Source: Trueperaceae bacterium (GTDB lineage: Bacteria; Deinococcota; Deinococci; Deinococcales; Trueperaceae). Taken from it: a stretch of 64,000 bases of DNA. The notes beneath the pieces are model-generated. The model searched no databases. It was given only the letters and a program-made list of their open reading frames with translations, and had not been told where the DNA came from. How positions within the stretch are numbered: the first letter of the stretch is position 1; the number at the start of each line of letters is the position of its first letter. This document shows positions 1 through 64,000 of this stretch, piece after piece. Location: positions 1,184,001 through 1,248,000 of the forward strand of contig OZ243927.1 of NCBI GenBank assembly GCA_965213925.1, in the 5' to 3' direction. The position numbers and the translations under genes were made by a program.

Positions 1-2
1 TG

Positions 3-908
3 CCCGATAACTTCTTGGGTGGGGAAATGACGTTGCAGCAAGACGCAGCAGAAAAAGCGGTTAGGGAGATTGCGGATAGACTCGAGACCTCTTCTGAAGA
101 TGCCGCGTTAGGCATCGTCCGCGTAGCGAACGCGAATATGGAGGCGGCGATTCGCGTGATCACCGTCGAGCGTGGCGTCGACCAGCGCGAGTGCACGCTC
201 GTAGCGTTCGGCGGAGCGGGACCGCTTCAAGCGTGCGAGCTTGCGTCGGCACTCTCGATTCCGAGGGTTCTCATTCCGAACACAGCGGGCGTGTTATCGG
301 CTTTGGGAATGCTCGCGGCGGATGTGAAAAAGGACTACGTGCAAACCGTGATGCTGGGTGCAGATGAAGCGCAAGAAGAGGTCGAAGGGACATTTGAAGG
401 GTTGTACGAACAGGGAAGAGGTGAGTTGGAGCATGAAGGGTTTGAAGAGGGGGAGATGGAGTTGGAGCCCTTCTTAGACCTGCGCTACCAGGGTCAGTCC
501 TTTGAGCTTGTCGTGTCGTATGAAGGCAGCGTAGAAGATGCGGTAAAGGCTTTTCACGACGCCCACGAACAGCGCTTTGGTCACAGCAATGAAGCGGAGC
601 GGGTGCAGGTCGTCAACGCGCGGCTCAAAGCGAAGGCGAGCGCGGAGAAGCCGGAGCTTCCCGCAGAAGAGGTCTCTGAGCGTGAGGCGGAGCCGGACAG
701 CGTTCAAGAGGTTGTTTTCGAAAAAGAAGGAGAGGTTGAGAGGCTCGAGGCGGGTATTTTCGAACGCGATTCCTTAAACTCAGGCGCATACTTTGACGGT
801 CCCGCCATCGTCACACAGTACGACACCACAACCGTGATTCCTCCGGGCTGGCGGGCGAAGGTGGACGCCGTCAAGAACCTCATCATCGAAGTTGGAAGGT
901 CAACATGA
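3..908 (+). CDS. Hydantoinase A / 5-oxoprolinase (N-methylhydantoinase A) family, 5'-truncated by window edge
   Basis: Motifs AFGGAGPL, GVLSALG, LRYQGQSFEL, GPAIVTQYDTTTVIPPG; overlaps hydantoinase B start (ATGA). Confidence 0.9.
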   Translation, partial: PDNFLGGEMTLQQDAAEKAVREIADRLETSSEDAALGIVRVANANMEAAIRVITVERGVDQRECTLVAFGGAGPLQACELASALSIPRVLIPNTAGVLSALGMLAADVKKDYVQTVMLGADEAQEEVEGTFEGLYEQGRGELEHEGFEEGEMELEPFLDLRYQGQSFELVVSYEGSVEDAVKAFHDAHEQRFGHSNEAERVQVVNARLKAKASAEKPELPAEEVSEREAEPDSVQEVVFEKEGEVERLEAGIFERDSLNSGAYFDGPAIVTQYDTTTVIPPGWRAKVDAVKNLIIEVGRST

Positions 909-2491
909 GTAGTGCAAGAGTAGACGCCGTGAGTTTGGAAATCTTCCGCAGCAGCTTAACCGCCATCGCCGAGGAGATGGGCGCGGTCTTAACGCGCACC
1001 TCGTACTCGCCCAACATCAAGGAGCGGCGCGACTTCTCGTGCGCGATTTACGACACGGACGCCCGCATGGTGGCGCAGGGGGCGCACATGCCGGTGCATC
1101 TCGGCTCGATGCCCGACTCGGTGACGGCGGCGGTAGAGGTTTTCGGCAAGTTGGACGAGGGCGACGTGGTGGCGCTCAACGACCCCTTTCTAGGCGGGAC
1201 GCACCTACCAGATATCACAGTCGTTTCACCGATGTTTGTAGAACTCGAGGACGAAAAAATCTTCATCGGCTACGCCGCGAACCGCGCTCATCACTCGGAT
1301 GTGGGCGGCATGTCAGCGGGCTCGATGCCGAAAGCCACCGAGCTGTATCAGGAGGGAATCATCATCCCGCCGACTAAACTCTACGAGGCGGGCGAGCCGA
1401 ATGAGGGCGTGCTGGAGCTTATTTACCGCAACGTGCGCACGCCGGGTGAGCGGCGCGGCGATTTGAACGCTCAAATTGCGACGAACCGCACGGCGAATAG
1501 GCGCTTGCAGGAGCTTGTCTCGAGGTGGGGCATGGAAACCGTTCAAGCTCACGTAGACGAACTCATCGCCTACACCGAGCGTTTGACGAGAAGCGCCTTA
1601 GAAGAGGTTCCCGACGGTGAATACGAATTCGAAGACGCCCTAGACAGCGACGGCGTCACGGACGACGTCGTTCCTATTCGCGTCAAACTCACCGTGCAAG
1701 GAAGCGACCTCACGGTGGATTTTTCGGGCAGCAGTAAACAGGTGCGCGGCAACGTGAATACGGTGGCGGCGGTGGCGAAGTCCGCGACGTACTACGTCGT
1801 GCGCTGCCTCATGCCGGAGGACGCGCCGACGAACCACGGCACCTTCGCACCTGTAGAGGTCATTACACCTAAAGGAACCGTGGTGAACGCGCAAGCACCC
1901 GCCGCCGTCGCCCAAGGGAACGTCGAGACCTCACAGCGCATTACAGACGTCGTCTTCGGCGCACTCGCCAAAGCGCTGCCTGGTAGGATTCCGGCGGCGA
2001 GCCAAGGCACGATGAACAACGTGACGGCGGGCGGGGTGGATTCGCGTACCAGTCAGGCGTTCGCCTACTACGAGACGATGGGCGGCGGCATGGGCGCACG
2101 TCCTCATATGGACGGACTTTCGGGCGTCCACACGCACATGAGCAATACGCTCAATACGCCCATCGAGGCGTTCGAGTACGCCTATCCGATGAGGATTACG
2201 GCGTATCGGCTGCGCAGTGGTTCGGGGGGGAAGGGTGAGGCTCGAGGGGGCGACGGTTTGGAGCGTGAGTTGACCTTCGAAGTACCTACCGACGTGACGA
2301 TTTTAAGCGAGCGGCGCAAGCGGTCGCCCTATGGATTGCAAGGTGGACAAGAGGGGGCGCAGGGGGAAAACAGGCTCCATCAAGCGGGTGAAGAGAAAAA
2401 GCTCGAGGGCAAGGTGAGCTTTCGGGCAGAGCCCGGAGACCGTTTGGTCATCGCCTCGCCGGGCGGGGGCGGCTGGGGCGAGGTGGAGTAA
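905..2491 (+). CDS. Hydantoinase B / oxoprolinase family protein
   Basis: SPNIKERRDFSCA, NDPFLGGTHLPD, HHSDVGG, C-terminal PGGGGWG. Confidence 0.93.
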   Translation: MSSARVDAVSLEIFRSSLTAIAEEMGAVLTRTSYSPNIKERRDFSCAIYDTDARMVAQGAHMPVHLGSMPDSVTAAVEVFGKLDEGDVVALNDPFLGGTHLPDITVVSPMFVELEDEKIFIGYAANRAHHSDVGGMSAGSMPKATELYQEGIIIPPTKLYEAGEPNEGVLELIYRNVRTPGERRGDLNAQIATNRTANRRLQELVSRWGMETVQAHVDELIAYTERLTRSALEEVPDGEYEFEDALDSDGVTDDVVPIRVKLTVQGSDLTVDFSGSSKQVRGNVNTVAAVAKSATYYVVRCLMPEDAPTNHGTFAPVEVITPKGTVVNAQAPAAVAQGNVETSQRITDVVFGALAKALPGRIPAASQGTMNNVTAGGVDSRTSQAFAYYETMGGGMGARPHMDGLSGVHTHMSNTLNTPIEAFEYAYPMRITAYRLRSGSGGKGEARGGDGLERELTFEVPTDVTILSERRKRSPYGLQGGQEGAQGENRLHQAGEEKKLEGKVSFRAEPGDRLVIASPGGGGWGEVE

Positions 2492-2644
2492 GGCGCGTCG
2501 TAAAATTGTTTCTGCGTTTGACGCTTGCAAAGTGGGCTTTTAACGATTAGCCTTTAGCTGTTAGCCAAAAGCTCGAGCTAATACCTAACCGCTAAAAGCG
2601 AATCGCTTGTTATGAAGCTCAACTAAACACCTTGGGGGAAGCTT

Positions 2645-4159
2645 ATGGCACACCAGACCATCCAACCACCACCCAGTATCATCACCATCTTCGGCGCAGG
2701 CGGCGACCTCACCTGGCGCAAGCTCGTCCCCGCGCTCTTCGACCTCTACGTGGCGGGCTACTTGCCCGACGAGGTGAACATCATCGGCGTGGACATCAAA
2801 GAGTTTAACGACGCGGCGTTTCGCAAGCACGCGCGAGACGGCGTGGACAAGTTCGCCCGCTACCAGAAAAAGATCGAGGAGCAGTGGGACGGCTTCGCGC
2901 AGAAGATGAGCTACCAAACGGGCGACTTCAGCAAAGAGGAAACCTACAAGGCGCTCGGGGAGAAGCTGGAATCGTGCGATCAAGCTTGGGAGCTTGAAGC
3001 GGATTATATCTTCTATCTAGCGACTGCGCCGACCTTCGTCGAGATAGTCGCGGAGAGGCTCTACGAAGCTGCCCTCTTGAACGATCACGTGCGCAGCCGC
3101 ATCGTCGTGGAGAAACCGTTCGGGCATGACTTGGAGTCCGCGAGGGAGCTGAACCAAAAACTCCTCAACATCTGCCCCGAAGAGCAGATTTACCGCATCG
3201 ACCACTATCTGGGCAAAGAGACGGTGCAAAATATCCTCGCGTTTCGCTTCGCCAACGCGCTCTACGAGCCCGTGTGGAACCGCAACTACATCGACCACGT
3301 GCAGATCACCGTGGCGGAGAGCGTGGGCGTGGGGCACCGGGGCGGCTACTACGACCACGCCGGAGCTTTGCGCGACATGGTGCAGAACCACCTCATGCAG
3401 GTCTTTTGCCTCGTCGCGATGGAGCCGCCCGTCTCGTTCGGCGCGGACGAGATTCGTAGCCGCAAGGTGGACGTGCTCAGGGCGGTGAGGCCGCTCGAGC
3501 TAGAAGACGTACCCGACATGGCGGCGCGAGGTCAGTATGCTGACGGCTGGATAGAGGGCGAACACGCCCCGGCGTACCGAGGTGAACCTGATGTGGCGGA
3601 GGGGTCTAACACGGAGACCTTCGCCGCCTTAAAGCTCTACATCGACAACTGGCGCTGGCGCGGCGTGCCCTTCTATCTGCGGAGCGGCAAGCGGCTCAGT
3701 GAGCGCGTCTCGGAGGTGGTCATCCGCTTTAAGCCGGTGCCGCACCAAGCCTTTCCTGAGACGCTCACTTCGCACTGGCAACCCAACGACCTCTTGATGT
3801 TTTTACAGCCGAACGAGGGGATCGCCATCCGGATGCAGGCGAAGGTGCCGGGCTTGGAGATGCAGCTCGGCGGCGTGGACATGACGTTTAGCTATAAAGA
3901 CGCCTTCCAGACCGCCTCGCCCGAAGCTTACGAAGCCCTCCTTTTAGACGCCATGCGCGGCGACGCGACGCTCTTTATGCGCAGCGACCAGGTGGAGAAG
4001 GCGTGGGAGATCGTCATGCCTGTGCTGGAGTATTGGCGGCGGAGACCCGGCATCTCCACCTACGACGCGGGGACGTGGGGACCGGACAGCGCCACGGAAC
4101 TCATCGCAAGAGATGGGCGGAGTTGGGTGAGACCGCAGAAAATTGGTGGGGAAGATTGA
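2645..4159 (+). CDS. zwf: Glucose-6-phosphate 1-dehydrogenase
   Basis: [43 protein letters not shown]. Confidence 0.97.
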
Positions 4160-4173
4160 TCGCGTGTAGGAGC

Positions 4174-5163
4174 TTAATCGAGCCCCGCCGCCGCGCGTTT
4201 CGTGAGCGCGCGCCCGCTGATCAGAGGACCGAGCACGAAGTAGAGGTAGTAACTTAGAGAGCGCCATACGATGACCGTCGTTGAGACCAGTTGCGGGGTG
4301 GCGCGTCCGGCCAAGGCGAGCGAGAGTGCGCCCTCCATGTAGCCGCTCGCGCCGGGGGTAGGGACGGCGAAGGCGAAAGCGTGAATCAGGGTGTGCAGGG
4401 CGAGTAGCTCCAAGGGCGGCACGTCGAGCCCGAGCGAGAGCCCCACCGCGACGAGAAAGGCGAAGCTCGAGACCCAAAAGAGCGCGGAACATATGTGCAG
4501 ACCGAGGTGAACGTACAGGGGTTCTTTGGCAAAGGTGCGACTCGCAGTTTCTAAGTCAGCGAGGAAGCCGCCTACCTTTTCGGCGTAGCGGCGCAGCCCA
4601 GGCAGCCGAAAGAGCGCGCGCATGAGCTTGATAAAGAGCCGTAAACGGAAGGCCAAGAGGAAGCTCAGCGAAAATACGACGGCGGAGAAGAGCATCACTA
4701 ACCAGCCGAGCCCCGCGAGCGGCAGCGAAGTGCCCACTTGCGTCAGGTAGAGAAAGGCGGCGGGGACGCTCCAGGCGAAAAACGCCATGTCAAGCACTGT
4801 GACGAGCACGCTCGTGATGACCGCGTTTTGTAGCGGCACGTTGTAGCGCGTCAAAAGCCAAGTAACGCCTAACGCGTTGCCACCCCCAGCCGGCGTGATG
4901 ACCGAGGCGAAAATCCCGACGACGTGCACCCGTATTCCCTGCCACGTCGAAAGTGACGCGCCGCTCAGCCGTACGAGCAGAGCGGTGCGCCAACCGCCGA
5001 TCGCCCAGCGCAAGGCGAGCACGCCTAGCAAGAGGGCGAGTTGAGGGAGGCCGAGCGTAAGGAGTGTACGTAGCGTCTCTAACTGAAAGGTTTCGGGCAC
5101 GAGGAAGTAGAGGCTGCCGATTCCTAAAAGGAGCGAGAGGAGGAGCGTTTGCCAGATACGCAC
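4174..5163 (-). CDS. Lysylphosphatidylglycerol synthase TM-domain (UPF0104, flippase-like) membrane protein
   Basis: Multi-TM; ITPAGGG, VPTPGASGYMEG, WRSLSYY motifs; coupled to the upstream glycosyltransferase. Confidence 0.8.
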   Translation of the reverse strand: MRIWQTLLLSLLLGIGSLYFLVPETFQLETLRTLLTLGLPQLALLLGVLALRWAIGGWRTALLVRLSGASLSTWQGIRVHVVGIFASVITPAGGGNALGVTWLLTRYNVPLQNAVITSVLVTVLDMAFFAWSVPAAFLYLTQVGTSLPLAGLGWLVMLFSAVVFSLSFLLAFRLRLFIKLMRALFRLPGLRRYAEKVGGFLADLETASRTFAKEPLYVHLGLHICSALFWVSSFAFLVAVGLSLGLDVPPLELLALHTLIHAFAFAVPTPGASGYMEGALSLALAGRATPQLVSTTVIVWRSLSYYLYFVLGPLISGRALTKRAAAGLD

Positions 5164-6332
5164 TAGCGTATCCCTTCGCCTAGGAGTGCGGGGTCGGGGA
5201 GGCGCGTCTTAGCGTAGTGGACAATATAGTGACCGACGCGCTCGGTCATATCGGGGAAGTTAAAGGCCTTCGCCCGCCTTTCGACTTGGTCGAGCGCGTT
5301 AGGCTCAGCGTGATAGCGGCTGAGCGCCACTTGAAGGGCGTCCATCGTCGGAACGTAGCCGCCTAGCTCGTGCGCCTCTAAAAAGCGGATCATCTGATTT
5401 TCGATGCCGCCCGAGCGGTTGGGCGCTAAGACCGGGCGACCCACCGCCAAGCTCTCGAAGACCGCGGCGGGTCCGGTTTTGCCGACGATCACGTCGCTCG
5501 CCGCGACAAACTCCGCCATGTTATCGACGAACCCTTGCGGGCGCAGCAGCGGGTCGGCGGCGCTTAGCGCGTCCAGTTCGCGCTTTAGTGTGTCGTTACG
5601 TCCAGCGATGACTACAATTTGGATGGGAAAATTAAGCTCGCGCAGGGCGCGGATGAGGGCGAGTGGCGCTCCGCCGACCCCCTCGCCGCCCAAGGAGATA
5701 AGGCAGGTAAAAGCGTCCCCTAATCCCAACTTCTCCCTCGCACAGCGCTTGTCGGGCGCGTGAATAAAGGACTGCTTGACCGGGTAGCCGACCACGTCCA
5801 TCTTGTCGCGGCTCACGCCGAGTTTCGCTAGAATGTCTCTCGCCACGGGCGAGCCGAGCAAGAAGCGCTCCGCTTGGGGGTCCGCCCAGAGCGCGGTCGC
5901 GTCGAGCGTGGACGTCTGAAAGGTGAGGACCGGAACGCGCAACCCGAAGCGGCGCTGCGCGAGCGTGAGCGCTGTAGTGAGCCAGCCGTGATTCGCGACG
6001 ATGAGGGCGGGTTGGCGTTCATTGAGGAGGGTCGCGGCGTCCCTCGCGAAGTTGCGCAGCAAGAGGCGGTGCGCCCGGACCGTGAGACCCGGCGCGCGGT
6101 CGATGAGGCGCTGTCCCCAGGTGACGGTCCACGGGTTTTCCAGCGCGCGCCGCCAGGAGCGTTTATGGAGCGCGTCGAAGCGGCTAAAACCCGCGTCTTT
6201 CATGAGGTCAGAAAGCTCTAAGCGGTACGCACCCGGATAGCCCGTCTCCACCGCCTGCGCCATCGCCTCCGCCGAGGAGACGTGCGACCCGCCGGCGGCA
6301 ATCGTAGCGAAGAGGATAAGGGGGCGCGGCAT
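5163..6332 (-). CDS. MGDG synthase / UgtP-like glycosyltransferase (GT28)
   Basis: GGSH..A.A N-terminus, GYPV, GGEGVG, AGRN, GFVDNM, SDVIVGKTGP...ES. Confidence 0.85.
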   Translation of the reverse strand: MPRPLILFATIAAGGSHVSSAEAMAQAVETGYPGAYRLELSDLMKDAGFSRFDALHKRSWRRALENPWTVTWGQRLIDRAPGLTVRAHRLLLRNFARDAATLLNERQPALIVANHGWLTTALTLAQRRFGLRVPVLTFQTSTLDATALWADPQAERFLLGSPVARDILAKLGVSRDKMDVVGYPVKQSFIHAPDKRCAREKLGLGDAFTCLISLGGEGVGGAPLALIRALRELNFPIQIVVIAGRNDTLKRELDALSAADPLLRPQGFVDNMAEFVAASDVIVGKTGPAAVFESLAVGRPVLAPNRSGGIENQMIRFLEAHELGGYVPTMDALQVALSRYHAEPNALDQVERRAKAFNFPDMTERVGHYIVHYAKTRLPDPALLGEGIR

Positions 6333-6530
6333 CTCCGTATGGTAACAGAAGGAGCGCCGTTTAGACTATCTCTGCAGTGCGGTGCCGAAGTCGCGGCGCA
6401 AGGAAGTGACCGTCCCGCAGGCGACTGCGCGCTCATCATCGTCTTTATGCGCGCTGTGGCTCCAGGGCGACGCGCGCGGGGAGGGGCTCGTGATGTTGGG
6501 CTTGCCGGTGGGTTCTTTCGCGGGCGACTA

Positions 6531-8696
6531 TCAAACCTCGACTCGAGCCCCTTCCCTCTCGCTCACCTGCGCCGCCTGGATCGCGGTGAGGGCGATTGTG
6601 TAGACGATGTCTTCGACCAGGGCCCCTCTCGAGAGGTCGTTCACGGGCTTGCGCAGACCTTGGAGCATCGGACCGATACTGATCACGTTGGCGCTACGCT
6701 GCACCGCCTTATACGTCGTGTTGCCCGTGTTGAGGTCGGGGAAGACGAAGACCGTCGCCCGTCCCGCCACCTCGCTGTCGGGCGCTTTGCTCTCGGCGAC
6801 GGCGCGAATGGCCGCCGCGTCGTACTGGAGCGGACCGTCGATCAACAGCTCGGGGCGGGCGGCTTGCGCGAGCCTGGTCGCCTCCTTGACCTTTTCCACG
6901 TCGCTACCGGTGCCCGACGCGCCGGTGCTATACGAGAGCATCGCCACGCGCGGCTCGATGCCGAACGCTTGCGCGGACTCGGCGCTCCTCACAGCGATGT
7001 CGGCTAGCTCTTCGGGGTTAGGGTCGGGGTTCACGGCGCAGTCGCCGTAGACCAGGACCTGCTCGGGCAAACACATAAAAAACACTGAAGAGACGACCTT
7101 GACGCCCGGCGCGGTCTTGATGAGCTGAAACGCGGGGCGGATCGTGTTGGCGGTGGTGTGCACCGCGCCCGACACGAGCCCGTCCACCTCGCCCTGCGCT
7201 AACATCATCGTGCCCAAAGCGACGGTGTCGTGGAGGATTTCTCTCGCCACCGTCGCACTCAGCCCCCTGTGTTTGCGCAGTTCGACCATCGGCGCGACGT
7301 AATCTTCAATGACCTCTTGCGGCGCGATGATCTCTAGGTCCTCGTGCAGGCGGATGCCTCCTTGCACGGCGACACGCTTCACCTCGCTAGGGTCCGCCAA
7401 CAAGACGCAGTGCGCGATACCCCGCTCCTCGCAGAGGCTCGCCGCTTGTAAGGTGCGCGGCTCGCTCCCTTCGGGCAGCACGACGCGCCTGCGCGCCTCC
7501 TTCGCGCGCTCGACTAGGAGGTGGCGAAAGGCGGGAGGGCTCAGCCGACGCTCGTCCGGGTTGAGCTGGAGCCGCGCCTCTAACGCCCCGAGGTCGAGCC
7601 GCGCCGCCACGCTTCTAATCGTGAGGTCGACGCGCTCGCGGTCGTCTAGGGGAATCTCTAAATTCATGCTGCGCACGGCGAGCGCCGCTTGAAAGGAATC
7701 CTGCGGCACGAGCAGTACGGGCAACCCTGTCTCTAAGCCCTGCCTGCAGAGGTCTAAAAGCGCGTCTTTCGGCCTGAGCTTGTTCGTCAGCAGCAGCGCG
7801 GCGATAGGCTGACCATTTAGCGCCGCCATGACCGCTGCCAACACGAGGTCGACGCGGTCGCCGCCCGTGATAAAGAGCGTGCCGGGTAGGAGTCGCTGGG
7901 CGGCGTTGAGCGTCGTGCTCGCGCCGAGCGCCACATCGGTGACGCGCCGCTCTAAGTCGCCTTCGTTCAAGACTTCCGCGTCAATTTGACGCAGCACGTC
8001 GCGCACGCGGGGCGCGAGCAGGTCGCGTTGCCAAGGGATACAGCCGAGCAGCTTGAAGTCGCCTTCAAAGACCGCCGCGCCTTTAAGCGCCTCGGTGCGG
8101 CGGCGCGTCCTCTCCTCCATCTCCTCCTCGGGGGGTAAGTCGAGCTGCAAAAAGCCGCTGCTCTGGGGCGCGCCGACCTGGTTCAAGACGCAGCCCAGCA
8201 CGCGCGGATGCGTCACGCCGCCGAAATCTCTGGCGGTCAGCTCGAGCACGTCCGTCAGCGCCTCGGGGCTGCGCTCGCCCGGCGCGGTGACGAGGATCAC
8301 GTCCGCGTCCAGGCTCTGCGCGACGCTCGCGTTGAGACCTGCCGCGTAGGGCTGTTGCGGCGTCGAGACGAGTCCCTCCAAAACGACGATGTCCGCGCCC
8401 TTGGCTGCCTCTTGCGCCCGAACCACGACCTCTTCTAAAAGTTGGTTTTGCTCGCCGCGACTGTACAGGTCTTCGGCGCGCGCCATGTCGATAGGCGTGG
8501 GCGGGGTGAGGCTCGAGACCATCTCCACGAGCCGCGTCGAGCGCTCCGGTCCCTTATCCGAAAGGTGGCGCTGCGCGATGGGCTTGGCGAAGCCGACCGG
8601 CGTCCCGCTTCGGTCGAGCGCGTGAACGAGCCCCACCGATACGGTGGTCAAGCCGACGCGCACGCCCGTAGGAACCGTCATGATGTACTGAGCCAT
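6531..8696 (-). CDS. pta: Phosphate acetyltransferase, long form (BioD-like N-terminus + DRTGG + PTA_PTB)
   Basis: VLPEGSEPRT, YGDCAVNPDP, DGPLQYDAA, PVNDLSRG. Confidence 0.96.
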   Translation of the reverse strand: MAQYIMTVPTGVRVGLTTVSVGLVHALDRSGTPVGFAKPIAQRHLSDKGPERSTRLVEMVSSLTPPTPIDMARAEDLYSRGEQNQLLEEVVVRAQEAAKGADIVVLEGLVSTPQQPYAAGLNASVAQSLDADVILVTAPGERSPEALTDVLELTARDFGGVTHPRVLGCVLNQVGAPQSSGFLQLDLPPEEEMEERTRRRTEALKGAAVFEGDFKLLGCIPWQRDLLAPRVRDVLRQIDAEVLNEGDLERRVTDVALGASTTLNAAQRLLPGTLFITGGDRVDLVLAAVMAALNGQPIAALLLTNKLRPKDALLDLCRQGLETGLPVLLVPQDSFQAALAVRSMNLEIPLDDRERVDLTIRSVAARLDLGALEARLQLNPDERRLSPPAFRHLLVERAKEARRRVVLPEGSEPRTLQAASLCEERGIAHCVLLADPSEVKRVAVQGGIRLHEDLEIIAPQEVIEDYVAPMVELRKHRGLSATVAREILHDTVALGTMMLAQGEVDGLVSGAVHTTANTIRPAFQLIKTAPGVKVVSSVFFMCLPEQVLVYGDCAVNPDPNPEELADIAVRSAESAQAFGIEPRVAMLSYSTGASGTGSDVEKVKEATRLAQAARPELLIDGPLQYDAAAIRAVAESKAPDSEVAGRATVFVFPDLNTGNTTYKAVQRSANVISIGPMLQGLRKPVNDLSRGALVEDIVYTIALTAIQAAQVSEREGARVEV

Positions 8697-9469
8697 AGCT
8701 CTCCTTTTCTTATGTTGCAGCGCGCCTCGTTCGTCCCTAGTTGATTGCGGCGTCAGGTCCGCTCAGTTGGAGGGTCTTTATGCGAACGCTCGAGCCTCAT
8801 AACGGGCTTGGGACTTCAGGGCGCGCAGCGCTCGCGTCACTTAAAGGGTACCCAGGGGTCCTTTAGACGACTGTGGGCGGTGCCGCCAATTCACGCTTTC
8901 CGCTCGGTCGCTTTGCCGCTCGCATTTGTTACAGCAAACTCAAGGGTGAGCCCGCAATCTCTAGCGGGAGCGTGCCCCGCGCAATGCGGCGTTGCTACGG
9001 CTAGAAGTAAACATGGTTGATTAGCTAATGCTCGAGCCTTGCAAAAATATATGAACCCGCCTGGAGACGCATTTCTTTACCCAAAGCTTTTAGCTATCAA
9101 CGGTCGGATATTCGCTCAAAAGCCTTTGCTGAAAGCTAAGGGCTCATTGCTCGGCGTTAAAACGTTTTACAGTCAATGAGTCAGTGCAAAACGTGAGTAA
9201 TGGCAACGTATAGAGCCGCTGCAAGCACCGCTTTCACCGCGCTCCTTTCACTCACTCTTTATTTTCTTCATCGTTCGGACCTGAGCACGCGACCTCATGT
9301 TACGCTAATGTGGAAAACTTCACACGCGGACCTTAGCACTACGCTTCGGGGACGGCACCTACCGAGGACGACCTCAAGATTTTCGCTCTGGAACGGCGGC
9401 GTAACACCTACCCGCTTACACTCACGTATCACCGGGGGCGCACAACGTGCGACCGAAACAGGGGGTTTC

Positions 9470-9724
9470 ATGAACTTGCTACGCACCACACCGACGACAA
9501 CCGCGAAGCCAGACCTAAAAACCGAAGTGGACCTAGGCGCTGAGCGAGAGACGCCGAGCTTGAGCGCCCGACTCGCCTGGCAGTTTGCGGTCGTGCTCAT
9601 TTTGCTCACCACGTTTTGCTTAGGTTTTCCGCAGTTTCACTACACCGCCGCGCTGATGGTTGCTGCGATCCTCCGCTACAAGGATACGCCCGGCGACATC
9701 TTCGCGCCCGTCTCATTCGGATGA
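9470..9724 (+). CDS. Small hypothetical membrane protein
   Basis: GGGGG RBS before ATG 9470; two hydrophobic segments; stop overlaps next ATG. Confidence 0.5.
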   Translation: MNLLRTTPTTTAKPDLKTEVDLGAERETPSLSARLAWQFAVVLILLTTFCLGFPQFHYTAALMVAAILRYKDTPGDIFAPVSFG

Positions 9725-10344
9725 ACCCGCGAGTCAAGTCACGAGTGATGCGGCTTGCGCTGCTCCTACTCGCGCTGGGTTTCGCTCACGCGCTAGCGCA
9801 GTCTCATCAACCTTTGAACGAGTCGGACGTGCGCGTAGAAGCGTCCCCGTACGAGACCCCGAGCGTCGCGCAACTGCGCGCCCTCCCCGCCGAAAGCTGG
9901 CCGGCTGACGTCGGCGGGCTAGCGCTCCGCTATCATCTGGTCAGTTTGGAAGGGTTCTCGTCGTTAGGGTATTTCGTCTTCTCCCCAGCGACGCAGACGT
10001 GCCATATCTACATCGACACGTGGCTCGCCAACCACGCCAGCCAAGCGGAGCACCTCGCGGTCGTTTTCCACGAGGTCGGGCACTGCGTCGATGCGGTGAC
10101 GTTGCGCTCTAACCACAATGCGTTCGTCCGTGAGGGCTGCGTCTACGGCGCGTATTACTGCGCGCCCGCCGAAGGTTACGCCGAAGCGTGGCGCTACGCC
10201 TACACCGCGCGGTGTGGTCTCGACGCCGCAACGATCGGTTACGAAGTGAACGCCGCTGACGAGTCCGCGACGCGCTGCGCACTTCCGACTGCCGAAGCGG
10301 TGCTGCCGCCACTTTCTGCGGAGCACCTCGCTAACACGCACTGA
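9721..10344 (+). CDS. Secreted HExxH zincin-like hypothetical protein
   Basis: Signal-peptide-like N-terminus (LLLLALGFAHALA); VFHEVGH motif and downstream EGYAE; Cys-rich. Confidence 0.65.
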   Translation: MNPRVKSRVMRLALLLLALGFAHALAQSHQPLNESDVRVEASPYETPSVAQLRALPAESWPADVGGLALRYHLVSLEGFSSLGYFVFSPATQTCHIYIDTWLANHASQAEHLAVVFHEVGHCVDAVTLRSNHNAFVREGCVYGAYYCAPAEGYAEAWRYAYTARCGLDAATIGYEVNAADESATRCALPTAEAVLPPLSAEHLANTH

Positions 10345-10345
10345 T

Positions 10346-10604
10346 TACAGCGTTAATCAAGTTTTGCTACTTATTAGCATGTCACCCTGTTCACGAAGTA
10401 GAGCGAAGCTTCGGCGAAGGCGTAAGGGTCTCGGTTGGCTATGCCAAAACTGTGTAACTTTCGTTCTCTGTCAGAGGAGTCAGCAAGGTCAGAGATTCTT
10501 ACACTCCGCTTCGCTCTCCTTCGGTTACGTAGTTTTCGCTTTTGCGAAAGGTACTGACGTGAACCGTTCAGAATGACGTGTTTCATCTTTTGGCTAACAG
10601 TGTA
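10346..10604. mobile_element. MITE-like repeat family A copy with nested micro-insertions
   Basis: Ends TACAGCGTTAA / CTAACAGTGTA; flanks CTGAT / CTAAT; core TGTCACCCTG...GGGTCTC...GAGATTCTT...CAGAATGAC shared with other copies. Confidence 0.85.
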
Positions 10605-10695
10605 CTAATGATTATGGCAGGTGTATAGGGCACGCTAAATAGCGAAGCTCAATCTACCTCGGACGCAGGTATTGATTTAGAACTAGATGCTGACT

Positions 10696-10983
10696 TTAGT
10701 GCGGGGCTCTGGCGTGCTGAGGTCTGTGACGCGGCGCGCTCTTGGCTGCGTTACTGGTCAAATAGAAGAGGTCTGCAAGCTCCATATTGATGTTGAGCAG
10801 CTCTTTATCTCTAGGACCGCGGCGCAGCCGCTCTTTGCATGAGCTGACCTTCTGAGCGATGCGTTCGCCCTCGTTCGCGCCGTAGCGCCGCCCCGGTAGG
10901 GGTTGCAAGCGGCCTTCGATGCGCTCGATGAGCCCATAGGCTGCGCCCCTATGTTGTTCCCTTTGGTGCTTCGAAAGTTTCAT
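10696..10983 (-). CDS. Hypothetical protein
   Basis: 95-aa ORF with GAGG RBS upstream; no recognised motif. Confidence 0.4.
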   Translation of the reverse strand: MKLSKHQREQHRGAAYGLIERIEGRLQPLPGRRYGANEGERIAQKVSSCKERLRRGPRDKELLNINMELADLFYLTSNAAKSAPRHRPQHARAPH

Positions 10984-11629
10984 GTATGAGTACCTCGTTA
11001 ATCTTTATAACAATATTATCATGACAAACTTCTTACGTAAAGAGGTTAAAGCACGCAAACGCACCAAAATGGAGTCCGCATAAGCGTGTCAGCCAGAGCG
11101 AGTTTCTTTCGTCTACGACAGCACTGATGAAAAAAAGGTGCGTTTGCGAGGTGTTTAAGGTCGCGCGAGCGCTCTAGCTAAAACTACGTTGCTCGAGGAC
11201 GTCTACATCAACATTGCCGACAGATGAACTGACCCCACGGCGATAGAGCCTTTGTCGTAGCGGCGTGTCACTACTCAGACACGCTTTTTTGAACCACCAG
11301 AACAACTGAATCTAAAACGTAACGCTGGCGGAACGGGCGTTTGAGAACAATGTGAAACAGAGGTTAGACATGAGGCGCTCGCCGCTAGGGAGTGCGGCGA
11401 GCCATCATGACGTCCTCGCTGTCAATTGCGCTATAGGTGGCTCTTCACACAGCCACAAGGAGCGCGACAAGGCAGCAACGCCCACACATAGGAGGTTCTT
11501 AAAACTACGTCTCGCTACGCCTTTTCCTTCTTCACAAGAGGCTACGTTTTGCCTGAGTGTCACCTTCCCACGGTCCGCTTCCTAGTGACCCAAGGCGCTC
11601 ACGCACCACTCAACAGTACAGGAGTTTAG

Positions 11630-13900
11630 ATGAGAAATACCAACCCTACAAAAGCCTTGACCTTCGCGTTAGGCTTTCTCGCGCTGTTCGTCTTAGCAGC
11701 TTGCTCGGACGTCGCGTTGCGGGAGCCAGGCGTCGCCATCGAGGTGCAAGCCATCGCCGACGAGGTCGATACGGTGACCCTCGAGGTCAACGGTCAGGTC
11801 CTCTCGAAAGACGCCACGAGCGGCTCCGTGACCTTTAGCCTTAAAGACCTTCCGCTCGGTCAAACGACCTTCACGGCGCGCGGTTTAGACGGCGACATCG
11901 TGCTCTACAAGGCGAATAAAACCGTCAACCTCGTCGCCAACCAGCCTCCGGTGTCTTTGACCATGAGCCGCATCAGCAGCAGCGTCACGGTCGACGCTAA
12001 GGTTGCGAGCGGCGCGGCGCTGAGCGACGACGAGGTCGTCGTCGCGAAGGTCGCGGGTGGGCTCACACAGCGGCTGGTCGTCAGTGGTGACGGCAAGAGC
12101 GCAACGGGTACGCTCGCGGGCGTCCCAACGGGTATCAATACCCTTACCGTCAACGTGTACGAGGACATGACCTTAGCGACGTTGACGCGCCAAGGCAGCA
12201 CCGAAATCGCCCTTTCGGAGGACGACATCACCGTTCCGGTCGATCTCGTCTCGCTGACCTCGAGCCAAGTTGCGCCAGACGAGCCTGTTATCACCTTGCC
12301 CACGGAGCCTGTTGTCCAGGGCGAGGCGTTCGATATTTCCGTTCAGGTGAATGACGCCAACGGCGACCCCTTGAGCGTGAAAGTCATCTGGGGTGACGGC
12401 AACGTCAGCGCGCCTAAAACGGCCAACGACCCTTACAGCGCGCCTCTGACGTTCACGCACACCTACACAGCGCCAGACACCGAACAAGACATTACGGTTA
12501 TCGTTGATGACGGCGCGCTTAGCGCTCAGGACACGAAAACTGTTCAAGTCACTATTCCCGCGGACGACACCACCGACGTGGACGTCATCATCGACACCGA
12601 AGAGCTGAGCACCGTGACGCTCACCGTGACGGACGTGCCGGCGAGCGCCAAGCAGGTCCAAGCCGTGATCACGCCAGCCAGCGACGCTGAACTCACCTCG
12701 CTCGACCTCAAAGACGAATACGTGGTTGAACTCGTTCCCCAAGGCGGCGGCACCTGGAGCGCGACGGTCGGGTTGCCCCAGAACGTCACCTATAGCGCAA
12801 CGACGAACGCGCTCGACGAGAACGGCGCGGTTATCGCCTCGAACGAAGTGACCTTTACGCCCACTGAGAAGACGACGAACGTTTCCTCGGTCCTCACTGA
12901 CGGTTCGGGCGGCACAGGCGACGACAACGCCGACCCCGTTGCAAACGCCGGAGCCGACAAGACCGTCACCGACAGCGATAAAAGCGGTTTCGAAAGCGTG
13001 ACCTTAGACGGCTCTAAAAGTGCAGACAGCGACGGCAGCATCGTCAGCTACACGTGGAGCGCAAACGGCGTGAGCATCCCGGCGGGCGCGTCCACCTCGG
13101 CTGACTTCCCCGTGGGCAGCACGACGGTTACGCTCACCGTCAAAGACGACGACGGCGCGACCGATACCGACAAAGTCATCATCACCGTCAAAGCGCCCGC
13201 TGTGCCAGACAACAAAGCCCCTACCGCCGACGCCGGGTCGGATAAAACCGTCACCGACAGCGACGACAACGGCTCTGAGAGCGTCACGCTAGACGGCTCT
13301 GGTAGCTCCGACGACGACGGCACGATCAGCTATAGCTGGAGCAAAAACGGCAACGAGATTGCCACAGGCGCGAAGCCTACGGTAACGCTCGGCGTCGGCA
13401 CGCACACCGTCACCTTGACCGTCAAAGATGACGACGGCGCGACCGACACGGATACCGTAACGGTCACTGTGAAAGCAGCGCCGGTCAGCACCGCGCTCGC
13501 CATCGTACCCGTAAGCACGACCTGCAGCAGCGCCACGAAGGTCGGCGACGCCTGCACCATCTCCGTCGCGCTGAAGAACTATGACGGAGAGTTCTACGGC
13601 TTCGATTTCGGCTTTAGCTTCAGCAACGACAACTACAGCTTGGATTTAGTGACTAAAGGCGCGAACTTAGGTGGCTCATGGTCAGTCTTAGGGTTTACCT
13701 CAGTTTCGGGTGCCAGCTTGAATCCCGCCACGGGAGACGGAGAAATCGCCGTGTTCAACGTGACTAAAGACAAGGCTGGCAGCACGTCATTCGCTACGAT
13801 CATCGACCCCGACCTCCACTTGCTGAACCCTAACGGAAACCCGTTTAGCGGAGCGCCGGTCATCAGGAATATCGAAGCCGGAACCATCAACCTTCCGTAA
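11630..13900 (+). CDS. Lipoprotein with Ig/PKD repeats and C-terminal cohesin-like domain
   Basis: Lipobox LAAC; WGDG PKD motif; two PxAxAGxD...LDGSxSxDxDG...LTVKDDDG repeats; C-terminal all-beta domain with GFDFGFSF and GDGEIAVFNV. Confidence 0.8.
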   Translation: MRNTNPTKALTFALGFLALFVLAACSDVALREPGVAIEVQAIADEVDTVTLEVNGQVLSKDATSGSVTFSLKDLPLGQTTFTARGLDGDIVLYKANKTVNLVANQPPVSLTMSRISSSVTVDAKVASGAALSDDEVVVAKVAGGLTQRLVVSGDGKSATGTLAGVPTGINTLTVNVYEDMTLATLTRQGSTEIALSEDDITVPVDLVSLTSSQVAPDEPVITLPTEPVVQGEAFDISVQVNDANGDPLSVKVIWGDGNVSAPKTANDPYSAPLTFTHTYTAPDTEQDITVIVDDGALSAQDTKTVQVTIPADDTTDVDVIIDTEELSTVTLTVTDVPASAKQVQAVITPASDAELTSLDLKDEYVVELVPQGGGTWSATVGLPQNVTYSATTNALDENGAVIASNEVTFTPTEKTTNVSSVLTDGSGGTGDDNADPVANAGADKTVTDSDKSGFESVTLDGSKSADSDGSIVSYTWSANGVSIPAGASTSADFPVGSTTVTLTVKDDDGATDTDKVIITVKAPAVPDNKAPTADAGSDKTVTDSDDNGSESVTLDGSGSSDDDGTISYSWSKNGNEIATGAKPTVTLGVGTHTVTLTVKDDDGATDTDTVTVTVKAAPVSTALAIVPVSTTCSSATKVGDACTISVALKNYDGEFYGFDFGFSFSNDNYSLDLVTKGANLGGSWSVLGFTSVSGASLNPATGDGEIAVFNVTKDKAGSTSFATIIDPDLHLLNPNGNPFSGAPVIRNIEAGTINLP

Positions 13901-13996
13901 AGAACACCTTAAACCCTCCGAACCCTTACGTTTCATCTAGCACGCCGCGCACACCGAATAGAGAGGTCTATTCGGTGTGCGCGACGAAAGGAGTCT

Positions 13997-16900
13997 ATGT
14001 CTCACCACCTTTCACCTCGCTCCTTGAGAGCCTCCTTGAGCTTTCTCGGCCTTCTCCTCCTCCTCGTCGCCTGCGGTCGGGGCGGACCTTCTGGGGAGTA
14101 CCTGACGACCTACTTCGAAGTGCCAGCAGGCACCGCCGCCTTAGACGCCACCTTGAGCTATGACCCAGCAGCCCTCGAGTACCTAGGCGCAGCCTCAACC
14201 CAAGAGCAGGTCATGGTCGAAGCGAACGCCCACGCCGAGCGCGTCAAGCTCGCTAGCATCACCCTCAGCCCCGAAGGAAAACGCCTCGCCTTCGTGACCT
14301 TCAAGGTCAAACAGGGCGGCAGCGAGCCTAGCTTACAAAGCGCCTCTGCCTACACCTCAGCAGGCACGCCTCTAGGCAGGGTCACCGTGCGCAGCGAGCG
14401 CAGCGAACAAGACCTCGCCGCAAACTACCGCACCCCTGCAAGCCTCACCTCGCAAGCGGTGTCCGCACAAGACTTAGACCTCCAAGCCTCCTTCGCCGAA
14501 CGCTTACTCGGCGACGTCATTCCCGATAACGACAGCAACCCCAGCAACGACCTCAACTCGGTGGACGCCTTAGGCGTCTTGCAGCTCGCAGCAGGTGCAC
14601 TCAGCGCGCCAAGCGACCTGCAGCTCTACCTCGCCGACCTCGACACGAGCGGCACGGTCAACTCTATAGACGCACAAATCTCGCTGCTTAAAGCAGCGGA
14701 CGGCGACCTCGACGCCACCTTGCGGGCGACGCCTGACGCCTTACAACTCGAAGTGGGCGAGACCGGGCTGATCTTAGCGGGCAACGCGGGCAACGCGCCC
14801 TTGACGCTCGCTCTGCCGCAGGTGGACGGTGTGACGATCACGCAAGTCGGAGGCATTGCGAACCAGACGGCGGCTTATGAAGTGACGCCTGGTAGCGAAG
14901 CGAAGAGTGGGCTGATTGTGCTTGATGCGGGGAGTGCGGGGCGTAGAAGCGTCGGGCTACTCGTCAGCGGCGAGCCCATGCCAACTTTTGAACCCATCCG
15001 CATCAACGCGGGTGGCAAGCAGTATACGGACACCTCTGGAAACATTTGGAGCGCTGACCAGCACTTTAACGGCGGCCAAAATTGGCCCTCTACGCCCAAA
15101 AACGAGCCTATCGCGAACACCGAAAACGACGAACTCTATCAGACCGAGCGTAGCGCCAGCAAAGACCTGGGAACGTTTAGCTACGACATCCCTGTCGGCA
15201 GCGGCAGCTACACCGTCAAGTTGCACTTCGCCGAAATCTATTTTGGCGCGACCAACAGCCCTAGTGGACCCGGAGGCGCGGGCAAGCGCGTTTTTAGCGT
15301 CGATATTGAAGGTCAGAGTGACCTCTCCGGCTACGACATCAACGCCGACGTAGGACCGTCCACGGCGGTCGTTAAGACCTTCCCGAACGTGTCCGTCACG
15401 GACGGAGCCCTATCTCTGGACTTCTCTGCCAGCGTCAACCGCCCCAAAATCTCCGCTATCGAAATTCTCTCGGCAGAACCGACACCCGGCAAGCTCAGCG
15501 CTTCGTCCTCGAGCCTGGACTTCGGCTCTGTTGTCACGGGCAGCAGCAAAACCCAGAGCGTAACGCTGACGAACCTAGGCGAGTCGGGCGACACCAGCAT
15601 CGCTATCTCGAGCGTGTCGGTCGGTGGCGCGTTCAGCACCGACTTCGCTTCGACCACACTCGCCCCGGGCGCGTCGACCTCGTTCGACGTGACCTTCGCC
15701 CCGACTTCGACCGGAAACCAAAGCGCGCAGCTTAAAGTCGTTCACGACGCCCCCAACACGGCTTCGCCGATTACCATCACCCTCTCGGGCGAAGGCGCGA
15801 GTGACAGCGTCCCGACCGAGCCTTCCTTTAACTCGAGCGGTCTCGCAGGTGAATCCTCTAGCAATCCGACCTCGCTGCAGTTCGGTCCCGACGGCCGCCT
15901 CTACGTCGCGCAGCAGAACGGCACGATCTACGCCTACACCGTCGAGCGAGACGGCGCTAACGACTACAAGGTCGTCGATACCGAAGCGATCAACCACATC
16001 AAAAACATCCCTAACCACAACGACGACGGCACGAACTCGGGCGTGAATAACCGCCAAGTGACAGGGATTTACGTCACCGGCACGGCGAGCAACCCGGTGC
16101 TTTACGTCTCCTCGAGCGACCCCCGCATCGGCGCGGGCTCGGGTGGCGGCGACAAAGGGTTAGACACCAACTCCGGCGTCGTCTCACGCCTCACCTGGAC
16201 GGGCTCGAGCTGGTCGCATGTAGACCTGGTCCGCGGTCTGCCCCGTTCCGAGGAGAACCACGCCTCGAACGGCCTCCAACTTGACGAGGTCAACAACATC
16301 CTCTACCTGGCGCAAGGCGGTCACACCAACGCGGGCGCGCCCTCGAACAACTTCGCCTTCTCGACGGAGTACGCGCTCGCTGCCGCGATCCTCTCTATCG
16401 ACCTAAACGCTATCGGTAACACCACCTACGACCTGCCGACTTTGGACGACCCGACGCGCGATAACCTCGCGGACGGCTCCGACCCCGGCGACCCCTTCGG
16501 CGGCAACGACGGGCTCAACCAAGCCAAGCTCGTGCCTGGCGGTCCCGTGCAGATTTACTCGCCCGGCTACCGCAACGCCTACGACTTAGTCATCACCCAA
16601 GCGGGCCGCATGTACACCGTGGACAACGGCGCGAACGGCGGCTGGGGCGGTCATCCGGCGGGCGAAGCGGACGTTCCGAATGAAACGACGATCGGCAGCT
16701 GCACCAACGAATACTTGAGCGGCGAGCCCGGCTCGAAAGGCACCGGACCTGGCGGCGACTCCAAAGTCAACAACAAGGACAACTTGCACCTCGTCACCGC
16801 CGACTTCTACGCGGGTCACCCCACGCCGGTGCGCGGCAACCCGACGGGCGCAGGTCTCTACCTCGACAACCCCTACTTCAAAGGCTGGTTAGAGCCCGGC

Positions 16901-19795
16901 GACGACAGGCTCCCCGCCGACTGGCCGCCCGTCCCTGCAGGCTACGCCAACGCCGCCGAGTGCGACTTCCGCAACCCTGGCGAGACCGACGGCGCACTCG
17001 CGACCTTCGGCGCGTCGACCAACGGCATCACCGAGTACACCGCCTCGAACTTCGGCGGCGCGCTTCAAGGCTCACTCCTCACGGCGAGCTTCGACGGCAA
17101 AATCTACCAAGCTGACCTCAACAGCGCGGGCGACAGCGCCGACATGTCGACCTTCGCCTCGGGCTTCGGCAGCCAACCCCTCGACGTGACCGCGTTGGGC
17201 GACGACGGTCCCTTCCCCGGCACGGTCTGGGCGGCGACCTATGGTGCGAACAACATCACCGTGTTCGAACCCGCCGACTACGGCACCACCTCGGGCGGCG
17301 GGAGTGGCGGGGGCGGCACCCTCGATCCGAACTGCCAGACGACCGCGGCGAACAACCTCAGCGGTGACGAGGACAACGACGGTTACAGCAACGGCGACGA
17401 GATCGACAACGAAACCAACCCCTGCAGCGGAGCCAGCAAGCCCGCCGACTACGACAACGACAAGGTCTCCGACGCCAACGACGCGGACGACGACAACGAC
17501 GGCATCGAGGACGTAAACGACGCCTTCGCGCTCGACGCGGACAACGGCACCGAGACGAGCCTCCCCTACACCAACGAACTCTTCAACGACCAGAGTATGG
17601 GCTTCTTCAGCACTGGCTTGACCGGTCTGATGACGAACGGCACGACGGACTACTTAGGGCAATTCGACCCGGTCGAACTCGTCGCGGGCGGCACCTCCGG
17701 GTTACTCACCGTCCAGTCGGTCACCGAGGGCGACAGCTGGCAGGGCAACAACACGCAAGACAACGCCTTCCAGCTAGGCGTCGACGTCAGCGAAGCGACG
17801 GGTCCTTTCACCGCGATGGTGCAGATTAACGGCGACTTCTTCGACAACGACGCGCCTAAGAACTACCAGTCACAGGGGATGTTCATCGGCACGGGCGACC
17901 AGGACAACTACCTCAAAGTGGTGCTGCGCGGCAACAACGGAACGAACGGTTTCCAGGTCGCGTTCGAAGATGGCGGCAACAACAAAGTCGACACCAAGAC
18001 CACCGTCGACGGTGTTTTAGACGCAGACAACATCCAACTCTACATCAGCGTCGACCCTGTCGCTGGCACCGCCCAGCCTAAGTACGCGCTTAATGGCGGC
18101 GCGGTAACTAACTTAGGTACGCCCATCACGCTCTCTGGCGACTTGCTGGACGCGGTCAAGGGCACCTATACGGTGAACGGCAAAGCCTCCGCGCTCGCGG
18201 TCGGCATCATCTCGACCTCGACGAACTCGGGCGACCCCTTCATCGCCACCTGGGACAAGATCATCGTCACAAAAGACGCGCCCCAAGTAGCGGCGAACCC
18301 GCAAGCGCTCGTCGAGGTGACACCTAACTCGAACAAGCTCGACGCCTCAACTTACGGCTCAAACTCCTTCAAGATCACCAACATAGGTGATACGAAGATC
18401 ACGAGCGTCACCTTCGACACGACCTCGGCCCTCTTCCCTGACCTCGCCTTCGACCCCGTCGGCGGGGCGGGGGACAAAACGGCGAAGTGCCTCACTAAAA
18501 ACGATGACGACGGCGTTGGTCTCTTGACCGACGCGCCGGGCGGCTCCTCGAGCGGCTGCACGGACGGCTTTAGCGGCGCGTTCGGTGGCGGCTACGCCGT
18601 GCTCACACTGGACTTCGGCGACTTTGAGCCAGGCGAGACCTTAGGCTTCTCCGTCGACATGGACCCGACCAGCACCAAGGGTAGCTCCTCGCCGGGTGCG
18701 AACCACGCGGGCAGCGTGTCGGGGTTGGAGCTTTCGGGCTCGAGCGTCACCATCACCTTCGCAAACGGCAGCACCTTGTCGGGCTCGCTCTTCGGGGACG
18801 GTACCCTAGCAGGCGCAAACGCGACAATCAAAGCCGACGCGCCCGCCAAACCAACGCTCAATACGTCGTTCACACCTAACGCGACGACCAGTGTTGCAAG
18901 TCAGACCGTCACCGTATCCGGTGTTCCTGCGGGCGCAACGGTCAAGCTCTTGCAAGTCGAGGGCGGTTTATTCGAGCAGACCAGCCCGGCGGTCTCCCTC
19001 TTCGACGTTGACGCTTTTGAAGCGAACAGTGCTGTAAAAGTGACGTACCTCTCCAAGAGCGCCTTCGGCGGCAGCGCGACGTTTAACGTCACGTTGAGCG
19101 AAAGCAGCGACGACTTAAATCCAAATAATGGTACGCCCTACAGCACCCAAGACATCGGGCTCAACCACTTCATCGCCGCGATTCAGGATGCCGACGGCGA
19201 CGTCAGCGTCACTTCTGATGTCAAGGTCGTGCGTTACGACCCGGCGACAGCCTCCTCACCGACTGTCCTCTACCGCGTGAACAACGGCGGCGCAGCCATC
19301 GCCGACGCGGAACTCGAGTGGTCAGCCGATCAGTCGGTTAGCAATACGGGGGGTGCGGCCTCTAAAGGCACGCCCTCGCCCTACCTCGATTTGAGCACGG
19401 GTTTCGATAAAACCTACGGTCCCAACTCCTTCACCATCGACAACAGCACCGGAGCACCCGACACGCTCTTCGCCACCGAACGTTACAGCGACGCAGCGAA
19501 CCCCAACAACATGCACTGGGACTTCCCGGTGAGTAACGGAACCTACGAAGTGCGCCTCTACTTTGCCGAGAACTGGTCCGGGGCGGCGAAAGCCGGCGTG
19601 CGTGTGTTCGACGTAGAAGTCGAAGGTGCGCTCGAGCTTGATGACTACGACGTCTACGTGGCGGCTGGCAACAGCATCAACAAAGCCGTCGTTGAAACCT
19701 TCAACGTAACGGTTTCGGACGGAAACCTGGACATCGACTTTATCAAAGGCGCGCAAAACCCAGCCGTTAAAGGCATCGAGATCGTCAAACCCTAA
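13997..19795 (+). CDS. Large modular lipoprotein: cohesin-like + dockerin-like, malectin, Ig, beta-propeller, Asp-rich Ca-binding repeats, unknown domain, malectin
   Basis: Lipobox LVAC; RINAGG...LHFAEIY...KRVF malectin motifs (twice); NPTSLQFGPDGRLYV propeller; DxDNDG repeats. Confidence 0.85.
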   Translation: MSHHLSPRSLRASLSFLGLLLLLVACGRGGPSGEYLTTYFEVPAGTAALDATLSYDPAALEYLGAASTQEQVMVEANAHAERVKLASITLSPEGKRLAFVTFKVKQGGSEPSLQSASAYTSAGTPLGRVTVRSERSEQDLAANYRTPASLTSQAVSAQDLDLQASFAERLLGDVIPDNDSNPSNDLNSVDALGVLQLAAGALSAPSDLQLYLADLDTSGTVNSIDAQISLLKAADGDLDATLRATPDALQLEVGETGLILAGNAGNAPLTLALPQVDGVTITQVGGIANQTAAYEVTPGSEAKSGLIVLDAGSAGRRSVGLLVSGEPMPTFEPIRINAGGKQYTDTSGNIWSADQHFNGGQNWPSTPKNEPIANTENDELYQTERSASKDLGTFSYDIPVGSGSYTVKLHFAEIYFGATNSPSGPGGAGKRVFSVDIEGQSDLSGYDINADVGPSTAVVKTFPNVSVTDGALSLDFSASVNRPKISAIEILSAEPTPGKLSASSSSLDFGSVVTGSSKTQSVTLTNLGESGDTSIAISSVSVGGAFSTDFASTTLAPGASTSFDVTFAPTSTGNQSAQLKVVHDAPNTASPITITLSGEGASDSVPTEPSFNSSGLAGESSSNPTSLQFGPDGRLYVAQQNGTIYAYTVERDGANDYKVVDTEAINHIKNIPNHNDDGTNSGVNNRQVTGIYVTGTASNPVLYVSSSDPRIGAGSGGGDKGLDTNSGVVSRLTWTGSSWSHVDLVRGLPRSEENHASNGLQLDEVNNILYLAQGGHTNAGAPSNNFAFSTEYALAAAILSIDLNAIGNTTYDLPTLDDPTRDNLADGSDPGDPFGGNDGLNQAKLVPGGPVQIYSPGYRNAYDLVITQAGRMYTVDNGANGGWGGHPAGEADVPNETTIGSCTNEYLSGEPGSKGTGPGGDSKVNNKDNLHLVTADFYAGHPTPVRGNPTGAGLYLDNPYFKGWLEPGDDRLPADWPPVPAGYANAAECDFRNPGETDGALATFGASTNGITEYTASNFGGALQGSLLTASFDGKIYQADLNSAGDSADMSTFASGFGSQPLDVTALGDDGPFPGTVWAATYGANNITVFEPADYGTTSGGGSGGGGTLDPNCQTTAANNLSGDEDNDGYSNGDEIDNETNPCSGASKPADYDNDKVSDANDADDDNDGIEDVNDAFALDADNGTETSLPYTNELFNDQSMGFFSTGLTGLMTNGTTDYLGQFDPVELVAGGTSGLLTVQSVTEGDSWQGNNTQDNAFQLGVDVSEATGPFTAMVQINGDFFDNDAPKNYQSQGMFIGTGDQDNYLKVVLRGNNGTNGFQVAFEDGGNNKVDTKTTVDGVLDADNIQLYISVDPVAGTAQPKYALNGGAVTNLGTPITLSGDLLDAVKGTYTVNGKASALAVGIISTSTNSGDPFIATWDKIIVTKDAPQVAANPQALVEVTPNSNKLDASTYGSNSFKITNIGDTKITSVTFDTTSALFPDLAFDPVGGAGDKTAKCLTKNDDDGVGLLTDAPGGSSSGCTDGFSGAFGGGYAVLTLDFGDFEPGETLGFSVDMDPTSTKGSSSPGANHAGSVSGLELSGSSVTITFANGSTLSGSLFGDGTLAGANATIKADAPAKPTLNTSFTPNATTSVASQTVTVSGVPAGATVKLLQVEGGLFEQTSPAVSLFDVDAFEANSAVKVTYLSKSAFGGSATFNVTLSESSDDLNPNNGTPYSTQDIGLNHFIAAIQDADGDVSVTSDVKVVRYDPATASSPTVLYRVNNGGAAIADAELEWSADQSVSNTGGAASKGTPSPYLDLSTGFDKTYGPNSFTIDNSTGAPDTLFATERYSDAANPNNMHWDFPVSNGTYEVRLYFAENWSGAAKAGVRVFDVEVEGALELDDYDVYVAAGNSINKAVVETFNVTVSDGNLDIDFIKGAQNPAVKGIEIVKP
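14049..14953 (+). repeat. 905-bp direct repeat, copy 1 (N-terminal anchor cassette)
   Basis: Near-identical to 19931-20835 at offset 5882. Confidence 0.95.
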
Positions 19796-19893
19796 TTCAC
19801 GCCTAGAGACCGTTAGATAAGCTCGGCGGTCTCTACCTACAACCTCTACATTCGAAGCCAACCCACCTCGTTCATCTTCGTAAAGGAAAGACT

Positions 19894-22800
19894 ATGTACC
19901 GACGAAACCTCACGCTCACCCTAACGATAAGCCTTCTCCTCCTCCTCGTCGCCTGCGGTCGGGGCGGACCTTCTGGGGAGTACCTGACGACCTACTTCGA
20001 AGTGCCAGCAGGCACCGCCGCCTTAGACGCCACCTTGAGCTATGACCCAGCAGCCCTCGAGTACCTAGGCGCAGCCTCAACCCAAGAGCAGGTCATGGTC
20101 GAAGCGAACGCCCACGCCGAGCGCGTCAAGCTCGCTAGCATCACCCTCAGCCCCGAAGGAAAACGCCTCGCCTTCGTGACCTTCAAGGTCAAACAGGGCG
20201 GCAGCGAGCCTAGCTTACAAAGCGCCTCTGCCTACACCTCAGCAGGCACGCCTCTAGGCAGGGTCACCGTGCGCAGCGAGCGCAGCGAACAAGACCTCGC
20301 CGCAAACTACCGCACCCCTGCAAGCCTCACCTCGCAAGCGGTGTCCGCACAAGACTTAGACCTCCAAGCCTCCTTCGCCGAACGCTTACTCGGCGACGTC
20401 ATTCCCGATAACGACAGCAACCCCAGCAACGACCTCAACTCGGTGGACGCCTTAGGCGTCTTGCAGCTCGCAGCAGGTGCACTCAGCGCGCCAAGCGACC
20501 TGCAGCTCTACCTCGCCGACCTCGACACGAGCGGCACGGTCAACTCTATAGACGCGCAAATCTCCCTTCTTAAAGCAGCAGATGGCGACCTCGACGCCAC
20601 CTTGCGGGCGACGCCTGACGCCTTACAACTCGAAGTGGGCGAGACCGGGCTGATCTTAGCGGGCAACGCGGGCAACGCGCCCTTGACGCTCGCTCTGCCG
20701 CAGGTGGACGGCGTGACGATCACGCAAGTCGGAGGCATTGCGAACCAGACGGCGGCTTATGAAGTGACGCCTGGTAGTGCGGCGCAGAGTGGGCTGATTG
20801 TACTCGATGCGGGGAGTGCGGGGCGTAGAAGCGTCACGATGCTCGTCAAAGATGCACCCTCGAGCCTACCGACCATCACCCTCACCACGCCCGCTGACGG
20901 CGCGACGCTGACAGGCGACTCCGTCGACCTCTTCTGGAACATCGAGCTTTTAGAGTCCGACGACCACGTCCACGTCTACGTCGACGGCGAGAAGAAAGAG
21001 GGCTCGGTCGACCCGAAAGCGCCTTACACGCTCGACTTCGCGGATAAGAACATCGAGCCGGGTCAGCGCGTGCTCGAGGTGCGCGTGTCCGACGCACTCC
21101 ATACCGAATACACCAACCCCAAAGCGTCCGACAGCATCACGGTAACGCTCGAGGCTGCTCCTGCCACCGGCGACGTACTCTACCGCGTGAACGCAGGCGG
21201 ACCCGAACTCGCTGCAGCGGACGGCTCTGCGCCCGCCTGGAGCAAGGACAGCACCGCGGCGGTCGGCAGCACGAACGCCTCTCCCTACCTCACCGCTGGT
21301 GACGCTAAACTCTATAATGACGGTATCGGAAGCGCCTACAAGGGTGACGTCACCATGTCCTCGACTCTTCCCGCGAGCGTGCCGAGTGCTCTTTTCAGCA
21401 CCGAGCGCTACGACCCCGCATCGCCTGAAGAGATGGCGTGGGCGTTCCCGGTCGCCGTCAACCAAACCGTTGAAGTGCGCCTCTTCTTCGCCGAAATCTT
21501 CTCCGGCGTAGACGCAGCAGGTCAGCGCGTCTTCGACGTGGCGGTCGAGGGAGACGTTCCGCCAGCTTTTAACGACATCGACCCCTTCGCAACCGCGGGC
21601 GCTAAAGGTGCCTTCATGCGCTCACACACGCTCACAGTGACGGACGGAACGTTGAATATCGACTTCTTGCACGACGTTATCGAAAACCCTGCGATTAAAG
21701 GCATCGAGATCGTCACAAGTGACGGCAGCGCGAGCAACGTACCGCCGCAAGTCCAGACCATCCCCAATCAGACGAGCGTCGAAGGCGACGGCACCGAGGA
21801 CTACCTCTTGAGCATCTCCGCGAACGACGCCGACAACGGTCCAAGCAACTTGACGTATAGCGCGACGGGACTGCCGTCCGGCGTTCAGGTCGAGCCGACG
21901 AACGGACAGATTTTCGGAACGATCGCCGCAGGCGCAGCCGCGAACAGCCCCTACACCGTGACGGTCACGGTCAGTGACGGCGCGAACATCGACCAGACGT
22001 CGTTCACTTGGGCGGTCTCCGAAACCGCGAGCGGTAACCCCGCCGCGCTCATCAAAGTCAACGCGAACGCCGGTCTCTTCGCGAGTACTTACGGCGACAA
22101 CTCGTTTCAGATCAGTAATACGGGCGACAGCAACATTGAACGCATTACCATCAACGCGAGCACCTCGTTCCTACCCGACGTTGTCTTCGACCCGGTCGGC
22201 AAAGCGGGCGACAATGGCGCGAAGTGCTTGACGACAGGTTCGGCTGGCAACACGGCCGCTCAAGTCGGGCTCATCTACCCGGCGAATGGTGGCAGCGACG
22301 CCGCGGACTGCGTGGACCCCTTCTCCGAGCCTCATAACGGTGCGAACGACGAAGAAGGTTACGACAAGCTCGACCTCGTCTTCACGGCGGGCGACGGCTT
22401 TAACCCAGGCGAGTCCTTCGCCTTCGGCGTGGACATGGACCCCACCAGCATTAAGGGTGACGGGAGCACGGGCGATGCGGGCTCGATCTCCGGCTTCGAG
22501 TTGATCGGCGCAACCGTCACCGTCGAATTTGCGAACGGCACCGTGACCTCGAGCCTCTGGGAAGAAGGCAGCTCAGGCGGCTCCCAAGTGGTCGTCGCAC
22601 CTGGCGCACCTAGCAGCCTAGTCATAAGCGCGGCGAACGTCAGCGGTAGCCAAGCAGAGGTTAGTGGCGCGGCGCAGACCATCACCCTGAGTGGACCTGC
22701 AAATGCAACGGTCACGCTCCTACGCGCGGACGCTCGCCTCTACATCGACGCGGGCGGGGGCGGCTACGACATTGACCCCTTCGAAGCTAACGAAGTGCTC

Positions 22801-23640
22801 GCTAAGCAGCTCTACACCACAACGCTAAACGGCAGCGGTAACGGCAGCGTCAACGTCACGCTGACACAGACCTCGAGCCCCAACGCCGGACCAGACGCCG
22901 GGCTCAACCACTTTATCGCCGTCGCCAAAGGCAGCGGCGCGCAGACCAGTCTCACCTCGAACGTCATCGTGTTGGACTACAGACCGGAAACGGGCGGCAC
23001 AGAGGGCGACGACGCCTCGGGCGCGTTCGTTGAAGAGAACGGTTTAGTGGTTATCGAGATGGAGTCGGGCAACTTCCCTAGCGGCTGGGCGTCCGAAACG
23101 GTGTTCTCAAACTTCACGGGCAGCAGCTACTTGCGCTATGACGGCAACAACCACTTCAACAACCCTGGCGTTGACGTGATCACGTACAAGGTCAACATCA
23201 CTAAAACTGGAACGTACCGCTTCCAGTGGCGCAGCGCCTTCGGCGCAGGCAACAACGGCACAGAGCATAACGACTCGTGGCTCAAGATCGAGTCGGACAG
23301 CTTCTACGGCAAGCAAGGTTCTGGCATCGTCTGCCCCAAAGGGTATAACTCTAGCGAGAATAGCTGCGTCGGCTCAGCGCCAGAGGGCGGCGGCGGCGGC
23401 GGCTGGTTCAAGGTCTACCGCAGCGGCGGCAGCGTGGGGTCGTGGTCGTGGACAGCCAACACGAGCGACAACGACGCCCACCAGATTTACGCCGACTTTA
23501 GCGCTCCCGGCACCTACACCATCTCGGTGAGCGGACGCTCGGCGGAGCACGCGGTCGACCGCATGGTGCTCTACCACAGCTCAGTGAACGGCGGCGCGGC
23601 GACCAGCCTGAGCAACCCCGAGTCACCTCGCGAACAGTAA
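19894..23640 (+). CDS. Modular lipoprotein paralog: same cohesin/dockerin-like N-terminus, Ig, malectin, He_PIG-like Ig, unknown domain, C-terminal beta-sandwich
   Basis: Lipobox LVAC; YRVNAGG...LFFAEIF...QRVFDV; YSATGLPSG Ig repeat; GAFVEENGLVVIEMES domain. Confidence 0.85.
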   Translation: MYRRNLTLTLTISLLLLLVACGRGGPSGEYLTTYFEVPAGTAALDATLSYDPAALEYLGAASTQEQVMVEANAHAERVKLASITLSPEGKRLAFVTFKVKQGGSEPSLQSASAYTSAGTPLGRVTVRSERSEQDLAANYRTPASLTSQAVSAQDLDLQASFAERLLGDVIPDNDSNPSNDLNSVDALGVLQLAAGALSAPSDLQLYLADLDTSGTVNSIDAQISLLKAADGDLDATLRATPDALQLEVGETGLILAGNAGNAPLTLALPQVDGVTITQVGGIANQTAAYEVTPGSAAQSGLIVLDAGSAGRRSVTMLVKDAPSSLPTITLTTPADGATLTGDSVDLFWNIELLESDDHVHVYVDGEKKEGSVDPKAPYTLDFADKNIEPGQRVLEVRVSDALHTEYTNPKASDSITVTLEAAPATGDVLYRVNAGGPELAAADGSAPAWSKDSTAAVGSTNASPYLTAGDAKLYNDGIGSAYKGDVTMSSTLPASVPSALFSTERYDPASPEEMAWAFPVAVNQTVEVRLFFAEIFSGVDAAGQRVFDVAVEGDVPPAFNDIDPFATAGAKGAFMRSHTLTVTDGTLNIDFLHDVIENPAIKGIEIVTSDGSASNVPPQVQTIPNQTSVEGDGTEDYLLSISANDADNGPSNLTYSATGLPSGVQVEPTNGQIFGTIAAGAAANSPYTVTVTVSDGANIDQTSFTWAVSETASGNPAALIKVNANAGLFASTYGDNSFQISNTGDSNIERITINASTSFLPDVVFDPVGKAGDNGAKCLTTGSAGNTAAQVGLIYPANGGSDAADCVDPFSEPHNGANDEEGYDKLDLVFTAGDGFNPGESFAFGVDMDPTSIKGDGSTGDAGSISGFELIGATVTVEFANGTVTSSLWEEGSSGGSQVVVAPGAPSSLVISAANVSGSQAEVSGAAQTITLSGPANATVTLLRADARLYIDAGGGGYDIDPFEANEVLAKQLYTTTLNGSGNGSVNVTLTQTSSPNAGPDAGLNHFIAVAKGSGAQTSLTSNVIVLDYRPETGGTEGDDASGAFVEENGLVVIEMESGNFPSGWASETVFSNFTGSSYLRYDGNNHFNNPGVDVITYKVNITKTGTYRFQWRSAFGAGNNGTEHNDSWLKIESDSFYGKQGSGIVCPKGYNSSENSCVGSAPEGGGGGGWFKVYRSGGSVGSWSWTANTSDNDAHQIYADFSAPGTYTISVSGRSAEHAVDRMVLYHSSVNGGAATSLSNPESPREQ
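19931..20835 (+). repeat. 905-bp direct repeat, copy 2
   Basis: Near-identical to 14049-14953. Confidence 0.95.
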
Positions 23641-23660
23641 AACGACGCCTTCACACTTTG

Positions 23661-23696
23661 ACCTCTCTCCTCGAGTCAGGAGAGAGGTTCTCTTTT
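23661..23696 (+). terminator. Probable intrinsic terminator closing the lipoprotein cluster
   Basis: ACCTCTCTCCT-cgagtc-AGGAGAGAGGT followed by TCTCTTTT. Confidence 0.7.
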
Positions 23697-23778
23697 GGCT
23701 GGCTACCCTGCCTCCGCGCCTCACCTTCCACGTAAACTCACGCCCCACGCTAAGGCCTCTTGCGTGATAGCGTTTGGT

Positions 23779-24048
23779 ATGAAGAATCATGTTTTCGTCT
23801 GCTTCGGCAAGAGCTGCGTTAAGCGCGGCGCGAGAGAGGTCGCGGAGACCTTGCGCGACGAGTTTGGGCGCGAGGGCGTTCAGACCGACGTGCACCGCCA
23901 CACCTGTTTCGACCTCTGCAAAAGGTCTTGCAACGTGATGCTCGAGGTTGGCGACGAGAGGCGCATCTATACGAACATTCACCCTAAAACTGCCTACAAG
24001 ACGGCGGGGCAGATGATCGAAGGGCTCGAGCCAGAAGTTGCTGCTTAG
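23779..24048 (+). CDS. Thioredoxin-like (2Fe-2S) ferredoxin
   Basis: HVFVCxxxxC...CFDLC...NV pattern; start taken at ATG 23779. Confidence 0.8.
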   Translation: MKNHVFVCFGKSCVKRGAREVAETLRDEFGREGVQTDVHRHTCFDLCKRSCNVMLEVGDERRIYTNIHPKTAYKTAGQMIEGLEPEVAA

Positions 24049-25157
24049 CGCTCCGTTTTGCGGATGAGGCTCTCCGCCTCGAGCTTCTCTACATGCGGTC
24101 TCAAGTCGCTCGGCTCTACGCTGAGCGAGCGGGCGACGTCCGCCACCGTGGAGCGGCGGGCGAGTTGCGTCAGCGTCTGCCGTCCGGTGCGTCCGAAGTC
24201 GCGCTCGAAGCGCATGGCGAGTTCGGTCATGGGGTTGAGGGCGTCGCGCCCGCGCAGCGTGAGGTAGTAGCGCTGCTCCTCCCAGCCCGGCGGCTCGCTC
24301 GGCAGATGCAAGCCGGGCGTGCTGTAGGCGGGCGTGTAGAAGCCTAAGTCGTCTCTCAAGACTTCGGCGGTGTGCGCGATGAAGAGGATAGGGAGGCCGG
24401 CGCTGTAGTAGGTGTAGCCCACCGAGGACACCTCGACGCCGTTGCGCTGCTCGCCGCCCTCGCGCTGCTCAGTTTGCGACATTCCAAGGAGGCTGGCGCA
24501 GATTAGCGGAGGGAGGGCGCGCAGCTCGAGCCAAGCCTCACCCCTACCCTCCCGAGGCTGCGCGAACCTCTGGTCAGAAAGCTGCAGCGTCGCCCTGAGC
24601 GCACCGCTACCCCAAGAGGTAGCCGTCTCCGTCCTCTTCCCTTCAGCATCTCTATAAGCTTCATGAAACGCCGCGCCGATGCGCCCGCTGAAGAAGAGCA
24701 TGACGCCCTCTTGACGTTCTTGCTCCCGAGTCTTGACCGCGAGTGTGCCGGTGAAACGCTCCTGGGCGAGCCGCGCGACGAGGGCTCTGAGATCCGTGTC
24801 GTGAAGGCTCAGCCGTTGGCTGCCGAGCGCGGGCAGCGCGCGGAGCACGGCGGCGCTGCTGCGGGGAAAATGGCTGCCGAACTGTGGAAGCGTGTCCGCA
24901 CCGGCGCGGTGGGCGTAGAAGGTGAACGAGAGGTCTGAGGCGCTCAGCTCGAGCGCCTCGCCGAGCGCAAAGTCGCGGTGCTGCCCGCCCTTCCAAAGCC
25001 CTAGCCAGTAGCGCGTGTCGTGGGGGCTGTCTGAGGCGGGGATGGGTTGCTCGAGCAGCAAAGTTCCCGACGCCCGCATTATTTCCAACGCCTGCAGCGC
25101 TCCGTAGCCCGACTGATTCCCGAGCGAGCCGCGCACAGGCTGATTCGACTTCACCAC
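24045..25157 (-). CDS. Hypothetical protein with C-terminal winged-helix-like segment
   Basis: Central FTGTL...GVMLFFSGRI (DUF4388-like) segment; C-terminal TVADVARSL...VEKLEAESLI; start uncertain. Confidence 0.6.
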   Translation of the reverse strand: MVKSNQPVRGSLGNQSGYGALQALEIMRASGTLLLEQPIPASDSPHDTRYWLGLWKGGQHRDFALGEALELSASDLSFTFYAHRAGADTLPQFGSHFPRSSAAVLRALPALGSQRLSLHDTDLRALVARLAQERFTGTLAVKTREQERQEGVMLFFSGRIGAAFHEAYRDAEGKRTETATSWGSGALRATLQLSDQRFAQPREGRGEAWLELRALPPLICASLLGMSQTEQREGGEQRNGVEVSSVGYTYYSAGLPILFIAHTAEVLRDDLGFYTPAYSTPGLHLPSEPPGWEEQRYYLTLRGRDALNPMTELAMRFERDFGRTGRQTLTQLARRSTVADVARSLSVEPSDLRPHVEKLEAESLIRKTER

Positions 25158-25196
25158 CTCTTGCTCACCTTATTCCCGTACTGTCTATTTCGCTAG

Positions 25197-25333
25197 AGAG
25201 TCCCTCAACTAAGAACATTGTTATCAAAATACTAACCCATGTCATTTTGAATGAAACGAGGTGGAATGAAGAATCTTGTCCCCTCGACAGGCTCGGGGTG
25301 ACAACAGTGTTGCAGAATTTAGTTGACAGTGTA
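25197..25333. mobile_element. MITE-like family A copy (short, left end degenerate)
   Basis: TGTCATTTTGAA...GAATCT...GGGGTGACA core; right end TTGACAGTGTA followed by CTAAG. Confidence 0.7.
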
Positions 25334-25750
25334 CTAAGCCTCCCCTTGCAAAAACGCCTCTAACATCTTTTTGTCTTCCTCGAAGCTGAGTTGCGCGAGC
25401 GCCCGCTTCGGCGCGAAGAAGTCACCTTCTTGAAAGAGTGCCTCGCGCAGGGTGGGCTTGGGTGCGTCCGTACGTAGCGCGAAATAGGTGATCTCTCTGA
25501 GTTCGCCCCGGTTGTTGTGGTAGCGCGTCGTGTAGGTTCTGCTCTCGTCGGGGCACGTCGCGACGACGCCCCCTTCCTCTTCGACCTCGCGCAGCGCCGC
25601 CTCTAAGGGGGTCTCGCCGGGCTCTATGTGCCCTTTCGGAAAGACCCAACTGCCGCTTTTGTGTTTGAGCAAAAGCACGTCGCCCTGCGCGTTGCGCACT
25701 ACGCCGCCCGCCCCTGGCATCGCTGATTCCGAGGATTGTTCTGACACCAC
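25334..25750 (-). CDS. NUDIX hydrolase (Ap4A hydrolase-like)
   Basis: WVFPKGHIEPGETPLEAALREVEEEGG Nudix box. Confidence 0.92.
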   Translation of the reverse strand: MVSEQSSESAMPGAGGVVRNAQGDVLLLKHKSGSWVFPKGHIEPGETPLEAALREVEEEGGVVATCPDESRTYTTRYHNNRGELREITYFALRTDAPKPTLREALFQEGDFFAPKRALAQLSFEEDKKMLEAFLQGEA

Positions 25751-25758
25751 TTGCCCCC

Positions 25759-27435
25759 TTACGGTTGCTGCGCGAAAACGCCGCCCTGCTCAAAAAAGGT
25801 GATGATGCCGTCCGCGATGGCGACGGCGAGCGTGGTCTGATAGGCGTCGGTGGCGAGCTTGGGACCCTCTTCGGGGTTCGAGACGAAGCCCGTCTCTACC
25901 AAAATCGCGGGCGTGCGGGCGTTCCTGATGACGTAGAAGATGTTCTTCTGCACGCCTCTGTCGGTTGCGCCCGTCGCGCTGACCATACGGTCTTGCACCA
26001 TATTGGCGAGCGTCCAGCTGTAGTTGAGCTGCTCCTCGCGGAACACTTCGCCCTCGATGCCCGCGACGACTTGCGCCTCTTCAGTCAGCGCCGCGCCGAC
26101 TGCGCCGCCGCCGTTCTCTTCAACGGCGCGGCTCACAAGCGTGTCGTTGAGCGGCTGACCGAAGACCCACGTTTCTACACCTTGTGCGTTTGCGTCTTCG
26201 GCAGCGTTGGCGTGGATGGATAGGAAGAGGTTGTGCTTGTCCGAGGTGGCGAGGTCCGCCCGCGCCGCCAAATCCGCCCGCTTTTCGCGTTGAAGGGCGT
26301 AATCGTCATCCCTAGTCAAAATCACCTCGATACCGTTCGCCTCTAAGATATCGCGCACCTTGAGCGAAATCGCCAAGACGACCTCTTCCTCACTCGCGTA
26401 GCCCTGCGCGCCGGGGTCTCTGCCGCCGTGTCCGGGGTCGATGACCACCGTATGCGTAATACCTTCGGGCGTGCGTACCTCTTGTGATCCAGCGGGAGCC
26501 GCTCTCAACGTCTCGGCGGGTTGTCCTTGCAACCCTGGACCGAAGTCCACGTAGAGCACCTCACGCTGCCGTTCGCTCGTCGTGGGCAAAAGCCCGACCT
26601 CATAGCCTTGTCCCTCCGGGCTCAGCGGATGGTTTGTCTGGACGACGAGCGCCAAGTTACCGTCCACGGAGGTGTAGCCGAGGCCCTTGAGGTGCGCCCC
26701 CTCCTCCTCCCGGTTAAACGCCTCGCCGCGCAACCCCGGAAAGGCAATGACCATATTCGATTCGTTGACTAAAACTGTGTAGGACGCCCCTTCGGGCAAG
26801 TCGAGCGCGACGCGCGTCTTCTCGGCGTGAACGCCTACGCGCGGTTTTTCCAGCGTGACCTCTTGGGTGGGTTCCGGTTGAGCGGCTTCGGGAGAGGTCT
26901 CCGCGATGTTCTCGGTCGTATCTTGCACTGTATCCAGTTCACCAGAGTCTGGCTCATTAGAGGGTGTATTGACTTCGCTAGCGGTGAACTCGAGGGGAAT
27001 AAGCCGCGCTTCGCTATCCCAGCCCGCCGTGCCCCCTAACGCCCTCATCAATGGGTTGATGGCGACGTAGCCCTGTCCACCCGCAAGAATAATCTGCGGG
27101 CTCTCAAACGTTTCGCCGTCTACGCTTACCGTCCCTGAGCGCTCGTTCAAACCGCGCTGAACGTCATCGGTGGCGGCGAAGGTGACGGCTCTGCCGCCCT
27201 GACTGAAATAGAACGCGCCCGTGTTCGGATTGTAACTGTAGCCCACGCCTAGCACGTCAGCGAGCAAGTCAACGCGGGCGAAGGCGTCGGTGCTGTTGCC
27301 CTCCGCGATGAAATAATAAGGTCCGACCTCATCCAAGAGGAGTTCGCCCTCATAGCCCAGGTAGTTGTGCTGCTCTTGCGCAAAGGCAGAGCTGAACATA
27401 AGGATAAAAGAGAAGATGACAGCAAGATATTTCAC
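25759..27435 (-). CDS. N-acetylmuramoyl-L-alanine amidase (Amidase_3) with N-terminal accessory domains
   Basis: Signal peptide; IDPGHGG.DPGA, SIHANA, LVETGFVSN. Confidence 0.92.
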   Translation of the reverse strand: MKYLAVIFSFILMFSSAFAQEQHNYLGYEGELLLDEVGPYYFIAEGNSTDAFARVDLLADVLGVGYSYNPNTGAFYFSQGGRAVTFAATDDVQRGLNERSGTVSVDGETFESPQIILAGGQGYVAINPLMRALGGTAGWDSEARLIPLEFTASEVNTPSNEPDSGELDTVQDTTENIAETSPEAAQPEPTQEVTLEKPRVGVHAEKTRVALDLPEGASYTVLVNESNMVIAFPGLRGEAFNREEEGAHLKGLGYTSVDGNLALVVQTNHPLSPEGQGYEVGLLPTTSERQREVLYVDFGPGLQGQPAETLRAAPAGSQEVRTPEGITHTVVIDPGHGGRDPGAQGYASEEEVVLAISLKVRDILEANGIEVILTRDDDYALQREKRADLAARADLATSDKHNLFLSIHANAAEDANAQGVETWVFGQPLNDTLVSRAVEENGGGAVGAALTEEAQVVAGIEGEVFREEQLNYSWTLANMVQDRMVSATGATDRGVQKNIFYVIRNARTPAILVETGFVSNPEEGPKLATDAYQTTLAVAIADGIITFFEQGGVFAQQP

Positions 27436-27651
27436 TCTGTAAGCGAGTCTAACACGCTTTGTGAAAGAGATTGCTGAGAAATTTGTAACATTTGAGGGTG
27501 CGGCAGGAGTGAGCCTAGCGGGATGGCCAATAGATAGAAGTAAGAATTGAGCATTTCATTTCTCACGTCTCACTTCCTACTTCTCATGTACACCGCCCCG
27601 CTCAACCTCTCCCCATAGACGTTCCCGCCGTCCTCCTGCTAGGCTACACGG

Positions 27652-28962
27652 ATGACGACGCTGCTCCGCGCCCAGCTCTTCCACACGCCTAAAAACCCCT
27701 TCACCGAAGCGGACGCCTTAGAGGTTTATGGAGATGGCGCGGTGGCGTTTGTAGGGGGGCGTATTCGCGACGTAGGGGCATTTGGCGACCTTCGTGCTCA
27801 ATATTCCGAAGCCGATGTCGTAGATAGACGAGACTGCGTGCTCCTACCTGGTTTGGTGGATACCCACGTACATTATCCGCAGGTGCGGATTATCGGCGCT
27901 ATGGGGCTCAAGTTGCTGGACTGGCTGAGCGAGCGCACGTTACCCGAAGAGGCGCGGCTGGCGGATATGGGTTATGCAAAAGAGGTGGCAGGGTCCTTTG
28001 TCCGTTCCCTCTTACATAACGGTACCACCACCGCCCTCGTCTTCGGCTCGCACTTCGCCAACGCGCAAGAGATCTTGTTCGAGGAGGCGGAGCGTACGGG
28101 GCTGAGGATGACGAGCGGGCTCGTGTTATCGGATAGGAATTTGCTGGGTGAACTCGAGTCCACCCCCACAAGGTGCTACGAGGAGAGCACCGCGCTGCTG
28201 GGGAGGTGGCACGGACGCGGACGGCTGCGCTACGCCGTCACGCCGCGCTTCTCGGTATCGTGCAGTGAGGACATCTTGGAGGTGTGCGGCGCACTCTTGC
28301 GCGAACACCAGGGGCTCTTCTTTCAGACGCACCTCAACGAGAGCGAAGAGGAGATTCGCGTCGTCCGTGAGCTTTTTCCGTGGGCAGAGGATTATTTGGA
28401 AACCTACGAACGCTTTAGTTTGGTCGGTCAAAATTCGGTCTTCGCGCACGACGTTCACGTGACGGAGGGTGAGCTTTCGAGGCTTACCGAAGCGGACGCA
28501 GGGGTAGCGCACTGTCCCTCCTCCAACGCCTTTATCGGGAGCGGGCTGTTCGACATGGTGCGGCACGTCGCGCACGGCGTCCCCTTCGCGCTCGGCACGG
28601 ACGTCGGCGGCGGCACGGGGTTTAGTCTCTTAAAAGAGGGGTTGATGGCGTACCAGACACAGATGCTGCGCAGTGTCGATGAGAAGGGCTATCCGCTCAG
28701 CCCGGCGCATCTGCTCTACCTAGCGACACAAGCCGGGGCGAACGTGCTCAACTTAGGTGATGAGGTCGGCAGTCTGGCAGTGGGTAAGAGCGCGGATTTC
28801 GTCCTCTTGCGTCCGCCCGAAAAGAGCAGTCTAGCCGAAGTGTTAGCGCACAGCCCCTCGGCGGAGGCGAGTTTGGGCACTTTGTTTACATTGGCAAGAG
28901 AAGACTGTGTGCAAGAGGTCTACTTAGCCGGTGAGCCAAAGCTGACCGGACGTTACGAGTGA
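27652..28962 (+). CDS. guaD: Guanine deaminase
   Basis: PGLVDTHVHYPQ, YAVTPRF, QTHLNE, HCPSSN, GTDVGGG. Confidence 0.93.
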   Translation: MTTLLRAQLFHTPKNPFTEADALEVYGDGAVAFVGGRIRDVGAFGDLRAQYSEADVVDRRDCVLLPGLVDTHVHYPQVRIIGAMGLKLLDWLSERTLPEEARLADMGYAKEVAGSFVRSLLHNGTTTALVFGSHFANAQEILFEEAERTGLRMTSGLVLSDRNLLGELESTPTRCYEESTALLGRWHGRGRLRYAVTPRFSVSCSEDILEVCGALLREHQGLFFQTHLNESEEEIRVVRELFPWAEDYLETYERFSLVGQNSVFAHDVHVTEGELSRLTEADAGVAHCPSSNAFIGSGLFDMVRHVAHGVPFALGTDVGGGTGFSLLKEGLMAYQTQMLRSVDEKGYPLSPAHLLYLATQAGANVLNLGDEVGSLAVGKSADFVLLRPPEKSSLAEVLAHSPSAEASLGTLFTLAREDCVQEVYLAGEPKLTGRYE

Positions 28963-29468
28963 GTCTTCGTCGGTCTCTTCCGGTTCGGCGCACTGCGAGG
29001 GTAGCTCGCCACCTTCTCTTTCTCGGTCTCTACACGCTCGGTGTCCTCGTCCACCTCTTCCGCCTGCACCTTTGTGACCGGCGCGTCGTCTGAACCGTCG
29101 TCTATCACAACGTTCTGAACGGGTTCGCGGCGGGCGGAGAAGGAGTCCTCCAACTGAAGCTGCTTGCGCTGCTCCAGCTGCTTGCGAAACTTCTCGTCGC
29201 CCACGAGTTGATACGCGCCGCCCTCCAGGTGATCGTAGACCGCTTTATAGCTCTGCGTGAGGTTGTCCACCAGCTCCGCTGTCCGCAGGAAGTGCTCGCT
29301 CACGTCCTCGCGGTACACCTCTAGCTCTTCGGTCTTGGCGTCGAGTTCTTCTTGCAGTTTTTTAAGCCTGCGCGAGTTGCGGTAGCGCAGCGTGAAGAAG
29401 GCGAAGCCTAGAATGCTGCCCACCACGAAGACCACCACGACGAAAAGCCAAAAATTCTCGATATACAT
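28953..29468 (-). CDS. YhcB/ZapG (DUF1043)-like membrane-anchored coiled-coil protein
   Basis: GGAGG RBS then ATG 29468; N-terminal TM; YREDVSEHF..TAELVDNLTQSYKAVYDHL..GA. Confidence 0.75.
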   Translation of the reverse strand: MYIENFWLFVVVVFVVGSILGFAFFTLRYRNSRRLKKLQEELDAKTEELEVYREDVSEHFLRTAELVDNLTQSYKAVYDHLEGGAYQLVGDEKFRKQLEQRKQLQLEDSFSARREPVQNVVIDDGSDDAPVTKVQAEEVDEDTERVETEKEKVASYPRSAPNRKRPTKTHS

Positions 29469-29916
29469 GTAACCTCCTACCGAAGAGAGCGCCGAGTGGA
29501 GCGTGCCACTCTTGGCGTTCGGGTTATTCGTATAGATTTCAAAGCGACCACTGCGTAAACCCCTTCGGATTCGATGTTTCCCAGCGGAGGTGCCAACGTG
29601 AAGCGCGCCGGAGTCCGTATTCGTTACACTCCGAGTCATTCTTAACGACTACCCGGAAACGGTGTAAGCCGCGATCACTTCTCTAGCGTCTGCTCGCCGG
29701 GAAAACGCAAACTCTATTCCTACAGTTTAAGCCAACTCTCTCGAGGAGAGGTGTGATTTGTAGGAAAGCTCTGTGAGGTAGCGTGATCAGGGCTGCCCCT
29801 CGAGGCGCTCTAAGGTTCGCCCCCGCCCCTGCAAACGCTATGAGCAACACCGCACTTAGCGGATACCTGCTAGTCGGCATCTACTCGGCGCTGTACGGCG
29901 CCCCCGCCTGATCACC

Positions 29917-31668
29917 TCAGGTTTCTCCCCTGACCAGCTTGCCACTCGGTTGCGCTAAAGAGGACGCTTGACTTGCCGGGCTTACCCGCTGCTGCCACGG
30001 CGTTGCCCCGACTATGTCCAACGCTCCCTCAACCGACAGGTGAGCGACTCGCTCCCCGAACGTCTCATACCAGCCCGCTTTGGTCGCTAGGTCGCGCACC
30101 GGACCCTTCATCCCCGCGATGTGAACCGTCACGCCCTGCGCAGCGAGTTCCTTCATCCGCGCCTCTAGCGTGTCAAGCGCCACCGCGTCCACGCCGTTGA
30201 CCGCCGAAAAGTCCAGAATGATGTGCGCCACATCGGGTCGGTCGGTGGCGATATCGTCTAAGAGACCCTCTAAGTACGCCATGTTCGCGAAGTAGAGCGC
30301 CGCGTCCACCCTGAGAATATATACTCCCTGATAAGTCCGCGCTTCGGGGTAGCGGCTGACGTTTCGGAACACATCCTCTTCCGGCAGATAGCCGAGTTCT
30401 GCCGTGTGCGGATAGGCGCTCCGCCAGATGAAGACGAGCAGGCTGAACCCTACACCGGTGAGAAGCCCCGTTTCGACGCCTAAGACGAGCGTGCCGACAA
30501 AGGTGATGAGAAGCGTCCAGCCGTCCACGGGTTTGAGCCGGAAGAGGTGGACGGGTTCTTTGAGGTCGATGAGCCCGAACACTGCCACCATGACGATGGC
30601 GGCGAGCACCGCGTTCGGCAAGTAGGTGAAGAGCGGCGTTAAAAAGAGTAGCGTGAGGATGACGAGCAGCGCAGTGATAACAGAGGCTAGGGGCGTTTTC
30701 GCGCCTGCTTGGTAGTTGACCGCCGTGCGCGAGAACCCACCCGTCACCGGATAGGCGCGGAAGAGCGAGCCGACCACGTTGGCGAGACCCAAGCCGACCA
30801 GCTCGCGGTTGGCGTCCACCTTGTACTTCTCCTTGCTGGCAACCGACTTAGCAACCGCGATGGACTCCATAAAGGACACGAAGGAGATGGTTGTGGCGGT
30901 GGGCAAGAGGGCGCGGAGCGACTCGAGGCTCAGCGCGGGAAGGGCGAAGCCGGGCAGTCCTCTCGGCACCTCTCCCACAGTGCCGACCCCGTACTCGCTG
31001 AGCCCGAAGAGGTACACCGCCAACGTACTCACGACGACGACTAAGAGCGGCGCGGGAAAGCGTTTGGCGTAGCGTTTGAAGAGGAGCAGCGTAAGGATGC
31101 TGAGCGCCCCTACCGCGAGCGTGACGAGGTTCGTCTCCCCGAGGTTGCGCCCCGCTTCCCACAGGGTCGCAAAGACGTTCTCGCTGCGCTCAAGCTGGAT
31201 GCCCAAGAGGTGCCCCAGCTGGCTCAACCCGATGACGAGCGCCGCCGCCGAGGTGAAGCCGCTGATGACGGCGTGGGAGAGGAAGTTCGTGATGAAGCCC
31301 GCCCGAAGGAGCCCGAGTGCGAACTGGATGACGCCGACCATCAGCGCGAGCAGCGCCGCTAAGGTGATGAATTCGGCGCTGCCTGGTTCTGCGAGGAGTG
31401 ACACGCCAGAAAGCGTGAGGAGCGAGACGATGGCGACGGGACCCACCGCGAGTTGTTTTGAGCTGCCGAAGAGCGCGTAGATTACAAGGGGAACGGTTGA
31501 GGCGTAGAGACCCGTTACCGGAGGTAGCCCCGCCAGAAGCGCGTACGCCATTCCCTGCGGCACCAGCATCACCGCGACGATAACCCCCGCCATGAGGTCG
31601 GCGGGCAAGTCACGTTTGTCATAGCGTTTAAGCCACCTCAAGGCGGGGAGGAGAGTCTCGAGCTTCAT
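29917..31668 (-). CDS. SulP/SLC26 anion permease with STAS domain
   Basis: PQGMAYA.LAG, GSSKQLAVGP, GGFSRTAVN, LYFAN, ILDFSAVNGVD. Confidence 0.93.
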   Translation of the reverse strand: MKLETLLPALRWLKRYDKRDLPADLMAGVIVAVMLVPQGMAYALLAGLPPVTGLYASTVPLVIYALFGSSKQLAVGPVAIVSLLTLSGVSLLAEPGSAEFITLAALLALMVGVIQFALGLLRAGFITNFLSHAVISGFTSAAALVIGLSQLGHLLGIQLERSENVFATLWEAGRNLGETNLVTLAVGALSILTLLLFKRYAKRFPAPLLVVVVSTLAVYLFGLSEYGVGTVGEVPRGLPGFALPALSLESLRALLPTATTISFVSFMESIAVAKSVASKEKYKVDANRELVGLGLANVVGSLFRAYPVTGGFSRTAVNYQAGAKTPLASVITALLVILTLLFLTPLFTYLPNAVLAAIVMVAVFGLIDLKEPVHLFRLKPVDGWTLLITFVGTLVLGVETGLLTGVGFSLLVFIWRSAYPHTAELGYLPEEDVFRNVSRYPEARTYQGVYILRVDAALYFANMAYLEGLLDDIATDRPDVAHIILDFSAVNGVDAVALDTLEARMKELAAQGVTVHIAGMKGPVRDLATKAGWYETFGERVAHLSVEGALDIVGATPWQQRVSPASQASSLAQPSGKLVRGET

Positions 31669-31682
31669 TTAGACCTTTTCAC

Positions 31683-33101
<1,419 letters not shown>

Positions 33102-33141
33102 AGGAGTTCCTTTCGAGGAAAGAGGTCTTTTCCTTGCATTC

Positions 33142-33160
33142 TATATCCCCTAGGGGTATA
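33142..33160. promoter_or_regulatory. Putative CsoR/CstR-family operator
   Basis: Near-palindrome TATATCCCCTAGGGGTATA about 40 bp upstream of the MBL-rhodanese start. Confidence 0.65.
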
Positions 33161-33173
33161 AATCAAGTTAAGA

Positions 33174-33418
33174 TAGCAGGCATCATCTGGTCAGCTACAC
33201 TCTCACTAAAAAGAACATCGCCTAGCACGCACTTTCAGGGATGACCTGTTCCCGGTTACACCGTTTTCGCGAATGCGAAAGGGAAACTTCGTAAGCGTCG
33301 CGTGGTTCACGAAGTACTTCCGAAGGAAACCGCTCCCGCTAGCTGCTTTAGCGGGTATATCTGCGGAGAAGTGTTGCTTCGCATGGCTTCGCCCAAGCAA
33401 CGATAAGTGAAACTGCTA
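33174..33418. mobile_element. MITE-like repeat family B copy with nested insertions
   Basis: Ends TAGCAG / CTGCTA; 33212-33373 matches 51154-51315. Confidence 0.8.
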
Positions 33419-33474
33419 AGCTATGCCGAGATGTAATAACGTGAAGGGTAGGGGAGGGTCCGGCAAGCTAACCC

Positions 33475-35589
33475 TTATCCCCCGAGCGGCACCCTCGCGC
33501 TGACGGTAGTGCCTCTGCCGAGCGTGCTCTCGATGCGCAGCGAGCCGCCCAAAAGCTCCAAGCGTTCACGCATTCCGGCGAGCCCGACGTGATCGGTCGT
33601 GGAGAGTTTCGCTAAGTCAAACCCTTTGCCGTCGTCCTCGATGATGAGGTGAACACGCTCGCGCTCTGCGGTGATAATGACTGACGCGTTCTCCGCCTCC
33701 GCGTGGCGCACCACGTTGGTTAGAGACTCCTGCACCACGCGGTAGATGACCACTTCCACGTTGCGCGGGGAGCGCTCGGGCAGCCGCGCCAACACGTCAA
33801 TAGCCACGCCGCTCTGCGCAGCGAGTTCGCGGGCGAAGCGCCCCAAAGCTGCCTCTAAACCAAGTTCGTCCAACAGGGCGGGGCGCAGGTCGCGCGAGAT
33901 GCGGCGCACGTCCTCTAAGGTCTTGCTCGTCAGCTCTCTAAGGTGCCCTAACTTGCCCTCGCCGGGTCTCTCTTCTAACCGTTTGATGTTAAGTAGCATC
34001 GCCGTTAGGGACTGCCCGACTTGGTCGTGCAGGTCCCTCGAGATGCGTCCCCGCTCCTCCTCTTGCGCGGTTAAGAGTGCCTCTAACGCCCGCTGCCGCG
34101 CCGTCACGTCGAGGGCTAAAGCGGCGACGCGCACGGTCTCGCCGAGGTCGTTCTTGAGGAGCGTGTTATACCACTCGCAGGTGATAATGCGCCCGCCTTT
34201 CGTGATGTTGCGATTCGTGCTGCGGTAGCCGCCCGCCTCGAATTGCCCTTGCCAAACCCCGCTGAGTTGCTCCTTGACCTCTTTAGAGACGAGTAAGTCG
34301 GTAGTCTTTTTGCCCACGACCTCATCCGCGCGGTAGCCGAAGATGCGCTCGGCGGCGGGATTCCAGGCGGTCAGCACGAAGCTTTTGACGTCCCACTCGA
34401 TGACCGCTAGGGGCGTGTGCTCGACGTGCAGCGCCACGCGATTCTCGCTCTCGCGCAGCGCCCTTTCTGCCGTCACGCGCTCGGTAATATCCAGAATGAC
34501 GGCTGCGAAAAGGGGTGGCTTTTCGTCCTTGAAGAGCTGCAGATGCACCTCGGTAGGGTAGTGGGTGCCGTCTTTGCGGCGGTGCAAGGTGTTGAATAAG
34601 AGGGCGGCTTGCTCGCCCGTGCGGAGCGGACGAATCAAGTTCTCGAAACGTTCTTTAGAGAATTCCGGCTCGAGGTCAACGGGCGTGAGCGCCCTGAGTT
34701 CGACCATGCTGTAGCCCAAGTTGCGCCGCCCGCCCTCGTTGACGAGCGTGAAGTGGAGCGTCTCGGCGTCGAAGAGGTAGATTTCGTTTAACGAACTCTC
34801 CAAAACGCGCCCCAAGCGTGCCACCTTCGCCTCCGCCCGCTTGTGTTCGCTCACGTCGCGAATCGCCGCTGAGATAAGCGTTCGCCCGTCGGTTTCTAGG
34901 GGTGTGAGGCTAATTTCGACGGGAAACTCCGCGCCGTCCTTGCGCAGCGCGAGCAATTCCAAACCCGTCCCCATCGGGCGGGCGTGGGGATTGGCGAAGT
35001 AGTTCCGGTGATGCCCCTCATGCCTCGTCCGAAAGCGCTCAGGAATCAAGAAGTCCATGCGCTGCCCGATAAGTTCATCCCTTGTATAGCCGAACATCAG
35101 CGCCATCTGCGCGTTGACCATCGCGATAACGCCGCGCTCGTCCACGACCATGAGCGCGTCAATGGGGGCCTCCAAAAGCCGCTTAAACTTCGCCTCCGCC
35201 GCTTTGATTTCGGTCACATCTAAGTGCGTGATGAGCGCCCCGCCCGCCTCGCCCGTCAGCGGCGAGACGCTCATCATGTAGGCGTGGACGCCCGAGGCTA
35301 AGTCCCTTTGGTAGTCGAAGCGAAAGCCAGGCAGTGCGCCGCTAAGGACCGCCCGGACGCCCCGGCGACAGGCGCTCGTTTTCTCGTCACTCAGGTTTTG
35401 CAGGGGTTCGCACACGTCGCTGTAGTGCTGTCCGACGAACCCGTCAGACTGCGCCTGACCTTCGCAAAACTGCCACCACGCCGCGTTGACCACCGTGATG
35501 ACGCCGTCCGCGTTCACGATGACGGTCGGTCCCGCCAGAGCGTCGAGGACGTTCTGCGCGGCGACGGACAGAGATGTAGTCTTTCGCAT
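33475..35589 (-). CDS. Multi-PAS sensor histidine kinase (HisKA_3, NarX/UhpB type)
   Basis: Four PAS-like repeats; EERGRISRDLHDQVGQ; QESLTNVVRH; DDGKGF. Confidence 0.92.
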   Translation of the reverse strand: MRKTTSLSVAAQNVLDALAGPTVIVNADGVITVVNAAWWQFCEGQAQSDGFVGQHYSDVCEPLQNLSDEKTSACRRGVRAVLSGALPGFRFDYQRDLASGVHAYMMSVSPLTGEAGGALITHLDVTEIKAAEAKFKRLLEAPIDALMVVDERGVIAMVNAQMALMFGYTRDELIGQRMDFLIPERFRTRHEGHHRNYFANPHARPMGTGLELLALRKDGAEFPVEISLTPLETDGRTLISAAIRDVSEHKRAEAKVARLGRVLESSLNEIYLFDAETLHFTLVNEGGRRNLGYSMVELRALTPVDLEPEFSKERFENLIRPLRTGEQAALLFNTLHRRKDGTHYPTEVHLQLFKDEKPPLFAAVILDITERVTAERALRESENRVALHVEHTPLAVIEWDVKSFVLTAWNPAAERIFGYRADEVVGKKTTDLLVSKEVKEQLSGVWQGQFEAGGYRSTNRNITKGGRIITCEWYNTLLKNDLGETVRVAALALDVTARQRALEALLTAQEEERGRISRDLHDQVGQSLTAMLLNIKRLEERPGEGKLGHLRELTSKTLEDVRRISRDLRPALLDELGLEAALGRFARELAAQSGVAIDVLARLPERSPRNVEVVIYRVVQESLTNVVRHAEAENASVIITAERERVHLIIEDDGKGFDLAKLSTTDHVGLAGMRERLELLGGSLRIESTLGRGTTVSARVPLGG

Positions 35590-35695
35590 CATAAGGTCAG
35601 ACCCGCTTCGAGCAATTCAAGGTCTCTGGTACGCTTTAGTCTAGCAAATTCTATCTCGGAAGCGATTTGCTAGAAGCCAATAGCCCCTTATATCC

Positions 35696-35945
35696 TTGCA
35701 AAGCGTGGAAATAGAGCAGCTCGGACTTAGAATCTACCCCGAGACCTTAGCGCAGCTTTCCTGGACGGAACCGCGCCGTAAAGAGGTCGGCAGCGAGACG
35801 GGCTGGGAAGCCGACACCGTCCACGCCGACCAGTTTGGCGACCTGGTGACGAACCTGCACCGCTCGCTTTTAGAGCCGGAGGTGTCGCGGTGGCACGTCA
35901 GGCTCGACTACATCGACATCGGTCCCATCCGCCGCACCTTTACCT
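35696..35945 (+). pseudogene. Fragment of a SAM hydroxide adenosyltransferase (DUF62) C-terminal region
   Basis: VHADQFGDLVTNL resembles the family motif (HID.FGN.ITN); no N-terminal domain and no RBS. Confidence 0.55.
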
Positions 35946-36030
35946 CGCCCAGCGAACACACCACAACTTTCGTAACTTTCAGTATTGATTAAAAGTAGTA
36001 AAAGAACTACACTGACTGTAGGAGGTTTTA

Positions 36031-36525
36031 GTGATTTCTGAACTGTCTGAAGAAAAGCAGGTGTACATCGAGGAGTTAGCGATGGTCTTGGAGGGGTTCG
36101 GTATGACCCGCATCGCGGCGCGTGTCTTGAGTGCGCTCTTAGTCGCCGACCCGCCCGAGCAGACCGCCGAGCAACTCGCCGCGACGCTTCAGGCGAGCCG
36201 GGGAGCCATCAGTGGCGGCACGACGATGCTCACGACGATGGGGCTCATTGAACGTCGCCGCCGCCCCGGAGACCGCAAGGACTACTTCCGTAACAAATCC
36301 AACGCTTGGCTCGAGGCGACCAAGCAGCAAGTGACGATGATTTCGCAGCTGCGTAACTTGGCAGAACGAGGTTTGGAGGTTATCGCCAGTGACGATCCTA
36401 AAGTCACCGAGGGCTTGCGCGATATGCGCGACATGCTCCGCTTCTATGAGCGCGAGTTACCCGAGATGCTAGCGCGGTGGCAAGCCAAAGTAGAAGCAGA
36501 AAGAGCGAACGAAAGGAACGGATGA
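36031..36525 (+). CDS. GbsR/MarR-family transcriptional regulator
   Basis: GMTRIAARV, ASRGAIS, PGDRKDYF; AGGAGG RBS. Confidence 0.88.
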   Translation: MISELSEEKQVYIEELAMVLEGFGMTRIAARVLSALLVADPPEQTAEQLAATLQASRGAISGGTTMLTTMGLIERRRRPGDRKDYFRNKSNAWLEATKQQVTMISQLRNLAERGLEVIASDDPKVTEGLRDMRDMLRFYERELPEMLARWQAKVEAERANERNG

Positions 36526-37748
36526 ACACCTCTATCTCCAAACTCGCCTGGCGCAATCTGTGGCGACACAAGCGGCGCACGCAGCTCTTGCTGGCAGTCG
36601 TGGCTTACGCAACCGTCGCCATCATCTTTTTCTGGGGCTTTTACGACGGCTTTGTCAACGTCCTTTTAGGCGGACAAGCCCGCTACTTGAGCGCTCCAGT
36701 CATGGTGCAGAGCGAGGCGTATCGCACCGACCCTGACCCGGAAAACAGCTTGCCGACGTTGGACTTCACGGACGAACTCACGCAGGTTGAAGGCGTGCGC
36801 GGGACCGCGCCGAGGTTAGAGTTTCAAGCCTTGATGCGCTCACCTTACCGGACGCTGGGCTCGCAGGTAAGAGGTATCGACCCCAGCTTAGAGCCGCAAG
36901 TCAGCGACATCCCCGGTGACATCGGTGAGGGGCGTTTTATTGAAAACTCCGGCGAACTGGTGCTGGGTATCGAACTCGCCCAAGACCTCGACGTGCGCGT
37001 TGGAGAACGCTTGGCGCTCGACGTGCAGTCGCTTGCCGGGGCTCAGGGGACGGGTTTGCAAGTCGTTGGCATCATCGACAGCAACATTAATCCGGTGGAT
37101 GAAGGGGTCGTGCTGGTGCATTTAGACGACGCGCGAACGCTTACGGGTGTAGACACCGCAACGGGTGTGGCGCTCGACGTGCAGCAAGGAGGTGAAGAAG
37201 AGGTTGCAGAAGCGGTCAATACCGCGTCGGTCTTACCTCAAAACGTCGGGGCTTATCCTATCTCTGAACTCTTGGGCGGTCTTTTAGCGGCGATTGAAGA
37301 CAAACGCGCCTCGATGATCCCTATTGTCCTGATGATTGCGCTGTTCGCCGCTGTTACGGTCATGAGCACCGTAATCGTGAGCGTGATTGAGCGCACGAGG
37401 GAGTTTGGCGTCATCACCTCTTTAGGGCTCGACCAGGCGCAGCTCGCGCGGATGGTGACGTTGGAAGCGGTTTACACTACCTTTATCGGCTTCGCCTTAG
37501 GCGCGGTTCTCGGGTTTAGTCTGAACGCGCTCATGTCCGCCACCAACCTGATGGGGCCTTTTATCAACACCTTTTACGGCGCGTACCTCTCGGGCTTGGC
37601 GCTCAGCGACACGTTTGTGTTCGCCTCGAGCCTCGCCTACCTCGCCTGGGCCGCCGTGACGATTCTCATCGCCGCCGTTTTAGCGATTACCGTACCCGGC
37701 AGGCGCGTACGCAACCTCAACCCCGCTGAGGCGATGCGGGCGAATTAG
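36522..37748 (+). CDS. ABC transporter permease (FtsX/LolE/MacB-like)
   Basis: LAWRNLWRH, ERTREFG, NPAEAMR. Confidence 0.9.
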   Translation: MNTSISKLAWRNLWRHKRRTQLLLAVVAYATVAIIFFWGFYDGFVNVLLGGQARYLSAPVMVQSEAYRTDPDPENSLPTLDFTDELTQVEGVRGTAPRLEFQALMRSPYRTLGSQVRGIDPSLEPQVSDIPGDIGEGRFIENSGELVLGIELAQDLDVRVGERLALDVQSLAGAQGTGLQVVGIIDSNINPVDEGVVLVHLDDARTLTGVDTATGVALDVQQGGEEEVAEAVNTASVLPQNVGAYPISELLGGLLAAIEDKRASMIPIVLMIALFAAVTVMSTVIVSVIERTREFGVITSLGLDQAQLARMVTLEAVYTTFIGFALGAVLGFSLNALMSATNLMGPFINTFYGAYLSGLALSDTFVFASSLAYLAWAAVTILIAAVLAITVPGRRVRNLNPAEAMRAN

Positions 37749-37804
37749 AGGCAGAAGCAAGAAGCAAGAATCTTCTCTCTTCCTGCTTCTTGCTTCCTAC
37801 TTCT
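37748..37804. repeat. Inverted heptamer array (AGAAGCA)n...(TGCTTCY)n
   Basis: Purine-rich 7-mers followed by their complements in an intergenic spacer. Confidence 0.8.
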
Positions 37805-37825
37805 ACATTCTTAGAAAGGAATGCC

Positions 37826-38563
37826 ATGAAGTTCATCTACCTACTGTTAGCCATTTTTCCTCTCAGCCTTGCCAACGCTCAAGAGGACGCGGCGAGTATC
37901 CTAGACACCATTGTGAACAACCTGCGCGGCGAGTCGCAAGCGGCGACGCTGAACATGCAAGTGATTCGTCCGGACGAAGAGGACACCTACACCATGCGCA
38001 TCTACAGCGAGGGTGAAGAGCAGGGCTTAACCAGAGTGATTGCGCCGCCACGCGACGCCGGACAAGCCTTTTTGAACGACGGCGATAACGTCTTTATCTA
38101 CAACCCACGCCTGCGCCGCGTCTTGAGGCTACCGCCGAGCGGTCAGAGCGATTCGTTTTTGGGTTCGGACATCTCGTATAACGACCTTGCAGGCGACGAC
38201 TTAGAAGAGGACTACCGAGCGAGCGTCTCCGAAGAGACCGACGATAGTGTGACGCTCGAGCTTGTTCCTAATCCGAATGCACCCACCCCCTACGGCAAAG
38301 TCGAGCTGACCGCTATGAAACCCTCGTACGCGCCGACGAATATCACCTACTACGACCAAAGAGGTAACGCGGTGAAAGAAAACATCCTCTCCGACTACGC
38401 CGAGGTGGACGGGCTCAACATTCCGCAGCGTTTTGAGGTGACGGACTTACTCGAGGAAGGCCACCGCACCGTCGTCACCTGGCAGGACGCCGAGTTCGGC
38501 GTGGATATCCCGCAGGGCTGCTTTACGCAAAACGCTTTGGAGCGTGAGGGGGCGTGCGAATGA
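37826..38563 (+). CDS. Outer-membrane lipoprotein-sorting protein (LolA-like)
   Basis: Signal peptide; PPRDAGQAFL, SFLGSDISYNDL. Confidence 0.87.
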   Translation: MKFIYLLLAIFPLSLANAQEDAASILDTIVNNLRGESQAATLNMQVIRPDEEDTYTMRIYSEGEEQGLTRVIAPPRDAGQAFLNDGDNVFIYNPRLRRVLRLPPSGQSDSFLGSDISYNDLAGDDLEEDYRASVSEETDDSVTLELVPNPNAPTPYGKVELTAMKPSYAPTNITYYDQRGNAVKENILSDYAEVDGLNIPQRFEVTDLLEEGHRTVVTWQDAEFGVDIPQGCFTQNALEREGACE

Positions 38564-38567
38564 GGGT

Positions 38568-38645
38568 AGAAGCAGGAAGCAGGAAGCAAAAAGCAAGAAT
38601 GGAAGGGCCTTTCTTCCTGCTCCTCGCTCCTTGCTCCTTGCTTCT
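38568..38645. repeat. Inverted heptamer array (AGGAAGC)n...(TGCTCCT)n
   Basis: Four to five 7-mers per arm with a short spacer. Confidence 0.85.
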
Positions 38646-38684
38646 CGACTCCGCTGACATCGCAAATAGGCGGACAGCCCCACT

Positions 38685-39911
38685 ATGCTAGCCCTCGCTT
38701 GGCGCAACCTCTGGCGGCAGGGGCGGCGCAGCCTCATCTCGCTCGTCGCCGTCGCCATCGTCGTGCTCTTCGCCATCGTTATGTACAGCTTCGGCGGGGC
38801 GATGACGAACGGCATGTACGGAGATTTGACCCAAGAGGTGGGCAACGTGCAGATTCATACCCAGGGCTACCGGGACGCGAGGGGTTTTGGAGACGGGCTC
38901 TTGGAAAACGCGCAAGAGGTCAGAGAGACGGTCTTTCAAGTGTTGCCGGACACTGTTTCTGTCGGCTCCTTACAAGTTCCCGGACTGATTGCGGGGGAGG
39001 ACCGCTCGAGAGGCTTAGCGGTGCAAGGGCAGGACTGGCCCGAGGTTGTGCGTGAAGACTTCGTGGACTACCTAGCAGAAGGCACCTTTGTCGAGGGCGA
39101 TAACATCACCGGCATCATGTTGGGGCGTTCTTTGGCAACAGCGTTAGAGGTCAGCTTAGGCGATGACGTGTACGTCTACGCCCCCGGCACCGAGGGCTAC
39201 GGCGCAGCCGCGTATACCGTCGAAGGTCTGCTGGATTTCGACGACCCCAACCGCGAGATCAACGCGGCGTACCTCTCGCTCATAGCGGCGCAGGAGTTGG
39301 CTGCGCCGGACGCGCTCTCAAGGCTCGAGCTTCACTTCCCCGGCGTCAACACCTTAGCGCAAGACGCGCAGACGGCGGACGACCTAGCCGCGCTCAGAAA
39401 CGCGCTAGGGGACGGTGTGGTTGTAGAAGGTTGGCGAGACATCGACCCCAGCCTCGCCACGCTGGTTCAGTTCTTCGCACCTGTCATCGTGGTGATGTCG
39501 CTGATCTTCTTTGTGCTGGCAGGTCTGCTCGTTCTGAACACGGTTTACCTCAGCACCTTAGAGCGCATCCGCGAGTTTGGCGTCATCATCAGCTTAGGGG
39601 CGAGAGGTCGGCAGGTTATGGGCATGGTCACGTTAGAGAGCTTGCTCTTGTGCCTTTCGGGTGCGGCTGTCGGTCTCGCTATCGGCTTAGGCATTGTGGC
39701 GCTCGGTAGAAACGGTCTCGAACTACCCGGCTACAGCGAAGAGATATTGGCAGAATTTGGCTTGCCCAACGTCTTCTACCTCTCCATAGAGCCCTGGCAA
39801 GTGCTCATCGCCGTAGGTTTCGCCGTGCTCACCGCTATCCTCGCCGCGCTATGGCCCGCGCGCATCGCAGCGAATACTGAACCAGCCGAAGCGATGAGGT
39901 ACACCGCGTGA
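38685..39911 (+). CDS. ABC transporter permease (FtsX/LolE/MacB-like)
   Basis: LAWRNLWRQ, ERIREFG, EPAEAMR. Confidence 0.9.
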   Translation: MLALAWRNLWRQGRRSLISLVAVAIVVLFAIVMYSFGGAMTNGMYGDLTQEVGNVQIHTQGYRDARGFGDGLLENAQEVRETVFQVLPDTVSVGSLQVPGLIAGEDRSRGLAVQGQDWPEVVREDFVDYLAEGTFVEGDNITGIMLGRSLATALEVSLGDDVYVYAPGTEGYGAAAYTVEGLLDFDDPNREINAAYLSLIAAQELAAPDALSRLELHFPGVNTLAQDAQTADDLAALRNALGDGVVVEGWRDIDPSLATLVQFFAPVIVVMSLIFFVLAGLLVLNTVYLSTLERIREFGVIISLGARGRQVMGMVTLESLLLCLSGAAVGLAIGLGIVALGRNGLELPGYSEEILAEFGLPNVFYLSIEPWQVLIAVGFAVLTAILAALWPARIAANTEPAEAMRYTA

Positions 39912-40299
39912 ATCAGGAGCGAGGAGCGGGAAGCAAGGAGCAAGAAGATAGGGCAAAAACGTTTAGAGACCTCGTCGTGTGGCAGAAAGCTCACGCCTTT
40001 ATCCTAGACGTTTACCGCTACAGCGAAACGTTCCCGAAAACCGAGATGTACAGACTGACCTCCCAGTTACGCCGCGCGGCGGTGTCTGTCGCTGCCAACA
40101 TTGCAGAGGGATTCGCCAAAAGGGGTGTCGCTGATAAACTTCGCTTTTACGCTCAAGGTTCCCTCGAGGAGTGCAGCTACTACCTTATACTCGCTCGAGA
40201 TTTGGGATTCGGCGAAACAGCAAACTCAGCGAACAGCTTTTCGAAGTCGGACGGCTCCTCGGCGCATACATGAAAGCCATTCAAAAGCAGCGGACGTAG
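39908..40299 (+). pseudogene. Four-helix-bundle protein (23S rRNA IVP / bAvd-like), frameshifted
   Basis: FRDLVVWQKAH, FPKTE.Y.LTSQLRRAAVSVAANIAEG; expected C-terminus (KLSEQLFEVGRLLGAY...) lies in another frame after about 40222. Confidence 0.85.
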
Positions 40300-40362
40300 C
40301 ATGAGAGATTGACCATTCCCGCTCCTCACTTCTTGCTTCTCACTTCTACGAAAGGAATTACT

Positions 40363-41055
40363 ATGCCCCTTTTCAAGGTTAAATCTCTAAAGAAAACCTA
40401 TCAAATCGGCGAGGTCAAAACGCACGCTTTACAAGGTGTAGACCTTACGGTAGATAAAGGCGAGTTCACCGCCATCGCTGGACCGTCGGGCAGCGGTAAG
40501 AGCACGCTCTTGCACCTCATGGGCGGGCTCGATACGCCCACCTCGGGCGAGGTTTATTTGAACGACAAGCGCATCGACCAGCTCAGCAAGAAAGAGGCGG
40601 CGGCGGTGAGGTTGGATAAACTTGGGTTCGTCTTTCAAGCCTACAACCTCATCCCGGTGCTCACAGCCTTGGAGAACGCCGCGTTCGTTTTGGAGTTGCA
40701 GGGTGTGGGTAAAAAGGAGCGAGAAACGAAGGCGCTCGCGTCCTTAAAAGCCTTAGGTATGGAAGAATTCGCTGACCGCCGCCCCAACCAACTTTCCGGC
40801 GGGCAGCAGCAGCGCGTGGCGGTAGCGCGTGCCTTCGCCGCTAGCCCGGACATCATCCTAGCCGACGAACCTACCGCCAACTTGGACAGCAAGTCAGGGG
40901 GCGACCTCATCGAACTGATGAAGCGGCTGAACGAAGACGAGGGCGTGACCTTTGTGTTCTCCACGCACGACCCAAGACTTTTGGACCATGTGAAGCGCAC
41001 CGTGAATATGGAGGATGGGCGCGTCTTGCGCGAGGGGGCGTTGCAAGCGGCATGA
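40363..41055 (+). CDS. ABC transporter ATP-binding protein (LolD-like)
   Basis: GPSGSGKST, LSGGQQQRVA, ADEPTANLD, STHD. Confidence 0.95.
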   Translation: MPLFKVKSLKKTYQIGEVKTHALQGVDLTVDKGEFTAIAGPSGSGKSTLLHLMGGLDTPTSGEVYLNDKRIDQLSKKEAAAVRLDKLGFVFQAYNLIPVLTALENAAFVLELQGVGKKERETKALASLKALGMEEFADRRPNQLSGGQQQRVAVARAFAASPDIILADEPTANLDSKSGGDLIELMKRLNEDEGVTFVFSTHDPRLLDHVKRTVNMEDGRVLREGALQAA

Positions 41056-41996
41056 GGTACGCCGCTATCCTCTTTATATCCTCTATGTTATTTACGTCCC
41101 TCTCCTTTGCGCAACTGAATTACAGAGGTGAGCTGGAGGTCGCCGAAGATGCAACTGTCGTTCTTGACTCAGGCGAAGAGGTCGGCTGGACGGTAGCGGC
41201 GCACGTCGAAGCGGACTACCGCTTGGAGCCCGTGACCTTGAACCTCGAGCTAGACCCCAGCCTCCGCTTTAGCGAAGAGGTCACAGCGGAACCTGGACTT
41301 ACTGAGCTTTACGCCGCAACCTCGTTAGGCGACGTCGAACTGAGCGCGGGGCGCGAACGACTTGCGCTCGAGTATGGACGCATCACGCTGCCGTTTGTGG
41401 TCGAGGAACTCAACGATAGAGGGGTGCGGTTGGGCGTGCCTGGGGTGCGGGCGACCTGGTTCCCGGAGAACTACCGGGTGCGTGGGGCGCTCTTCTATAG
41501 AGACACCGTAATCCCACTTATCAACGTGCGGCGGACCTTTGGAGCGTTCGAGTTAGAAGCGACAGCCCTGTACCAAGACCGTTTTGTGGCAGGCTTAGGC
41601 GGCAGCGGCTCCGTCGGCGACCTCGTCGTGTACGGTGAAGGTTGGCTCCTCACTGATCCGGTGAATGCTCGGGGTGCGCTTGGCGTAACGGGCTATCTGG
41701 GCGACAGGCTTTGGACGGTAGAAGGGGCGTATGCACCTCTTGAGCCGGACGCTTTAGCGCCCGAACTCGGTCCAGCGGCGGCGCGTGTGGCGGGGCAACT
41801 CACCTTGTTACAAAACGAGGACTCGAGCCTGCAACTAGACGCCCGCGTGGGCTTTCCAGAGACCGGCGTCGAGGTCAGCCCGACGCTGAACTACACCGCG
41901 CTAGGCGACCAGGAACTCACGGCGGCTTTCGGCGGACGCTTCAGCGAAGCGGCGACGGTACTCACCTTGAATGTAAGGATTCGGGCGTTTTTCTGA
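41052..41996 (+). CDS. Putative outer-membrane beta-barrel protein
   Basis: Signal peptide, alternating beta pattern, terminal Phe; last gene of the ABC operon. Confidence 0.65.
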   Translation: MRYAAILFISSMLFTSLSFAQLNYRGELEVAEDATVVLDSGEEVGWTVAAHVEADYRLEPVTLNLELDPSLRFSEEVTAEPGLTELYAATSLGDVELSAGRERLALEYGRITLPFVVEELNDRGVRLGVPGVRATWFPENYRVRGALFYRDTVIPLINVRRTFGAFELEATALYQDRFVAGLGGSGSVGDLVVYGEGWLLTDPVNARGALGVTGYLGDRLWTVEGAYAPLEPDALAPELGPAAARVAGQLTLLQNEDSSLQLDARVGFPETGVEVSPTLNYTALGDQELTAAFGGRFSEAATVLTLNVRIRAFF

Positions 41997-42003
41997 AACT
42001 GAT

Positions 42004-42235
42004 TACACCGTTAAGTAAAAAATGACTCATGTCATTCTGAACGGAGCCCTACGGCGAGCGTAGGATAGACTCCGCCCTACGGTAAACCATAGGATAGACT
42101 CCGTGAAAGAATCTCTGCCCTTGCTGACTCCTCTGATAGAGAAGGAAAGTTACGTAGTTTTGGCATAGCCAACCGAGACCCTCACGCCTTCGGCTCAGGG
42201 TGACAACAATGGCGCAGAATTTACTTAACGGTGTA
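42004..42235. mobile_element. MITE-like family A copy
   Basis: Perfect TIR TACACCGTTAAGTAAA / TTTACTTAACGGTGTA; 5-bp direct repeat CTGAT on both sides. Confidence 0.92.
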
Positions 42236-42239
42236 CTGA

Positions 42240-42469
42240 TAGCGTTTCCACTTGAAGCTGCTACAGCAGCTTCAAATGTGAGCGGAAAAGAGCCTTTAGC
42301 TGGAGGTAGCGTTACGGGCAGCCGCCCTGCCGTTGCATCTTCAAATCAACGCACGTAGATAACGGCTCACTGTGCGTCGCGTGGTCCCGCTCCCGCTAGC
42401 TGCTAAAGGCTTCTCTGCGAATAGAAACAAACGCTGTCAGTGGTGTAGCAATGACTCGTGGAAATGCTA
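42240..42469. mobile_element. MITE-like element with family-B-type ends and internal AAGAGCCTTTAGC...GCTAAAGGCTTCT unit
   Basis: Ends TAGCGTTTCCAC / GTGGAAATGCTA. Confidence 0.75.
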
Positions 42470-42485
42470 TGAAAGTAGACGACTA

Positions 42486-42596
42486 TAGCAGGTATCATCT
42501 GGTTTGAGCCAATCTCACAAGATAGAACATTGTGCAGCACACACCTTAGGGGATGATATCTGCGTGATTCAAGCTCAGTAGTTATGATAATTGCTT
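42486..42596. mobile_element. MITE-like family B copy, short 'empty' form
   Basis: TAGCAGGTATCATCTGGTTTGAGCCAATCTCAC...GGGATGATATCTGCG aligns to the 33174 and 51051 copies without their inserts. Confidence 0.75.
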
Positions 42597-42736
42597 TAAT
42601 ACGAGGTTGCGCGGCTTAGTTTGCAAACTAAGCCGTGCCCTTCACGGATGGGACGTAAACTCGGCGCTTCGCTTAGACGCTCGTAGCGATCGGCAGCGCC
42701 ACCCGAAACTCCGCCCCGACCCGTTATGATGTGCTC

Positions 42737-44041
42737 ATGGAGCGTGAGAACATAGGGCGCAAGAGGCAAGAGGCTATTTACATCGGCGGGGTGGCGGGCG
42801 ACAAGCCGGCTGTACCCGTTGACGTGGCGAAGCTCGAGGCGGCCGCCCGCCGTAAGATGAGCGCCGAGGGCTACGCCTACGTCGCGGGTGGCGCGGGCGT
42901 AGAAAGCACCGTGTCGGAGAACCGCCAGGCGTTTGAGCGCTGGCGCATCGTGCCCAGGATGCTCAAGGGCGTGCAGGAGCGCGACACCTCGGTCGAGCTT
43001 TTCGGTCATACGTTACCGAGCCCTTTTTTGCTCGCGCCGATAGGCGTTTTAGAGATGGCACACAAGGAGGCTGATCTCGCCGTCTCGAGAGCCGCCGCCG
43101 CCGAAAACGTCCCCTTCATCTTCTCCAACCAAGCCTCCGCGCCGATGGAGCGGTGCGCCGAGGTGATGGATGAGGTGATAGACAACATGACGGACCGTGG
43201 CGCAGGCAGGACTCCGCGTTGGTTCCAGCTCTACTACAGCCGCAGCGCCGACCTGGTCCTGAGTTTCGTGAGGCGCGCCGAAGCCTGCGGTTGCGCGGCT
43301 ATCGTCGTCACCCTCGACACGACGCTGCTTGGCTGGCGCACCCGCGACCTCGACCTCGCCTACTTACCCTTTTTGCGCGGCAAGGGAATCGCGCAGTACA
43401 CGAGCGACCCCGTGTTTGCACAGCTACTCGAGCAAGCGCCCCCAGCGCAGCGTAGAGGGAGGGTGACCTTCGCCTCCATCCGCGCACTCTGGCAGATGAT
43501 GAGGGCGCACCCCGGCACGTTTCGTACCAATTTGCGCTCCGGCGCACCGATTAAAGCCGTGCAGAGCTTTATCCAAGGCTACTCCAAACCCTCGTTAGAC
43601 TGGGACGACATCGCCTTCTTGCGCGAACAAACCGAGCTACCACTCTTGCTCAAGGGCGTGCTGCATCCAGACGATGCGAAAAAGGCGCTCGAGTATGGCG
43701 TCGACGGGCTCATCGTTTCCAACCACGGCGGGCGGCAGGTCGATGGGTCCATTGCCGCCTTGGACGCGCTACCTAAGATCGCCGAGGTCGTACAAGGCCG
43801 CGTCCCAATTCTCATGGACAGCGGCGTTCGCGGTGGCGCGGACCTCTTCAAAGCGCTCGCATTAGGCGCGACAGCCGTTTGCTTAGGGCGTCCTTACGTC
43901 TACGGCTTGGCGGTGGCGGGCGAGCGGGGCGTGCGCGAGGTGATCCAGAACCTCAAGGCGGACTTCGACCTGACGCTGGGCTTAGCAGGTTGCAAAAGCG
44001 TGCGGGAGATAGACCGAAATAGCCTCTCGGCTAGGATGTAG
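42737..44041 (+). CDS. FMN-dependent alpha-hydroxy acid oxidase (lactate 2-monooxygenase-like)
   Basis: [34 protein letters not shown]. Confidence 0.92.
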
Positions 44042-44067
44042 CCTCCTCCGGTCGGGTGAACGACTAG

Positions 44068-44458
44068 TGCAAGTTTTGCAGTACTGTTGTCACCCTGTTC
44101 ACGCAGTACGACGAAGTCCGGCGAAGGCGTAAGGGTCTCGTTTGGCAATAGCCAAAACTCTGTAACTTTCAATCTCAGCAAGAGGAGTCAGCAAGGTCAG
44201 AGATTCTTCGACTCCGCTTCGCTCCGCTCAGAATGACATGATTCATTATTTGTCCAACGATGTACTAGTACAGCGTCAACTAAGTATTGATACTTCCTAC
44301 TGATGTCACCCTGAGCGAATGCGTAAGGGTCTCGTCCTCCAATCTCGGCTAGGCAAGAAGGCGAATGCAGAGATTCTTACACTCCGCTTCGCTCTTCTTC
44401 GAAGGTGCTAACGCGAACCGTTCAGAATGACATCACTCATCTTTTAATTTACAGAGTA
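44068..44458. mobile_element. Two tandem MITE-like family A copies (44068-44264, 44269-44458)
   Basis: CTAG at 44064-67, 44265-68 and 44459-62 brackets the two copies; shared family A cores. Confidence 0.85.
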
Positions 44459-44554
44459 CTAGGGTCGGTTTCTCTGCGTACTGACGCCCATCTTCTGATG
44501 CCGCCTCGAGTTTCTGTTACGCTACGGTATAGAGAAGAGAATCGGGGCGAGGCT

Positions 44555-47500
44555 GTGTCAGAAGAAGCCGGGTTAGACAAAACCGAGGTAGATGAAACTG
44601 GGGTGGATCAAACCAAGCCAGATCAGCGTGAGTCGGAGGATGAAACGAGCGCGCAGCCGGGCGCATCCTCAGATTCATCGCTGAGCATCGTCGGGCTAGG
44701 CGCGTCGGCGGGTGGCTTGGGAGCGTTGCAGCGCTTCTTTAAGCACACGCCTGCGCAGAGCGGACTCGCCTTCGCCGTCGTGATGCACCTCTCACCCGAG
44801 CACGAGAGCCACCTAGCCTCCCTCTTGGAGGGACACACCGACATGACGGTGGTGCAGGTCAACGAGACGTTGCCGATGGAAGCCGAGCACGTCTACGTGA
44901 TTCCGCCGAACCGTAACCTCTCGGCTATCGACACGCACTTGCGCTTAGACCCCCTGGAGAACGAGCGGCGGCAGCGTGCGCCCATCGACCACTTTTTCAG
45001 AACCCTCGCCCGGATGCACGGCGAGCGGGCTGTGGCTGTCGTTCTGTCCGGCACGGGCTCGGACGGCGCGGTAGGGTTGGGGCGCATCAAAGAGGCCGGG
45101 GGGCTCGCCGTGGTGCAAGACCCCAAGGAAGCCGAGTACGATAATATGCCGCAGAGCGCCATCGCGACGGGGCAAGTCGATCTCGTTTTGAAGGTCGAGG
45201 CGATGCCGGAGCGGATCGTCCGCTACACCAGGGAGCGGCGCGAGTTGCGGCTTCCCGAGAGTGACGAGTCCTTAGAGCAAGATGAACTCGAGGTGTTGGG
45301 GCGCATCCTCGCGCAGCTTCGCGCCCAGACCTCTCACGACTTCTCTCAGTACAAGCGCTCCACGCTCTTGCGCCGCATCGCCCGCCGGATGCAGCTTCAC
45401 CACCTGGAACGGCTGCTGGACTACCTGGAACGGCTGCGCACCGACCCCGATGAGGTCGCGCTGCTCTACCGCGACCTGCTCATCACCGTCACCAACTTCT
45501 TCAGGGACGAAGAGGCGTTCGGAGCACTGGAGCAGCACGTCGCTACGCTCTTTGAGGGCAAGGGTCCCGGCGACAGCGTGCGGGTCTGGAGCGTCGGCTG
45601 CGCGACCGGAGAGGAGGCGTACAGCCTCGCCATTTTACTCCTCGAGCACGCGCACCGGCTTTCCGCTCCGCCCAGCGTGCAACTCTTCGCCACCGACGTT
45701 CACCCGGACGCGCTCACGCGGGCCCGCGAGGGGATGTTCCCCAAAGGGATCGCGAGCGACGTCGGCGAGGCGCGGTTGCGGGAATTTTTCGTGGAGGAGT
45801 CGGGCGGCTACCGCATCAGCCAAGCGGTGCGCGAAAGGGTGGTCTTCGCGCCGCACAACCTCCTTTCCGATCCGCCCTTCGCCCACCTCGACCTGGTGGT
45901 GTGCCGCAACGTGCTCATCTACCTTAAACGCGAGGTGCAGCGCAAGGTCTTCGAGCTGTTCCACTACGCACTCCGCGAAAACGGCACGCTCTTTTTAGGC
46001 ACGTCGGAGACCGCCGACGACGCGCTCTTTGACATGGTGAGCAAAAAGCACCACCTCTACCGGCGTAAGAACAAGCGTGTGGGGTTGCATCTGCCTCAGC
46101 TCCCCCTCTCGCCGCCCAGCGCGGCGAAACCGTCAGGGACGCGCAGAGACGAGGAGGGCACATCTCATATACCTTCTGGCGGTGCGTCCTCTGACGGTGC
46201 CTCCTACGGGGCGCAGCACGCCCGCGCCGCCGAGCGCTACGCCCCGCCCAGCGTGCTGATCGGCGAAGACCACGACATTCTGCACTTTTCTGAACACGTC
46301 GGGCGCTACCTCGAGCAGCCCGGCGGCGACCCCACCGACAACCTGTATCGGCGCATCCGCGCTGAGCTGCGCGACGGACTCCGCGCCGCGCTGCAAGCTG
46401 CCGAGGACCGGTCAGCTCGAGATAAAACGGGGCGGAGTCGTCCGGTAACGCTCCGCATCGAGGGCGAGAGGCGGCAGGTCGCCCTGCAAGCCTCACGTAC
46501 TCAAGACGACGACCTTCAAGGGGCCACCCTAATCCTGTTCTACGAGTGGGAGCCCGAGGGAGACGAAGCGGCGCGTGCGAAGGGTGACGCCGAGGGCCCT
46601 AGCGCCGCTGATCCGGTGGTCGAACGGCTCGAGGCGGACGTTGCCGGGCTCCGCGAGCGGCTCCGCGCCGCCACCAGCGAGTACGAGACCTCGCGCGAAG
46701 AGATGAAAGCGAGCAACGAAGAGTTGCAGTCGATGAACGAAGAGCTGCGCTCCACCGCCGAGGAGCTGGAGACCTCCAAGGAGGAGTTGCAGTCCATCAA
46801 CGAAGAACTCGCTACTCTAAACCAGGAGAACCGGCACAAGGTCGAGGAACTGTCACAGCTCACGGGCGATTTGCAAAACCTGCTCGCCGCCACGGATATC
46901 GCCACGCTCTTTTTAGACCGCAAGCTGCGCATCCGGCGCTTCACGCCCAAGGTGGACGAACTGTTCAGCATCCGCGCAGGCGACGTGGGCAGACCGCTCG
47001 CGGACCTCACCCACCGGCTCGGCGACCAGACGCTCATCGCCGACGCCGAGGCGGTGCTGCGCACGTTGCGCCCTCTGGAGCGTGAGGTTAGGGGGGGAGC
47101 GAACGCGGCGGAGGATACGCCCTGGTATCTCATGCGCATGTTGCCTTACCGCACGCCCGAGGACCGCATCGACGGGGTGGTCCTGACCTTCGTCGAGATC
47201 ACCCGCTTGAAGCGTGCGGAAGAGACGCTGCGCCGCTCCGAGGAGCGCTACCGGCTGCTCGTCGAGAGCGTCAGCGAATACGCCATTTTCACCACCGACG
47301 AGCGCGGCGAGGTCACCACCTGGAACACGGGTGCGGAAAGGCTCCTCGGCTACACCGAGGAGGAAGCGGTAGGCAGGAACGCTGACCTCATCTTCACCGA
47401 GGAGGACCGGGCGGCGGGCGTGCCCCGGCGAGAGTTGGAACGTGCGGCGGAAGAGGGCCAAGCGACGGACGAGCGCTGGCACCGCCGGGCGGACGGGTCA

Positions 47501-48364
47501 CGCCTCTGGGCTAGTGGCGTGGTGACGCCGCTCCAGGGACTGGACGCGGGGCTGCGCGGCTTCGCCAAGGTGATGCGCGACAACACCCGGCGCAAGAGAG
47601 CTGAGGAGGAGCGCGAGGGCTTACTGAACGAACTCGCCGCCGAGCGCGAAGAGCTGAGAAAGCTGAACGAGACGCTCGAGACCCGCGTATCTAAACGCAC
47701 GCTCGAGGTGCGCAAGCTCGCGGCTCAGCTCACTCTAGCTGAGGGGCTCGAGCGCAACCGCGTCGCGCAAGCTTTACACGACGAACTGCAACAGCAACTC
47801 GTCGCCCTCCAGTTCCCGCTCAGCAACCTGCGCAAGCGGGTGACGGGTGAGGACGCCGAGGTGCTAAAAGAGGTGTCCGAACTGCTTAGAGGTGCGATCA
47901 CGACGACCCGCCAGGTGACGAGCGACCTGAGCCCGCCCGTGCTGCGCGGCGAAGGGCTCGTCGAGGCGCTGCGCTGGCTCACCCGCCGCTTGGAGGAGCG
48001 TTTCGGCCTGCGTATCAGCTTGGAGGCAGAGGGTGAGATCGGCGTGCAGGGCGAGGCGGTGCGGGCGCTGCTCTTCTCGCTCGTGCGCGAACTTCTCTTT
48101 AACGTCGCCAAGCACGCGGATATCGACCAGGCGAGCGTCACCGTGCGCGAAGCGGAGGACGTGCTCACGCTCACCGTCGCCGACGGGGGTAAGGGCTTCG
48201 ACCTCGCGGTGCTCGGTACCGACGGAAATGGGACCGGCTTAGGGCTCAGGAGCGCCCGCGAAAGGTTGAGGCTCTTCGGCGGCGACATTGAAATTGTGAG
48301 TCAGCCCGGCGACGGTACACACGTCACTATCACCGTGCCCGTCTCGTCGCTTACACTGAAGTAA
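44555..48364 (+). CDS. CheB methylesterase-CheR methyltransferase fusion with coiled coil, PAS domains and HisKA_3 kinase
   Basis: GASAGG/HLSP/GSDG; WSVGCATGEEAYS, CRNVLIY; EELQSMNEEL repeats; ALHDELQQ, DGGKGF; start taken at GTG 44555. Confidence 0.92.
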   Translation: MSEEAGLDKTEVDETGVDQTKPDQRESEDETSAQPGASSDSSLSIVGLGASAGGLGALQRFFKHTPAQSGLAFAVVMHLSPEHESHLASLLEGHTDMTVVQVNETLPMEAEHVYVIPPNRNLSAIDTHLRLDPLENERRQRAPIDHFFRTLARMHGERAVAVVLSGTGSDGAVGLGRIKEAGGLAVVQDPKEAEYDNMPQSAIATGQVDLVLKVEAMPERIVRYTRERRELRLPESDESLEQDELEVLGRILAQLRAQTSHDFSQYKRSTLLRRIARRMQLHHLERLLDYLERLRTDPDEVALLYRDLLITVTNFFRDEEAFGALEQHVATLFEGKGPGDSVRVWSVGCATGEEAYSLAILLLEHAHRLSAPPSVQLFATDVHPDALTRAREGMFPKGIASDVGEARLREFFVEESGGYRISQAVRERVVFAPHNLLSDPPFAHLDLVVCRNVLIYLKREVQRKVFELFHYALRENGTLFLGTSETADDALFDMVSKKHHLYRRKNKRVGLHLPQLPLSPPSAAKPSGTRRDEEGTSHIPSGGASSDGASYGAQHARAAERYAPPSVLIGEDHDILHFSEHVGRYLEQPGGDPTDNLYRRIRAELRDGLRAALQAAEDRSARDKTGRSRPVTLRIEGERRQVALQASRTQDDDLQGATLILFYEWEPEGDEAARAKGDAEGPSAADPVVERLEADVAGLRERLRAATSEYETSREEMKASNEELQSMNEELRSTAEELETSKEELQSINEELATLNQENRHKVEELSQLTGDLQNLLAATDIATLFLDRKLRIRRFTPKVDELFSIRAGDVGRPLADLTHRLGDQTLIADAEAVLRTLRPLEREVRGGANAAEDTPWYLMRMLPYRTPEDRIDGVVLTFVEITRLKRAEETLRRSEERYRLLVESVSEYAIFTTDERGEVTTWNTGAERLLGYTEEEAVGRNADLIFTEEDRAAGVPRRELERAAEEGQATDERWHRRADGSRLWASGVVTPLQGLDAGLRGFAKVMRDNTRRKRAEEEREGLLNELAAEREELRKLNETLETRVSKRTLEVRKLAAQLTLAEGLERNRVAQALHDELQQQLVALQFPLSNLRKRVTGEDAEVLKEVSELLRGAITTTRQVTSDLSPPVLRGEGLVEALRWLTRRLEERFGLRISLEAEGEIGVQGEAVRALLFSLVRELLFNVAKHADIDQASVTVREAEDVLTLTVADGGKGFDLAVLGTDGNGTGLGLRSARERLRLFGGDIEIVSQPGDGTHVTITVPVSSLTLK

Positions 48365-48419
48365 CTTAGGAGCGTCGAAGACCACCAGTGCACCATACGA
48401 CTCTTTTGGGGGAGGGCGT

Positions 48420-48824
48420 ATGAACGATCAAACCATCTTTATTTTAGAAGACCACGACCTCGTGCGGCGGATGCTGCGCAGGCTCTTGGAGGATGACGGC
48501 CTTACCGTCGTCGGCGAAGCGGTCTCCGCCGAGGACGCCCTGCGTGCGCCCGAACTCAGGCGCGCCGCGCTCGTGCTCGTCGACCTCTCGCTCCCCGGCA
48601 TGAGCGGCTTAGACTTCATCCGCTCACCGCGCACCGAAGCGAGCCGCTGCTTGGTGGTCTCGGCTCACACCGAGCCCTTCTACGCTCAAGCTGCTTGTCA
48701 AGCGGGCGCGGCGGGGTTCGTGGCGAAGGACGACCCGGACGCGATTTTGGAGGCGGTGCGGCGAGCGCTAGCGGCTGTGTCGCCCAACATGAACGGCTCA
48801 CACGGCGTCCACCGTTCAACCTGA
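48420..48824 (+). CDS. Single-domain response regulator (REC, NarL-like)
   Basis: EDH, VDLSLPGMSG, GAAGFVAK; no HTH. Confidence 0.88.
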   Translation: MNDQTIFILEDHDLVRRMLRRLLEDDGLTVVGEAVSAEDALRAPELRRAALVLVDLSLPGMSGLDFIRSPRTEASRCLVVSAHTEPFYAQAACQAGAAGFVAKDDPDAILEAVRRALAAVSPNMNGSHGVHRST

Positions 48825-48825
48825 G

Positions 48826-49217
48826 TACAGTGTTAGGTAAACAATGAAGCATGTCATTCTGAGCCCTACAGCGAGCTATAGGATAGACTCCACGCAGTGG
48901 AGCGTAAGAATCTCTGACCTTGCTGACTCCTCTGACAGAGAACGAAAGTTACGCAGTTTTGGCACAGCCAACCGAGACCCTCACGCCTTCGCCGGACTTC
49001 GTCTGACTGCGTGAACAGGGTGACATACCATCCCTGATGTCACTCTGAACGAAGCAACGCGAAGTGAAGAGTCTCTGCATTCGCCTTCTCCTTAGTGAGA
49101 GAGCACAGGGCGAGACCCTTACGCCCCTATCGTTCTCACTCCGTTCGGACCCGCCGGACTTCGTCGTACTGCGTGAACAGGGTGACAACAGTTTCGCGTT
49201 CTTTGCTTAACAGAGTA
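48826..49217. mobile_element. Composite MITE-like family A copy with two internal core units
   Basis: Ends TACAGTGTTAGGTAAA / TTTGCTTAACAGAGTA; 5-bp direct repeat CTGAG. Confidence 0.88.
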
Positions 49218-49291
49218 CTGAGCCAGTGTCCTGCTCCTTTTACCCCACCTCGAGCACTATCTTGTGTACGCGCGTCCTATACACTTAAACC

Positions 49292-51043
49292 ATGACCTCC
49301 GCACCTCGAGACGAAACGACGCTAGAGAATATTGCGGCGGTGACGCGCCAGTTGGGGCGGCTCGAGGCGCAGCTCGTCACCTACGTGCAGGCGCTAGGCC
49401 ATGTCGGGGGCGAGCAGGCGACGCTCGTCAGCAACACCCTAGAGGAGTTGCGGCTCACCTACGAGGAGCTGCGCAGCCACAACGAGGCGCTCTCGGGCGT
49501 GCAGCGCAGTCTGCGCGAGGAGCGCCAGCACTACCAGGACCTCGTCGAGTTTGCGGGTGAAGGGCTCGTCGTCACCGACCCGGCGGGCATCATCCGCGAG
49601 GTCAACCGCGCGAGCGTTCAACTCCTCGGCATCGAGCGGCGCTCCCTGGTGGGGCGGCCCCTGCTGGCCTACCTGCGCTCCCCAGCGGGGCGCGAACTCG
49701 CCTGGACGGAACTGCGCGAGCGCGTGGCGGCGCTCGGGCCGGGCGAGCAGGTGCAGTGGGAGGGTCGGCTTAACGCCTGGCGCGAGGTCGAGCCGGAGGT
49801 CGCCGTCACGGTGGCGCGTATCGCCCGGCCGGGCACGGCTGAGGTCAGCGGGCTGCACTGGTCGCTGCGCGACATCAGCGCTCAGAAGCGGAGCGAGGCG
49901 GAGGCGCGGCGGCGTCTGCTCGAGTTGGAGGCGCTCTACGCCGCCGCCCCCATCGGCCTCAGCTACTTAGACCGCGAGCTGCGCTACTTGCGCGTGAACG
50001 AACAGATGGCCGCCATCAACGGTTTTTCGGCCGCTGAACACCTCGGTAAGCGCGGCCCCGAGCTGATGCCTGACCTCGAGGAGACGCTCATACCTACGCT
50101 GCGCGAGGTCTTAGCGCGCGGCGAACCCCGCTTGAACCTCGAGGTCAGCGGCGAGACGCCCGCGCACCCCGGCGAGGTGCGCCACTGGCAGGTCAGCCAC
50201 TACCCGGTCAGGTGCTTAGACGATGAGGTTATCGGCGTCGGCTCGGTGGCGCTCGACATCACCGAGCGCGTGCGCTCGGAGGAGGTTGTGCGGGCGCTTA
50301 ACGAAACCTTGGACGCGCGCGTCCAGGAGCGCACCGAGGAACTGCAGGATGCGAATAAAGCGCTGCGGCGCAGCGAGTGGCGCTTCTACCAAGCCTTCCA
50401 CGCCGGGCCGGTGGCGGCCTGCTTGACCACCCTGGGCGAAGACCGCTTCTTAGAGGTCAACCGCTCGTTCGAAACGCTGACGGGCTACGCCCCGGACGAG
50501 GTCGTCGGCTACACCGCCGAGGAACTCGGCATGTGGTCGTCGCCAGCGGACCGGGCGAAGCTGGCGCGGGCGCAAGAGGCGGACGAAGGGTTTTACGACC
50601 TCGAGCTGAGCTTGCGCACGGAAGCGGGCGACCTGCGCACCGTGCTCCTCTCCGGCGAGGTCATCCAGCTCGACGGCAACGCCGCGCAGCTCAAGTTTTT
50701 TTACGACATCACCAAGCGTAAGCGCGGCGAGCGAGACTTGCTAGAGGCGATTGAGAGCACCCTGCAAGACGCCTCTTGGTTCAGCCACCAGGTCGTCGAG
50801 AAGCTCGCCCAGATTCGCTCGGGTAACCTCGACCAGACCGAGATCGCCGAGCTGACCCCCCGCGAGCAGCAGGTGCTCATACTCGTCGCCAAGGGGCTGA
50901 GCAACGCCCAGATCGCCGCCGACCTCGGCTTAGCGCCGCAGACGGTGCGCAACTACCTCGCGACGCTCTACGACAAGATCGGTATCCACTCTAGGGCCGA
51001 AGTTATCGTGTGGGCGCGGGAGCGCGGCTTGGTCGGACCTTGA
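49292..51043 (+). CDS. Multi-PAS LuxR-family transcriptional regulator
   Basis: Three PAS-like domains; LTPREQQVL...GLSNAQIA..L....QTVRNY. Confidence 0.9.
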   Translation: MTSAPRDETTLENIAAVTRQLGRLEAQLVTYVQALGHVGGEQATLVSNTLEELRLTYEELRSHNEALSGVQRSLREERQHYQDLVEFAGEGLVVTDPAGIIREVNRASVQLLGIERRSLVGRPLLAYLRSPAGRELAWTELRERVAALGPGEQVQWEGRLNAWREVEPEVAVTVARIARPGTAEVSGLHWSLRDISAQKRSEAEARRRLLELEALYAAAPIGLSYLDRELRYLRVNEQMAAINGFSAAEHLGKRGPELMPDLEETLIPTLREVLARGEPRLNLEVSGETPAHPGEVRHWQVSHYPVRCLDDEVIGVGSVALDITERVRSEEVVRALNETLDARVQERTEELQDANKALRRSEWRFYQAFHAGPVAACLTTLGEDRFLEVNRSFETLTGYAPDEVVGYTAEELGMWSSPADRAKLARAQEADEGFYDLELSLRTEAGDLRTVLLSGEVIQLDGNAAQLKFFYDITKRKRGERDLLEAIESTLQDASWFSHQVVEKLAQIRSGNLDQTEIAELTPREQQVLILVAKGLSNAQIAADLGLAPQTVRNYLATLYDKIGIHSRAEVIVWARERGLVGP

Positions 51044-51050
51044 TACGTTA

Positions 51051-51339
51051 TAGCAGGTTCCTTCGCTTACGAAGTTTCCCTCCGGGAAGGCTGCGCGCAA
51101 TCAAAATCTGTCTCACTAACGTTCGGAGCTGGTTTGAGCCAATCTCACAGGGTAGAACATCGCCTAGCACGCACTTTCAGGGATGACCTGTTCCCGGTTA
51201 CACCGTTTTCGCGAATGCGAAAGGGAAACTTCGTAAGCGTCGCGTGGTTCACGAAGTACTTCCGAAGGAAACCGCTCCCGCTAGCTGCTTTAGCGGGTAT
51301 ATCTGCGGAGAAGTGGTGCAATGTCAAGTGGAAATGCTA
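51051..51339. mobile_element. MITE-like family B copy with nested insertions
   Basis: Ends TAGCAGG / GTGGAAATGCTA; 162-bp match to 33212-33373. Confidence 0.82.
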
Positions 51340-51448
51340 GTTAGTTTGATATAGATGTACCAAATACTCAGTACATCTATCTCTATCCCTCGAGGTCGAG
51401 GATGCGTTGTAATGCTGAGGGACGCGCTAACGGTCTCTCTGCCGGGGG

Positions 51449-52510
51449 GTGGAAGCGAGATGGGTTGCTCCTACGCACCCATCTTTTTTGTTTACGCCGC
51501 GCAAAAGAGGTATCTCTGCACGTCACGGGAGGCAGCCTTTGACGCAGCGCGCAGCGAACACACCTGATCATCAGTGGGGCGGGTCAGACAACCCCACACC
51601 AGTTTCCCTTGCCAACGTGTTGGGTGAGCCCGCGCTGCTAAGCCGAGCGGCGCTCGACGCGCTCGAGCAGCCCCTCGTGGTGGTGGACAAGCAGGGGACG
51701 ATTAGGGCGACCAACTCAGCCTGGCGGCGCTTCCGCCGGGCGCTGGGTCACCCCGCCGACGCCCTCGTCGGCAGGTCGTTCGCGGAGACGTGCTTGCAGG
51801 ACGCGACTGCGGGCAAAGGGGCGAATGAAGGGGCGAACCGCGAGGACGCCGCGTCGCTCTACGCTGGGCTTATGGCGGTCTTATCAAACCGCTTAGCGCG
51901 GTGCTCGCTCGAGCTGACCTACGCCGGGCGCACCTTCGCGGTCACCCTCACGCCGCTGCCGGACACGGCTGGGGCCGTGATCGCGTACTTCGAGATCACT
52001 GAGCGCAAAAACTATGAGGCGCGTATTGAGCGTCTCGCGAACCACGACCCCTTGACCGGGCTCTTCAACCGGCGCTTCTTCACCCTAGAAGCGGAGAAAA
52101 CCCTGGCGCTGGCTCGGCGTGAAGGGGGCGATTTCGCCCTACTCTTCCTCGACTTAAACTATTTCAAAAAGGTCAATGACGGCTTCGGTCACGTTTTTGG
52201 AGACGCGCTTTTAGGCGAAGTTGCGAAGCGGCTGAGCGCGTGTACACGCGCGAGCGACCTCTTGGCGCGGCTTTCGGGCGACGAGTTCGTGGTGCTTTTA
52301 CAGCACGTCTCGCCCCGTGACGTGCAGAGGGCAGTGACGCGCTACCAGGCGTGTTTCGCGCAGCCTTTTTTGGTGCAGGGGGAAGAGGTCGGGCTCGGAG
52401 GAAGTTTCGGCGTAGCCCACTATCCCGGCGACGGCAGTACCCTGGTCGACCTACTGGGTCAAGCTGACCGGAGGATGTATAGGGTGAAAAGGGCGGGTGG
52501 TCGAGGGTGA
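51449..52510 (+). CDS. PAS + GGDEF-domain protein (SGDEF variant); start uncertain
   Basis: HDPLTGLFNRR, DLNYFKKVND.FGH, RLSGDEF, ADRRMY. Confidence 0.88.
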   Translation: MEARWVAPTHPSFLFTPRKRGISARHGRQPLTQRAANTPDHQWGGSDNPTPVSLANVLGEPALLSRAALDALEQPLVVVDKQGTIRATNSAWRRFRRALGHPADALVGRSFAETCLQDATAGKGANEGANREDAASLYAGLMAVLSNRLARCSLELTYAGRTFAVTLTPLPDTAGAVIAYFEITERKNYEARIERLANHDPLTGLFNRRFFTLEAEKTLALARREGGDFALLFLDLNYFKKVNDGFGHVFGDALLGEVAKRLSACTRASDLLARLSGDEFVVLLQHVSPRDVQRAVTRYQACFAQPFLVQGEEVGLGGSFGVAHYPGDGSTLVDLLGQADRRMYRVKRAGGRG

Positions 52511-52993
52511 ACAGCGCCCAAACGCAGAGGTTGCCCAAGCGCGTGCTCCGCGACGCGCACTTAGCCGCCCTGACGCGGACCTTTCGGGGGCTGGAGGACC
52601 TCTTGGGTGCCTCCGCGCGCTTGCCAGCGAAGCTGCCTACCAGGACGCCGCGCAGAGGGTCGCAGCCTCTAAAGAGGGGGCAGCGGCGGCCTACCTCGAC
52701 CTCGCTGAACTCACGGCGCTAAAAGATGAGGTCGAGCGCTTTACGGTTGCGCTCGCTCACAAGGTAGAGGCGCGGCGCGGGCGGGTCAACTGAGAAAGGT
52801 CTGCAACTAATAAGGTGTCCTGTTTTATTATCAGCATTTCCATGTGTCGCTGCAGCGTGACTGAGACGGTACCCAAGCAGGTCGGCGTGCCTGTGGTGCT
52901 GGTGCGGGGAGTGATACCGATGTAAACGCCCGCGTCAACGTCATTCGAATAAAAACGTTTAACAAACCCGTTCATCACGCGAAAGGAAAACGT

Positions 52994-53200
52994 ATGGCTA
53001 TCATCAAGGTAATCGAAGTGCTCGCTCAGTCCCCCAACAGTTTCGACGACGCGGTTAAAGAGGCGCTCAAAGAGGCGTCTAAGTCGGTGCAGGGCATCCA
53101 GAACATCTACGTCAAGGAGATGCAAGCGGTTGTCGAGAACGACCAGATCACGATGTACCGCGTCAACGCTAAGGTCTCGTTCGCGGTGGGCGAAGCGTAG
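52994..53200 (+). CDS. Dodecin-family protein
   Basis: KVIEVLAQS..SFDDAV...YRVNAKVSF; AAGGA RBS. Confidence 0.9.
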   Translation: MAIIKVIEVLAQSPNSFDDAVKEALKEASKSVQGIQNIYVKEMQAVVENDQITMYRVNAKVSFAVGEA

Positions 53201-53317
53201 AGTAAAAAAGCACAGTCAAGCGCAAAAGAGCAGCGAGTCGCGCCTCGAGGCAAGCCGAGAACGCCCTGCTCACCACGGTGGCGTACAGCGAAGGTTGAGC
53301 AGTCGCGAATAAGTAAA

Positions 53318-53344
53318 GCGCCCCGAACTCTGAGTTCGGGGCGC
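53318..53344. terminator. Perfect inverted repeat between convergent genes
   Basis: GCGCCCCGAACTC-T-GAGTTCGGGGCGC. Confidence 0.6.
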
Positions 53345-53400
53345 AAGGCATCAGCAGTGCGGACTACGGGACGCTACCTATCACGGTTCGGTACAGATGG

Positions 53401-53883
53401 CTACTCGTCGTAGGTCGCCGCTCTCGACTCGTCTTTGGTGTCGGGCCGGTCCCCCTCGACGAAGTTCTTGATGGACTCCAGCGCCGAGACCAGCCCCTCT
53501 TGTACGTCGTCGCGGTCGGGCGCTTGTTCGGAGGTGTTGTCCCCCGGCGGGTCGCCCTCCCCGTGCGGGGGCGCGCCCGTAAAGGTCAGGTGCACCGTCA
53601 CGTCCGAGCCGTTCCCGTTCTCCGCGATCTCCAGCCAGCCCGAGTAGTACCCCTCGTCCGCGCCCCACTCGAGCCGGTAGTTCTCCCGGTCCTCCCGGAA
53701 GTAACCCTCCGAGTCGTACTCGTGCCCTTGGGCTTCGCCTTTGACCTCGACGCGCTCGCCTTGCGCGGGCTCGGCGCTGTGGGTCGTCGGCAGGTACTTG
53801 GGCAGGTTGCGCACGTCCGCGACGAAGTCCCAAACCCTGTCCGGTGACGCCTCTACGTTGGTGGTGTGTTCAAATTCGCTCAT
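53401..53883 (-). CDS. SRPBCC (polyketide cyclase/dehydrase-like) protein
   Basis: VEASPDRVWDFVADVRNLPKYLP; C-terminal helix ALESIKNFVE. Confidence 0.85.
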   Translation of the reverse strand: MSEFEHTTNVEASPDRVWDFVADVRNLPKYLPTTHSAEPAQGERVEVKGEAQGHEYDSEGYFREDRENYRLEWGADEGYYSGWLEIAENGNGSDVTVHLTFTGAPPHGEGDPPGDNTSEQAPDRDDVQEGLVSALESIKNFVEGDRPDTKDESRAATYDE

Positions 53884-54274
53884 GCTACCCCTCCGACGCC
53901 AACGTAGACCTTTCGGGAAGAACCGTTATGATTCGCGCCTACAGTCTCTGCACGGGTTTCTGCACAAGTTTTTATAATAGCGGCTCACTATAAGACCTTG
54001 CGCGGCGTCGCACTTTCCTAGTCTCGGCTGGGTTTAGAGTGGGTGTAGCGGCACGCAGACCTCGAGCGTCTACGTGACGAAGATTTAGAGCGGTATGGGT
54101 TCCAATACGCTGTCTTAGATAAGTCCACAACGACAGTGACGTCTTCAGAAGCTGAGACCGCGAGGAGTTCGGAACGTGTTCGAAGCTGTCCCTGCCATCA
54201 GCGATGTGGAGGCTGAAGGGCTGTGAGATAACAGCCACGGTAGAGGGGTTGTAGGCGAAAGCTAGACGGCGCTG

Positions 54275-54315
54275 AAGAGAAAGAGGAGGCTCCACAGTTG
54301 GTGGAGCCTCCTCTT
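54275..54315 (-). terminator. Intrinsic terminator downstream of the Cu/Zn SOD gene
   Basis: AAGAGGAGGCTCCAC-agttg-GTGGAGCCTCCTCTT with a pyrimidine tail on the minus strand. Confidence 0.75.
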
Positions 54316-54326
54316 CTTAGGTACAG

Positions 54327-55427
54327 CTACTGCGCCCGCTCGAGCACCCCGCAGGCGATACGCGAGCCCGCCTTGCCGCCTGGGTCGGTCTCCTTGTTGT
54401 CAACCCCCGCGTGGATGATGAGCGCCGTGCCGCCGGGCTTGAGGAACGGGTTCTCGCCCTCCAGACTCGCCAGGGGGAAGCGCACCTCTAAGACGGCGCT
54501 GCCGTCCCCATTAAAGGCGTAGTTATAGTTCTCGCTGTCGCCCACGTGCGGGCCGTTGTCCTCGCCGTGCCCCACGTTTGTCGGGTTGTAGTGCCCGCCC
54601 GCCGCGCCCGCTGCCTCTAGGACGCCGTCGCCGTCTGTATCAGCCGCCTCACAGGAACCGTTCTCGTGGACGTGGACGGCGTGCAGTCCCCCGGAGATGA
54701 CGTCGTTGGCGGAGAGGTCAAGCGCCATCAGCACGCCGCCCCCCTCGGCTTCGCTGAAGGTAGCCGTGCCGAGCGTGTTGGACAGGTCCTCGGCAGAGAC
54801 GACGGAGGCGTTAGCGCCGACCTCCACGTCGTCGTCACTCGTCACGACGACGTAACCCTGCTCCGACTCGCTCGCTTCGCCTGCAGCGTCCGTGACCTCA
54901 GCGCCGAACACGTAGGCGAACTCGTCCCCCGCGCCTTCTAGCTCAGTGATATTGAGCGCGTCCTCGTCCACCCTGACCTCGTAGATGCAGGTGACGCTCG
55001 TCGGGCTGTCCGAGAGTTCGCAGTCGCTCGTGGGCTCGCTGATGCCGGTAGGCTGCCCTAAAGTGAAGAAGCTCTGGGCGGGGTCCAAGGGACCGTTCAG
55101 CCCCTCGGGTAGGTCGTTGAGTAAGCTCACCTCGATGTCGGTGATGCCGTCCGGGTCCTCGTAGTTGACCTGTACGTAGAACGCGCCGCCCGGTGCGACC
55201 CGGATGACGCGGCTGTCCGAGGCGTCCGTGATGTTCCCCTCCGCGTCACTCAGGTAGGGACCGCCGTAGCTCTCGCTCACCCCGAAGCTGCCCGCAGGGG
55301 CGTCTTCGCTGACGTCCTCGCCAGGCTGGGTGACGTTCGAGCCGCCCAACTGGTCGCAGGCGACAAAGAGTAGCGGAAACAGAATTAAAAGTAGGTGTAG
55401 AGATGACAATCGGAAGAAACGCTGCAT
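54327..55427 (-). CDS. sodC: Cu/Zn superoxide dismutase lipoprotein with an extra N-terminal domain
   Basis: Lipobox FVAC; HAVHVHENGSC, AGGHYNP, H...HVGD, LIIHAG.D, GSRIACG. Confidence 0.85.
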   Translation of the reverse strand: MQRFFRLSSLHLLLILFPLLFVACDQLGGSNVTQPGEDVSEDAPAGSFGVSESYGGPYLSDAEGNITDASDSRVIRVAPGGAFYVQVNYEDPDGITDIEVSLLNDLPEGLNGPLDPAQSFFTLGQPTGISEPTSDCELSDSPTSVTCIYEVRVDEDALNITELEGAGDEFAYVFGAEVTDAAGEASESEQGYVVVTSDDDVEVGANASVVSAEDLSNTLGTATFSEAEGGGVLMALDLSANDVISGGLHAVHVHENGSCEAADTDGDGVLEAAGAAGGHYNPTNVGHGEDNGPHVGDSENYNYAFNGDGSAVLEVRFPLASLEGENPFLKPGGTALIIHAGVDNKETDPGGKAGSRIACGVLERAQ

Positions 55428-55713
55428 AGTGCCCCCCATAGGCTATAAGTGGAAGTTGCGCCGCCCCTCGGCGGTGTGTGATGGTGCAGTGCTGATAGAG
55501 TCTCAGTGTGCTCTATAAAAGACCAAAAGGACAAGGGGGCAGCCTACACAAGGGGTAATTGCTGAACGGTATTTTAGGACCGAGCGCTTACACGAGAGAT
55601 GCTCCGCAACTTTGAAGACGCTCCAACCCAATGAGTGCTGCGGCGCTGTCCCCCTCGCTCCTCTTCCGTATGCTCTTCCTGAGGCGTCAGCCTCAACTCA
55701 AGGGGGAGTAGCT

Positions 55714-56187
55714 ATGAACGAAGACAACCTTAAACAACTCTTAGCCGATGGACTGTTGGCCCTCAAAGCGGGCGGGCGCATCGCCGCCGAGTCAGCCGAC
55801 GAGATCAAGGGCTCAGCGTCCGACGACGAGCTGAAGTCGCTGCTGGAGGAAGGCAACGAAAAGTCTAAAGAGTGGAGAGCGCGCGTGAACCGGGCGATGG
55901 AGGAAGTGGGCGCGAGCGGCGAGGGCGAGAACCCGATCATGAGGGCGCACTACGACGTCTCGAAGCAGATTCGCGAAGCCGCGCCGGACGACCAGGTACG
56001 CGACCTGGGCATCATCACCTCGGGGCAGCTGGTGTTGCACTACTGGATCGCGGCGTTCGGCACGATGGCGGCGTACGCGAAGCAGCTTGGGCTGGAGACG
56101 ACGAAGCAGGAGCTGGGAAGCTCTATGGAGGAGGCGAAGCAGGCGGACGAGGCGCACACGCAGCTCGCCGAGCGCATCATGAGCTAA
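55714..56187 (+). CDS. DUF892 / YciF ferritin-like protein
   Basis: RDLGII..GQ...HY.IA.FGT..AYA.QLG, EAKQADE pattern; GGGGGAG RBS. Confidence 0.82.
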   Translation: MNEDNLKQLLADGLLALKAGGRIAAESADEIKGSASDDELKSLLEEGNEKSKEWRARVNRAMEEVGASGEGENPIMRAHYDVSKQIREAAPDDQVRDLGIITSGQLVLHYWIAAFGTMAAYAKQLGLETTKQELGSSMEEAKQADEAHTQLAERIMS

Positions 56188-56288
56188 GACGCCGGACTGA
56201 CGGGAGACAAGGAGGGGCTCATGGTGAGCCCCTTCTCTCATATTTGGTCGGGTCGACGGCAACGTGAGGCTGTTACACTAGTCGCCGA

Positions 56289-56810
56289 ATGATCTTCTTC
56301 AACTCCTGGGCAGATATAGGGCGCGTGCTGCTGGTCGGTCCGCTCGCCTACCTCACCCTCCTGCTGATGCTGCGCGTTTCGGGCAAAAGGACGCTCTCGA
56401 AGCTCAACGCCTTCGACTTCATCGTCACGGTCGCTTTGGGCTCGGTGCTGGCGAGCACGCTCTTGAGTAAAGATGTGGCGCTCGCCGAGAGCGTCGCGGC
56501 GCTGGCTGTACTCATCGTCGGTCAGTTCATCATCACCTACTTGTCGGTGCGTTCAAAACGCTTCCAGGACTTCGTCAAGGGGGAGCCAACGCTTCTCTAT
56601 TACAAACAGCGCTTCTTAGAGGCGCAAATGAGGCGTGCGCGTGTGACGAAAGAGGAGGTGAGGGCGGCGGTGCGGGCGAGCGGGCAGGGGTCGCTCGAGC
56701 AGGTCGGGGCGGTGGTGCTCGAGACAGATGGCAGCTTGTCGGCGGTAGGAGATTCAGAGAGCAGCGCTAGCGGGTGGCTTGCGAACGTCGCTGAGCCTGG
56801 AGAGGGATGA
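56289..56810 (+). CDS. DUF421 / YetF-family membrane protein
   Basis: GKRTLSKLNAFDF...ALGS, GEPTLL, VLETDGSLS. Confidence 0.9.
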   Translation: MIFFNSWADIGRVLLVGPLAYLTLLLMLRVSGKRTLSKLNAFDFIVTVALGSVLASTLLSKDVALAESVAALAVLIVGQFIITYLSVRSKRFQDFVKGEPTLLYYKQRFLEAQMRRARVTKEEVRAAVRASGQGSLEQVGAVVLETDGSLSAVGDSESSASGWLANVAEPGEG

Positions 56811-57124
56811 ACCGTAGGGCCGAGCAAGGCTTCTGCAACAGACGCGCGCGTTAGTCGCACTGTAGTTCAGGACGTGCGACGGTATCATGGATTTGCGGCT
56901 TAATAAAGTGGCCGAACCGTTTTGACCCCCCTGCAGCGTCAAGCGCCCATAGCTGGGTTCAAAGCACCGCTTGTCGACATGCTCGAGCGCTTCCATTACG
57001 TAATTTTCGCACACCGCGCCAACAACTTGGCTGACCTTCCTTTTGTCGCGCCTCGCTGCTCCGATTTGAAAAGTTGCATCCTGCCCGCATAGGTTACACT
57101 TCATTGCCTCTTTACCCTCTCGAC

Positions 57125-58740
57125 TGGCATTGGTCCATCGCCTTGGACAAAGTTAGTAGGAATAGACTTTGCTAAGGAGGAAGACAATGGCAGAAGGTAA
57201 AAGGGTTGTTCGGCAATATCCAGTCGAGTTCATACCCGCTGAAGCAGGGCACAGGAATTGGCGCGGTGGAACTGGTAGAAAAAAAGGGCTATCCAGTCAA
57301 GCTGGCGGCTTTAGCTTCCGCAGGAACGAACGGTGGCATCACTGAGGCAGCGAGAAGTCTGGGTATTTCCGAGTCGAACATCCACAAGTGGCGTAAGCAG
57401 TACCGGGAAGGGCGCTTAGTGATGGGGCATAAACGGGCACAGCCCACGGCTGATGAAGCTGAGTTACGGCGCTTGCAGGCGGAGGTGAAGCGGCTCGAGA
57501 CGGAGATTGGCGATTGTAAAAAAGGCCGCGAAGAGCCCTCAGCGAGAGGTTCCTTCGGAAGCTTCGCGCAATCATCTTTCAATCTAAGCGCGTAGATAAC
57601 GGCATGCTACGCAGTCGCGTGGACCGCTCCCGCTAGCAGCTGAGGCTCCTTTTTACTTTGCGAAACAGACGACCTAAAATGCACCTTCATCGAGGGGCAT
57701 CAAGGCGAGTTTTCCTGCTGTGTGAGGTGCTGGGCGTGGCTAGGAGCAGCTATTACCACTGGCGGGCGCGTCGGCAACGAGAGCCAAGCGAACGCGAGCG
57801 CAAGAACACCGAGCTACTGGAGAAGATCAAAGCGGTATTCGAGAAAAACAGGGGCAGGTATGGTAGCCCTCGGGTCCACCTAGAACGGGCAAAGCCCGCC
57901 CCTTCGGGGCTAGTTCGCTGAGCTGAAAAAGCAACAGGTCGCCTGCTCTTTGGGACGGGTCAAGCGGTTGATGCGTAAAGAAGGGCTCTTTGCTGTGAGC
58001 AGCAAGAAGGTCCACTTCAAACGGGAGCGGTGCGACCTCGAGACCCAGAACTTGTTGCTAGAGCAGCCACGCCCGACGGCGATCAATCAGGTGTGGCACG
58101 TCGATATCACGTACATTCCTACTGCCGAGGGCTGGCTCTACCTGGCGGGCGTCATGGACGCGAAGAGTCTTTAACAGCAGGTAGCATCTGGTCATGAACG
58201 CAGCAGGTTGGAAACGGCATGGTACGCCCTGTTAAAGACTTCTCTCCAAGCGCATTGTCGGCTACGCCATCCAGTCAAGCTGGACGAACGGTGAGCGACA
58301 ACATGAAGACCGACCTGGTGCTGCAAGCTCTACGCTCAGCCACGACCCGGCGCAAGCCCCCACCCGGCTTGATCCATCATAGCGACAGGGGGAGCCAATA
58401 TACTTCCTACGCCTATGGGCGTGAACTCGCCGCTTGTAAGATGTTGCCGAGTTTCATAGGTAAGGGCGCGTGCTTCGATAATGCGGTGATTGAAAGCTTC
58501 TGGTCAACGCTGAAAAGAGAACTCGTCTACCCAATAGGGCGCTTCGACACCCGCGATGACGCCCGAGTTGCAGTGTTTGAGTACATCGAGGTCTATTACA
58601 ACCGCGAGCGGCTGCACAGCTCGCTCAACTACGAGACGCCTGACACCTTCGAACTATCCCAACAGCAAAGAGAGAATCAGGAGGTGAGCCTAGCCGCTTA
58701 GCTGTATACTTTGGCTGTCCAAGGTTTTAAGCCAAGCCTA
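57125..58740 (+). mobile_element. IS3-family insertion sequence, inactivated by at least six internal insertions
   Basis: Imperfect IRs TGGCATTGGTCCATCGCCTTGGACA / TGTCCAAGGTTTTAAGCCAAGCCTA; OrfA HTH from ATG 57187; AAAAAAG slippery site near 57518; OrfB WHVDITYI, HHSDRGSQY, DNAVIESF, YYNRERLHS. Confidence 0.93.
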
Positions 58741-58865
58741 TCCGTCACCTTGACCTTGCGACTGGGCACGCGCTCTAGCTGCTGGACCAGCTCGAAGGCT
58801 TTGTAATCTTCGCCTGCCCTAAGGTATTGGTAGGAGGTGTAGCCGTCGCAGCGTTTGCGCTGCGT
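58741..58865 (-). pseudogene. 5' fragment of a gene truncated at the IS3 right end (resembles a membrane dipeptidase N-terminus)
   Basis: AAGGAG RBS then ACG; reads QRKRCDGYTSYQYLRAGEDYKAFELVQQLERVPSRKVKVT up to the IS end; family assignment from memory. Confidence 0.55.
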
Positions 58866-59147
58866 AGGTCTCCTTAAAAACGTAGCGATTAACTGCGCGG
58901 GTCGAGCACGTCACGGAGGGTGTTGCCAAGTAGATTAAAAGTCAATACGGTAATGGCGATGAAAAGCCCCGGCCAAACCGCCAACGTCGGTTCTAAAAAG
59001 AGGTACTGCTGCGCGTTTTGCAGCATGTTCCCCCAGGAGGCTAAGGACTATCGCCGAGGCTTTTTCTCGGTGATAGGGAATTAAACGGAATCCGTATCAC
59101 CCGTCTCGGCACAGCGCGCTTCACCCGAACGGTTTAGACTGTCAGCC

Positions 59148-59771
59148 GTGCGCACCCACTCTTTCGATAGGCTCACCTCGACCCGCTTCTGGCGGCGGCT
59201 TGTGCAGCTCAACCTCGGGCTCGCAGGTCTGGCACTCGGGATCGCCCTAGTTCTCACCGCGAATATTGGCTTGGGTCCTTGGCCCGTTTTTCACGAGGGC
59301 GTCAGCCTGCGCTCGGGTCTCTCGTTCGGGCGGGTTATGCAGCTCACGGGGCTGCTCGTTATCGTGCTCGGCTACCTCCTTTCGGGAATTAAGCCGGGGC
59401 TCGGCACGCTGCTCAACATGGTTCTAGTTGGATTGTGGGTTGACCTCTTCACGGCGCAAGGGTGGTTCCCGGTAGCAAACGAACTTCTCTGGGGAACGGC
59501 GCAGTGTCTGCTCGGTATTGTCTTGGTCGGTCTCTCGAGCGGGCTCTATATCACGGCGGGGTTCGGCGCGGGACCGAGAGATGGGTTGGTGCTGGGGCTC
59601 TCCCGAACTCTGAAGCTGAGCGTTCGGAAGGTGCGGGCACTGCTCGAGCTTTCCGTCTTGGTGACCGGCTTTCTCCTGGGCGGTTCGGTCGGACTGGGAA
59701 CGGTGCTATTCGCGCTCTTCATCGGGCCGCTGATGCAGTTTGCATTGCGGCTCTTTAAGGCGGGGACGTGA
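59148..59771 (+). CDS. YczE/YyaS/YitT-family membrane protein
   Basis: GLGPW.VFH.G, GLGTLLN, GAGPRDGL, GGSVGLGT...ALFIGP. Confidence 0.88.
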   Translation: MRTHSFDRLTSTRFWRRLVQLNLGLAGLALGIALVLTANIGLGPWPVFHEGVSLRSGLSFGRVMQLTGLLVIVLGYLLSGIKPGLGTLLNMVLVGLWVDLFTAQGWFPVANELLWGTAQCLLGIVLVGLSSGLYITAGFGAGPRDGLVLGLSRTLKLSVRKVRALLELSVLVTGFLLGGSVGLGTVLFALFIGPLMQFALRLFKAGT

Positions 59772-60428
59772 CGCGCCGAGTTTCGTTCGGGTTGACCTGA
59801 CCTAATACACTTCGGGTGAGCCCGCCGGGTGCGTCCCTGACGGTCAGACACAATCGGCACTGCCTCGCTCAGGCGGCAGCGCCCACCATCTGCGACCGGG
59901 TCAGGTTGCTCCGGATGCGCGCCTCCGACACGGCGAGGTAGCGCTCGAGGCGCGGGTCCGCCGCGCCGACCTGCCTCAACATCCGACGAAGGGGCAGGAT
60001 TTGGTCGCAGCGGTATACTAAAGGGTGTCGGCCCCATCTTCTCTCCACGACGCCGCGCGCCACCCGGTGCTCGCTTCGCGCCCCGCACGGCTGGGGTGAA
60101 CGCGGAGCCCGATGTACTGGACGCGTGGGCGGGGGCTACAGCCCGAACCGACTGGCGGCGGACCTGCTGGAGCAGGCGGGACGGCGGCTGAGCACCCCGC
60201 GATAGGCGCTCACGTCACGCTCAATATACAAGCCAATAAAAGTTTTGACCAAAACAATTGATAAATCGCTCAGCCTTGCTGCGCTCGCTCTTTGCCCAAT
60301 TCACGTTTCAACGCAGCGTAGTTTAGCAGCGGGACTACTAGGCCTGTTGAAAGCCGCTTCGAGGTCATTCCTAGATTAGACAAAAAAGTAGTGGTAAGCA
60401 AAGAAGCCACGTTTTAGGGAGTATTTAC

Positions 60429-60720
60429 TGTGCTAAGACCAACTGTTCCATCGTTGTCTCTATCTTTGACATATAAAGGGGTTCTACCTGCGAGCTATAG
60501 GATAGACTCCGCCCTACGGCGAGCGTAGGATAGACTCCTCTGAGAGAAAGAATCTCGTCTTCCACTCTCAACTAGTTGAGAGTGCGAGTTACGAAGTTTT
60601 GGCAGTAGCCAATTGCAGAGTTTTAGCGTAACTAAACAAGACCTTTACGCCTTCGCCGGACTTCGTCGTACTGTGTAGACAGGGTAACATTCCATATTGT
60701 AGAACTTAATTGACAGTGCG
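60429..60720. mobile_element. Degenerate MITE-like family A copy (left end uncertain)
   Basis: TAGGATAGACTCC tandem, GTTACGAAGTTTTGGC, CGCCTTCGCCGGACTTCG; right end TTGACAGTGCG followed by CTTAG. Confidence 0.7.
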
Positions 60721-60880
60721 CTTAGTGCTTAAGGTGTGAGAGGCCTTGGGCTCGAGCCTCGCCCTTGCTCAGCTAACGCGACCCCGACTGATTACGACAC
60801 CGACTTTATGCATCAGGACCGAATTTCAGACTGGATAGGCGTGGTAGGTTAGCCCTCGAGATGAATTCGAGGGGGACATC

Positions 60881-63379
60881 GTGGATTTTGTCGAACGCAT
60901 TACACGCTTAGAGGTTGGACCCGACTTACAGACGCCCGGCACGCTCCAGGGCTACGAGCAGCGCGGCAGAACCGTGGAGGCGAGCTTTGAGCGCGGCAAG
61001 CTGCGCGTGACCTCGTTTGCCGAGGGCATCGTCCGGGCGCACTTTTCACTCACGGGAGAGTTTGCGCCGCGCCGCCCGTGGTCGATTACCGAGCCAGAAG
61101 CGAGCTTTGACGCGCCTGACTGGACCGTGCAAGAGGTGACGGGCGGGCTCGTGCTGTCAGCGGGGCTTCTGAAGGTTCATCTGGCTAAAGACGGCAGGCT
61201 GAGCCTCGAGCGAGATGGCGTCACGTTCGCCGAGGACGCGCTGCCCCCGCGCTGGCGCGAGATTCGGGCGCAAGACACCGACATGCGGCTGCGCAAAGGG
61301 GACGAACTGCCTGAAGGACGTGCCCGCTTAGAGGTGCGCTCGACGAAAACGCTGCCCTTGGACGAGGCCGTGTACGGTTTGGGCGAGCGCATCGGCAAAC
61401 TCGGGCGGCGCGGGCGCGTCCTGTCGAACTGGAACTTCGACCCCGATTGGGGACACGGACGCCACCAGAGCAACCTCTACCAGTCGCACCCGGCGCTCTT
61501 AGCGGTGCGTCCCGGCTTGGCGTGGGGGCTATTCTTAGCGTCGAGCTTTTACAGTCAGTTCGACGTGGGTCAAGCCAACTGGGAACGTCTGGAGTCGCTC
61601 ACGCTAGGCGGCGAACTCGACCTGTACCTCTTCTGCGGTCCGACGCCCGCCGAGGTCACGGAGCAGATGACGCGCCTGACCGGGCGTCCCTTCATGCCGC
61701 CCCTATGGGCTTTGGGCTACCACCAGTCGCGCTGGGGCTACCGCAGCGACGAGGAGATGCGCCGCTTGGTGCAGAACTTCCGGGGCGGCGACATCCCCCT
61801 GGACGTTTTGCACTTCGACATCGACTACATGCGCGGCTACCGCGACTTCACCTGGCACCCGGAGCGCTTTAGCGACCCGAAAGAACTGCTGGACGACCTG
61901 CGTGACGAGGGCGTCCGCGCGGTGACGATTTTGGACCCCGGCGTCAAGAACGACCTGGACGGATATGGCGCAGCCGAGCGCGGCGCGGAGCGAGAGGTCT
62001 TTATCGAGAACGAGGACGGCTCGCGCTTCGTGGGCTACTGCTGGCCCGGCGAGGCGCTCTTCCCCGACTACACCCGTGAAGAGGTGCGGGCGTGGTGGGG
62101 TGACGAGCTAAAGGAGAGCCATATCGACACGGGCGTCGCGGGCGTGTGGGTGGACATGAACGAGCCCTCCATTTTCGACGCGCCTTTCGACAGCGAAGAG
62201 ATTCCCGTCCAAAAGCCGCTGCCCCTCGCGACCCCACAAGGTGGAGGGCAAGGAGGCGACGAAAACGTCACGCACGCCACAACACATGCTGAGGTGCATA
62301 ACCTCTACGGTCACTTGATGGCGAGGGCCACCTTCGAGGGTCTTTACCGTCACCGCCCGGACGAGCGACCTTGGGTCTTGACGCGGAGCGCCTTTATCGG
62401 CACGCAGCGCTACGCCGCGAGCTGGATGGGCGACAACTCGTCGTGGTGGGAGCACCTGGAGGCGAGCTTGCCGCAGCTCTCGAGCATGGGGCTCGTCGGC
62501 TCCCCCTGGGTCGGCGTGGACATCGGCGGCTTCTTTGAAAACGCTCATCCCGAACTCTACGCCCGCTGGGTCCAACTCGGCACCTTCTACCCCTTTATGC
62601 GCACCCACACCTGCCAGGGCACGCACGCCCAGGAGCCCTGGTCGTTCGGCAACGACGTTGAGGAGATCGCGCGGCAGGCTATCAAGCTCCGCTACCGCTT
62701 GCTGCCGTACCTCTACACGCTGGCGCACCACGCCCACGAACGCGGCGAGCCCTCCTTCAGACCGCTCGTCTTCGACTTTCCCAACGACGCGCACGTCTAC
62801 CAGCTCCAAGACCAGGTGATGGTCGGTCCGCACCTCTTAGTCGCGCCCATCTACCACCCCGGCGAGACCCACCGCATGGTGTATCTGCCCGCTGGCACCT
62901 GGTACAACTTCTGGACAGGGCAAAAGGTCACCGCAGGGCACCACACGGTCCAAGCGCCGCTCGGGCGCATCCCCGTTTTCGTGAGAGGGGGCGCGGTCTT
63001 GCCGCTCGGCAACGAACGCGACTCGACGACGCAGCCTATGAGCGAACTCACGCTGAACGTCTACCCGGCCGGCGAACGCGCTTGGACAGTCCTGGAAGAC
63101 GACGGGCTCAGCTTCGCGTACCAAGAGGGCGAGCTAGCGCGGCTAGAGACGCACGTCAGCGAGACGGACGACGCGGTTCACGTGACCGTCACGCCCGATT
63201 ACGAGAGGTTCGAGCCCGCGCCGCGCGTTCTCGTCCTGGCGATCTGTCTGGCGTCGCCGCCCGAGCGCGTCACCCTGGCGGGCGAAGAGGTTGAGGGCGA
63301 CTGGGACGAAACGCGGCGCATGGCGAGCGTGCGTTGGCAGGATGACGGGCAGGCTAAAGAGGTCGTGGTGACGCGCTGA
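60881..63379 (+). CDS. Glycoside hydrolase family 31 (alpha-glucosidase-like)
   Basis: PLWALGYHQSRWGY, DIDY, WVDMNEP nucleophile, WMGDN, DIGGF. Confidence 0.95.
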   Translation: MDFVERITRLEVGPDLQTPGTLQGYEQRGRTVEASFERGKLRVTSFAEGIVRAHFSLTGEFAPRRPWSITEPEASFDAPDWTVQEVTGGLVLSAGLLKVHLAKDGRLSLERDGVTFAEDALPPRWREIRAQDTDMRLRKGDELPEGRARLEVRSTKTLPLDEAVYGLGERIGKLGRRGRVLSNWNFDPDWGHGRHQSNLYQSHPALLAVRPGLAWGLFLASSFYSQFDVGQANWERLESLTLGGELDLYLFCGPTPAEVTEQMTRLTGRPFMPPLWALGYHQSRWGYRSDEEMRRLVQNFRGGDIPLDVLHFDIDYMRGYRDFTWHPERFSDPKELLDDLRDEGVRAVTILDPGVKNDLDGYGAAERGAEREVFIENEDGSRFVGYCWPGEALFPDYTREEVRAWWGDELKESHIDTGVAGVWVDMNEPSIFDAPFDSEEIPVQKPLPLATPQGGGQGGDENVTHATTHAEVHNLYGHLMARATFEGLYRHRPDERPWVLTRSAFIGTQRYAASWMGDNSSWWEHLEASLPQLSSMGLVGSPWVGVDIGGFFENAHPELYARWVQLGTFYPFMRTHTCQGTHAQEPWSFGNDVEEIARQAIKLRYRLLPYLYTLAHHAHERGEPSFRPLVFDFPNDAHVYQLQDQVMVGPHLLVAPIYHPGETHRMVYLPAGTWYNFWTGQKVTAGHHTVQAPLGRIPVFVRGGAVLPLGNERDSTTQPMSELTLNVYPAGERAWTVLEDDGLSFAYQEGELARLETHVSETDDAVHVTVTPDYERFEPAPRVLVLAICLASPPERVTLAGEEVEGDWDETRRMASVRWQDDGQAKEVVVTR

Positions 63380-63406
63380 ACCTCTAACCAACTTCCTCTA
63401 CCTTAG

Positions 63407-63594
63407 TACACTGTTAAGTAAGTTTTGCGACCTTGTTGTCACCCCGAGTGGAGCGCAGCGTAATCGAGGGGTCTCGCCTCGCATTCTCTGTTAGACAAGA
63501 AGGCAAATGCAGAGATTCTTTCACTCCATAGCCTGCCCTGAGCAACGTCGAATGGGTTCCGTTCAGAATGACATGTTTCTTATTTGACAGTGTA
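63407..63594. mobile_element. MITE-like family A copy
   Basis: TIR TACACTGTTAAGTAA / TTATTTGACAGTGTA; 5-bp direct repeat CTTAG. Confidence 0.9.
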
Positions 63595-63641
63595 CTTAGG
63601 GGCACACCCGGCGCAATATGTCATACTCTTTCGGAGGAACG

Positions 63642-64000
<359 letters not shown>

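What the first reader, a model, noticed from the sequence alone, without database searches (positions are those of the whole stretch)
11630..23640. Candidate cohesin-dockerin lipoprotein surface assembly in a non-cellulosomal (Deinococcota-like) host
Seen: three co-oriented lipoproteins ending in one terminator. Gene 1 has Ig/PKD spacers and a C-terminal beta domain (ISVALKN...GFDFGFSF...VTKG...GDGEIAVFNV, about 13500-13897). Genes 2 and 3 start with LDATLSYDPAALEY...LAFVTFKVK and then a duplicated loop-helix (GDV...DLNSVDALGVLQ..AG / ADLDTSGTVNSIDAQISL; 14510-14700 and 20392-20582). Known: these patterns match cohesin (L.YDP..L, LA...F.V) and dockerin (GD...N..DA twice) modules, which assemble cellulosomes. 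Inference: each large protein has both a cohesin and a dockerin, so subunits could chain to each other and to the PKD scaffold. That would display malectin and propeller domains, rather than cellulases, on the envelope.
Basis: partly seen in the sequence, partly recalled or inferred. Interest (0 to 1): 0.88.

Follow-up and report, generated by a model that had tools for sequence, protein, structure and literature searches.

The report
Cohesin-dockerin lipoprotein operon in Deinococcota
Three neighbouring lipid-anchored surface proteins of a Thermus/Deinococcus-group bacterium carry real but very divergent "socket" (cohesin) and "plug" (dockerin) modules, the connectors known from cellulosomes, here on sugar-binding rather than cellulose-degrading proteins; whether they bind each other is untested.

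Summary
Three co-oriented lipoprotein genes (11630-13900, 13997-19795, 19894-23640) end at one hairpin terminator.

Genes 2 and 3 begin with the same ~300-residue unit. With 36 relatives it folds confidently (pLDDT 93, pTM 0.90) as cohesin + dockerin + Ig. Solved cohesins are the best structural matches. The family profile finds solved dockerins at E 2e-7. Pfam misses both modules in the whole proteins.

Gene 1 ends in a second, more divergent cohesin-like domain ("CohG1"). This rests on sequence evidence only; I could not fold it.

New points:
- A protein ending in CohG1 lies directly upstream of a lipobox-cohesin-dockerin-Ig gene in 9 of 12 and 12 of 14 loci examined, Thermus included.
- CohG1 also occurs fused directly before dockerin-Ig.
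- In this genome and a congener the unit is 98-100% identical in DNA between genes 2 and 3, but only ~41% identical in protein between the two genomes. That is concerted evolution.

It is not a cellulosome.

NCBI already names Thermus relatives "dockerin type I repeat-containing protein". This scan has noted lipoprotein cohesin-dockerin systems in other phyla before. I rate it a new variant of a known kind, of moderate interest.

The parts
11630..13900 (+). Gene 1: a 756-aa lipoprotein stalk with a signal peptide and lipobox LAAC (Cys25), Ig/PKD spacers, and a C-terminal cohesin-like domain
12923..13476 (+). Two tandem PKD repeats of gene 1
   Evidence: Direct DNA repeats D2 and D3. PKD_4 E 1.4e-18, best stretch residues 528-614.
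13475..13894 (+). CohG1: a divergent cohesin-like domain that ends 1 residue before the stop of gene 1
   Evidence: HMM from A4, E 3.2e-38. ESM Atlas: 21 of 30 hits fall in the Cohesin set. Pfam Cohesin matches 3 of 16 relatives. hhalign to the module cohesin gives E 7.5e-4. The fold was not predicted.
13997..19795 (+). Gene 2: a 1932-aa lipoprotein (LVAC, Cys26) with cohesin-dockerin-Ig, malectin, an HYDIN-like Ig domain, a propeller-like region, TSP3-like repeats, an unknown domain, and a second malectin
14087..14458 (+). Cohesin module of gene 2
   Evidence: Pfam Cohesin E 0.0033, 18.1 bits, below the 24.1-bit cut-off. AF2 model with Foldseek top hit 2jh2. VIA Z 9.5 over 106 residues.
14474..14719 (+). 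Dockerin module of gene 2, with two 12-residue Ca-type loops (P0002 D179-D190 and D214-D225) each followed by a helix
   Evidence: Pfam Dockerin_1 E 0.0079, 16.8 bits, below the 22.9-bit cut-off. The family profile matches solved dockerins at E 2.2e-7. Helices appear in the AF2 model.
14720..14983 (+). Ig-like domain that closes the three-domain unit of gene 2
   Evidence: AF2 model. VIA Z 9.9 to S-layer SbsC and ICAM-type Ig domains.
14049..14966 (+). Gene-conversion tract, copy 1 (from the signal-peptide core to the end of the Ig domain)
   Evidence: 918 nt, 98.3% identical to 19931-20848
19894..23640 (+). Gene 3: a 1248-aa lipoprotein (LVAC, Cys21) with cohesin-dockerin-Ig, Big_7, malectin, He_PIG, an unknown domain shared with gene 2, and a C-terminal beta domain
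19969..20862 (+). Cohesin (19969-20340), dockerin (20356-20601) and Ig (20602-20862) of gene 3
19931..20848 (+). Gene-conversion tract, copy 2
23660..23689 (+). Terminator-like hairpin (12 pairs, then a T-run) 20 nt after gene 3

Best explanation
This is a non-cellulosomal cohesin-dockerin set carried on three lipid-anchored envelope proteins of a Deinococcota bacterium.

Shown:
- Genes 2 and 3 start, right after the lipid-modified cysteine, with a compact cohesin-dockerin-Ig unit. Both calcium-type loops of the dockerin are intact.
- Their payloads are malectin (sugar-binding), Ig-like and propeller-like domains.
- Gene 1 is an Ig/PKD stalk that ends in a second, divergent cohesin-like domain (CohG1).
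- This arrangement, a protein ending in CohG1 followed by a lipoprotein starting with cohesin-dockerin-Ig, is conserved across two families of the order.

Inferred:
- The terminal CohG1 socket of gene 1 takes the dockerin plug of gene 2 and/or gene 3 in a calcium-dependent way. This would join the stalk to the two large glycan-binding proteins as one envelope complex.
- The cohesin next to each dockerin either clasps it in cis until exchange, or holds its second face.
- Because one socket must fit two plugs, the plug units of genes 2 and 3 are kept identical by gene conversion while they diverge fast between species.
For: Module identity:
- The only Pfam hits for the pieces are Cohesin (E 0.0033) and Dockerin_1 (E 0.0079).
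- Of the 37 rows of A1 (the window piece plus 36 relatives), 18 hit Dockerin_1 (best 2.2e-10) and 3 hit Cohesin.
- The A1 profile finds about 20 solved dockerins (best 2.2e-7) and the C. perfringens NagJ cohesin (E 0.005).
- The AF2 model has pLDDT 93 and pTM 0.90.
- Foldseek's best hits are cohesins: 2jh2 (28% identity, E 3.3e-5), 2xdh and type II cohesins. VIA gives Z 9.5, rmsd 3.1, 106 aligned.
- The orthologous module cohesin in G202 passes Pfam's cut-off at 24.3 bits.

CohG1 as a cohesin:
- In the Atlas, 21 of 30 hits fall in the Cohesin set, score 0.93.
- 3 of 16 relatives hit Pfam Cohesin, best 2.2e-5.
- hhalign aligns it to the module cohesin over 107 columns, E 7.5e-4.

Link between CohG1 and the unit:
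- A CohG1-ending ORF lies directly upstream on the same strand in 9 of 12 module loci. A module gene lies directly downstream in 12 of 14 CohG1 loci.
- CohG1 always ends 0-3 residues before the stop.
- Fusions exist: CohG1-dockerin-Ig in 7 proteins and cohesin-dockerin-Ig...CohG1 in 5, out of 71.
- This genome has exactly 1 CohG1 and 2 units.

Concerted evolution:
- The tract is 98.3% identical here and 100% identical over 889 nt in congener G059. The unit is only 41-42% identical in protein between the two genomes, against 50-61% for the whole proteins.
Against:
- The pTM of 0.90 for a three-domain chain implies the dockerin is packed within its own unit. I could not inspect the contacts, so its cohesin-binding face may already be occupied in cis.
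- All three proteins already have lipid anchors, so tethering is not needed for surface retention. A distal socket on a long stalk is also awkwardly placed to reach a membrane-proximal plug on the same membrane.
- The CohG1 fold was not predicted. Its profile finds no solved cohesin, and Pfam finds nothing in the window's own copy.
- The window's own cohesin and dockerin score below Pfam's cut-offs.
- Gene conversion between tandem paralogues can be neutral. In Thermus igniterrae the two units are only 50% identical.
- Distance matrices of CohG1 and dockerin correlate (r 0.96; partial r 0.81 given Ig; 15 loci), but shared descent alone can produce this.
Confidence: 0.5

Rival explanations
1. 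Cis-only pedestal. The cohesin clasps the dockerin of the same chain permanently, so cohesin-dockerin-Ig is a rigid calcium-stabilised base next to the lipid anchor and makes no contact between proteins. CohG1 of gene 1 does something else, such as glycan or envelope binding.
For: - pTM is 0.90 for the three-domain chain, and the linker motif before the dockerin is conserved (L133, F137, A138).
- A cohesin-type domain (either subtype) directly precedes dockerin-Ig in 51 of the 71 proteins in the census, as expected of one structural unit.
- All three proteins have their own anchors.
Against: - Dockerin-Ig occurs without any detected cohesin in 8 of 71 proteins. Some of these rows are short fragments.
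- The conserved CohG1-then-unit gene order and the tandem CohG1 copies in upstream proteins are unexplained by this reading.
- So is the high CohG1-dockerin distance correlation.
Confidence: 0.25
2. Head-to-tail chain or lattice. The dockerin of one subunit enters the cohesin of the next by domain swapping, so genes 2 and 3 polymerise on the membrane. Gene 1, which has a socket but no plug, caps or seeds the chain.
For: - Every unit has one socket and one plug, the units of genes 2 and 3 are identical and hence interchangeable, and gene 1 has a socket only.
- Thermus protein A carries both the unit and a terminal CohG1.
Against: - There is no test of self-association.
- The confident monomer model suggests a closed unit.
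- The Ig domain's best matches include S-layer Ig domains, but only at Z about 10, the level of a common fold.
Confidence: 0.15
3. The modules are look-alike beta-sandwich and EF-hand-like elements with no cohesin-dockerin function. The operon is just three unrelated surface lipoproteins.
For: - The window's own sequences are below Pfam's cut-offs, and whole-protein scans show neither family.
- VIA Z values of 8-9.5 are in the range the tool calls common.
Against: - The profile matches about 20 solved dockerins at E down to 2e-7, with both loops aligned.
- The top Foldseek hits are nearly all cohesins, at up to 28% identity.
- The three-domain order is conserved in 38 of 71 proteins, and the gene pairing is conserved.
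- NCBI names the Thermus relatives as dockerin proteins.
Confidence: 0.07

Closest known systems
Non-cellulosomal cohesin-dockerin pairs of Clostridium perfringens glycoside hydrolases (NagJ/GH84C and GH33 cohesins; PDB 2jh2, 2o4e, 2w1n, 2vo8, 2ozn)
   Same: - These are the closest solved cohesins to the module of genes 2 and 3: Foldseek rank 1 at 27-28% identity, VIA Z 9.1-9.5, profile E 0.005.
- The modules join carbohydrate-directed surface or secreted proteins, not cellulases.
   Different: - Those are Gram-positive secreted enzymes with one module type per protein (as I recall).
- Here each protein has a lipid anchor and both a socket and a plug in one compact N-terminal unit. No enzyme domain was detected.
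Archaeoglobus fulgidus non-cellulosomal cohesin (PDB 2xdh) and its dockerin
   Same: - It is non-cellulosomal and comes from a thermophile-rich lineage.
- It matches the fold (Foldseek E 3.8e-4, TM 0.55 on the target).
- As I recall, the parent proteins carry cohesin and dockerin in one polypeptide.
   Different: It is archaeal, and shares neither the lipobox-cohesin-dockerin-Ig order nor a partner gene ending in a second cohesin type. Sequence identity is low (16%).
Cellulosomal adaptor and anchoring scaffoldins (e.g. Acetivibrio cellulolyticus ScaA/ScaB, Clostridium thermocellum CipA; PDB 3l8q, 4u3s, 5k39, 1ohz)
   Same: - Single polypeptides carry both cohesins and a dockerin.
- Scaffold proteins carry one to several cohesins. 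Relatives of gene 1 carry 1-3 CohG1 copies.
- In type II pairs an Ig-like X module is packed beside the dockerin.
   Different: - No CBM3, no SLH or sortase anchor, and no dockerin-bearing glycoside hydrolases.
- Gene 1 has one cohesin only, so it fails the definition quoted in the conclusions of PMC13487519 (passage seen).
- The Ig domain follows the dockerin rather than preceding it.
Lipoprotein-anchored cohesin-dockerin operons noted earlier by this scan in other phyla (e1-4788181 Gemmatimonadales; e1-3047810 and e1-4981153 Binatia)
   Same: Lipid-anchored cohesin proteins sit next to large non-enzymatic proteins with dockerins. In e1-4788181 the large proteins carry a socket plus a plug.
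   Different: - They come from other phyla, and no look-alike sequence was found.
- Here the cargo proteins are lipoproteins themselves.
- The unit is a fixed cohesin-dockerin-Ig triad under concerted evolution.
- Those notes are unchecked by me.

Membership tests
Dockerin (Pfam PF00404, type I-like) | Two tandem ~22-residue segments, each a 12-residue EF-hand-like calcium loop followed by a helix | tested here: met
   Loops DSNPSNDLNSVD (P0002 179-190) and DLDTSGTVNSID (214-225) were read. The position-12 aspartates are invariant or nearly invariant in the family (D161 and D196 of the fragment). Helices 159-169, 178-184 and 194-205 appear in the AF2 model. The loop consensus itself is recalled, not from a call.
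Dockerin (Pfam PF00404, type I-like) | Significant match to the family's sequence model | tested here: inconclusive
   The window's own copy scores 16.8 bits against a 22.9-bit cut-off. Of the 37 A1 rows, 18 match at E<=0.01, best 2.2e-10. The family profile finds solved dockerins at E 2.2e-7 to 1e-3.
Dockerin (Pfam PF00404, type I-like) | Calcium-dependent binding to a cohesin | not testable with these tools
A wet-lab test is needed.
Cohesin (Pfam PF00963): N-terminal domain of genes 2 and 3 | Nine-stranded beta-sandwich of cohesin type | tested here: met
   The AF2 model has pLDDT 93. Foldseek: 2jh2 E 3.3e-5, TM 0.57-0.63 on the target, 28% identity, and cohesins dominate the first 30 ranks. 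VIA: Z 9.5, rmsd 3.1, 106 aligned, and 1ohz_A Z 8.0.
Cohesin (Pfam PF00963): N-terminal domain of genes 2 and 3 | Significant match to the family's sequence model | tested here: inconclusive
   The window's own copy scores 18.1 bits against a 24.1-bit cut-off. 3 of 37 A1 rows match at E<=0.01. The G202 orthologous module scores 24.3 bits, over the cut-off. Only 2 of 301 genomes of the order pass the cut-off anywhere.
Cohesin (Pfam PF00963): C-terminal domain of gene 1 (CohG1) | Cohesin-type fold | not tested
Cohesin (Pfam PF00963): C-terminal domain of gene 1 (CohG1) | Sequence relationship to cohesins | tested here: inconclusive
   - Pfam finds nothing in the window's copy.
- 3 of 16 relatives hit Cohesin, best 2.2e-5.
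- In the Atlas, 21 of 30 hits fall in the Cohesin set.
- hhalign to the module cohesin: E 7.5e-4, probability 25%.
- No solved cohesin was found by the profile.
- 1 of 11 profile hits carries PF00963.
Cellulosome | [quoted passage not shown] | tested here: not met
   Gene 1 has one cohesin-like domain. No glycoside hydrolase family was found in genes 1-3. The genome holds only these two units plus one unrelated dockerin-like ORF.
Bacterial lipoprotein | Signal peptide ending in a lipobox [LVI][ASTVI][GAS]C | tested here: met
   LAAC, LVAC and LVAC at residues 22-25, 23-26 and 18-21. A lipobox-like motif occurs in 23 of the 38 relatives that have the N-terminal unit (my own regex on called starts). 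The motif is recalled. Lipidation itself is untested.

The most novel reading that the evidence does not exclude
The cohesin-dockerin-Ig triad is a self-capping connector. The dockerin rests on its own cohesin in cis and swaps onto a neighbour's cohesin in trans. Lipoproteins 2 and 3 would then polymerise head-to-tail into a calcium-dependent protein layer on the Deinococcota envelope. The chain would be seeded or capped by the plug-less terminal socket of gene 1. Specificity would be reset in each species by gene conversion together with rapid co-divergence of socket and plug. This would be a lipoprotein-based, cellulosome-derived envelope lattice with species-private 'keys'.
Probability: 0.2. 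Interest if true: 0.75.

Novelty: new variant of a known kind. Interest (0 to 1): 0.55.

Why it matters
Cohesin-dockerin pairs are best known as the glue of cellulosomes. Outside them they are catalogued but almost never explained.

This case offers a small closed system: one socket-only stalk and two socket-plus-plug giants. It sits in a phylum with genetically tractable thermophiles. The gene order is conserved, domain fusions point to the partners, and concerted evolution hints at a shared specificity.

If binding is confirmed, three things would follow:
- It would show how diderm Deinococcota organise large glycan-binding proteins on their unusual envelope.
- It would supply new orthogonal connector pairs for protein engineering, some from thermophiles such as Thermus.
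- It would provide a natural case for studying how plug-socket specificity co-evolves.

Tried and rejected
- Folding the unit from a single sequence failed (pLDDT 37).
- phmmer of the unit and of CohG1 against PDB sequences found nothing relevant. The CohG1 family profile against PDB found no cohesin.
- hhalign of the single CohG1 sequence against A1 gave nothing (probability 0.07%).
With A2 it returned one locus only.
I replaced it with my own HMMs on six-frame ORFs.
- Complex prediction (whole unit as A1 plus CohG1 as A4) was never accepted. The queue was full on 18 attempts and the tool was then declared unavailable. No binding evidence exists either way.
- VIA wide search showed no solved chain that covers cohesin plus dockerin together, and the dockerin part was barely tested there.
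- Rfam found nothing in 8600-24200.
- The Atlas gave no usable hit for the unknown domain shared by genes 2 and 3.
- Peer et al. 2009 (PMC3035643) is not held, so I could not check whether it lists Thermus or Deinococcus proteins.
- Four literature searches found no paper on a Deinococcota cohesin-dockerin system (listings and abstracts only).
- I considered CohG1 as a C-terminal sorting domain. I rejected it because relatives carry 2-3 tandem copies and internal fusions before dockerin-Ig.

Full report
**What is there.**
Three + strand ORFs fill 11630-23640: gene 1 (11630-13900, 756 aa), gene 2 (13997-19795, 1932 aa) and gene 3 (19894-23640, 1248 aa). They are separated by 96 and 98 nt. A 12-pair hairpin with a T-run at 23660-23689 follows them. 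That scan found fewer terminator-like sites than shuffles give (8 against 14.5), so only this strong, well-placed site counts.

All three proteins begin with a signal peptide ending in a lipobox: LAAC, LVAC and LVAC.

Whole-protein Pfam scans show:
- Gene 1: PKD repeats.
- Gene 2: two malectin domains (E 2.8e-54) and an HYDIN-type Ig domain.
- Gene 3: malectin, He_PIG and Big_7.
- No Cohesin or Dockerin hit at E<=0.1 in any of the three.

The 'propeller' of gene 2 has only weak hits. I found no glycoside hydrolase family.

**The shared N-terminal unit is cohesin + dockerin + Ig.**
Scanned as pieces, the only Pfam hits are Cohesin (E 0.0033, 18.1 bits, cut-off 24.1) and Dockerin_1 (E 0.0079, 16.8 bits, cut-off 22.9).

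A phmmer search of 1.84 billion representatives with residues 30-331 of gene 2 gave 61 hits at E<=0.001. Two of these are genes 2 and 3 themselves.

I aligned the query with the 36 hits that cover most of the unit (A1). I left out the 23 that match only the dockerin-Ig part or are fragments. Results with A1:
- Of the 37 rows, 18 hit Dockerin_1 (best 2.2e-10), 3 hit Cohesin, and 14 carry a SASA esterase.
- The A1 profile finds about 20 solved dockerins (best 4uyq_B, E 2.2e-7). With its N-terminal part it finds the C. perfringens NagJ cohesin (E 0.005-0.01).
- Folded with A1, the unit gives pLDDT 93.0 and pTM 0.90. Without the alignment it gave 36.9.
- Foldseek's best PDB hits are cohesins: 2jh2 (E 3.3e-5, 28% identity), 2vo8, 2xdh from A. 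fulgidus, and many type II cohesins.
- VIA-align gives Z 9.5 (rmsd 3.1, 106 aligned) for residues 2-108 against 2jh2_C, and Z 8.0 against 1ohz_A. Residues 207-296 match Ig domains at Z 9-10. These Z values are in the range the tool calls common, so the fold call rests on the joint weight of rank, identity and profile evidence.

The dockerin has two 12-residue calcium-type loops, each followed by a helix. A six-residue insertion precedes the first loop, and pLDDT dips there to 76-83.

**Gene 1 ends in a second cohesin-like domain (CohG1).**
- Pfam and PDB sequence searches see nothing in it.
- The ESM Atlas places it among Cohesin clusters: 21 of 30 hits, score 0.93, 184 shared features.
- I collected relatives from genomes of the same order and aligned 16 of them (A4). 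Three of the 16 hit Pfam Cohesin (best 2.2e-5), and no other family matched more than one member.
- hhalign aligns A4 with the cohesin part of A1 over 107 columns (E 7.5e-4, probability 25%).
- Against this, the A4 profile finds no solved cohesin, and only 1 of its 11 database hits carries PF00963.

**Host.**
A named Thermus igniterrae record carries two such genes. The same contig coordinates appear under a handle that the genome tool labels 'same order' as the window's genome. Thermus is in Deinococcota. NCBI labels cluster members as Thermus species and a 'Deinococcota bacterium' MAG.

**Distribution.**
- The unit was found in 32 of 301 genomes sampled from the phylum, including the window's own. 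By family: f1 22/102, f3 7/62, f5 2/10, f2 0/112, f4 0/14. One of the 32, G252, is marked unpublished.
- Pfam's Cohesin model passes its cut-off in only 2 of 301 genomes of the order. One of those hits is the module cohesin of G202. These are a divergent branch that standard annotation misses.
- The dockerin, by contrast, is already named by NCBI in Thermus ('dockerin type I repeat-containing protein').

**Conserved pairing.**
I used my own HMMs (Coh, Doc and Ig from A1; CohG1 from A4) on stop-to-stop ORFs of the fetched loci.
- A CohG1-bearing ORF ends directly upstream, on the same strand, of a cohesin-dockerin-Ig gene in 9 of 12 loci fetched with the unit. The exceptions are L004, L008 and L013, within a 1.5-kb flank. 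L004 is from the unpublished G252.
- A unit gene lies directly downstream in 12 of 14 loci fetched with CohG1. The exceptions are L023 and L024. These sets overlap: L002/L015, L003/L016 and L026/L028 are the same places. They include six Thermus loci.
- In all 21 paired entries, CohG1 ends 0-3 residues before the stop. In 18 of the 21, the downstream frame holds a lipobox-like motif shortly before its unit.
- Upstream proteins carry 1-3 tandem CohG1 copies.
- In T. igniterrae, protein A has the unit at its N-terminus and CohG1 at its C-terminus, followed by protein B with a unit.
- A census of 71 database proteins gives: cohesin-dockerin-Ig at the N-terminus in 38; CohG1-dockerin-Ig in 7 (6 at the C-terminus); unit plus C-terminal CohG1 in 5; dockerin-Ig alone in 8 (some are short fragments); CohG1 only in 10.
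- CohG1 and the module cohesin therefore occupy the same slot before dockerin-Ig. By fusion logic this ties CohG1 to this dockerin type.
- The window's genome has exactly one CohG1 and two units. It also has one unrelated Pfam-type dockerin elsewhere.

**Concerted evolution.**
- A congeneric genome (G059) has the same three-gene operon. Gene-by-gene protein identity is 35%, 50% and 61%.
- Within each genome the unit of genes 2 and 3 is nearly identical. Here it is 918 nt at 98.3%. In G059 it is 889 nt at 100%.
- Between the genomes the unit is only 41-42% identical in protein. By domain: cohesin 41%, dockerin 37%, Ig 54%, CohG1 36%.
- By contrast, much of the payload is 60-90% identical, although the malectin domains also diverge.
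- The tract runs from the signal-peptide core to the end of the Ig domain.
- In T. igniterrae the two units are 50% identical, so homogenisation is not universal.
- A third genome of the genus has neither part.
- The operon's flanks differ between the two genomes.

**Reading.**
The modules are real, and the parts are linked by gene order and fusion. The most economical mechanism is that gene 1's terminal socket takes the plug of genes 2 and/or 3. Identical plugs would be maintained because they share one socket.

The main caution is the pTM of 0.90. The unit is predicted as one rigid body, so the dockerin may be clasped by its own cohesin. I could not view the contacts. The complex-prediction tool never accepted the job, so trans binding, cis clasping and head-to-tail chaining remain untested. 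Distance matrices of CohG1 and dockerin correlate best of all domain pairs (r 0.96; partial 0.81 given Ig; 15 loci). However, kinship alone can produce such values.

**Comparison and novelty.**
- It is not a cellulosome. There is one cohesin on the stalk, no dockerin-fused hydrolase, and no CBM3. The definition is from the conclusions passage of PMC13487519.
[quoted passage not shown] 2009. I could not read that paper.
- My four searches of the paper library (listings and abstracts) found nothing on Deinococcota.
- This scan has noted lipoprotein-anchored cohesin-dockerin systems in other phyla: 153 notes hold the words. None holds 'Deinococcota', and none resembles this sequence.
- What is new here is the fixed lipobox-cohesin-dockerin-Ig triad, its conserved pairing with a terminal divergent cohesin across Thermus and a second family, and its concerted evolution.
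- I rate it a new variant of a known kind, interest about 0.55.

Noticed in passing
own genome G000:C1:985883-986974 (outside the window): This is a third, unrelated dockerin-like ORF. A small protein with a hydrophobic N-terminal segment carries two canonical Pfam Dockerin_1 repeats (31.8 bits summed) and an acidic tail. My dockerin HMM from A1 does not find it.
   Followed up: partly
L001:3282-13360 (Thermus igniterrae): The two Thermus unit genes sit inside a cluster that looks like an exopolysaccharide locus. It has a GH114-like/CBM9 protein, an Agd3-like deacetylase with CBM87, and a DUF3492-GT4 glycosyltransferase, next to an ABC peptide/solute transporter. This hints that the family deals with envelope or matrix glycans.
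   Followed up: partly
window 18296-19276 and 22036-23013: Genes 2 and 3 share a ~320-residue domain (42.5% identity) that has no Pfam hit and no usable Atlas hit.
   Followed up: partly
window 57100-58750 vs L014:2900-4200: In the congener G059, the DNA just upstream of the operon matches a window region about 45 kb away from the operon here. The three-gene block therefore sits in different contexts in the two genomes. A third genome of the genus lacks it.
   Followed up: no
window 10345-11629: A 1.3-kb stretch upstream of gene 1 has lower G+C (0.548) and few ORFs. It holds a terminator-like hairpin at 11262-11285 and a 95-aa minus-strand ORF at 10696-10983 with no Pfam hit. Rfam finds nothing.
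   Followed up: partly
window 44405-48364: A 1319-aa fusion protein combines CheB methylesterase, CheR methyltransferase, PAS domains and a HisKA_3/HATPase histidine kinase.
   Followed up: no
alignment A1 (database relatives): 14 of 37 rows with the N-terminal unit carry a SASA-type carbohydrate esterase as payload. Others carry subtilases, PKD domains or propellers. The unit is thus a general N-terminal module for varied payloads.
   Followed up: no

Follow-up and report, generated by a model that had tools for sequence, protein, structure and literature searches.

The 113-nt block at positions 33245-33357 of the window, i.e. of the whole 64,000-nt stretch of DNA analysed here, is a true multi-level nest of discrete insertions of fixed length whose empty states are present in the same window, with exact excisions and single-unit sizes of 21-24 nt. 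We consider it likely that this block is a mosaic which arose by repeated insertion of non-coding, hairpin-bearing dispersed repeats of 20-24 nt (one of 37 nt) into one another. All sequence statements of the original prediction, which had described such a nest at this site, were located where it had placed them, and the observation is confirmed. The block is fully accounted for by five units (22+20+24+24+23 = 113 nt), which are the following:

33245-33251, 33296 and 33344-33357 (minus strand): shell S2, 22 nt, a diverged copy of a free 22-mer
33252-33255 and 33280-33295 (minus strand): u3, a unit of S1 type, 20 nt (23 nt when the TTC at 33249-51 is counted), split by u1
33256-33279 (plus strand): u1, an S1 unit of 24 nt, with the tail TTACACCG and the hairpin TTTCGC-GAAT-GCGAAA
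33297-33305 and 33329-33343 (plus strand): S3, 24 nt, spanning 33297-33343, with u2 interrupting it at the centre
33306-33328 (plus strand): u2, 23 nt, of the sister family S1b, with TTCACGAAGTAC plus TTCC-GAA-GGAA, inside S3

In the predicted fold, u1 is located in the loop of the u3 hairpin, and in the fold of the joined host the loop contains the junction; u1 itself matches the covariance model R1 with 33.1 bits (E 4e-5) and has a DNA fold of -4.6 kcal/mol. The tails of u3 and u2 are predicted to pair across CGTCGCGTGG, whereby this inverted doublet forms a larger hairpin. On one side, the block is adjoined by the stop of a gene for a PAS histidine kinase (33475-35592, minus); on the other side lies a promoter-like TTGATT-17-TAGAAT (33166-33138, minus) upstream of a metallo-beta-lactamase/rhodanese gene (31683-33101, minus). 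A second copy of the block, at 51187-51299, is intergenic as well, flanked by a PAS-LuxR gene and a GGDEF gene. The window as a whole has a GC content of about 60% and is chromosomal, with ordinary housekeeping and signalling genes, as judged by Pfam.

The nest was taken apart in silico, one layer at a time. Excision of the 24 nt of u1 (33256-33279), which had been correctly predicted to split TTCCCGG+AGGGAAACTTCGTAAG, yields the exact reverse complement of 51066-51088 (23/23 nt), and none of 100 shuffles gave a match to this join at <=3 mismatches. The predicted split of a GTCGCGTGG..CCGCTCCCGCTAGC unit holds for the unit, which is found uninterrupted at 42376-42400 and 57614-57637, but the claimed 22-mer insert (33306-33327) is off by one: the exact 57614 form of S3 requires excision of 23 nt (33306-33328), while removal of 22 nt (33306-33327) leaves an extra A. 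Relative to the 42376 form, the net difference of S3 in the block is 22 nt. The restoration of S3 by excision of u2 was matched in 0/100 shuffles. Overall, exact in-silico excisions restored separate intact copies over 23/23, 24/24, 22/22 and 15/15 nt. The uninterrupted forms of u3 and S3 in the window are:

51066-51088 (plus strand): uninterrupted S1 unit u3, itself a 20-nt insert (51066-51085) in GGTTCCTTCG^GAAG
57614-57637 (plus strand): uninterrupted S3, contained in an inverted-repeat element of family C (57531-57650, 120 nt)
42376-42400 (plus strand): uninterrupted S3 with the 3-nt centre variant TCC, in another family C copy

An uninterrupted form of the GGTTCCTTCG^GAAG host was read by eye, with the sequences side by side, at about 57549; an exact match to its 14+4 nt joined flank was not found. 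For the outermost layer, the original prediction had equated the ends of the block with the free 22-mer, which has one match (57233-57254). This likeness is approximate and not exact: the reverse complement of the 22-nt shell, from which the four inner units had been removed, aligned to the free 22-mer and the G that follows it, in an alignment that contains 2 mismatches and 1 gap. With these differences and with its two inserts, u3 and S3, only 1 nt apart, the S2 shell is the weakest layer of the nest.

For comparison with other genomes, contigs were scanned with the S3 pattern, allowing a gap of 0-30 nt, which gave four loci. Three of them, L001, L002 and L003 from a Trueperaceae MAG, were used; the fourth, L004 from a Desulfobacterales MAG, was a chance match in GC-rich, coding-looking sequence and was left out. 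The lactate-monooxygenase-like protein encoded in the window has relatives at 93% and 77%, the 77% one on the contig bearing L003. A second empty site for u3 is present in L001 at 13845/13846, with flanks of 11+17 nt, and the 24-mer obtained by excision of u2, which equals 57614-57637, is present unchanged in L002 and L003.

The block as a whole resides in a copy of family B, a MITE-like element of ~83 nt with terminal inverted repeats GCAGGYATCATC...GATGATATCTGC (also read as GCAGGTATCATC...GATGATATCTGC). Both ends of an empty family B copy pair with each other in the predicted fold. Three copies are of relevance here:

33172-33367 (plus strand): family B copy 1, with the block located in its right inverted repeat
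42484-42566 (plus strand): family B copy 2, uninterrupted, with the empty site GGGATGA^TATCTGCG at 42550-42564
51049-51309: family B copy 3, bearing the second, identical block at 51187-51299 (minus strand)

The two blocks share 100% identity over 113 nt, and the block is missing from copy 2, both as had been claimed: in-silico excision joins GGGATGA+TATCTGCG, a 15-mer found once, at 42550-42564. The expectation for this exact 15-mer is ~1e-4 in 128 kb by arithmetic, and the shuffle mean was 0.10 at <=2 mismatches. A longer joined flank of 12+12 nt around the block site gave no match because the family B copies have diverged. The uninterrupted copy 2 aligned to the filled copies over 58-72 nt with 75-83% identity (E 2.5e-11 and 2.8e-12), the segment 33173-33244 of copy 1 accounting for 72 nt at 75% (E 2.5e-11). 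Another uninterrupted family B copy was found in the relative (L001, 5224-5314) with 78% identity over 91 nt (E 2e-18).

The filled copies 1 and 3 are not independent and represent a single event, the block having been copied or converted. The block is part of an identical run of 162 nt (33212-33373, plus, equal to 51154-51315) with an abrupt end at either side. Over the left 25 nt of copy 3, 23/25 positions agree with copy 2 and 14/25 with copy 1, whereas over the 33 nt that follow, 33/33 agree with copy 1 and 25/33 with copy 2. This switch of subtype, together with the identical run, makes copy 3 a hybrid to which the composite was transferred as a block. In addition, a 70-nt insert replaces 5 nt in the left inverted repeat of copy 3 (51059-51128), which is not a clean insertion.

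The direction of these changes can be read from a degraded IS3-family element at 57144-58721 (plus strand), which is assigned to this family by orfA (HTH_Tnp_1), a following orfB (rve; both Pfam) and TG...CA ends, here TGGACA...TGTCCA. Intact homologues were available for both products: P0241 for OrfA (101 aa, 71% identity) and P0123 for OrfB (282 aa; 86% over the C-terminal query and 80-86% in three tblastn segments). Compared to these homologues, the element contains six inserts of 22, 42 (=22+20), 120, 37, about 79 and 22 nt:

57233-57254 (plus strand): free S2 22-mer, breaking the frame after codon 15 of IS3 orfA
57293-57334 (plus strand): S5 22-mer (57293-57305 plus 57326-57334) split by a 20-mer (57306-57325), a 42-nt in-frame insert in IS3 orfA
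57531-57650: family C element of 120 nt, containing an intact S3 and interrupting IS3 orfA between KKAA and (I)YFAK
57880-57916 (plus strand): S4 37-mer with two hairpins, between codons H55 and A56 of IS3 orfB (tblastn with P0123)
58160-58244 (plus strand): small element that adds ~79 nt between codons D136 and S139 of IS3 orfB; its inverted ends are GTCTTTAACAG...CTGTTAAAGAC
58271-58292 (plus strand): second S5 22-mer, uninterrupted, inside codon M147 of IS3 orfB

Residues 1-15 of P0241 correspond to 57187-57231 and residues from 17 on start at 57257, which leaves one codon plus 22 nt between them. The S5 composite appears as a 14-residue gap in the comparison with P0241, and excision of its 20-mer gives the exact 22-mer of 58271-58292. 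The S4 37-mer has a fold of -8.7 kcal/mol and bears nested inserts of its own in L001 and L002, and the interval between D136 and S139 measures 85 nt versus 6 nt expected. Since the intact IS3 homologues lack the six inserts, the presence/absence differences are gains, and their polarity is insertion and not deletion. No direct repeat of more than 1 nt was seen flanking the small inserts when the junction sequences were read.

In order to survey unit lengths, presence and absence were scanned in 24.9 kb of non-coding DNA from the window and L001-L003 by chaining BLAST hits that adjoin each other in one sequence but lie apart in the second. Of the 17 rows obtained, 12 had a net length of 21-24 nt; these came from 7 distinct loci, as the duplicated block and the use of both strands repeat some rows. 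The remaining 5 rows were composites of 42, 57, 58, 69 and 79 nt that resolve into sums of units. The chaining scan of the window and the three related loci returned no intermediate ragged sizes, and the insertions appear in fixed lengths. Not all events are clean, as several chained ones had 1-3 unaligned bases at the junction. Cases read by hand add 20, 20, 22, 22, 22, 24, 24 and 24 nt, and the unit lengths overall are 20, 20, 22, 22, 22, 23, 24 and 24 nt plus one of 37 nt. The units occur in both orientations and were confined to intergenic DNA, other repeats and the dead IS. Classical DDE-type MITEs are not a match for the small units, which have neither terminal inverted repeats nor a target-site duplication of at least 2 nt. 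The left flanks of the insertion sites (CCGG, GTGG, TTCG, TTCA, CTAT, CCAT, CCAC) differ without a common tetranucleotide, and the unit families have a common length and no common termini.

The units u1, u3 and many other copies belong to one of these families, S1, which consists of TTACG[N]AGTTTT (TTACGNAGTTTT), a hairpin of 5-6 bp and an A-rich tail. S1 nests in itself, 33256-33279 being contained within 33252-33295. A covariance model built from six copies was searched against 122,916 nt. At E<=0.1 it returned 13 copies, none in coding regions of the ORF map; the window accounts for 8. The hairpin was 93.8% paired in the model-fitted alignment of these 13 hits (11 distinct rows), where the fitting favours pairing and from which the more divergent u3, u2, L001 and 60613 copies are omitted; controls with slid partners were 14-59% paired. 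Two of the six pairs changed on both sides, and the covariation score was reached by 0/500 shuffles. Divergent copies have further stems (CCC/GGG, TAG/CTA, TTCC/GGAA). The sister type S1b, represented by u2, has TTCACG[N]AGTAC and a C-GAA-G hairpin and also forms a 22-nt insert at 44098-44120. A clean presence/absence pattern for a 24-nt S1 was seen in family A, where the unit is absent in two L001 copies and present in four copies of the window and one of L002. The four bases before the S1 stem are GTAG in 3/15 copies of a MAFFT alignment in which the 3' arms are not aligned, the others being GAAG, GCAG, ACAG, AGAG, AAAG and ACCG.

S3 (GTCGCGTGG..GCTAGC, 24 nt) starts with (G)CGTC in 8/10 distinct copies. 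In a census of these 10 copies, 5 were intact with a centre of 2-3 nt and the other 5 were interrupted within one and the same 2-nt window, by inserts that are all different (23, 22, 25, 58 and 79 nt). This is the clearest sign that the S3 centre is a recurrent, preferred target of repeated independent events. General targeting of hairpin loops was not significant in a crude test with predicted loops (6/12 events versus 41-44% of 3,000 random positions).

The related loci contain the same units in other orders. Written with the outermost unit first, L001 (reverse strand, about 13925-13790) reads S3 > S4 > S2 > S1, L002 reads S3 > S4 > S3 and L003 reads S3 > S1. Nesting is reciprocal, with S3 inside S2 in the window and S2 inside S4 inside S3 in L001, which shows that the hierarchy is no fixed module. 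Some composites, on the other hand, recur: the junction of u3 with the S2 shell (CCTGTTCCCGG^AGGGAAACTTCG.AAG) is present in L001 inside a different host, and an inverted TTACG-type pair around CGCGTGG recurs in L002 and L003, with the inverted doublet arrangement at L002 10106 and L003 19856. The free 22-mer had no exact match in L001-L004. The original prediction that an insertion order can be reconstructed stands for a partial assembly order (S2 before u3 and S3, u3 before u1, S3 before u2), but the two branches are mutually unordered, and as composites recur as units, only this partial order and no history of the locus itself can be read. With identical composites in two genomes, some nests could be inherited modules and not local events. 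A GGDEF protein of L002 has ~24 extra residues that resembled an in-frame repeat insertion; no repeat matched them.

As to how the block was assembled, S2 (22 nt) would have inserted into the right inverted repeat of a family B element, u3 and S3 into S2, u1 (S1, 24 nt) into the loop of the u3 hairpin and u2 (23 nt, S1-like) into the centre of S3. The units may be non-autonomous, with a RAYT- or IS200/IS605-like enzyme, encoded elsewhere in the genome, copying them in trans in the form of single-stranded hairpin DNA; they would land preferentially in palindromes or repeats, e.g. at the S3 centre. Assembled composites might then spread as a whole or be passed on from one repeat copy to another by gene conversion, which would give rise to the second block at 51187-51299. 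Taken on its own, trans-mobilisation by an HUH/tyrosine-type enzyme is a mechanism that we put forward tentatively and with considerable doubt. IS200/IS605 types insert without target duplication, using hairpins of single-stranded DNA. No duplication was seen here either, but a fixed tetra- or pentanucleotide 5' of the insert was not found, and the lack of common termini and of a common left-flank tetranucleotide makes the units a poor fit to targeting of the IS200/IS605 type. Among the 92 ORFs of the window and L001-L003 (123 kb, Pfam), there was no gene for a Y1/RAYT or IS200/IS605 transposase or a reverse transcriptase. Since unrelated families have the length and the tail-plus-hairpin design in common but not the termini, there is a hint of an undescribed pathway that measures length (~22 nt) and integrates single-stranded mini-hairpins without target duplication, independently of RAYT/IS transposases and possibly coupled to the break repair of Deinococcota. 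We regard such a pathway as rather unlikely; if true, it could also account for the mosaic repeats of D. radiodurans and for the small dispersed repeats of cyanobacteria.

Two other routes would produce similar mosaics. In the first, which we judge to be improbable, RNA hairpins would be copied back into DNA by a reverse transcriptase. Loops of the stable-RNA type, e.g. CTTCGG at about 57897-57906 and 57553-57560, are consistent with this route, as are the lack of target duplication and the covariation of the S1 hairpin, and RNA intermediates have reportedly been proposed by Elhai et al. in 2008 for the cyanobacterial small dispersed repeats. Against it speak the orientation of the units, which is of both kinds relative to the neighbour genes, the result that none of the 92 scanned ORFs encodes a reverse transcriptase, and the many loops of the types C-GAA-G or C-GCA-G, which are unusually stable in DNA. 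In the second, no transposition would take place at all, and repeats would exchange sequence by template switching, gene conversion or patch repair, with short hairpins taken up as filler. Intense double-strand-break repair is typical of Deinococcota, the phylum to which the host organism belongs as a member of the Trueperaceae, and the identical 162-nt patch and the hybrid family B copy (23/25 on the left, 33/33 on the right) show that transfer from copy to copy has occurred. However, units also interrupt unrelated IS3 coding sequence without flanking homology, the insert lengths are quantised at 20-24 nt, and each family conserves its tail and hairpin across two genomes, which leaves repair with a small probability as the sole explanation.

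It is very unlikely that the composite is ancestral and that the empty copies are deletion derivatives or gradually diverged copies. The recurrence of the S2-S1 junction and of the S1-S3-S1 arrangement in the second genome would be expected in this case, and the S2 shell only approximates the free 22-mer; yet the absence of all six inserts from the intact IS3 homologues largely refutes this explanation, and the reciprocal nesting orders between loci, the occupation of the S3 centre by five different inserts and the base-exact excisions argue against it as well. That the units are genes for a family of structured non-coding RNAs with hairpin expansions of variable extent is hardly credible, for despite the compensatory hairpin changes and a block fold with z = -2.4 (2/200 shuffles fold as well), there was no Rfam match (gathering thresholds for the whole window, E<=1 for 33100-33480), the units are found in either orientation and also within a transposase ORF and the inverted repeats of other elements, and the overall architecture is not conserved.

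Repeated insertion of small hairpin-bearing repeats, the explanation that we favour, has counterparts among known systems. The small dispersed repeats SDR1-8 of Nostoc and its relatives are, according to what Elhai et al. reportedly described in 2008, ~21-27 nt long, comprise several unrelated-looking families with a common hairpin and compensatory changes and are said to lie inside copies of themselves and inside mini-transposons in complex nests. We know of no enzyme that mobilises SDRs. The units here are of about that length (20-24 nt, one of 37 nt), are self-nested and include the S1 hairpin with compensatory changes, and thus resemble SDRs as described. They differ in that the host belongs to the Deinococcota with about 60% GC and hence, by taxon, not to the cyanobacterial subgroup of the SDRs, that no heptamer tandem repeat or association with HIP1 was seen, that the broken IS gives direct polarity and that S3 is a recurrent target. 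SDR5 is inserted precisely within HIP1 (PMC4390886).

REPs are tagged palindromes of 20-40 bp that are thought to be mobilised by RAYTs, some families being located within small palindromes (PMC3733652, available part), and trans-mobilisation by RAYTs has been proposed for REPs and REPINs (Bertels & Rainey 2011, PMC3116915; Di Nocera et al. 2013, PMC3733652). To the extent described there, REPs and REPINs have in common with our case extragenic palindromic units, inverted doublets and mosaic intergenic clusters, and the insertion of some REP families within small palindromes resembles the nesting pattern of the window. An unpaired GTAG or CGTC tag at one end marks the REPs; here, GTAG precedes the stem in 3/15 S1 copies, and (G)CGTC starts S3 in 8/10 copies. 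Deep self-nesting does not appear as a REP feature in the available parts of PMC3116915 and PMC3733652, from which the word 'nested' is absent. The units here further differ from REPs and REPINs in stems of only 5-6 bp, in that no RAYT gene was found in 123 kb and perhaps in the S1 tail TTACG[N]AG. The small non-coding repeats (SNRs) of D. radiodurans are composites of 60-215 bp. They are many, intergenic, of 'unusual, mosaic structure' and patchy between related species in the available part of PMC1978522. The comparison, which is by this partial description only, shows the same phylum and intergenic mosaic repeats on both sides.

Nested MITEs and IS200/IS605-derived elements are small and non-autonomous and land in other repeats. 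The units here are likewise small, apparently non-autonomous and located in other repeats without duplication, but they are 5-10 times smaller and have neither terminal inverted repeats nor a conserved target tetranucleotide. A blastn search of 33160-33420 against the PLSDB plasmids gave no match, and a limited literature search returned no description of such repeats for Trueperaceae and nothing relevant on nested, hairpin or mobile repeats for Deinococcus. From these comparisons, the phenomenon appears to match the SDR class and to overlap with REPs/REPINs; what would be new here are the proof of polarity within the window and the S3 hot spot.

To our knowledge, elements of ~22 nt are the smallest DNA that has been proposed to be mobile, and we know of no mover for them. 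The window is an unusually clean case, as both filled and empty states are present for four of the five layers and the outer shell matches the free copy approximately. Nesting depth is no local time line, and S3, with its repeatedly hit centre, would suit a trap assay in a cultivable relative as a defined target. Of the 11,768 nt of non-coding DNA in the window, 2,326 nt (about 20%) have matches elsewhere, and the small repeats explain this repeated fraction.

Several further small inserts were found in copies of family B, the MITE-like element hosting the reported block (33245-33357), in the related Trueperaceae MAG, at positions 19880-20024 and 10030-10135 of its locus L003. The inserts in these L003 copies include different units, located in or beside those inverted-repeat positions that also hold inserts in the window copies. 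Immediately to the right of the reported block, the window carries a clean 21-nt insert, TGCTTCGCATGGCTTCGCCCA (33375-33395), whose empty counterpart was located at L003 10167/10168, within a homologous stretch with flanks of 18 and 23 nt. In the same neighborhood, upstream of the gene for an MBL-fold/rhodanese protein, a promoter-like site is present on the minus strand (33138-33166), consisting of TTGATT, a 17-nt spacer and TAGAAT. The spacer holds a 10-bp palindrome, CCCCTAGGGG (33147-33156), and the palindrome-bearing site may act as an operator.

Family A, an inverted-repeat element of approximately 250 nt with ends AGTACACTGTTAAG..., is represented in the window by at least seven copies or fragments.

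Family A copies or fragments in the window
10345-10610, copy or fragment
25200-25340, copy or fragment
41997-42240, copy or fragment
44083-44465, copy or fragment
48825-49225, copy or fragment
60470-60730, copy or fragment
63400-63590, copy or fragment

This element is a mosaic in its own right. The copies differ by units of 22-24 nt and by an internal duplication of 162 nt at 48993-49154. At the inner edge of family A copies, a tandem unit of 28-29 nt (TAGGATAGACTCCGCCCTACGG...) was observed, present once or twice.

Tandem 28-29-nt units at the family A inner edge
42050-42105, window
48870-48895, window
60490-60540, window

Elsewhere in the window, 300 nt at 14049-14348 and 19931-20230 are 100% identical. 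Each stretch lies close to the start of one of two neighboring genes of very large size that code for malectin-domain surface proteins (13997-19795 and 19894-23640), and their identity suggests a recent conversion between the two paralogues. A long imperfect palindrome built of GGAAGCA/TGCTTCC-like repeats (38564-38684) separates a LolA-like gene from the FtsX-like permease gene that follows it. A PF05635 gene (39908-40273; E 4e-29), coding for a member of the 23S-rRNA-intervening-sequence protein family, which includes DGR accessory proteins, is flanked by the genes for an FtsX-like permease and for the ABC ATPase of that permease.

At locus L002 of the related MAG, a GGDEF protein encoded on the minus strand contains, relative to its 38% identical window paralogue, approximately 24 extra residues inside the domain (2880-2965), which are encoded at lower GC and matched none of the repeats with which they were compared. 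At 17755-18760 and 16086-16877 of the same locus, two overlapping ORFs share the chorismate synthase sequence between them, and the match to dehydroquinate synthase begins at profile position 34; both may be due to frameshifts or errors in the MAG assembly.

Follow-up and report, generated by a model that had tools for sequence, protein, structure and literature searches.

A putative ultra-small insertion module of 22 nucleotides and its nested partners in the genome of a Trueperaceae bacterium

The closest described relatives of the elements considered here are the small dispersed repeats (SDRs) of cyanobacteria, and their description in 2008 is, to our knowledge, the only published one of such elements. 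Elhai and colleagues reportedly found the repeats SDR1-8 in Nostoc punctiforme and other Nostocaceae, 21–27 nt long, nested, and lying in tandem heptamer repeats and mini-transposons, and are said to have left open what moves them. Also comparable are the palindrome-associated elements derived from IS200/IS605, which have two different subterminal hairpins and TnpA, measure at least 100 nt and show a lagging-strand bias. According to the available part of a paper citing Elhai et al. 2008, SDR5 inserts between nucleotides 3 and 4 of HIP1, and the same part reports no SDR outside Nostocaceae among HIP1-enriched cyanobacterial genomes. Two further systems of tagged hairpins are relevant: the REP superfamilies, imperfect palindromes of 20-40 nt with GTAG and CGTC tags, as outlined in the accessible text of Di Nocera et al. 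2013 (PMC3733652), and the NTS/SRM hairpin repeats of Ssn, a GIY-YIG single-strand nuclease, as presented in the accessible text of Chenal et al. 2025 (PMC11893778).

The DNA analysed here (the window) is a stretch of 64,000 nt from a Trueperaceae bacterium (assembly GCA_965213925.1, contig OZ243927.1, positions 1,184,001 to 1,248,000, forward strand). A sequence-only reading had noted in it one 22-nt element inserted twice at AT^G (the caret marks the insertion point). Both copies, named family A below, lie in a decayed IS3-type element with the domains HTH_Tnp_1 in orfA and rve/rve_2/rve_3 in orfB. Its features are as follows; L069 to L072 are IS copies used for comparison, L070 and L071 being intact copies from a sister species.

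57150-58745 (limits approximate), plus strand: host IS3-type element, single-copy and decayed, with at least six small insertions
57233-57255 (±1 nt), plus strand: insertion of about 23 nt, TACCCGCTGAAGCAGGGCACAGG, another tiny family; seen also in L069 and L072, not in L070
57293-57305, plus strand: left 13 nt (CCAGTCAAGCTGG) of the second family-A copy, after TAT of orfA
57306-57325, plus strand: nested family-C element CGGCTTTAGCTTCCGCAGGA, at CTGG^ACGA of the second family-A copy
57326-57334, plus strand: right 9 nt (the ACGAACGGT tail) of the second family-A copy
57530-57650, plus strand: inverted-repeat element of about 120 nt, gaagagccctcagc ... gctgaggctcct; seen also in L069, not in L070 or L072
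57879-57915, plus strand: insertion of about 37 nt, ctagaacgggcaaagcccgccccttcggggctagtt; window copy only
58162-58240, plus strand: inverted-repeat element of about 79 nt, gaagagtctttaacag ... ctgttaaagacttctc; window copy only
58271-58292, plus strand: unsplit family-A copy CCAGTCAAGCTGGACGAACGGT inside an ATG codon of orfB, shifting the frame by +1

Family A consists of a 13-nt CCAG..CTGG part and a 9-nt tail. As had been read, it matches exactly within the codon AT^G at 58271-58292, where it is the sole intact 22-mer in the window at up to 3 mismatches (expected 0, from 100 shuffles), and the same left and right parts recur at 57293-57334 on either side of a 20-nt insert. The insertion points are the codon junction TAT^GGC in orfA and the ATG codon of ...GYA-M-SDNMK... 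in orfB. No further copy of the host IS was found in the same genome, and sister-species copies served as empty sites. L070 and L071 read KKGYGITEAARSLG and SKRIVGYAMADNMKTDL, uninterrupted at both points, and are likewise free of every other small insertion of the window copy, at least four more. The orfB site is empty in L069, L070 and L072, the orfA site in L070. In the orthologous IS3 of the sister species, family A occupies the same orfA site, with a 24-nt element of family D nested there, and two further sites, one of them antisense.

The other insertions in the IS show a similar layering. The loop of another family-A copy, at C1:162973, holds a relative of the TACCCGCTGAAGCAGGGCACAGG insertion, and the 120-nt element contains a nested insert of about 23 nt (at about 57601-57623) that its counterpart in L069 is without. 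Among contigs from sequencing runs, some of relatives are without the 120-nt element (X3) and one is without both the 79-nt element and the 22-mer (X2, 58160->58297); these contigs probably derive from other organisms or from other IS3 copies. The IS3 copies are mosaic, L072 being closest to the window copy at its 5' end and to L070 at its 3' end. Insertions of this kind silently disrupt or extend genes, here by an in-frame insertion of 14 codons in orfA and a frameshift in orfB, which bears on annotation and on the interpretation of pseudogenes.

A genome-wide exact and fuzzy search, as the sequence-only reading had proposed, found 11 exact 22-mers and 33 at up to 3 mismatches. When a gap is allowed between the two parts the number of copies rises to 68, of which 31 are unsplit and 37 are split by 15-86 nt. 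They occur in at least ten unrelated contexts, so that family A is not always part of a larger element, and their flanks are not random: position -1 is T in 59/68 copies, positions -2/-1 are AT in 47/68, and position +1 is G in 46/68. AT^G is indeed the commonest site, but the more general rule is insertion after T, often in a hairpin loop. Heptamers of the GAGCAAT type make up 31/70 flank contexts; the many copies with common heptamer flanks may have spread through duplication of larger segments, which would inflate the flank counts.

Comparison of empty and filled sites, both paralogous and orthologous, shows that insertion is exact and duplicates one base at most. The earlier claim of no target duplication is upheld to that extent, but 22 nt without duplication is indistinguishable from 21 nt with a 1-nt duplication, because a T both precedes the element and ends it (this pair of bases is T/T in 55/68 copies, C/C in 5/68). 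The repeat module ...ctgagcttt^gctctaacc... is empty at four places, filled by family A at two and by A plus C at one, while a fifth empty place (C1:4034535) reads gagcttc. A DDE_Tnp_1_3 transposase gene reads RKRFI^IETVND once an antisense family-A copy is removed, and all 11 of the 11 insertions at the second site of the CAGGTATCATCTGG family (87 members aligned) follow ...gT. No orientation bias of family A was seen relative to flanking genes (9 sense against 18 antisense in unidirectional gaps), and no strand bias relative to the halves of the GC skew (15/10 against 19/21, p=0.44), a skew too weak to define the replichores well. In 200 alignments of at least 250 bp, no near-identical paralogues differed by a family-A copy, so that current activity in this strain is unsupported; the single difference among them was a 66-nt composite, at two places.

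The 20-nt sequence inside the second copy had been taken for a passenger. It does sit inside the 22-mer, but it is a separate element, family C: six of its seven matches (up to 3 mismatches) lie at the same point of family A, and five of the six other matches begin with TGGC. About half of the family-A copies hold a second element of 19-24 nt at CTGG^ACGA. These second elements (class II) occupy one point within family A in 22/22 cases, in one relative orientation. They are also inserted in one another's hairpin loops, the target in their own kind being C-GN^A-G loops, and the nesting reaches three layers at C1:2054307 and C1:162973. Their anatomy is a TTACG/GTAG-like head, then a hairpin of 4-5 bp and a final A. 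The head TTACRNNSTT has a fully paired 5-bp stem (G-T allowed) in 48 of 510 matches, against 2 of 216 in a reversed-genome control, with the stems TTCGC/GCGAA (21), TTGGC/GCCAA (15), TTCAC/GTGAA (2) and TTGAC/GTCAA (2); a generic search for the head with any perfect stem was too noisy (641 matches against 510 in the control). Family F hairpins differ between two of the genomes, with CTTGC..GCAA here and TTTAC..GTAA in the sister genome, and element G is followed by A[GC]G in 21/21 copies, which is "after T" on the opposite strand.

The hairpin of family A itself, described earlier as CCAG..CTGG plus a tail, is present but weak. Its DNA fold of -2.4 kcal/mol is equalled or exceeded by 32/200 shuffles; the RNA fold, at -5.2 kcal/mol, is somewhat stronger and likewise not above shuffles. 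No compensatory changes were found among the 68 copies. With neither excess stability nor covariation, recognition may be by sequence rather than by structure. No Rfam family matched the window or the region, and the pattern of the element was unmatched in viral contigs. A literature search found the motif in no paper in a relevant context, and nothing relevant on nested hairpin repeats in Deinococcus.

The distribution of family A across genomes is patchy. Among 251 Deinococcota genomes it occurs in three, all of one genus (G000, the genome studied here, G066 and G214), and in 0/67 others of the same family. The exact 22-mer was matched in at least 24 assemblies, about 21 of them labelled Chloroflexota (among the 58 loci listed), where it is often self-inserted (CCAGT^CAAGCTGG) or in tandem. 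By our own arithmetic, chance would give about 4 gapped and 0.14 ungapped matches in 596 Gb; a match from Akkermansiaceae (L011) has an unrelated 22-nt gap, is within chance for the gapped pattern, and was set aside. We also considered and rejected a cyanobacterial host, since the genome shows no PSII, HIP1 is rare, and its 16S is 99% identical to that of a Trueperaceae MAG. The dominant nested variants differ between the three congeners. This difference, together with the different nesting and the extra sites in the sister IS3, we count as support for family A having been active since speciation. Precise insertion, fixed relative orientation, target rules, nesting and a patchy cross-phylum distribution are all matters of direct observation.

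Family A is best explained as an ultra-small insertion module, non-coding and non-autonomous, from a set of 19-24-nt modules, and we consider it very likely that the module is mobile. Under the mechanism we propose, modules of 19-24 nt would be inserted in trans, one strand at a time, directly 3' of a T and with duplication of at most one base. Family A would go mainly to AT^G, in GAGCAAT heptamer arrays and small hairpin loops; its copies in transposase genes would be chance hits where damage is tolerated, and insertion of a class II element at CTGG^ACGA would have produced the split copy at 57293-57334. The likeliest chemistry would be that of a protein which recognises the module and cuts and joins single-stranded DNA, HUH-like in its logic. 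We infer the single-strandedness, the action in trans and the kind of enzyme with differing confidence: a single-stranded intermediate, whether DNA or RNA, seems rather probable, and a HUH enzyme specifically seems unlikely. For the combined claim of a mobile module that enters its targets in trans as a single strand, we put the probability at about 55%. At 20-24 nt, such elements are much smaller than anything that known transposition machineries are understood to handle. The present case offers clean empty and filled sites with explicit target rules for two interacting classes, as well as three genomes of one genus that differ in their bursts of nested variants, and an identical element in another phylum; these features together make phylogenetic profiling for the responsible gene feasible.

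Among the alternatives, insertion by way of RNA has some appeal, and it has reportedly been proposed by Elhai and colleagues for the cyanobacterial repeats. The modules would in that case start as small structured RNAs that a reverse transcriptase copies into the genome, in agreement with strand-specific insertion without target duplication and with the somewhat stronger RNA fold of family A. The genome also has four identical copies of an RT-maturase-HNH gene of an apparently active group II intron. Such reverse transcriptases are common, however, and not specific to the carrier genomes, and the absence of orientation bias relative to flanking genes argues against an RNA origin. So do the many class II hairpins with C-GNA-G loops, as loops of this kind are unusually stable in DNA. 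We regard the RNA route as improbable.

To about the same degree we doubt that the modules are handled by a RAYT (a Y1 HUH enzyme) or by a small GIY-YIG single-strand nuclease, the enzyme having disappeared or diverged in this genus. The anatomy of tag plus hairpin recalls both the two REP superfamilies and the CGTC-tagged NTS bound by Ssn, so far as the accessible text of the two papers describes them (PMC3733652, PMC11893778): the reverse complement of family A reads CGTC then CAGCTTGACTGG, with a stem of 4 bp, and the class II heads are GTAG, GCAG or GTAA. In a Chloroflexota genome (G002:C7), two RAYT-like genes lie between family-A copies, among other REP-like hairpins. Three other Y1 loci (two in G002, one in G006), on the other hand, have no family-A-like sequence. 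Y1_Tnp has 0 matches in the present genome (96.9% complete) and 0 in its congener G214, and the sole match in G066 is a domain in an ORF of more than 1000 aa, by eye a restriction-modification-type enzyme; a Y2_Tnp search gave no match, and its control matched nowhere either. The preference of the sequence-only reading for ssDNA/HUH-type or RNA-templated chemistry over DDE transposition survives in its negative half, as DDE is unlikely, but no Y1 HUH gene was found in this genome and no strand bias to go with it. As for the nuclease, this genome and each of the others checked have a small GIY-YIG gene. Within the family the gene occurs in 22/71 genomes (21/70 without the unpublished genome G263), only three of which carry family A, and in five genomes checked none was found near a family-A copy on the same contig. 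The GIY-YIG nuclease has no specific link to family A. Two loci inspected by eye yielded no enzyme candidate: the gene between the inverted family-A copies at C1:4506550/4507454 is a DeoR-like regulator flanked by terminator-like heptamer hairpins, and in a cluster of eight family-A copies (G006:C6) the ORFs of at least 150 aa include no evident nuclease or transposase.

A reading without transposition, in which short templated patches arise from break repair, replication template switching or gene conversion between repeats, is very unlikely. Deinococcota are a phylum known for heavy break repair, many of the copies lie in repeat-rich intergenic hairpins where recombination is plausible, and the IS3 copies are mosaic, as noted above. 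Patches of this kind are nevertheless hard to reconcile with units that are always full length, with the same ends and the same orientation and T^ rules, with sites lacking flanking homology (IS3 orfA and orfB, the DDE_Tnp_1_3 gene), and with identical 22-mers in a different phylum. Multi-copy transposase genes of the IS1, IS5-like, IS630, ISL3, IS6 and IS3 types were recognised by eye, and there are two genes of the IS110 type, a type in which the enzyme moves the element that encodes it; the Pfam check in this survey covered the DDE_Tnp_1_3 gene and the group II intron. Rich as the genome is in transposases, an ordinary MITE moved by one of its DDE enzymes can be dismissed as already contradicted by the anatomy, as neither terminal inverted repeats nor a multi-base duplication is seen at any empty/filled pair, nesting is orientation-specific, and 22 nt is far below the DDE substrates known to us, none of which is as small.

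Returning to the reading of a module inserted in trans as a single strand, its likeness to the described systems differs from one to the next. Like the IS200/IS605 elements, family A inserts 3' of a short target without duplication, and insertion in those elements is strand-specific and hairpin-dependent; their two subterminal hairpins, TnpA, length of at least 100 nt and lagging-strand bias are all unseen here. The modules resemble REP/RAYT in a small hairpin with what may be an unpaired tag beside it, a high copy number, a mostly intergenic location with some copies inside genes, and, at the G002 locus only, a position beside a Y1 transposase gene. They differ in that single units of 20-24 nt insert into one another, in copy numbers of tens rather than hundreds, and in having no cognate RAYT flanked by repeats (0 in G000 and G214). 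Their stems are of 4-5 bp (4 bp in family A), against 8-9 bp in the CGTC REPs in the accessible text of Di Nocera et al. (PMC3733652). With Ssn, family A shares the CGTC tag just before a small hairpin, and the NTS is recognised on one strand only, as single-stranded DNA, in the part of Chenal et al. available (PMC11893778). Family A departs from the SRM string given there, HGTCWYN(0-2)YYVSBRHN(0-5)WNVSBRGN(0-2)RNCYNB, with C in place of W (A/T) after CGTC. The GIY-YIG gene, in addition, lies away from family-A copies in the genomes checked and is not restricted to their carriers, and Ssn is known only to cut, with no known joining activity.

The likeness is greatest with the SDRs, compared here by description and not by sequence. 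The size is close to the 21-27 nt of the cyanobacterial repeats (22 nt for the 68 copies of family A, 19-24 nt for its partners), the elements nest, also into their own kind, and favour a heptamer home (37/68 copies split, 31/70 contexts of the GAGCAAT type), and in both cases insertion is exact at a fixed point of a short target. The hosts differ, the SDRs being elements of Nostocaceae, whereas family A resides in a non-photosynthetic Deinococcota genome that has the 22-mer in common with Chloroflexota. By this analogy, family A appears to show, in other phyla, the behaviour that was reported of the SDRs in Nostocaceae. A broader proposal can be offered tentatively, and we think it somewhat less probable than its opposite: 19-24-nt "nano-elements" would share one chemistry (3' of T, strand-specific, often in a hairpin loop) and a trans-acting mover that is neither RAYT nor Ssn, and one of them would have crossed between Chloroflexota and a single Deinococcota genus letter for letter. 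If this is true, the smallest mobile DNA forms a widespread and as yet undescribed class, and the cyanobacterial SDRs are a local instance of it.

Both copies of the 22-mer reported by the sequence-only reading are present in the window, on the + strand of a decayed IS3-type element (~57150-58745) with HTH_Tnp_1 in orfA and rve domains in orfB. The copy at 58271-58292, CCAGTCAAGCTGGACGAACGGT, is the only intact one in the window at ≤3 mismatches (0 expected from shuffles), and at 57293-57334 the first 13 and last 9 bases surround CGGCTTTAGCTTCCGCAGGA at 57306-57325, the 20-nt insert. No close second copy of the IS3-type element was found elsewhere in the studied genome (G000; 4.75 Mb, 58% G+C, six contigs), of which the window spans C1:1184001-1248000. 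The segment directly upstream, window 53244-56805, has paralogues at C1:3.39-3.41 Mb by self-BLAST, and the neighbourhood of the remnant is therefore part of a larger old duplication.

A cyanobacterial host was considered for G000 and rejected in favour of Deinococcota, because PSII genes are absent from the genome, HIP1 is rare (93 copies) and the 16S rRNA shares 99% identity with the one from a MAG titled Trueperaceae (G001, the same genome as G214). Since gene identity to G001/G214 is only ~80%, we take the latter to be a sister species.

This sister species carries the same IS twice in intact and identical form (L070 and L071; orfA 108 aa, orfB 320 aa), and these copies read ...KKGYGITEAARSLG... 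and ...SKRIVGYAMADNMKTDL... at the two insertion points, without the 22-mer. Against these empty sites the insertions are clean. Defined relative to L070 in a four-way nucleotide alignment, they are as follows.

Insertions in the window IS3 copy relative to L070
near 57233: insertion of ~23 nt
57293-57334: 42-nt composite insertion
57530-57650: inverted-repeat element of ~120 nt, with a nested ~23 nt inside
57879-57915: insertion of ~37 nt
58162-58240: inverted-repeat element of 79 nt
58271-58292: 22-mer insertion

In L069, the sister species' syntenic copy, the 22-mer occupies the identical orfA point but encloses another nested element (family D, 24 nt); it is also present at two additional points, one of them antisense, and is missing from the orfB point. 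Divergence among the IS copies is roughly equal (78-83%). One of them, L072, is a mosaic, so recombination can account for the insertions they have in common, and precise excision need not be invoked.

When a gap is permitted and mismatches are limited to 3 overall, G000 contains 68 copies of the 22-mer (37 in + and 31 in - orientation), of which 31 are unsplit and 37 split. The preceding base is T in 59/68 copies, the preceding two are AT in 47/68 and the following base is G in 46/68, counts that overstate independence in that many copies are related by descent. GAGCAAT-type heptamer arrays, which form long intergenic hairpins with a complementary array, provide ~31 of 70 flank contexts; others are the loop of GAGC-TTT-GCTC, TGCTT^CGCA, CTGAAAT^TTGAC and CTGAAGT^GCT (^, insertion point). 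One module (...ctgagctttgctctaacc...) of a ~138-member repeat family occurs without an insert at four places, plus a fifth with the variant reading gagcttc; at two others it holds the 22-mer and at one the 42-nt composite. The 22-mer also lies antisense at RKRFI^IETVND in 4/4 copies (99.8-99.9% identical) of a DDE_Tnp_1_3 transposase gene, presumably IS982-like. This ~995-bp element, at C1:2309091, 2404920, 2431680 and 3607411, is frameshifted by the same 22-mer in all four, and it therefore multiplied once already broken, whether through action in trans, through segmental duplication or through bypass of the frameshift.

The flanks are thus non-random, and the 22-mer is the smallest unit common to unrelated contexts, not a constant part of something larger. 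The claim that no target is duplicated holds for anything larger than 1 nt; since the base before the element matches its last base (T/T in 55/68, C/C in 5/68), an element of 21 nt that duplicates 1 nt fits equally well as one of 22 nt that duplicates none. No orientation bias was seen relative to neighbouring genes, called as crude ORFs, or to GC-skew halves, where skew is weak and replichores are poorly defined.

The inserts that split the 22-mer group into families of 19-24 nt.

Partner families
family B: TTACGCAGTCTCCCGAAGGGA
family C: TGGCTTTAGCTTCCGCAGGA
family D: TGTACGTAAGTCCTCACGTAGTGA
family E: TACACGCTAGTTCTTGCGAAGCAA
family F: TTATGTAATCTTGCGAAGCAA
family G: TTACGTAGTTTTCGCGAATGCGAA

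Within a 22-mer, B-F copies sit exactly at CTGG^ACGA in 22/22 cases and in a single relative orientation. Element G (21 copies) is found at ^ACGG or within loops of other members (TCCCGC^AGGGA, TGCCGG^AGGCA and similar), with A[GC]G directly after it in 21/21. Read on the opposite strand, the partners run from hairpin to tail, as the 22-mer does, and are likewise inserted directly after T; in the CAGGTATCATCTGG family, 11/11 insertions at one site are preceded by ...gT (87 members aligned). Nests reach three layers, for example at C1:2054307 and C1:162973. These ultra-small modules show themselves to be a real set, inserted precisely and in an orientation-specific manner.

Three more window copies of element G (24 nt, TTAC..GTTTTCGC....GCGAA), at 10525-10548, 33256-33279 and 51198-51221, each lie within the loop of a different small hairpin. 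The CAGGTATCATCTGG family numbers 113 copies with a 68-nt consensus that starts TAG-CAGGTATCATCTGG and ends ...GATGATACCTGCG; it includes the commonest 14-mers of G000, has tiny insertions at two fixed points, is represented in the window at 58178-58191, 33177 and 42489, and matched no Rfam family in a search within the window. The ~138-member family, in the window at 10566, 42029, 44226, 44420, 48851, 49037 and 63561, ends GTTCAGAATGACAT, and its interior is pieced together from optional modules of 20-45 nt such as GGAGTCTATCCTACGCTCGCCGTAGG, a mosaic which suggests that tiny insertion families far exceed the seven named.

The short hairpin proposed for the 22-mer itself shows no compensatory change among 68 copies and has an energy no better than many shuffles. 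In the class headed TTACRNNSTT, the 5-bp stem is fully paired (G-T allowed) in 48/510 matches vs 2/216 in a reversed-genome control, and stems vary by double changes (TTCGC/GCGAA 21, TTGGC/GCCAA 15, TTCAC/GTGAA 2, TTGAC/GTCAA 2). The family F hairpin is CTTGC..GCAA in G000 and TTTAC..GTAA in the sister genome. Many class II partners have the loop C-GNA-G, a motif known as an unusually stable DNA mini-hairpin.

At the level of the phylum, the 22-mer pattern occurs in 3/251 sampled Deinococcota genomes (39, 23 and 44 copies), all of one genus, and in 0/67 genomes of the same family outside it; the reversed-pattern control gave 0 across the sample. Among species-representative genomes it is present in at least 24 assemblies, with MAG taxa as titled: at least ~21 are titled Anaerolineae, Anaerolineales, Anaerolineaceae, Chloroflexia, Chloroflexota or Desulfolinea, and among the matches listed the titles Trueperaceae, Alphaproteobacteria and Akkermansiaceae occur once each, the Akkermansiaceae match being gapped and within the reach of chance. 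In Chloroflexota the 22-mer frequently lies within its own loop (CCAGT^CAAGCTGG) or in tandem repeats, hosts different nested units, e.g. ATCCCATAAATACATTTGGG, and is mostly preceded as ...GAT^GCT. It is rare even in the class of G002, a Chloroflexota genome (2/301 sampled genomes, G002 included), and no viral contig contained it. The distribution is patchy and cross-phylum and the conservation letter-perfect, which points to horizontal spread and to the sequence itself as what is recognised.

As to the mover, the reading we favour is that a module is inserted in trans as a single strand, 3' of T, and that this strand is most likely DNA. Against an HUH-type enzyme as put forward earlier stands the Y1_Tnp (IS200/RAYT family) search, with 0 matches in G000 and 0 in G214. 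By eye, no HUH gene was recognisable among the multi-copy genes of G000, which look like IS1, IS5-like, IS630, ISL3, IS6 and IS3 types plus DDE_Tnp_1_3 and a group II intron; the Pfam check covered only the last two. A lost or diverged REP-type enzyme is an unlikely mover. G002 (9 Y1_Tnp matches; G006 1, G007 0) has on C7 two tandem Y1_Tnp genes, 168/169 aa, flanked by two copies of the 22-mer; no sequence resembling the 22-mer was found at three other Y1 loci (two in G002, one in G006). That locus (C7:6950-9100, from an Anaerolineae MAG) is a RAYT-like pair amid dense REP-like hairpins (GAAGTCGCCGCAGGGCGACTTC and others), with the 22-mers at both outer edges. The lone Y1_Tnp match in the congener G066 is a domain (E 5e-14) embedded in a single open frame >1000 aa (C4:3784734-3788051), which we think resembles a type IIG restriction-modification enzyme, its motifs judged by eye in translation.

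Insertion by an RNA route is similarly doubtful. In G000 a group II intron encoding an RT-maturase-HNH protein occurs four times (C1:290593, 2669031, 3429451, 3474239), with an open frame of 637 aa in three and 618 aa in one, and as their RT-domain matches score identically the intron appears recently active. The one small GIY-YIG gene of G000 (C1:1995079-1995363), with a CAGGTATCATCTGG family copy directly upstream at C1:1994956, has homologues in 22/71 same-family genomes (21/70 without the unpublished G263), only 3 of them with the 22-mer, and no such gene lies near a 22-mer copy on the same contig in five carrier genomes.

Among known systems, REPs with tags and Ssn targets, as set out in PMC3733652 and PMC11893778, are similar to the modules in anatomy; the defining partner of each is not found or not specific here. 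The reverse complement of the 22-mer contains the CGTC tag that marks Ssn targets but fails the search string published for them in PMC11893778. Of the systems described so far, the small dispersed repeats reported from Nostocaceae come nearest.

Follow-up and report, generated by a model that had tools for sequence, protein, structure and literature searches.

Seven small insertions in a dead IS3-family element of a Trueperaceae bacterium: candidate mobile repeats of 20 to 120 nt

Small bacterial repeats and the present locus

To our knowledge, the movement of the smallest bacterial repeats is understood only partly for REPs and not at all for SDRs. The SDRs of heterocyst-forming cyanobacteria, said to have been described by Elhai et al. 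in 2008, reportedly measure about 20-30 nt and occur nested, both among themselves and within other mobile elements, and their mover is said not to be known. PATEs derived from IS200/IS605 insert 3' of a fixed short target without target duplication; they carry subterminal hairpins and no terminal inverted repeats. REPs are typically numerous and mostly extragenic, and they flank a RAYT (Y1, HUH) gene of the same genome. Rickettsia palindromic elements (RPEs) are larger than the inserts reported here. According to the available text of Di Nocera et al. (2013, PMC3733652), REPs are found inside genes and nested in small palindromes, RAYT cleaves single-stranded REP DNA, the REP tags GTAG or CGTC are terminal and lie next to an imperfect palindrome, and RPEs reside in-frame within genes that likely still encode functional proteins. 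In the same available text Deinococcus-Thermus is not among the listed phyla and the word "Deinococcus" occurs zero times. For Deinococcus radiodurans, dozens of small non-coding repeats (SNRs) of mosaic build were reported as intergenic (Makarova et al. 2007, PMC1978522, available part). The term MITE together with Deinococcus, Thermus or Meiothermus was absent among the literature matches listed, and the elements presented here may perhaps be undescribed in the literature.

The window, a stretch of 64,000 nt analysed as a whole, contains a dead IS3-family insertion sequence (IS) with six inserted segments, I1 to I6, and a nested one, N20 (Table 1). The locus offers what is usually missing, a polarity: seven insertions and their exact ends can be read from the coding frame of an IS that has hardly decayed. 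For I4, three host genes, each different and each in another genome, fix the ends independently. With events and ends fixed, the inserts thus provide a clean set of substrates on which candidate mobilisers could be tested, and dead transposase genes may be usable as natural recorders of micro-insertion rates.

Judged by analogy, the closest known kinds would be REP/RAYT elements, MITEs and cyanobacterial SDRs. The preliminary description had likened the inserts to SDRs, which they resemble as very small, repeated and nested elements, and from which they would differ in sequence and probably in the phylum of the host. The analogy is one of function only. Both the IS and I4 have their nearest relatives in Deinococcota and not in cyanobacteria. 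REP/RAYT elements, which had not been named, appear by the same kind of comparison to be equally close or closer. The likeness is to hairpin repeats of 20-40 nt whose dimers are foldback elements of about 70-110 nt and which are associated with RAYT (Y1); some of them lie inside genes or nested in palindromes, target duplication is not evident and movement is thought to be single-stranded (PMC3733652; Bertels and Rainey 2011, PMC3116915; both for the text available). Moreover, the window module at 10524-10547 has a GTAG adjoining its hairpin. Unlike REPs, none of I1, I2, N20, I4 and I6 ends in GTAG or CGTC, the stems of the 22-mers are only 3-4 bp long, and the window encodes no RAYT. The SNRs of D. 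radiodurans, compared by description only, are likewise mosaic small non-coding repeats, from the phylum of the nearest relatives of the IS, but in the available part of the report (PMC1978522) they are intergenic, whereas the present insertions record events within an IS. With RPEs, as far as the available text describes them, the inserts share the placement of palindromic repeats inside open reading frames; here, however, the frame is lost at five of six inserts, and the gene that hosts them is dead.

Insertions in the IS3 element

Table 1 Features of the interrupted IS3 element and of related repeats (window positions unless stated otherwise)
Feature	Position	Strand	Remarks
Dead IS3-family insertion sequence	57125..58740	+	1,616 nt with the six inserts, 1,294 nt after their removal
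Left terminal inverted repeat	57125..57149	+	begins TG; agrees with right end at 16/25 positions
orfA start, up to I1	57187..57232	+	from alignments of relatives
I1, 22-nt insert in orfA	57233..57254	+	site TTCA^GAAT
I2, 42-nt in-frame insert in orfA	57293..57334	+	site TAT^GGC
N20, nested 20-nt insert within I6-type element	57306..57325	+	site CTGG^ACGA
Extra single base	57506..57506	+	shifts orfA frame; from alignments of relatives
Slippery heptamer A AAA AAG	57518..57524	+	IS3 programmed -1 frameshift; conserved, also in intact L001 element
I3, 120-nt foldback insert with terminal inverted repeats	57531..57651	+	placed 57531-57650 or, better, 57532-57651
Second frame break	57707..57718	+	net -1; N-terminal part of orfB; approximate position
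I4, 37-nt double-hairpin insert (CTAGAAC...CTAGTTC) in orfB	57880..57916	+	site CCAC^GCTG
I5, 79-nt foldback insert in orfB	58163..58241	+	12-bp perfect terminal inverted repeat; after GACGCG
I6, 22-nt insert in orfB	58271..58292	+	site CAT^GAG; sequence identical to outer part of I2
Right terminal inverted repeat	58716..58740	+	partner of left repeat
24-nt GTAG-tagged hairpin module	10524..10547	+	absent from paralogous copies 44376-44436 and 63520-63578
Longer mosaic-family member	33173..33373	+	23-nt extra module (33306-33328) compared with I3, between GTGG and ACCGC
I3 relative, intergenic	42288..42414	+	about 79% identity; two compensatory changes in terminal inverted repeat
Longer mosaic-family member	51049..51315	+	further block of about 65 nt near 5' end
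I4 relative, Trueperaceae MAG	L001 10991-11027	minus	exactly 37 nt; ends same as window copy

Four uninterrupted pieces of the element all (4/4) matched NCBIfam NF033516 (IS3 family transposase), at the consecutive model positions 17-76, 106-156, 157-241 and 252-369; Pfam rve, rve_2 and rve_3 were matched as well. The layout is that of the IS3 family: orfA, with a helix-turn-helix, precedes an orfB (DDE, rve domain) that is read in the -1 frame, and an A6G slippery site is present. Deinococcota contain the nearest relatives of the element. A target duplication of 3-4 bp is lacking at the IS ends, which are flanked by GAC (left) and TCC (right).

According to the preliminary description, removal of six segments restores a canonical IS3 of about 1.29 kb. 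The segments were confirmed with lengths of 22, 42, 120, 37, 79 and 22 nt, and their excision by script (322 nt) led to an element of 1,294 nt in which the IS3 reading frames were recovered and OrfA and OrfB aligned end to end with relatives. Only the 120-nt insert is better placed one base over, at 57532-57651: this position yields Ile, as in four of the six closest relatives shown (the other two have Val), whereas 57531-57650 yields Phe. A common CGCG^ target of I3 and I5 was considered and is weakened by this re-placement. Alignments with relatives also bore out the single-base frameshift near 57506 and revealed a second break (net -1, about 57707-57718) that was missing from the earlier list. 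The restored OrfA has 101 aa and 90-94% identity to intact 101-aa relatives over its whole length. For the restored OrfB, 282 aa without a stop codon, the identity to seven intact relatives was 85.6-89.4%; it is changed at 3 of the 178 positions invariant among these seven, and in a leave-one-out control each intact relative differed at 4-12 of 182-190 invariant positions. The IS3 is free of excess point decay, so the insertions were fast or recent.

None of the intact IS3 relatives aligned contains any of the segments. At the OrfB junctions (I4, I5, I6) all 120 proteins aligned without a gap within 3 residues; against 80 loci, gaps occurred in 3/86, 0/88 and 0/88 alignments, the three being at most 3 columns long. 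The OrfA junctions of I1, I2 and I3 had gaps in 0/40, 1/41 (a single column) and 0/30 protein relatives and, against the loci, in 0/52, 4/61 (natural indels of 1-3 residues) and 0/56 alignments. The segments are true insertions, missing from all intact relatives examined, and their earlier reading as discrete insertions is upheld. Five of the six break the frame, the 42-nt I2 remaining in frame, and the inserts also bring in stops. A target duplication is visible at none of the seven insertions. Two nested cases had been announced. One lies within the IS (57306-57325); a second is absent inside it and may correspond to the CTTCCGAAGGA module within the 120-nt insert.

Candidate mobile elements and the foldback family

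The inserts are likely to be discrete mobile micro-elements, and this Deinococcota lineage probably contains active mobile DNA of very small size. For the locus as a whole we lean towards a recently dead IS3 that was hit by seven small non-coding repeat insertions, which would be non-autonomous and moved in trans. The IS3 would have died recently, and seven separate small-repeat insertions would have followed since, or at, its death. They would represent at least four families populating the genome, i.e., the I3/I5 mosaic, I4, I6 with the shell of I2, and the singleton I1. A 20-nt hairpin module of the CTTCCGMAGGA type would in turn have inserted into one copy of the 22-nt element, the I2 shell. 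The inserts would have been kept in the dead IS because neutral stretches, of which it is one, are few in a genome so dense in genes. Among the routes, the likeliest would be the handling of single-stranded hairpin DNA by a HUH/Y1 transposase (RAYT, TIRYT or IS200-type TnpA) encoded elsewhere. It would account for the hairpins and the tiny size, for the lack of target duplications, and for the fact that other hairpins are among the targets; we regard such a HUH route as possible rather than probable. Genes for Y1, TnpB or reverse transcriptase were found neither among the 37 ORFs of the window nor in 150 stop-to-stop frames of its unannotated parts. Against an origin of the REP type, no insert of the IS3 (0/6) ends in a GTAG or CGTC tag. 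Against the Y1 route, the terminal inverted repeats of I3 and I5 suit a DDE transposase at least equally well, and the low copy numbers in the sequences searched, together with the folds of I1, I2, I3 and I6, no better than those of shuffles, speak against mobility in general. A comparable ultra-small mobile system had been proposed for this lineage. True insertions, discrete and reproducible ends, nesting and related modules in the window agree with this proposal. They do not extend to a single system for all inserts, which make up at least four unrelated families and show two architectures, foldbacks ending in inverted repeats (79 and 120 nt) and hairpins without inverted-repeat ends (20-37 nt).

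The foldbacks belong to a mosaic family. I5 has the terminus type and internal blocks in common with I3 and with elements near 33173 and 42484, I3 carries the CTTCCGAAGGA module on the minus strand (57551-57561), and the segments 33212-33373 and 51154-51315 are identical. The stem of the GTAG-tagged module recurs at 33263-33282 and 51205-51224. The GTTACRYAGTTTT hairpin module has 8 matches in the window against 0.17 expected, one of which is a clean 24-nt presence/absence difference, and the stem TTTTCGC..GCGAAAGG has 3 matches against none expected. I3 and I5 resemble bacterial MITEs as non-coding elements of 79-120 nt with terminal inverted repeats and further copies in the window, and are unlike them in lacking a target duplication, an AT-rich target and, in the window, a cognate IS with the same ends, and in their strongly mosaic interior. 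One may therefore consider two mechanisms, in which a DDE transposase recognises the terminal inverted repeats of I3 and I5 and moves these two as ordinary MITEs, and the inserts of 20-37 nt are moved otherwise. Ends of the AAGAGYCYTYARC type are shared by I3, I5 and the copy at 42288, with 3 exact matches and 5 at up to one mismatch against 1.02 expected; the two ends co-vary between copies, and the foldbacks are stable (z = -2.91 for I5 and -2.74 for the copy at 42290). The missing target duplications around I3 and I5, a window without a transposase gene bearing such ends, and a family with many internal modules whose longer members do not have the same termini make this division of mechanisms rather unlikely.

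The small inserts and the 37-nt double hairpin

I2 consists of the I6 22-mer (57293-57305 and 57326-57334) carrying the nested N20. The 22-mer is thus present twice, in both cases at AT^G, and gene conversion between the two copies may have occurred. The N20 core CTTCCGMAGGA has 4 exact matches in the window against 0.09 expected. In I1, the first 15 nt match the terminal hairpin of elements at 33343-33357 and 51285-51299 (minus strand) at 14 positions. The statement that all inserts form hairpins was too broad: the z-scores of the DNA folds were -0.74 (I1), +0.79 (I2), -1.02 (I3), -1.88 (I4), -2.91 (I5) and -0.91 (I6), so that only the 79-nt I5 and the 37-nt I4 fold better than shuffles, I1, I2, I3 and I6 do not. 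A terminal CGTC tag was considered for I6 and rejected; CGTC is internal, in the reverse complement, and the stem has 4 bp compared to 8-9 bp reported for CGTC REPs in the available text of PMC3733652.

In I4, a 4-bp outer stem encloses two GC hairpins that lie side by side. In the Trueperaceae MAG a copy is located in an IS630 gene, which it divides between KYLDQ and SGFSLML; the intact relative from Deinococcus sp. QL22 is uninterrupted at this point, and the nearest relatives of the IS630 gene, like those of I4, are Deinococcota. A third copy, I4-like, is contained in a 78-nt insert that interrupts a TnpB gene on pMESIL01 of Allomeiothermus silvanus DSM 9946, a cultured strain with a finished genome. 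The intact paralogue on pMESIL02 (88% identity) has no interruption, and the two places reported by BLAST in pMESIL01 are the two copies of one segmental duplication. One I4-type repeat, then, interrupts other transposase genes in two Deinococcota genomes besides the IS3. Across the three copies 39 of 39 pair cells were paired, with 2 compensatory pairs, compared to 13-54% in slid controls; judging from these sequences, the structure appears to be under selection. The insertion sites are preceded by CCAC, CCAG and CCGG, the last belonging to the nested copy. No duplications were seen at the inserts, and I6 follows AT at 2/2 sites; the sites of I4 and I6 are too few for a target rule like that of the PATEs.

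All three independent I4 insertions (3/3) are located in transposase genes. If such a preference were real, it could reflect a mechanism, of the host or of a parasite, by which the insertion of small hairpins inactivates insertion sequences. That the elements of 20-41 nt form an undescribed class of ultra-small structured DNA in Deinococcota and relatives, smaller than REPINs, without REP tags and target duplications, inserting at a rate that rivals point substitution and ending up in, or aimed at, transposase genes, is a proposal that we consider unlikely.

The inserts could also be non-mobile filler, i.e., templated copies of hairpin-rich repeats that arose during double-strand-break repair or replication template switching and survived in a pseudogene. 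Such an origin would suit the absent target duplications, the number of small inserts in the IS3 relative to its point changes, and the parts of I1 and N20 that resemble pieces of other repeats (14/15 nt in both) rather than whole elements. Independent copies with identical ends, I6 twice and the 37-nt I4 in two genomes and different host genes, do not fit, and the third I4 copy has compensatory stem changes. Identical boundaries and kept pairing argue against random filler, and we judge this origin improbable. Still more doubtful is an RNA intermediate, in which small structured transcripts were reverse-transcribed and then integrated. All three I4 copies are in sense orientation to their host transposase genes (IS3, IS630, TnpB), a weak hint with a chance probability of 0.25, and UUCG-type loops occur among the hairpins, but the window lacks a reverse transcriptase, the inserts have no poly-A or other hallmarks of retro-elements, and Rfam gave no match at gathering score. 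That the segments are artefacts of assembly or sequencing, or old IS3 sequence that the relatives have lost, can practically be dismissed, as they occur in none of the relatives, break frames and introduce stops, and an I4-like element exists in the finished genome of cultured A. silvanus as well as in an independent MAG. ONT/PacBio adapter remnants were rejected: only coincidences of 7-9 nt with adapter sequence were found, about chance level by estimate, and a finished genome contains I4, too. Neither CRISPR spacer-like integration nor excision footprints fit the sizes and the repeated ends.

Within the 64-kb window, the whole patterns of I1, N20, I4 and I6 at up to 3 mismatches matched only themselves. 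Covariance models of I4 detected no further convincing copy in the window and L001 (84,798 bases) and only the training copy in 100 kb of pMESIL01, where the next best hit (E 0.0044) lacks hairpin 2; BLAST over a further 50 kb of pMESIL01 returned a 14-nt match only. In 72,556 plasmids I2, I3 and I5 had no meaningful match, two repeats of the window had none, and of the IS region only the conserved IS3 core was matched (4-5% cover). As to taxonomy, G6PD had three equally good first hits, from different phyla, in a protein atlas, and among plasmids hydantoinase B was closest to Thermomicrobium roseum (61.6%). The 79 loci besides L001 contained none of the repeats of the window. With E values up to 1, Rfam gave one unrelated weak match outside the region, and a tRNA scan gave none. 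Very small size and nesting were both observed, as a 20-nt module in a 22-nt element in the IS3 and as a 37-nt element in the 78-nt insert of A. silvanus.

Insertions within the IS3 element

Four unbroken pieces of the dead IS3 element matched consecutively the model positions 17-76, 106-156, 157-241 and 252-369 of NF033516, the rve domains being located in the C-terminal ORF. The ends form an inverted repeat with 16/25 matching positions and TG at the start; a target duplication was not seen in the flanks. The neighbourhood consists of ordinary chromosomal genes of a free-living bacterium with ~60 % GC. The mobile elements point taxonomically to Deinococcota, one enzyme to Thermomicrobium. 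At ~150 nt from the right IS end, only the C-terminal piece of an ABC permease gene remains (58892-59047, minus strand; BPD_transp_1 positions 144-181 of 184), an orphan in what resembles a small graveyard of broken genes.

Positions of the IS3 element, its inserts and related repeats (in the window unless a locus is named; L001, Trueperaceae MAG; L082, plasmid pMESIL01)
Feature	Position	Strand	Description
IS3-family insertion sequence	57125-58740	+	NCBIfam NF033516, rve domains, slippery heptamer, inverted-repeat ends
Slippery heptamer	57518-57524	+	canonical A AAA AAG, sequence reading
Inserts I1 to I6	57233-57254, 57293-57334, 57532-57651, 57880-57916, 58163-58241, 58271-58292		in the IS3 element
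N20	57306-57325		nested in I2
I4-type copy	L001 10991-11027		exactly 37 nt, in IS630-family transposase gene
I4-type copy	L082 1496-1532		37-mer within 78-nt insert (26 + 37 + 15 nt) of TnpB gene
Third I3/I5-type element	42288-42414		~79 % identity to I3
Longer element of I3/I5 mosaic group	33173-33373		
Longer element of I3/I5 mosaic group	51049-51315		
Longer element of I3/I5 mosaic group	42484-42564		
Mosaic intergenic family	10379-10608, 42004-42235, 44083-44433, 48850-49192, 60490-60673, 63403-63575; also 25292-25306	both	

Six segments had been proposed as inserts, and their lengths agreed with the sequence. As claimed, their removal restores IS3 text: scripted excision left 1,294 nt and regained the IS3 frames, with a restored OrfB of 282 aa and zero stops and a restored OrfA of 101 aa and 90-94 % end-to-end identity to its best relatives. 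A protein search with the last unbroken piece yielded intact OrfB relatives of 275-282 aa (87-94 % identity over this piece), and in tblastn of OrfB relatives against the region the homology picked up exactly 3' of every OrfB insert. Aligned to the restored OrfB, 120/120 proteins had no gap within 3 residues of the I4, I5 and I6 junctions; against 80 genome loci, gaps occurred in 3/86, 0/88 and 0/88 alignments, each of ≤3 columns. OrfA was compared with 43 relatives from a second protein search, mostly of 101 aa. Gaps at the I1, I2 and I3 junctions were present in 0/40, 1/41 (one column) and 0/30 protein alignments and in 0/52, 4/61 and 0/56 locus alignments, the four at I2 being natural indels of 1-3 residues. 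The alternative that intact relatives already hold the segments therefore fails clearly. The segments represent insertions whose ends are fixed and which lack a visible target duplication; they nest and have family members elsewhere.

Some details of the preliminary description were revised. The extra base at 57506 was confirmed, and a further frame break, the second in the IS, was newly located at ~57707-57718. I3 was moved one base to the right, placing Ile instead of Phe at the junction; Ile was present in 4 of the best 6 relatives shown and Val in the remaining two. Of two nested inserts claimed, one is proven, I2 being the I6 sequence plus 20 nt, while a second one inside the IS is unproven. 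Hairpin formation by all inserts was only partly true by fold z-scores (-0.74, +0.79, -1.02, -1.88, -2.91 and -0.91 for I1 to I6).

A 37-nt element across genomes

The strongest case among the inserts is I4, a 37-nt element found across genomes. That coding frames define its ends in three separate hosts is of real interest. The nearest genome in one genome scan was the Trueperaceae MAG with an IS3 of 61 % identity, and an I4-like sequence of 89 % identity is located ~200 nt past this IS3. It breaks the IS630-family transposase between KYLDQ and SGFSLML, a site of straight read-through in the intact relative of Deinococcus sp. QL22. Only the boundaries (C/A)TAGAAC...CTAGTTC fit both host genes. 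In L001 (9588-11570) an intact IS3 lies within or beside the 3' part of the IS630 that bears the insert. The IS630 group is divided into two ORFs at a run of A and then of G; as L001 and the Deinococcus relative have this split in common, it is probably a programmed feature and not a lesion.

In a BLAST search of all plasmids with I4 as query, a single match reached at least 80 % query cover, in Allomeiothermus silvanus pMESIL01. The 78-nt insert breaks TnpB between GVDLGI and VNLATDSDG, and the 88 % identical paralogue on pMESIL02 is intact without it. The outer 41 nt fold into two hairpins, the second with I4 in its loop; judged by the I4 boundaries, I4 would be nested in an outer 41-nt element, of which a copy alone was not found. 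The two pMESIL01 copies (L082, ~12-17 kb; L086, ~252-257 kb) fall in a segmental duplication of several kb, which holds the TnpB pseudogene with the 78-nt insert and flanking protein accessions identical in both copies, and were counted as one event.

In a three-helix structure, 39/39 pair cells of the three I4 copies were paired, with one compensatory change each in the outer stem and in hairpin 2. In the controls, slid alignments paired 13-54 % of cells and 60/500 shuffles equalled the real pairing. These three sequences are suggestive of a conserved structure, without amounting to proof. The host genes were transposases of different IS families in 3/3 cases; a preference for transposase genes is unproven, the discovery in L001 being biased to IS-rich DNA.

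Tempo and proposed mobilization

The restored OrfB departs at 3/178 positions invariant among seven intact relatives, whereas each relative, left out in turn, departs at 4-12 of 182-190. Stops are absent and the DDE motifs read intact. Point decay of the IS is therefore essentially nil, whereas seven insertions (I1 to I6 and N20) and two small indels have accumulated in it. This high insertion-to-substitution ratio is of real interest: either micro-insertions and substitutions have similar rates in neutral DNA here, or the IS was preferred as a target.

The elements are seen as tiny, probably non-autonomous repeats that enter an IS as well as one another, and would be mobilized in trans. We tentatively favor a single-strand HUH/Y1 route. 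REPs/REPINs are the closest precedent for small size, hairpins, nesting in palindromes and presence inside genes (Di Nocera 2013). Against this route, the GTAG or CGTC end tags that define REPs were absent from all six inserts, a Y1 gene was not found in the 64-kb window, and a DDE enzyme would also suit I3 and I5, which share an AAGAG start and terminal inverted repeats. Only one point speaks for an RNA route, the sense orientation of I4 relative to the host gene in 3/3 copies. The reproducible ends make an origin as templated filler DNA during repair unlikely.

The earlier analogy to cyanobacterial SDRs is apt for element behavior, sequence membership aside, but the relatives of the present elements are Deinococcota. 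Mosaic small non-coding repeats are known from D. radiodurans (PMC1978522); the likeness to these SNRs is drawn from their description. Rfam and a limited literature search gave no description of the present repeat families.

Related repeats in the window

In an alignment, sequence blocks were common to I3, I5, the third I3/I5-type element and the three longer elements. The third element has two compensatory changes in the terminal repeat relative to I3. Members vary by discrete modules, e.g., the 33-kb and 51-kb copies have 23 nt between GTGG and ACCGC. The N20 core CTTCCGMAGGA recurs in this 23-nt module and in a minus-strand module inside I3; the window holds four exact matches (0.09 expected), two of them in a 162-nt duplication. 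I6 has two identical copies within the IS, each inserted at AT^G. A second copy of I1 was not found; 14 of its first 15 nt agree with the terminal hairpin that the 33-kb and 51-kb elements bear. The IS3's own ATCCAGTCGAG at 57218-57228 resembles the I6 5' end plus AT flank (10/11 positions), which may be chance or a hint of target mimicry.

The 162-nt exact duplicate (33212-33373 and 51154-51315) lies within two intergenic structured elements flanking signalling genes (a PAS histidine kinase; PAS-LuxR and GGDEF). Rfam gave zero matches for it. Rather than a repeat only, the duplicate may be a small RNA or regulatory element.

A further mosaic family occupies intergenic regions. Its modules include GTCATTCTGA.., GGATAGACTCC tandems and GTTACRYAG hairpins, AGTACACTGTTA-type ends bound it, and copies vary by whole modules of 24-50 nt. 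The hairpin module GTTACRYAGTTTT plus stem occurs 8 times in the window (0.17 expected); the 24-nt copy at 10524-10547 is cleanly present in one repeat and missing from its paralogues, and the stem of the module reappears in another element family. The 5' parts of neighbouring giant malectin/Ig-domain genes (14049-14953 and 19931-20835) are near-identical in blocks of 625, 128, 65, 16 and 30 nt, suggesting a recent duplication or gene conversion.
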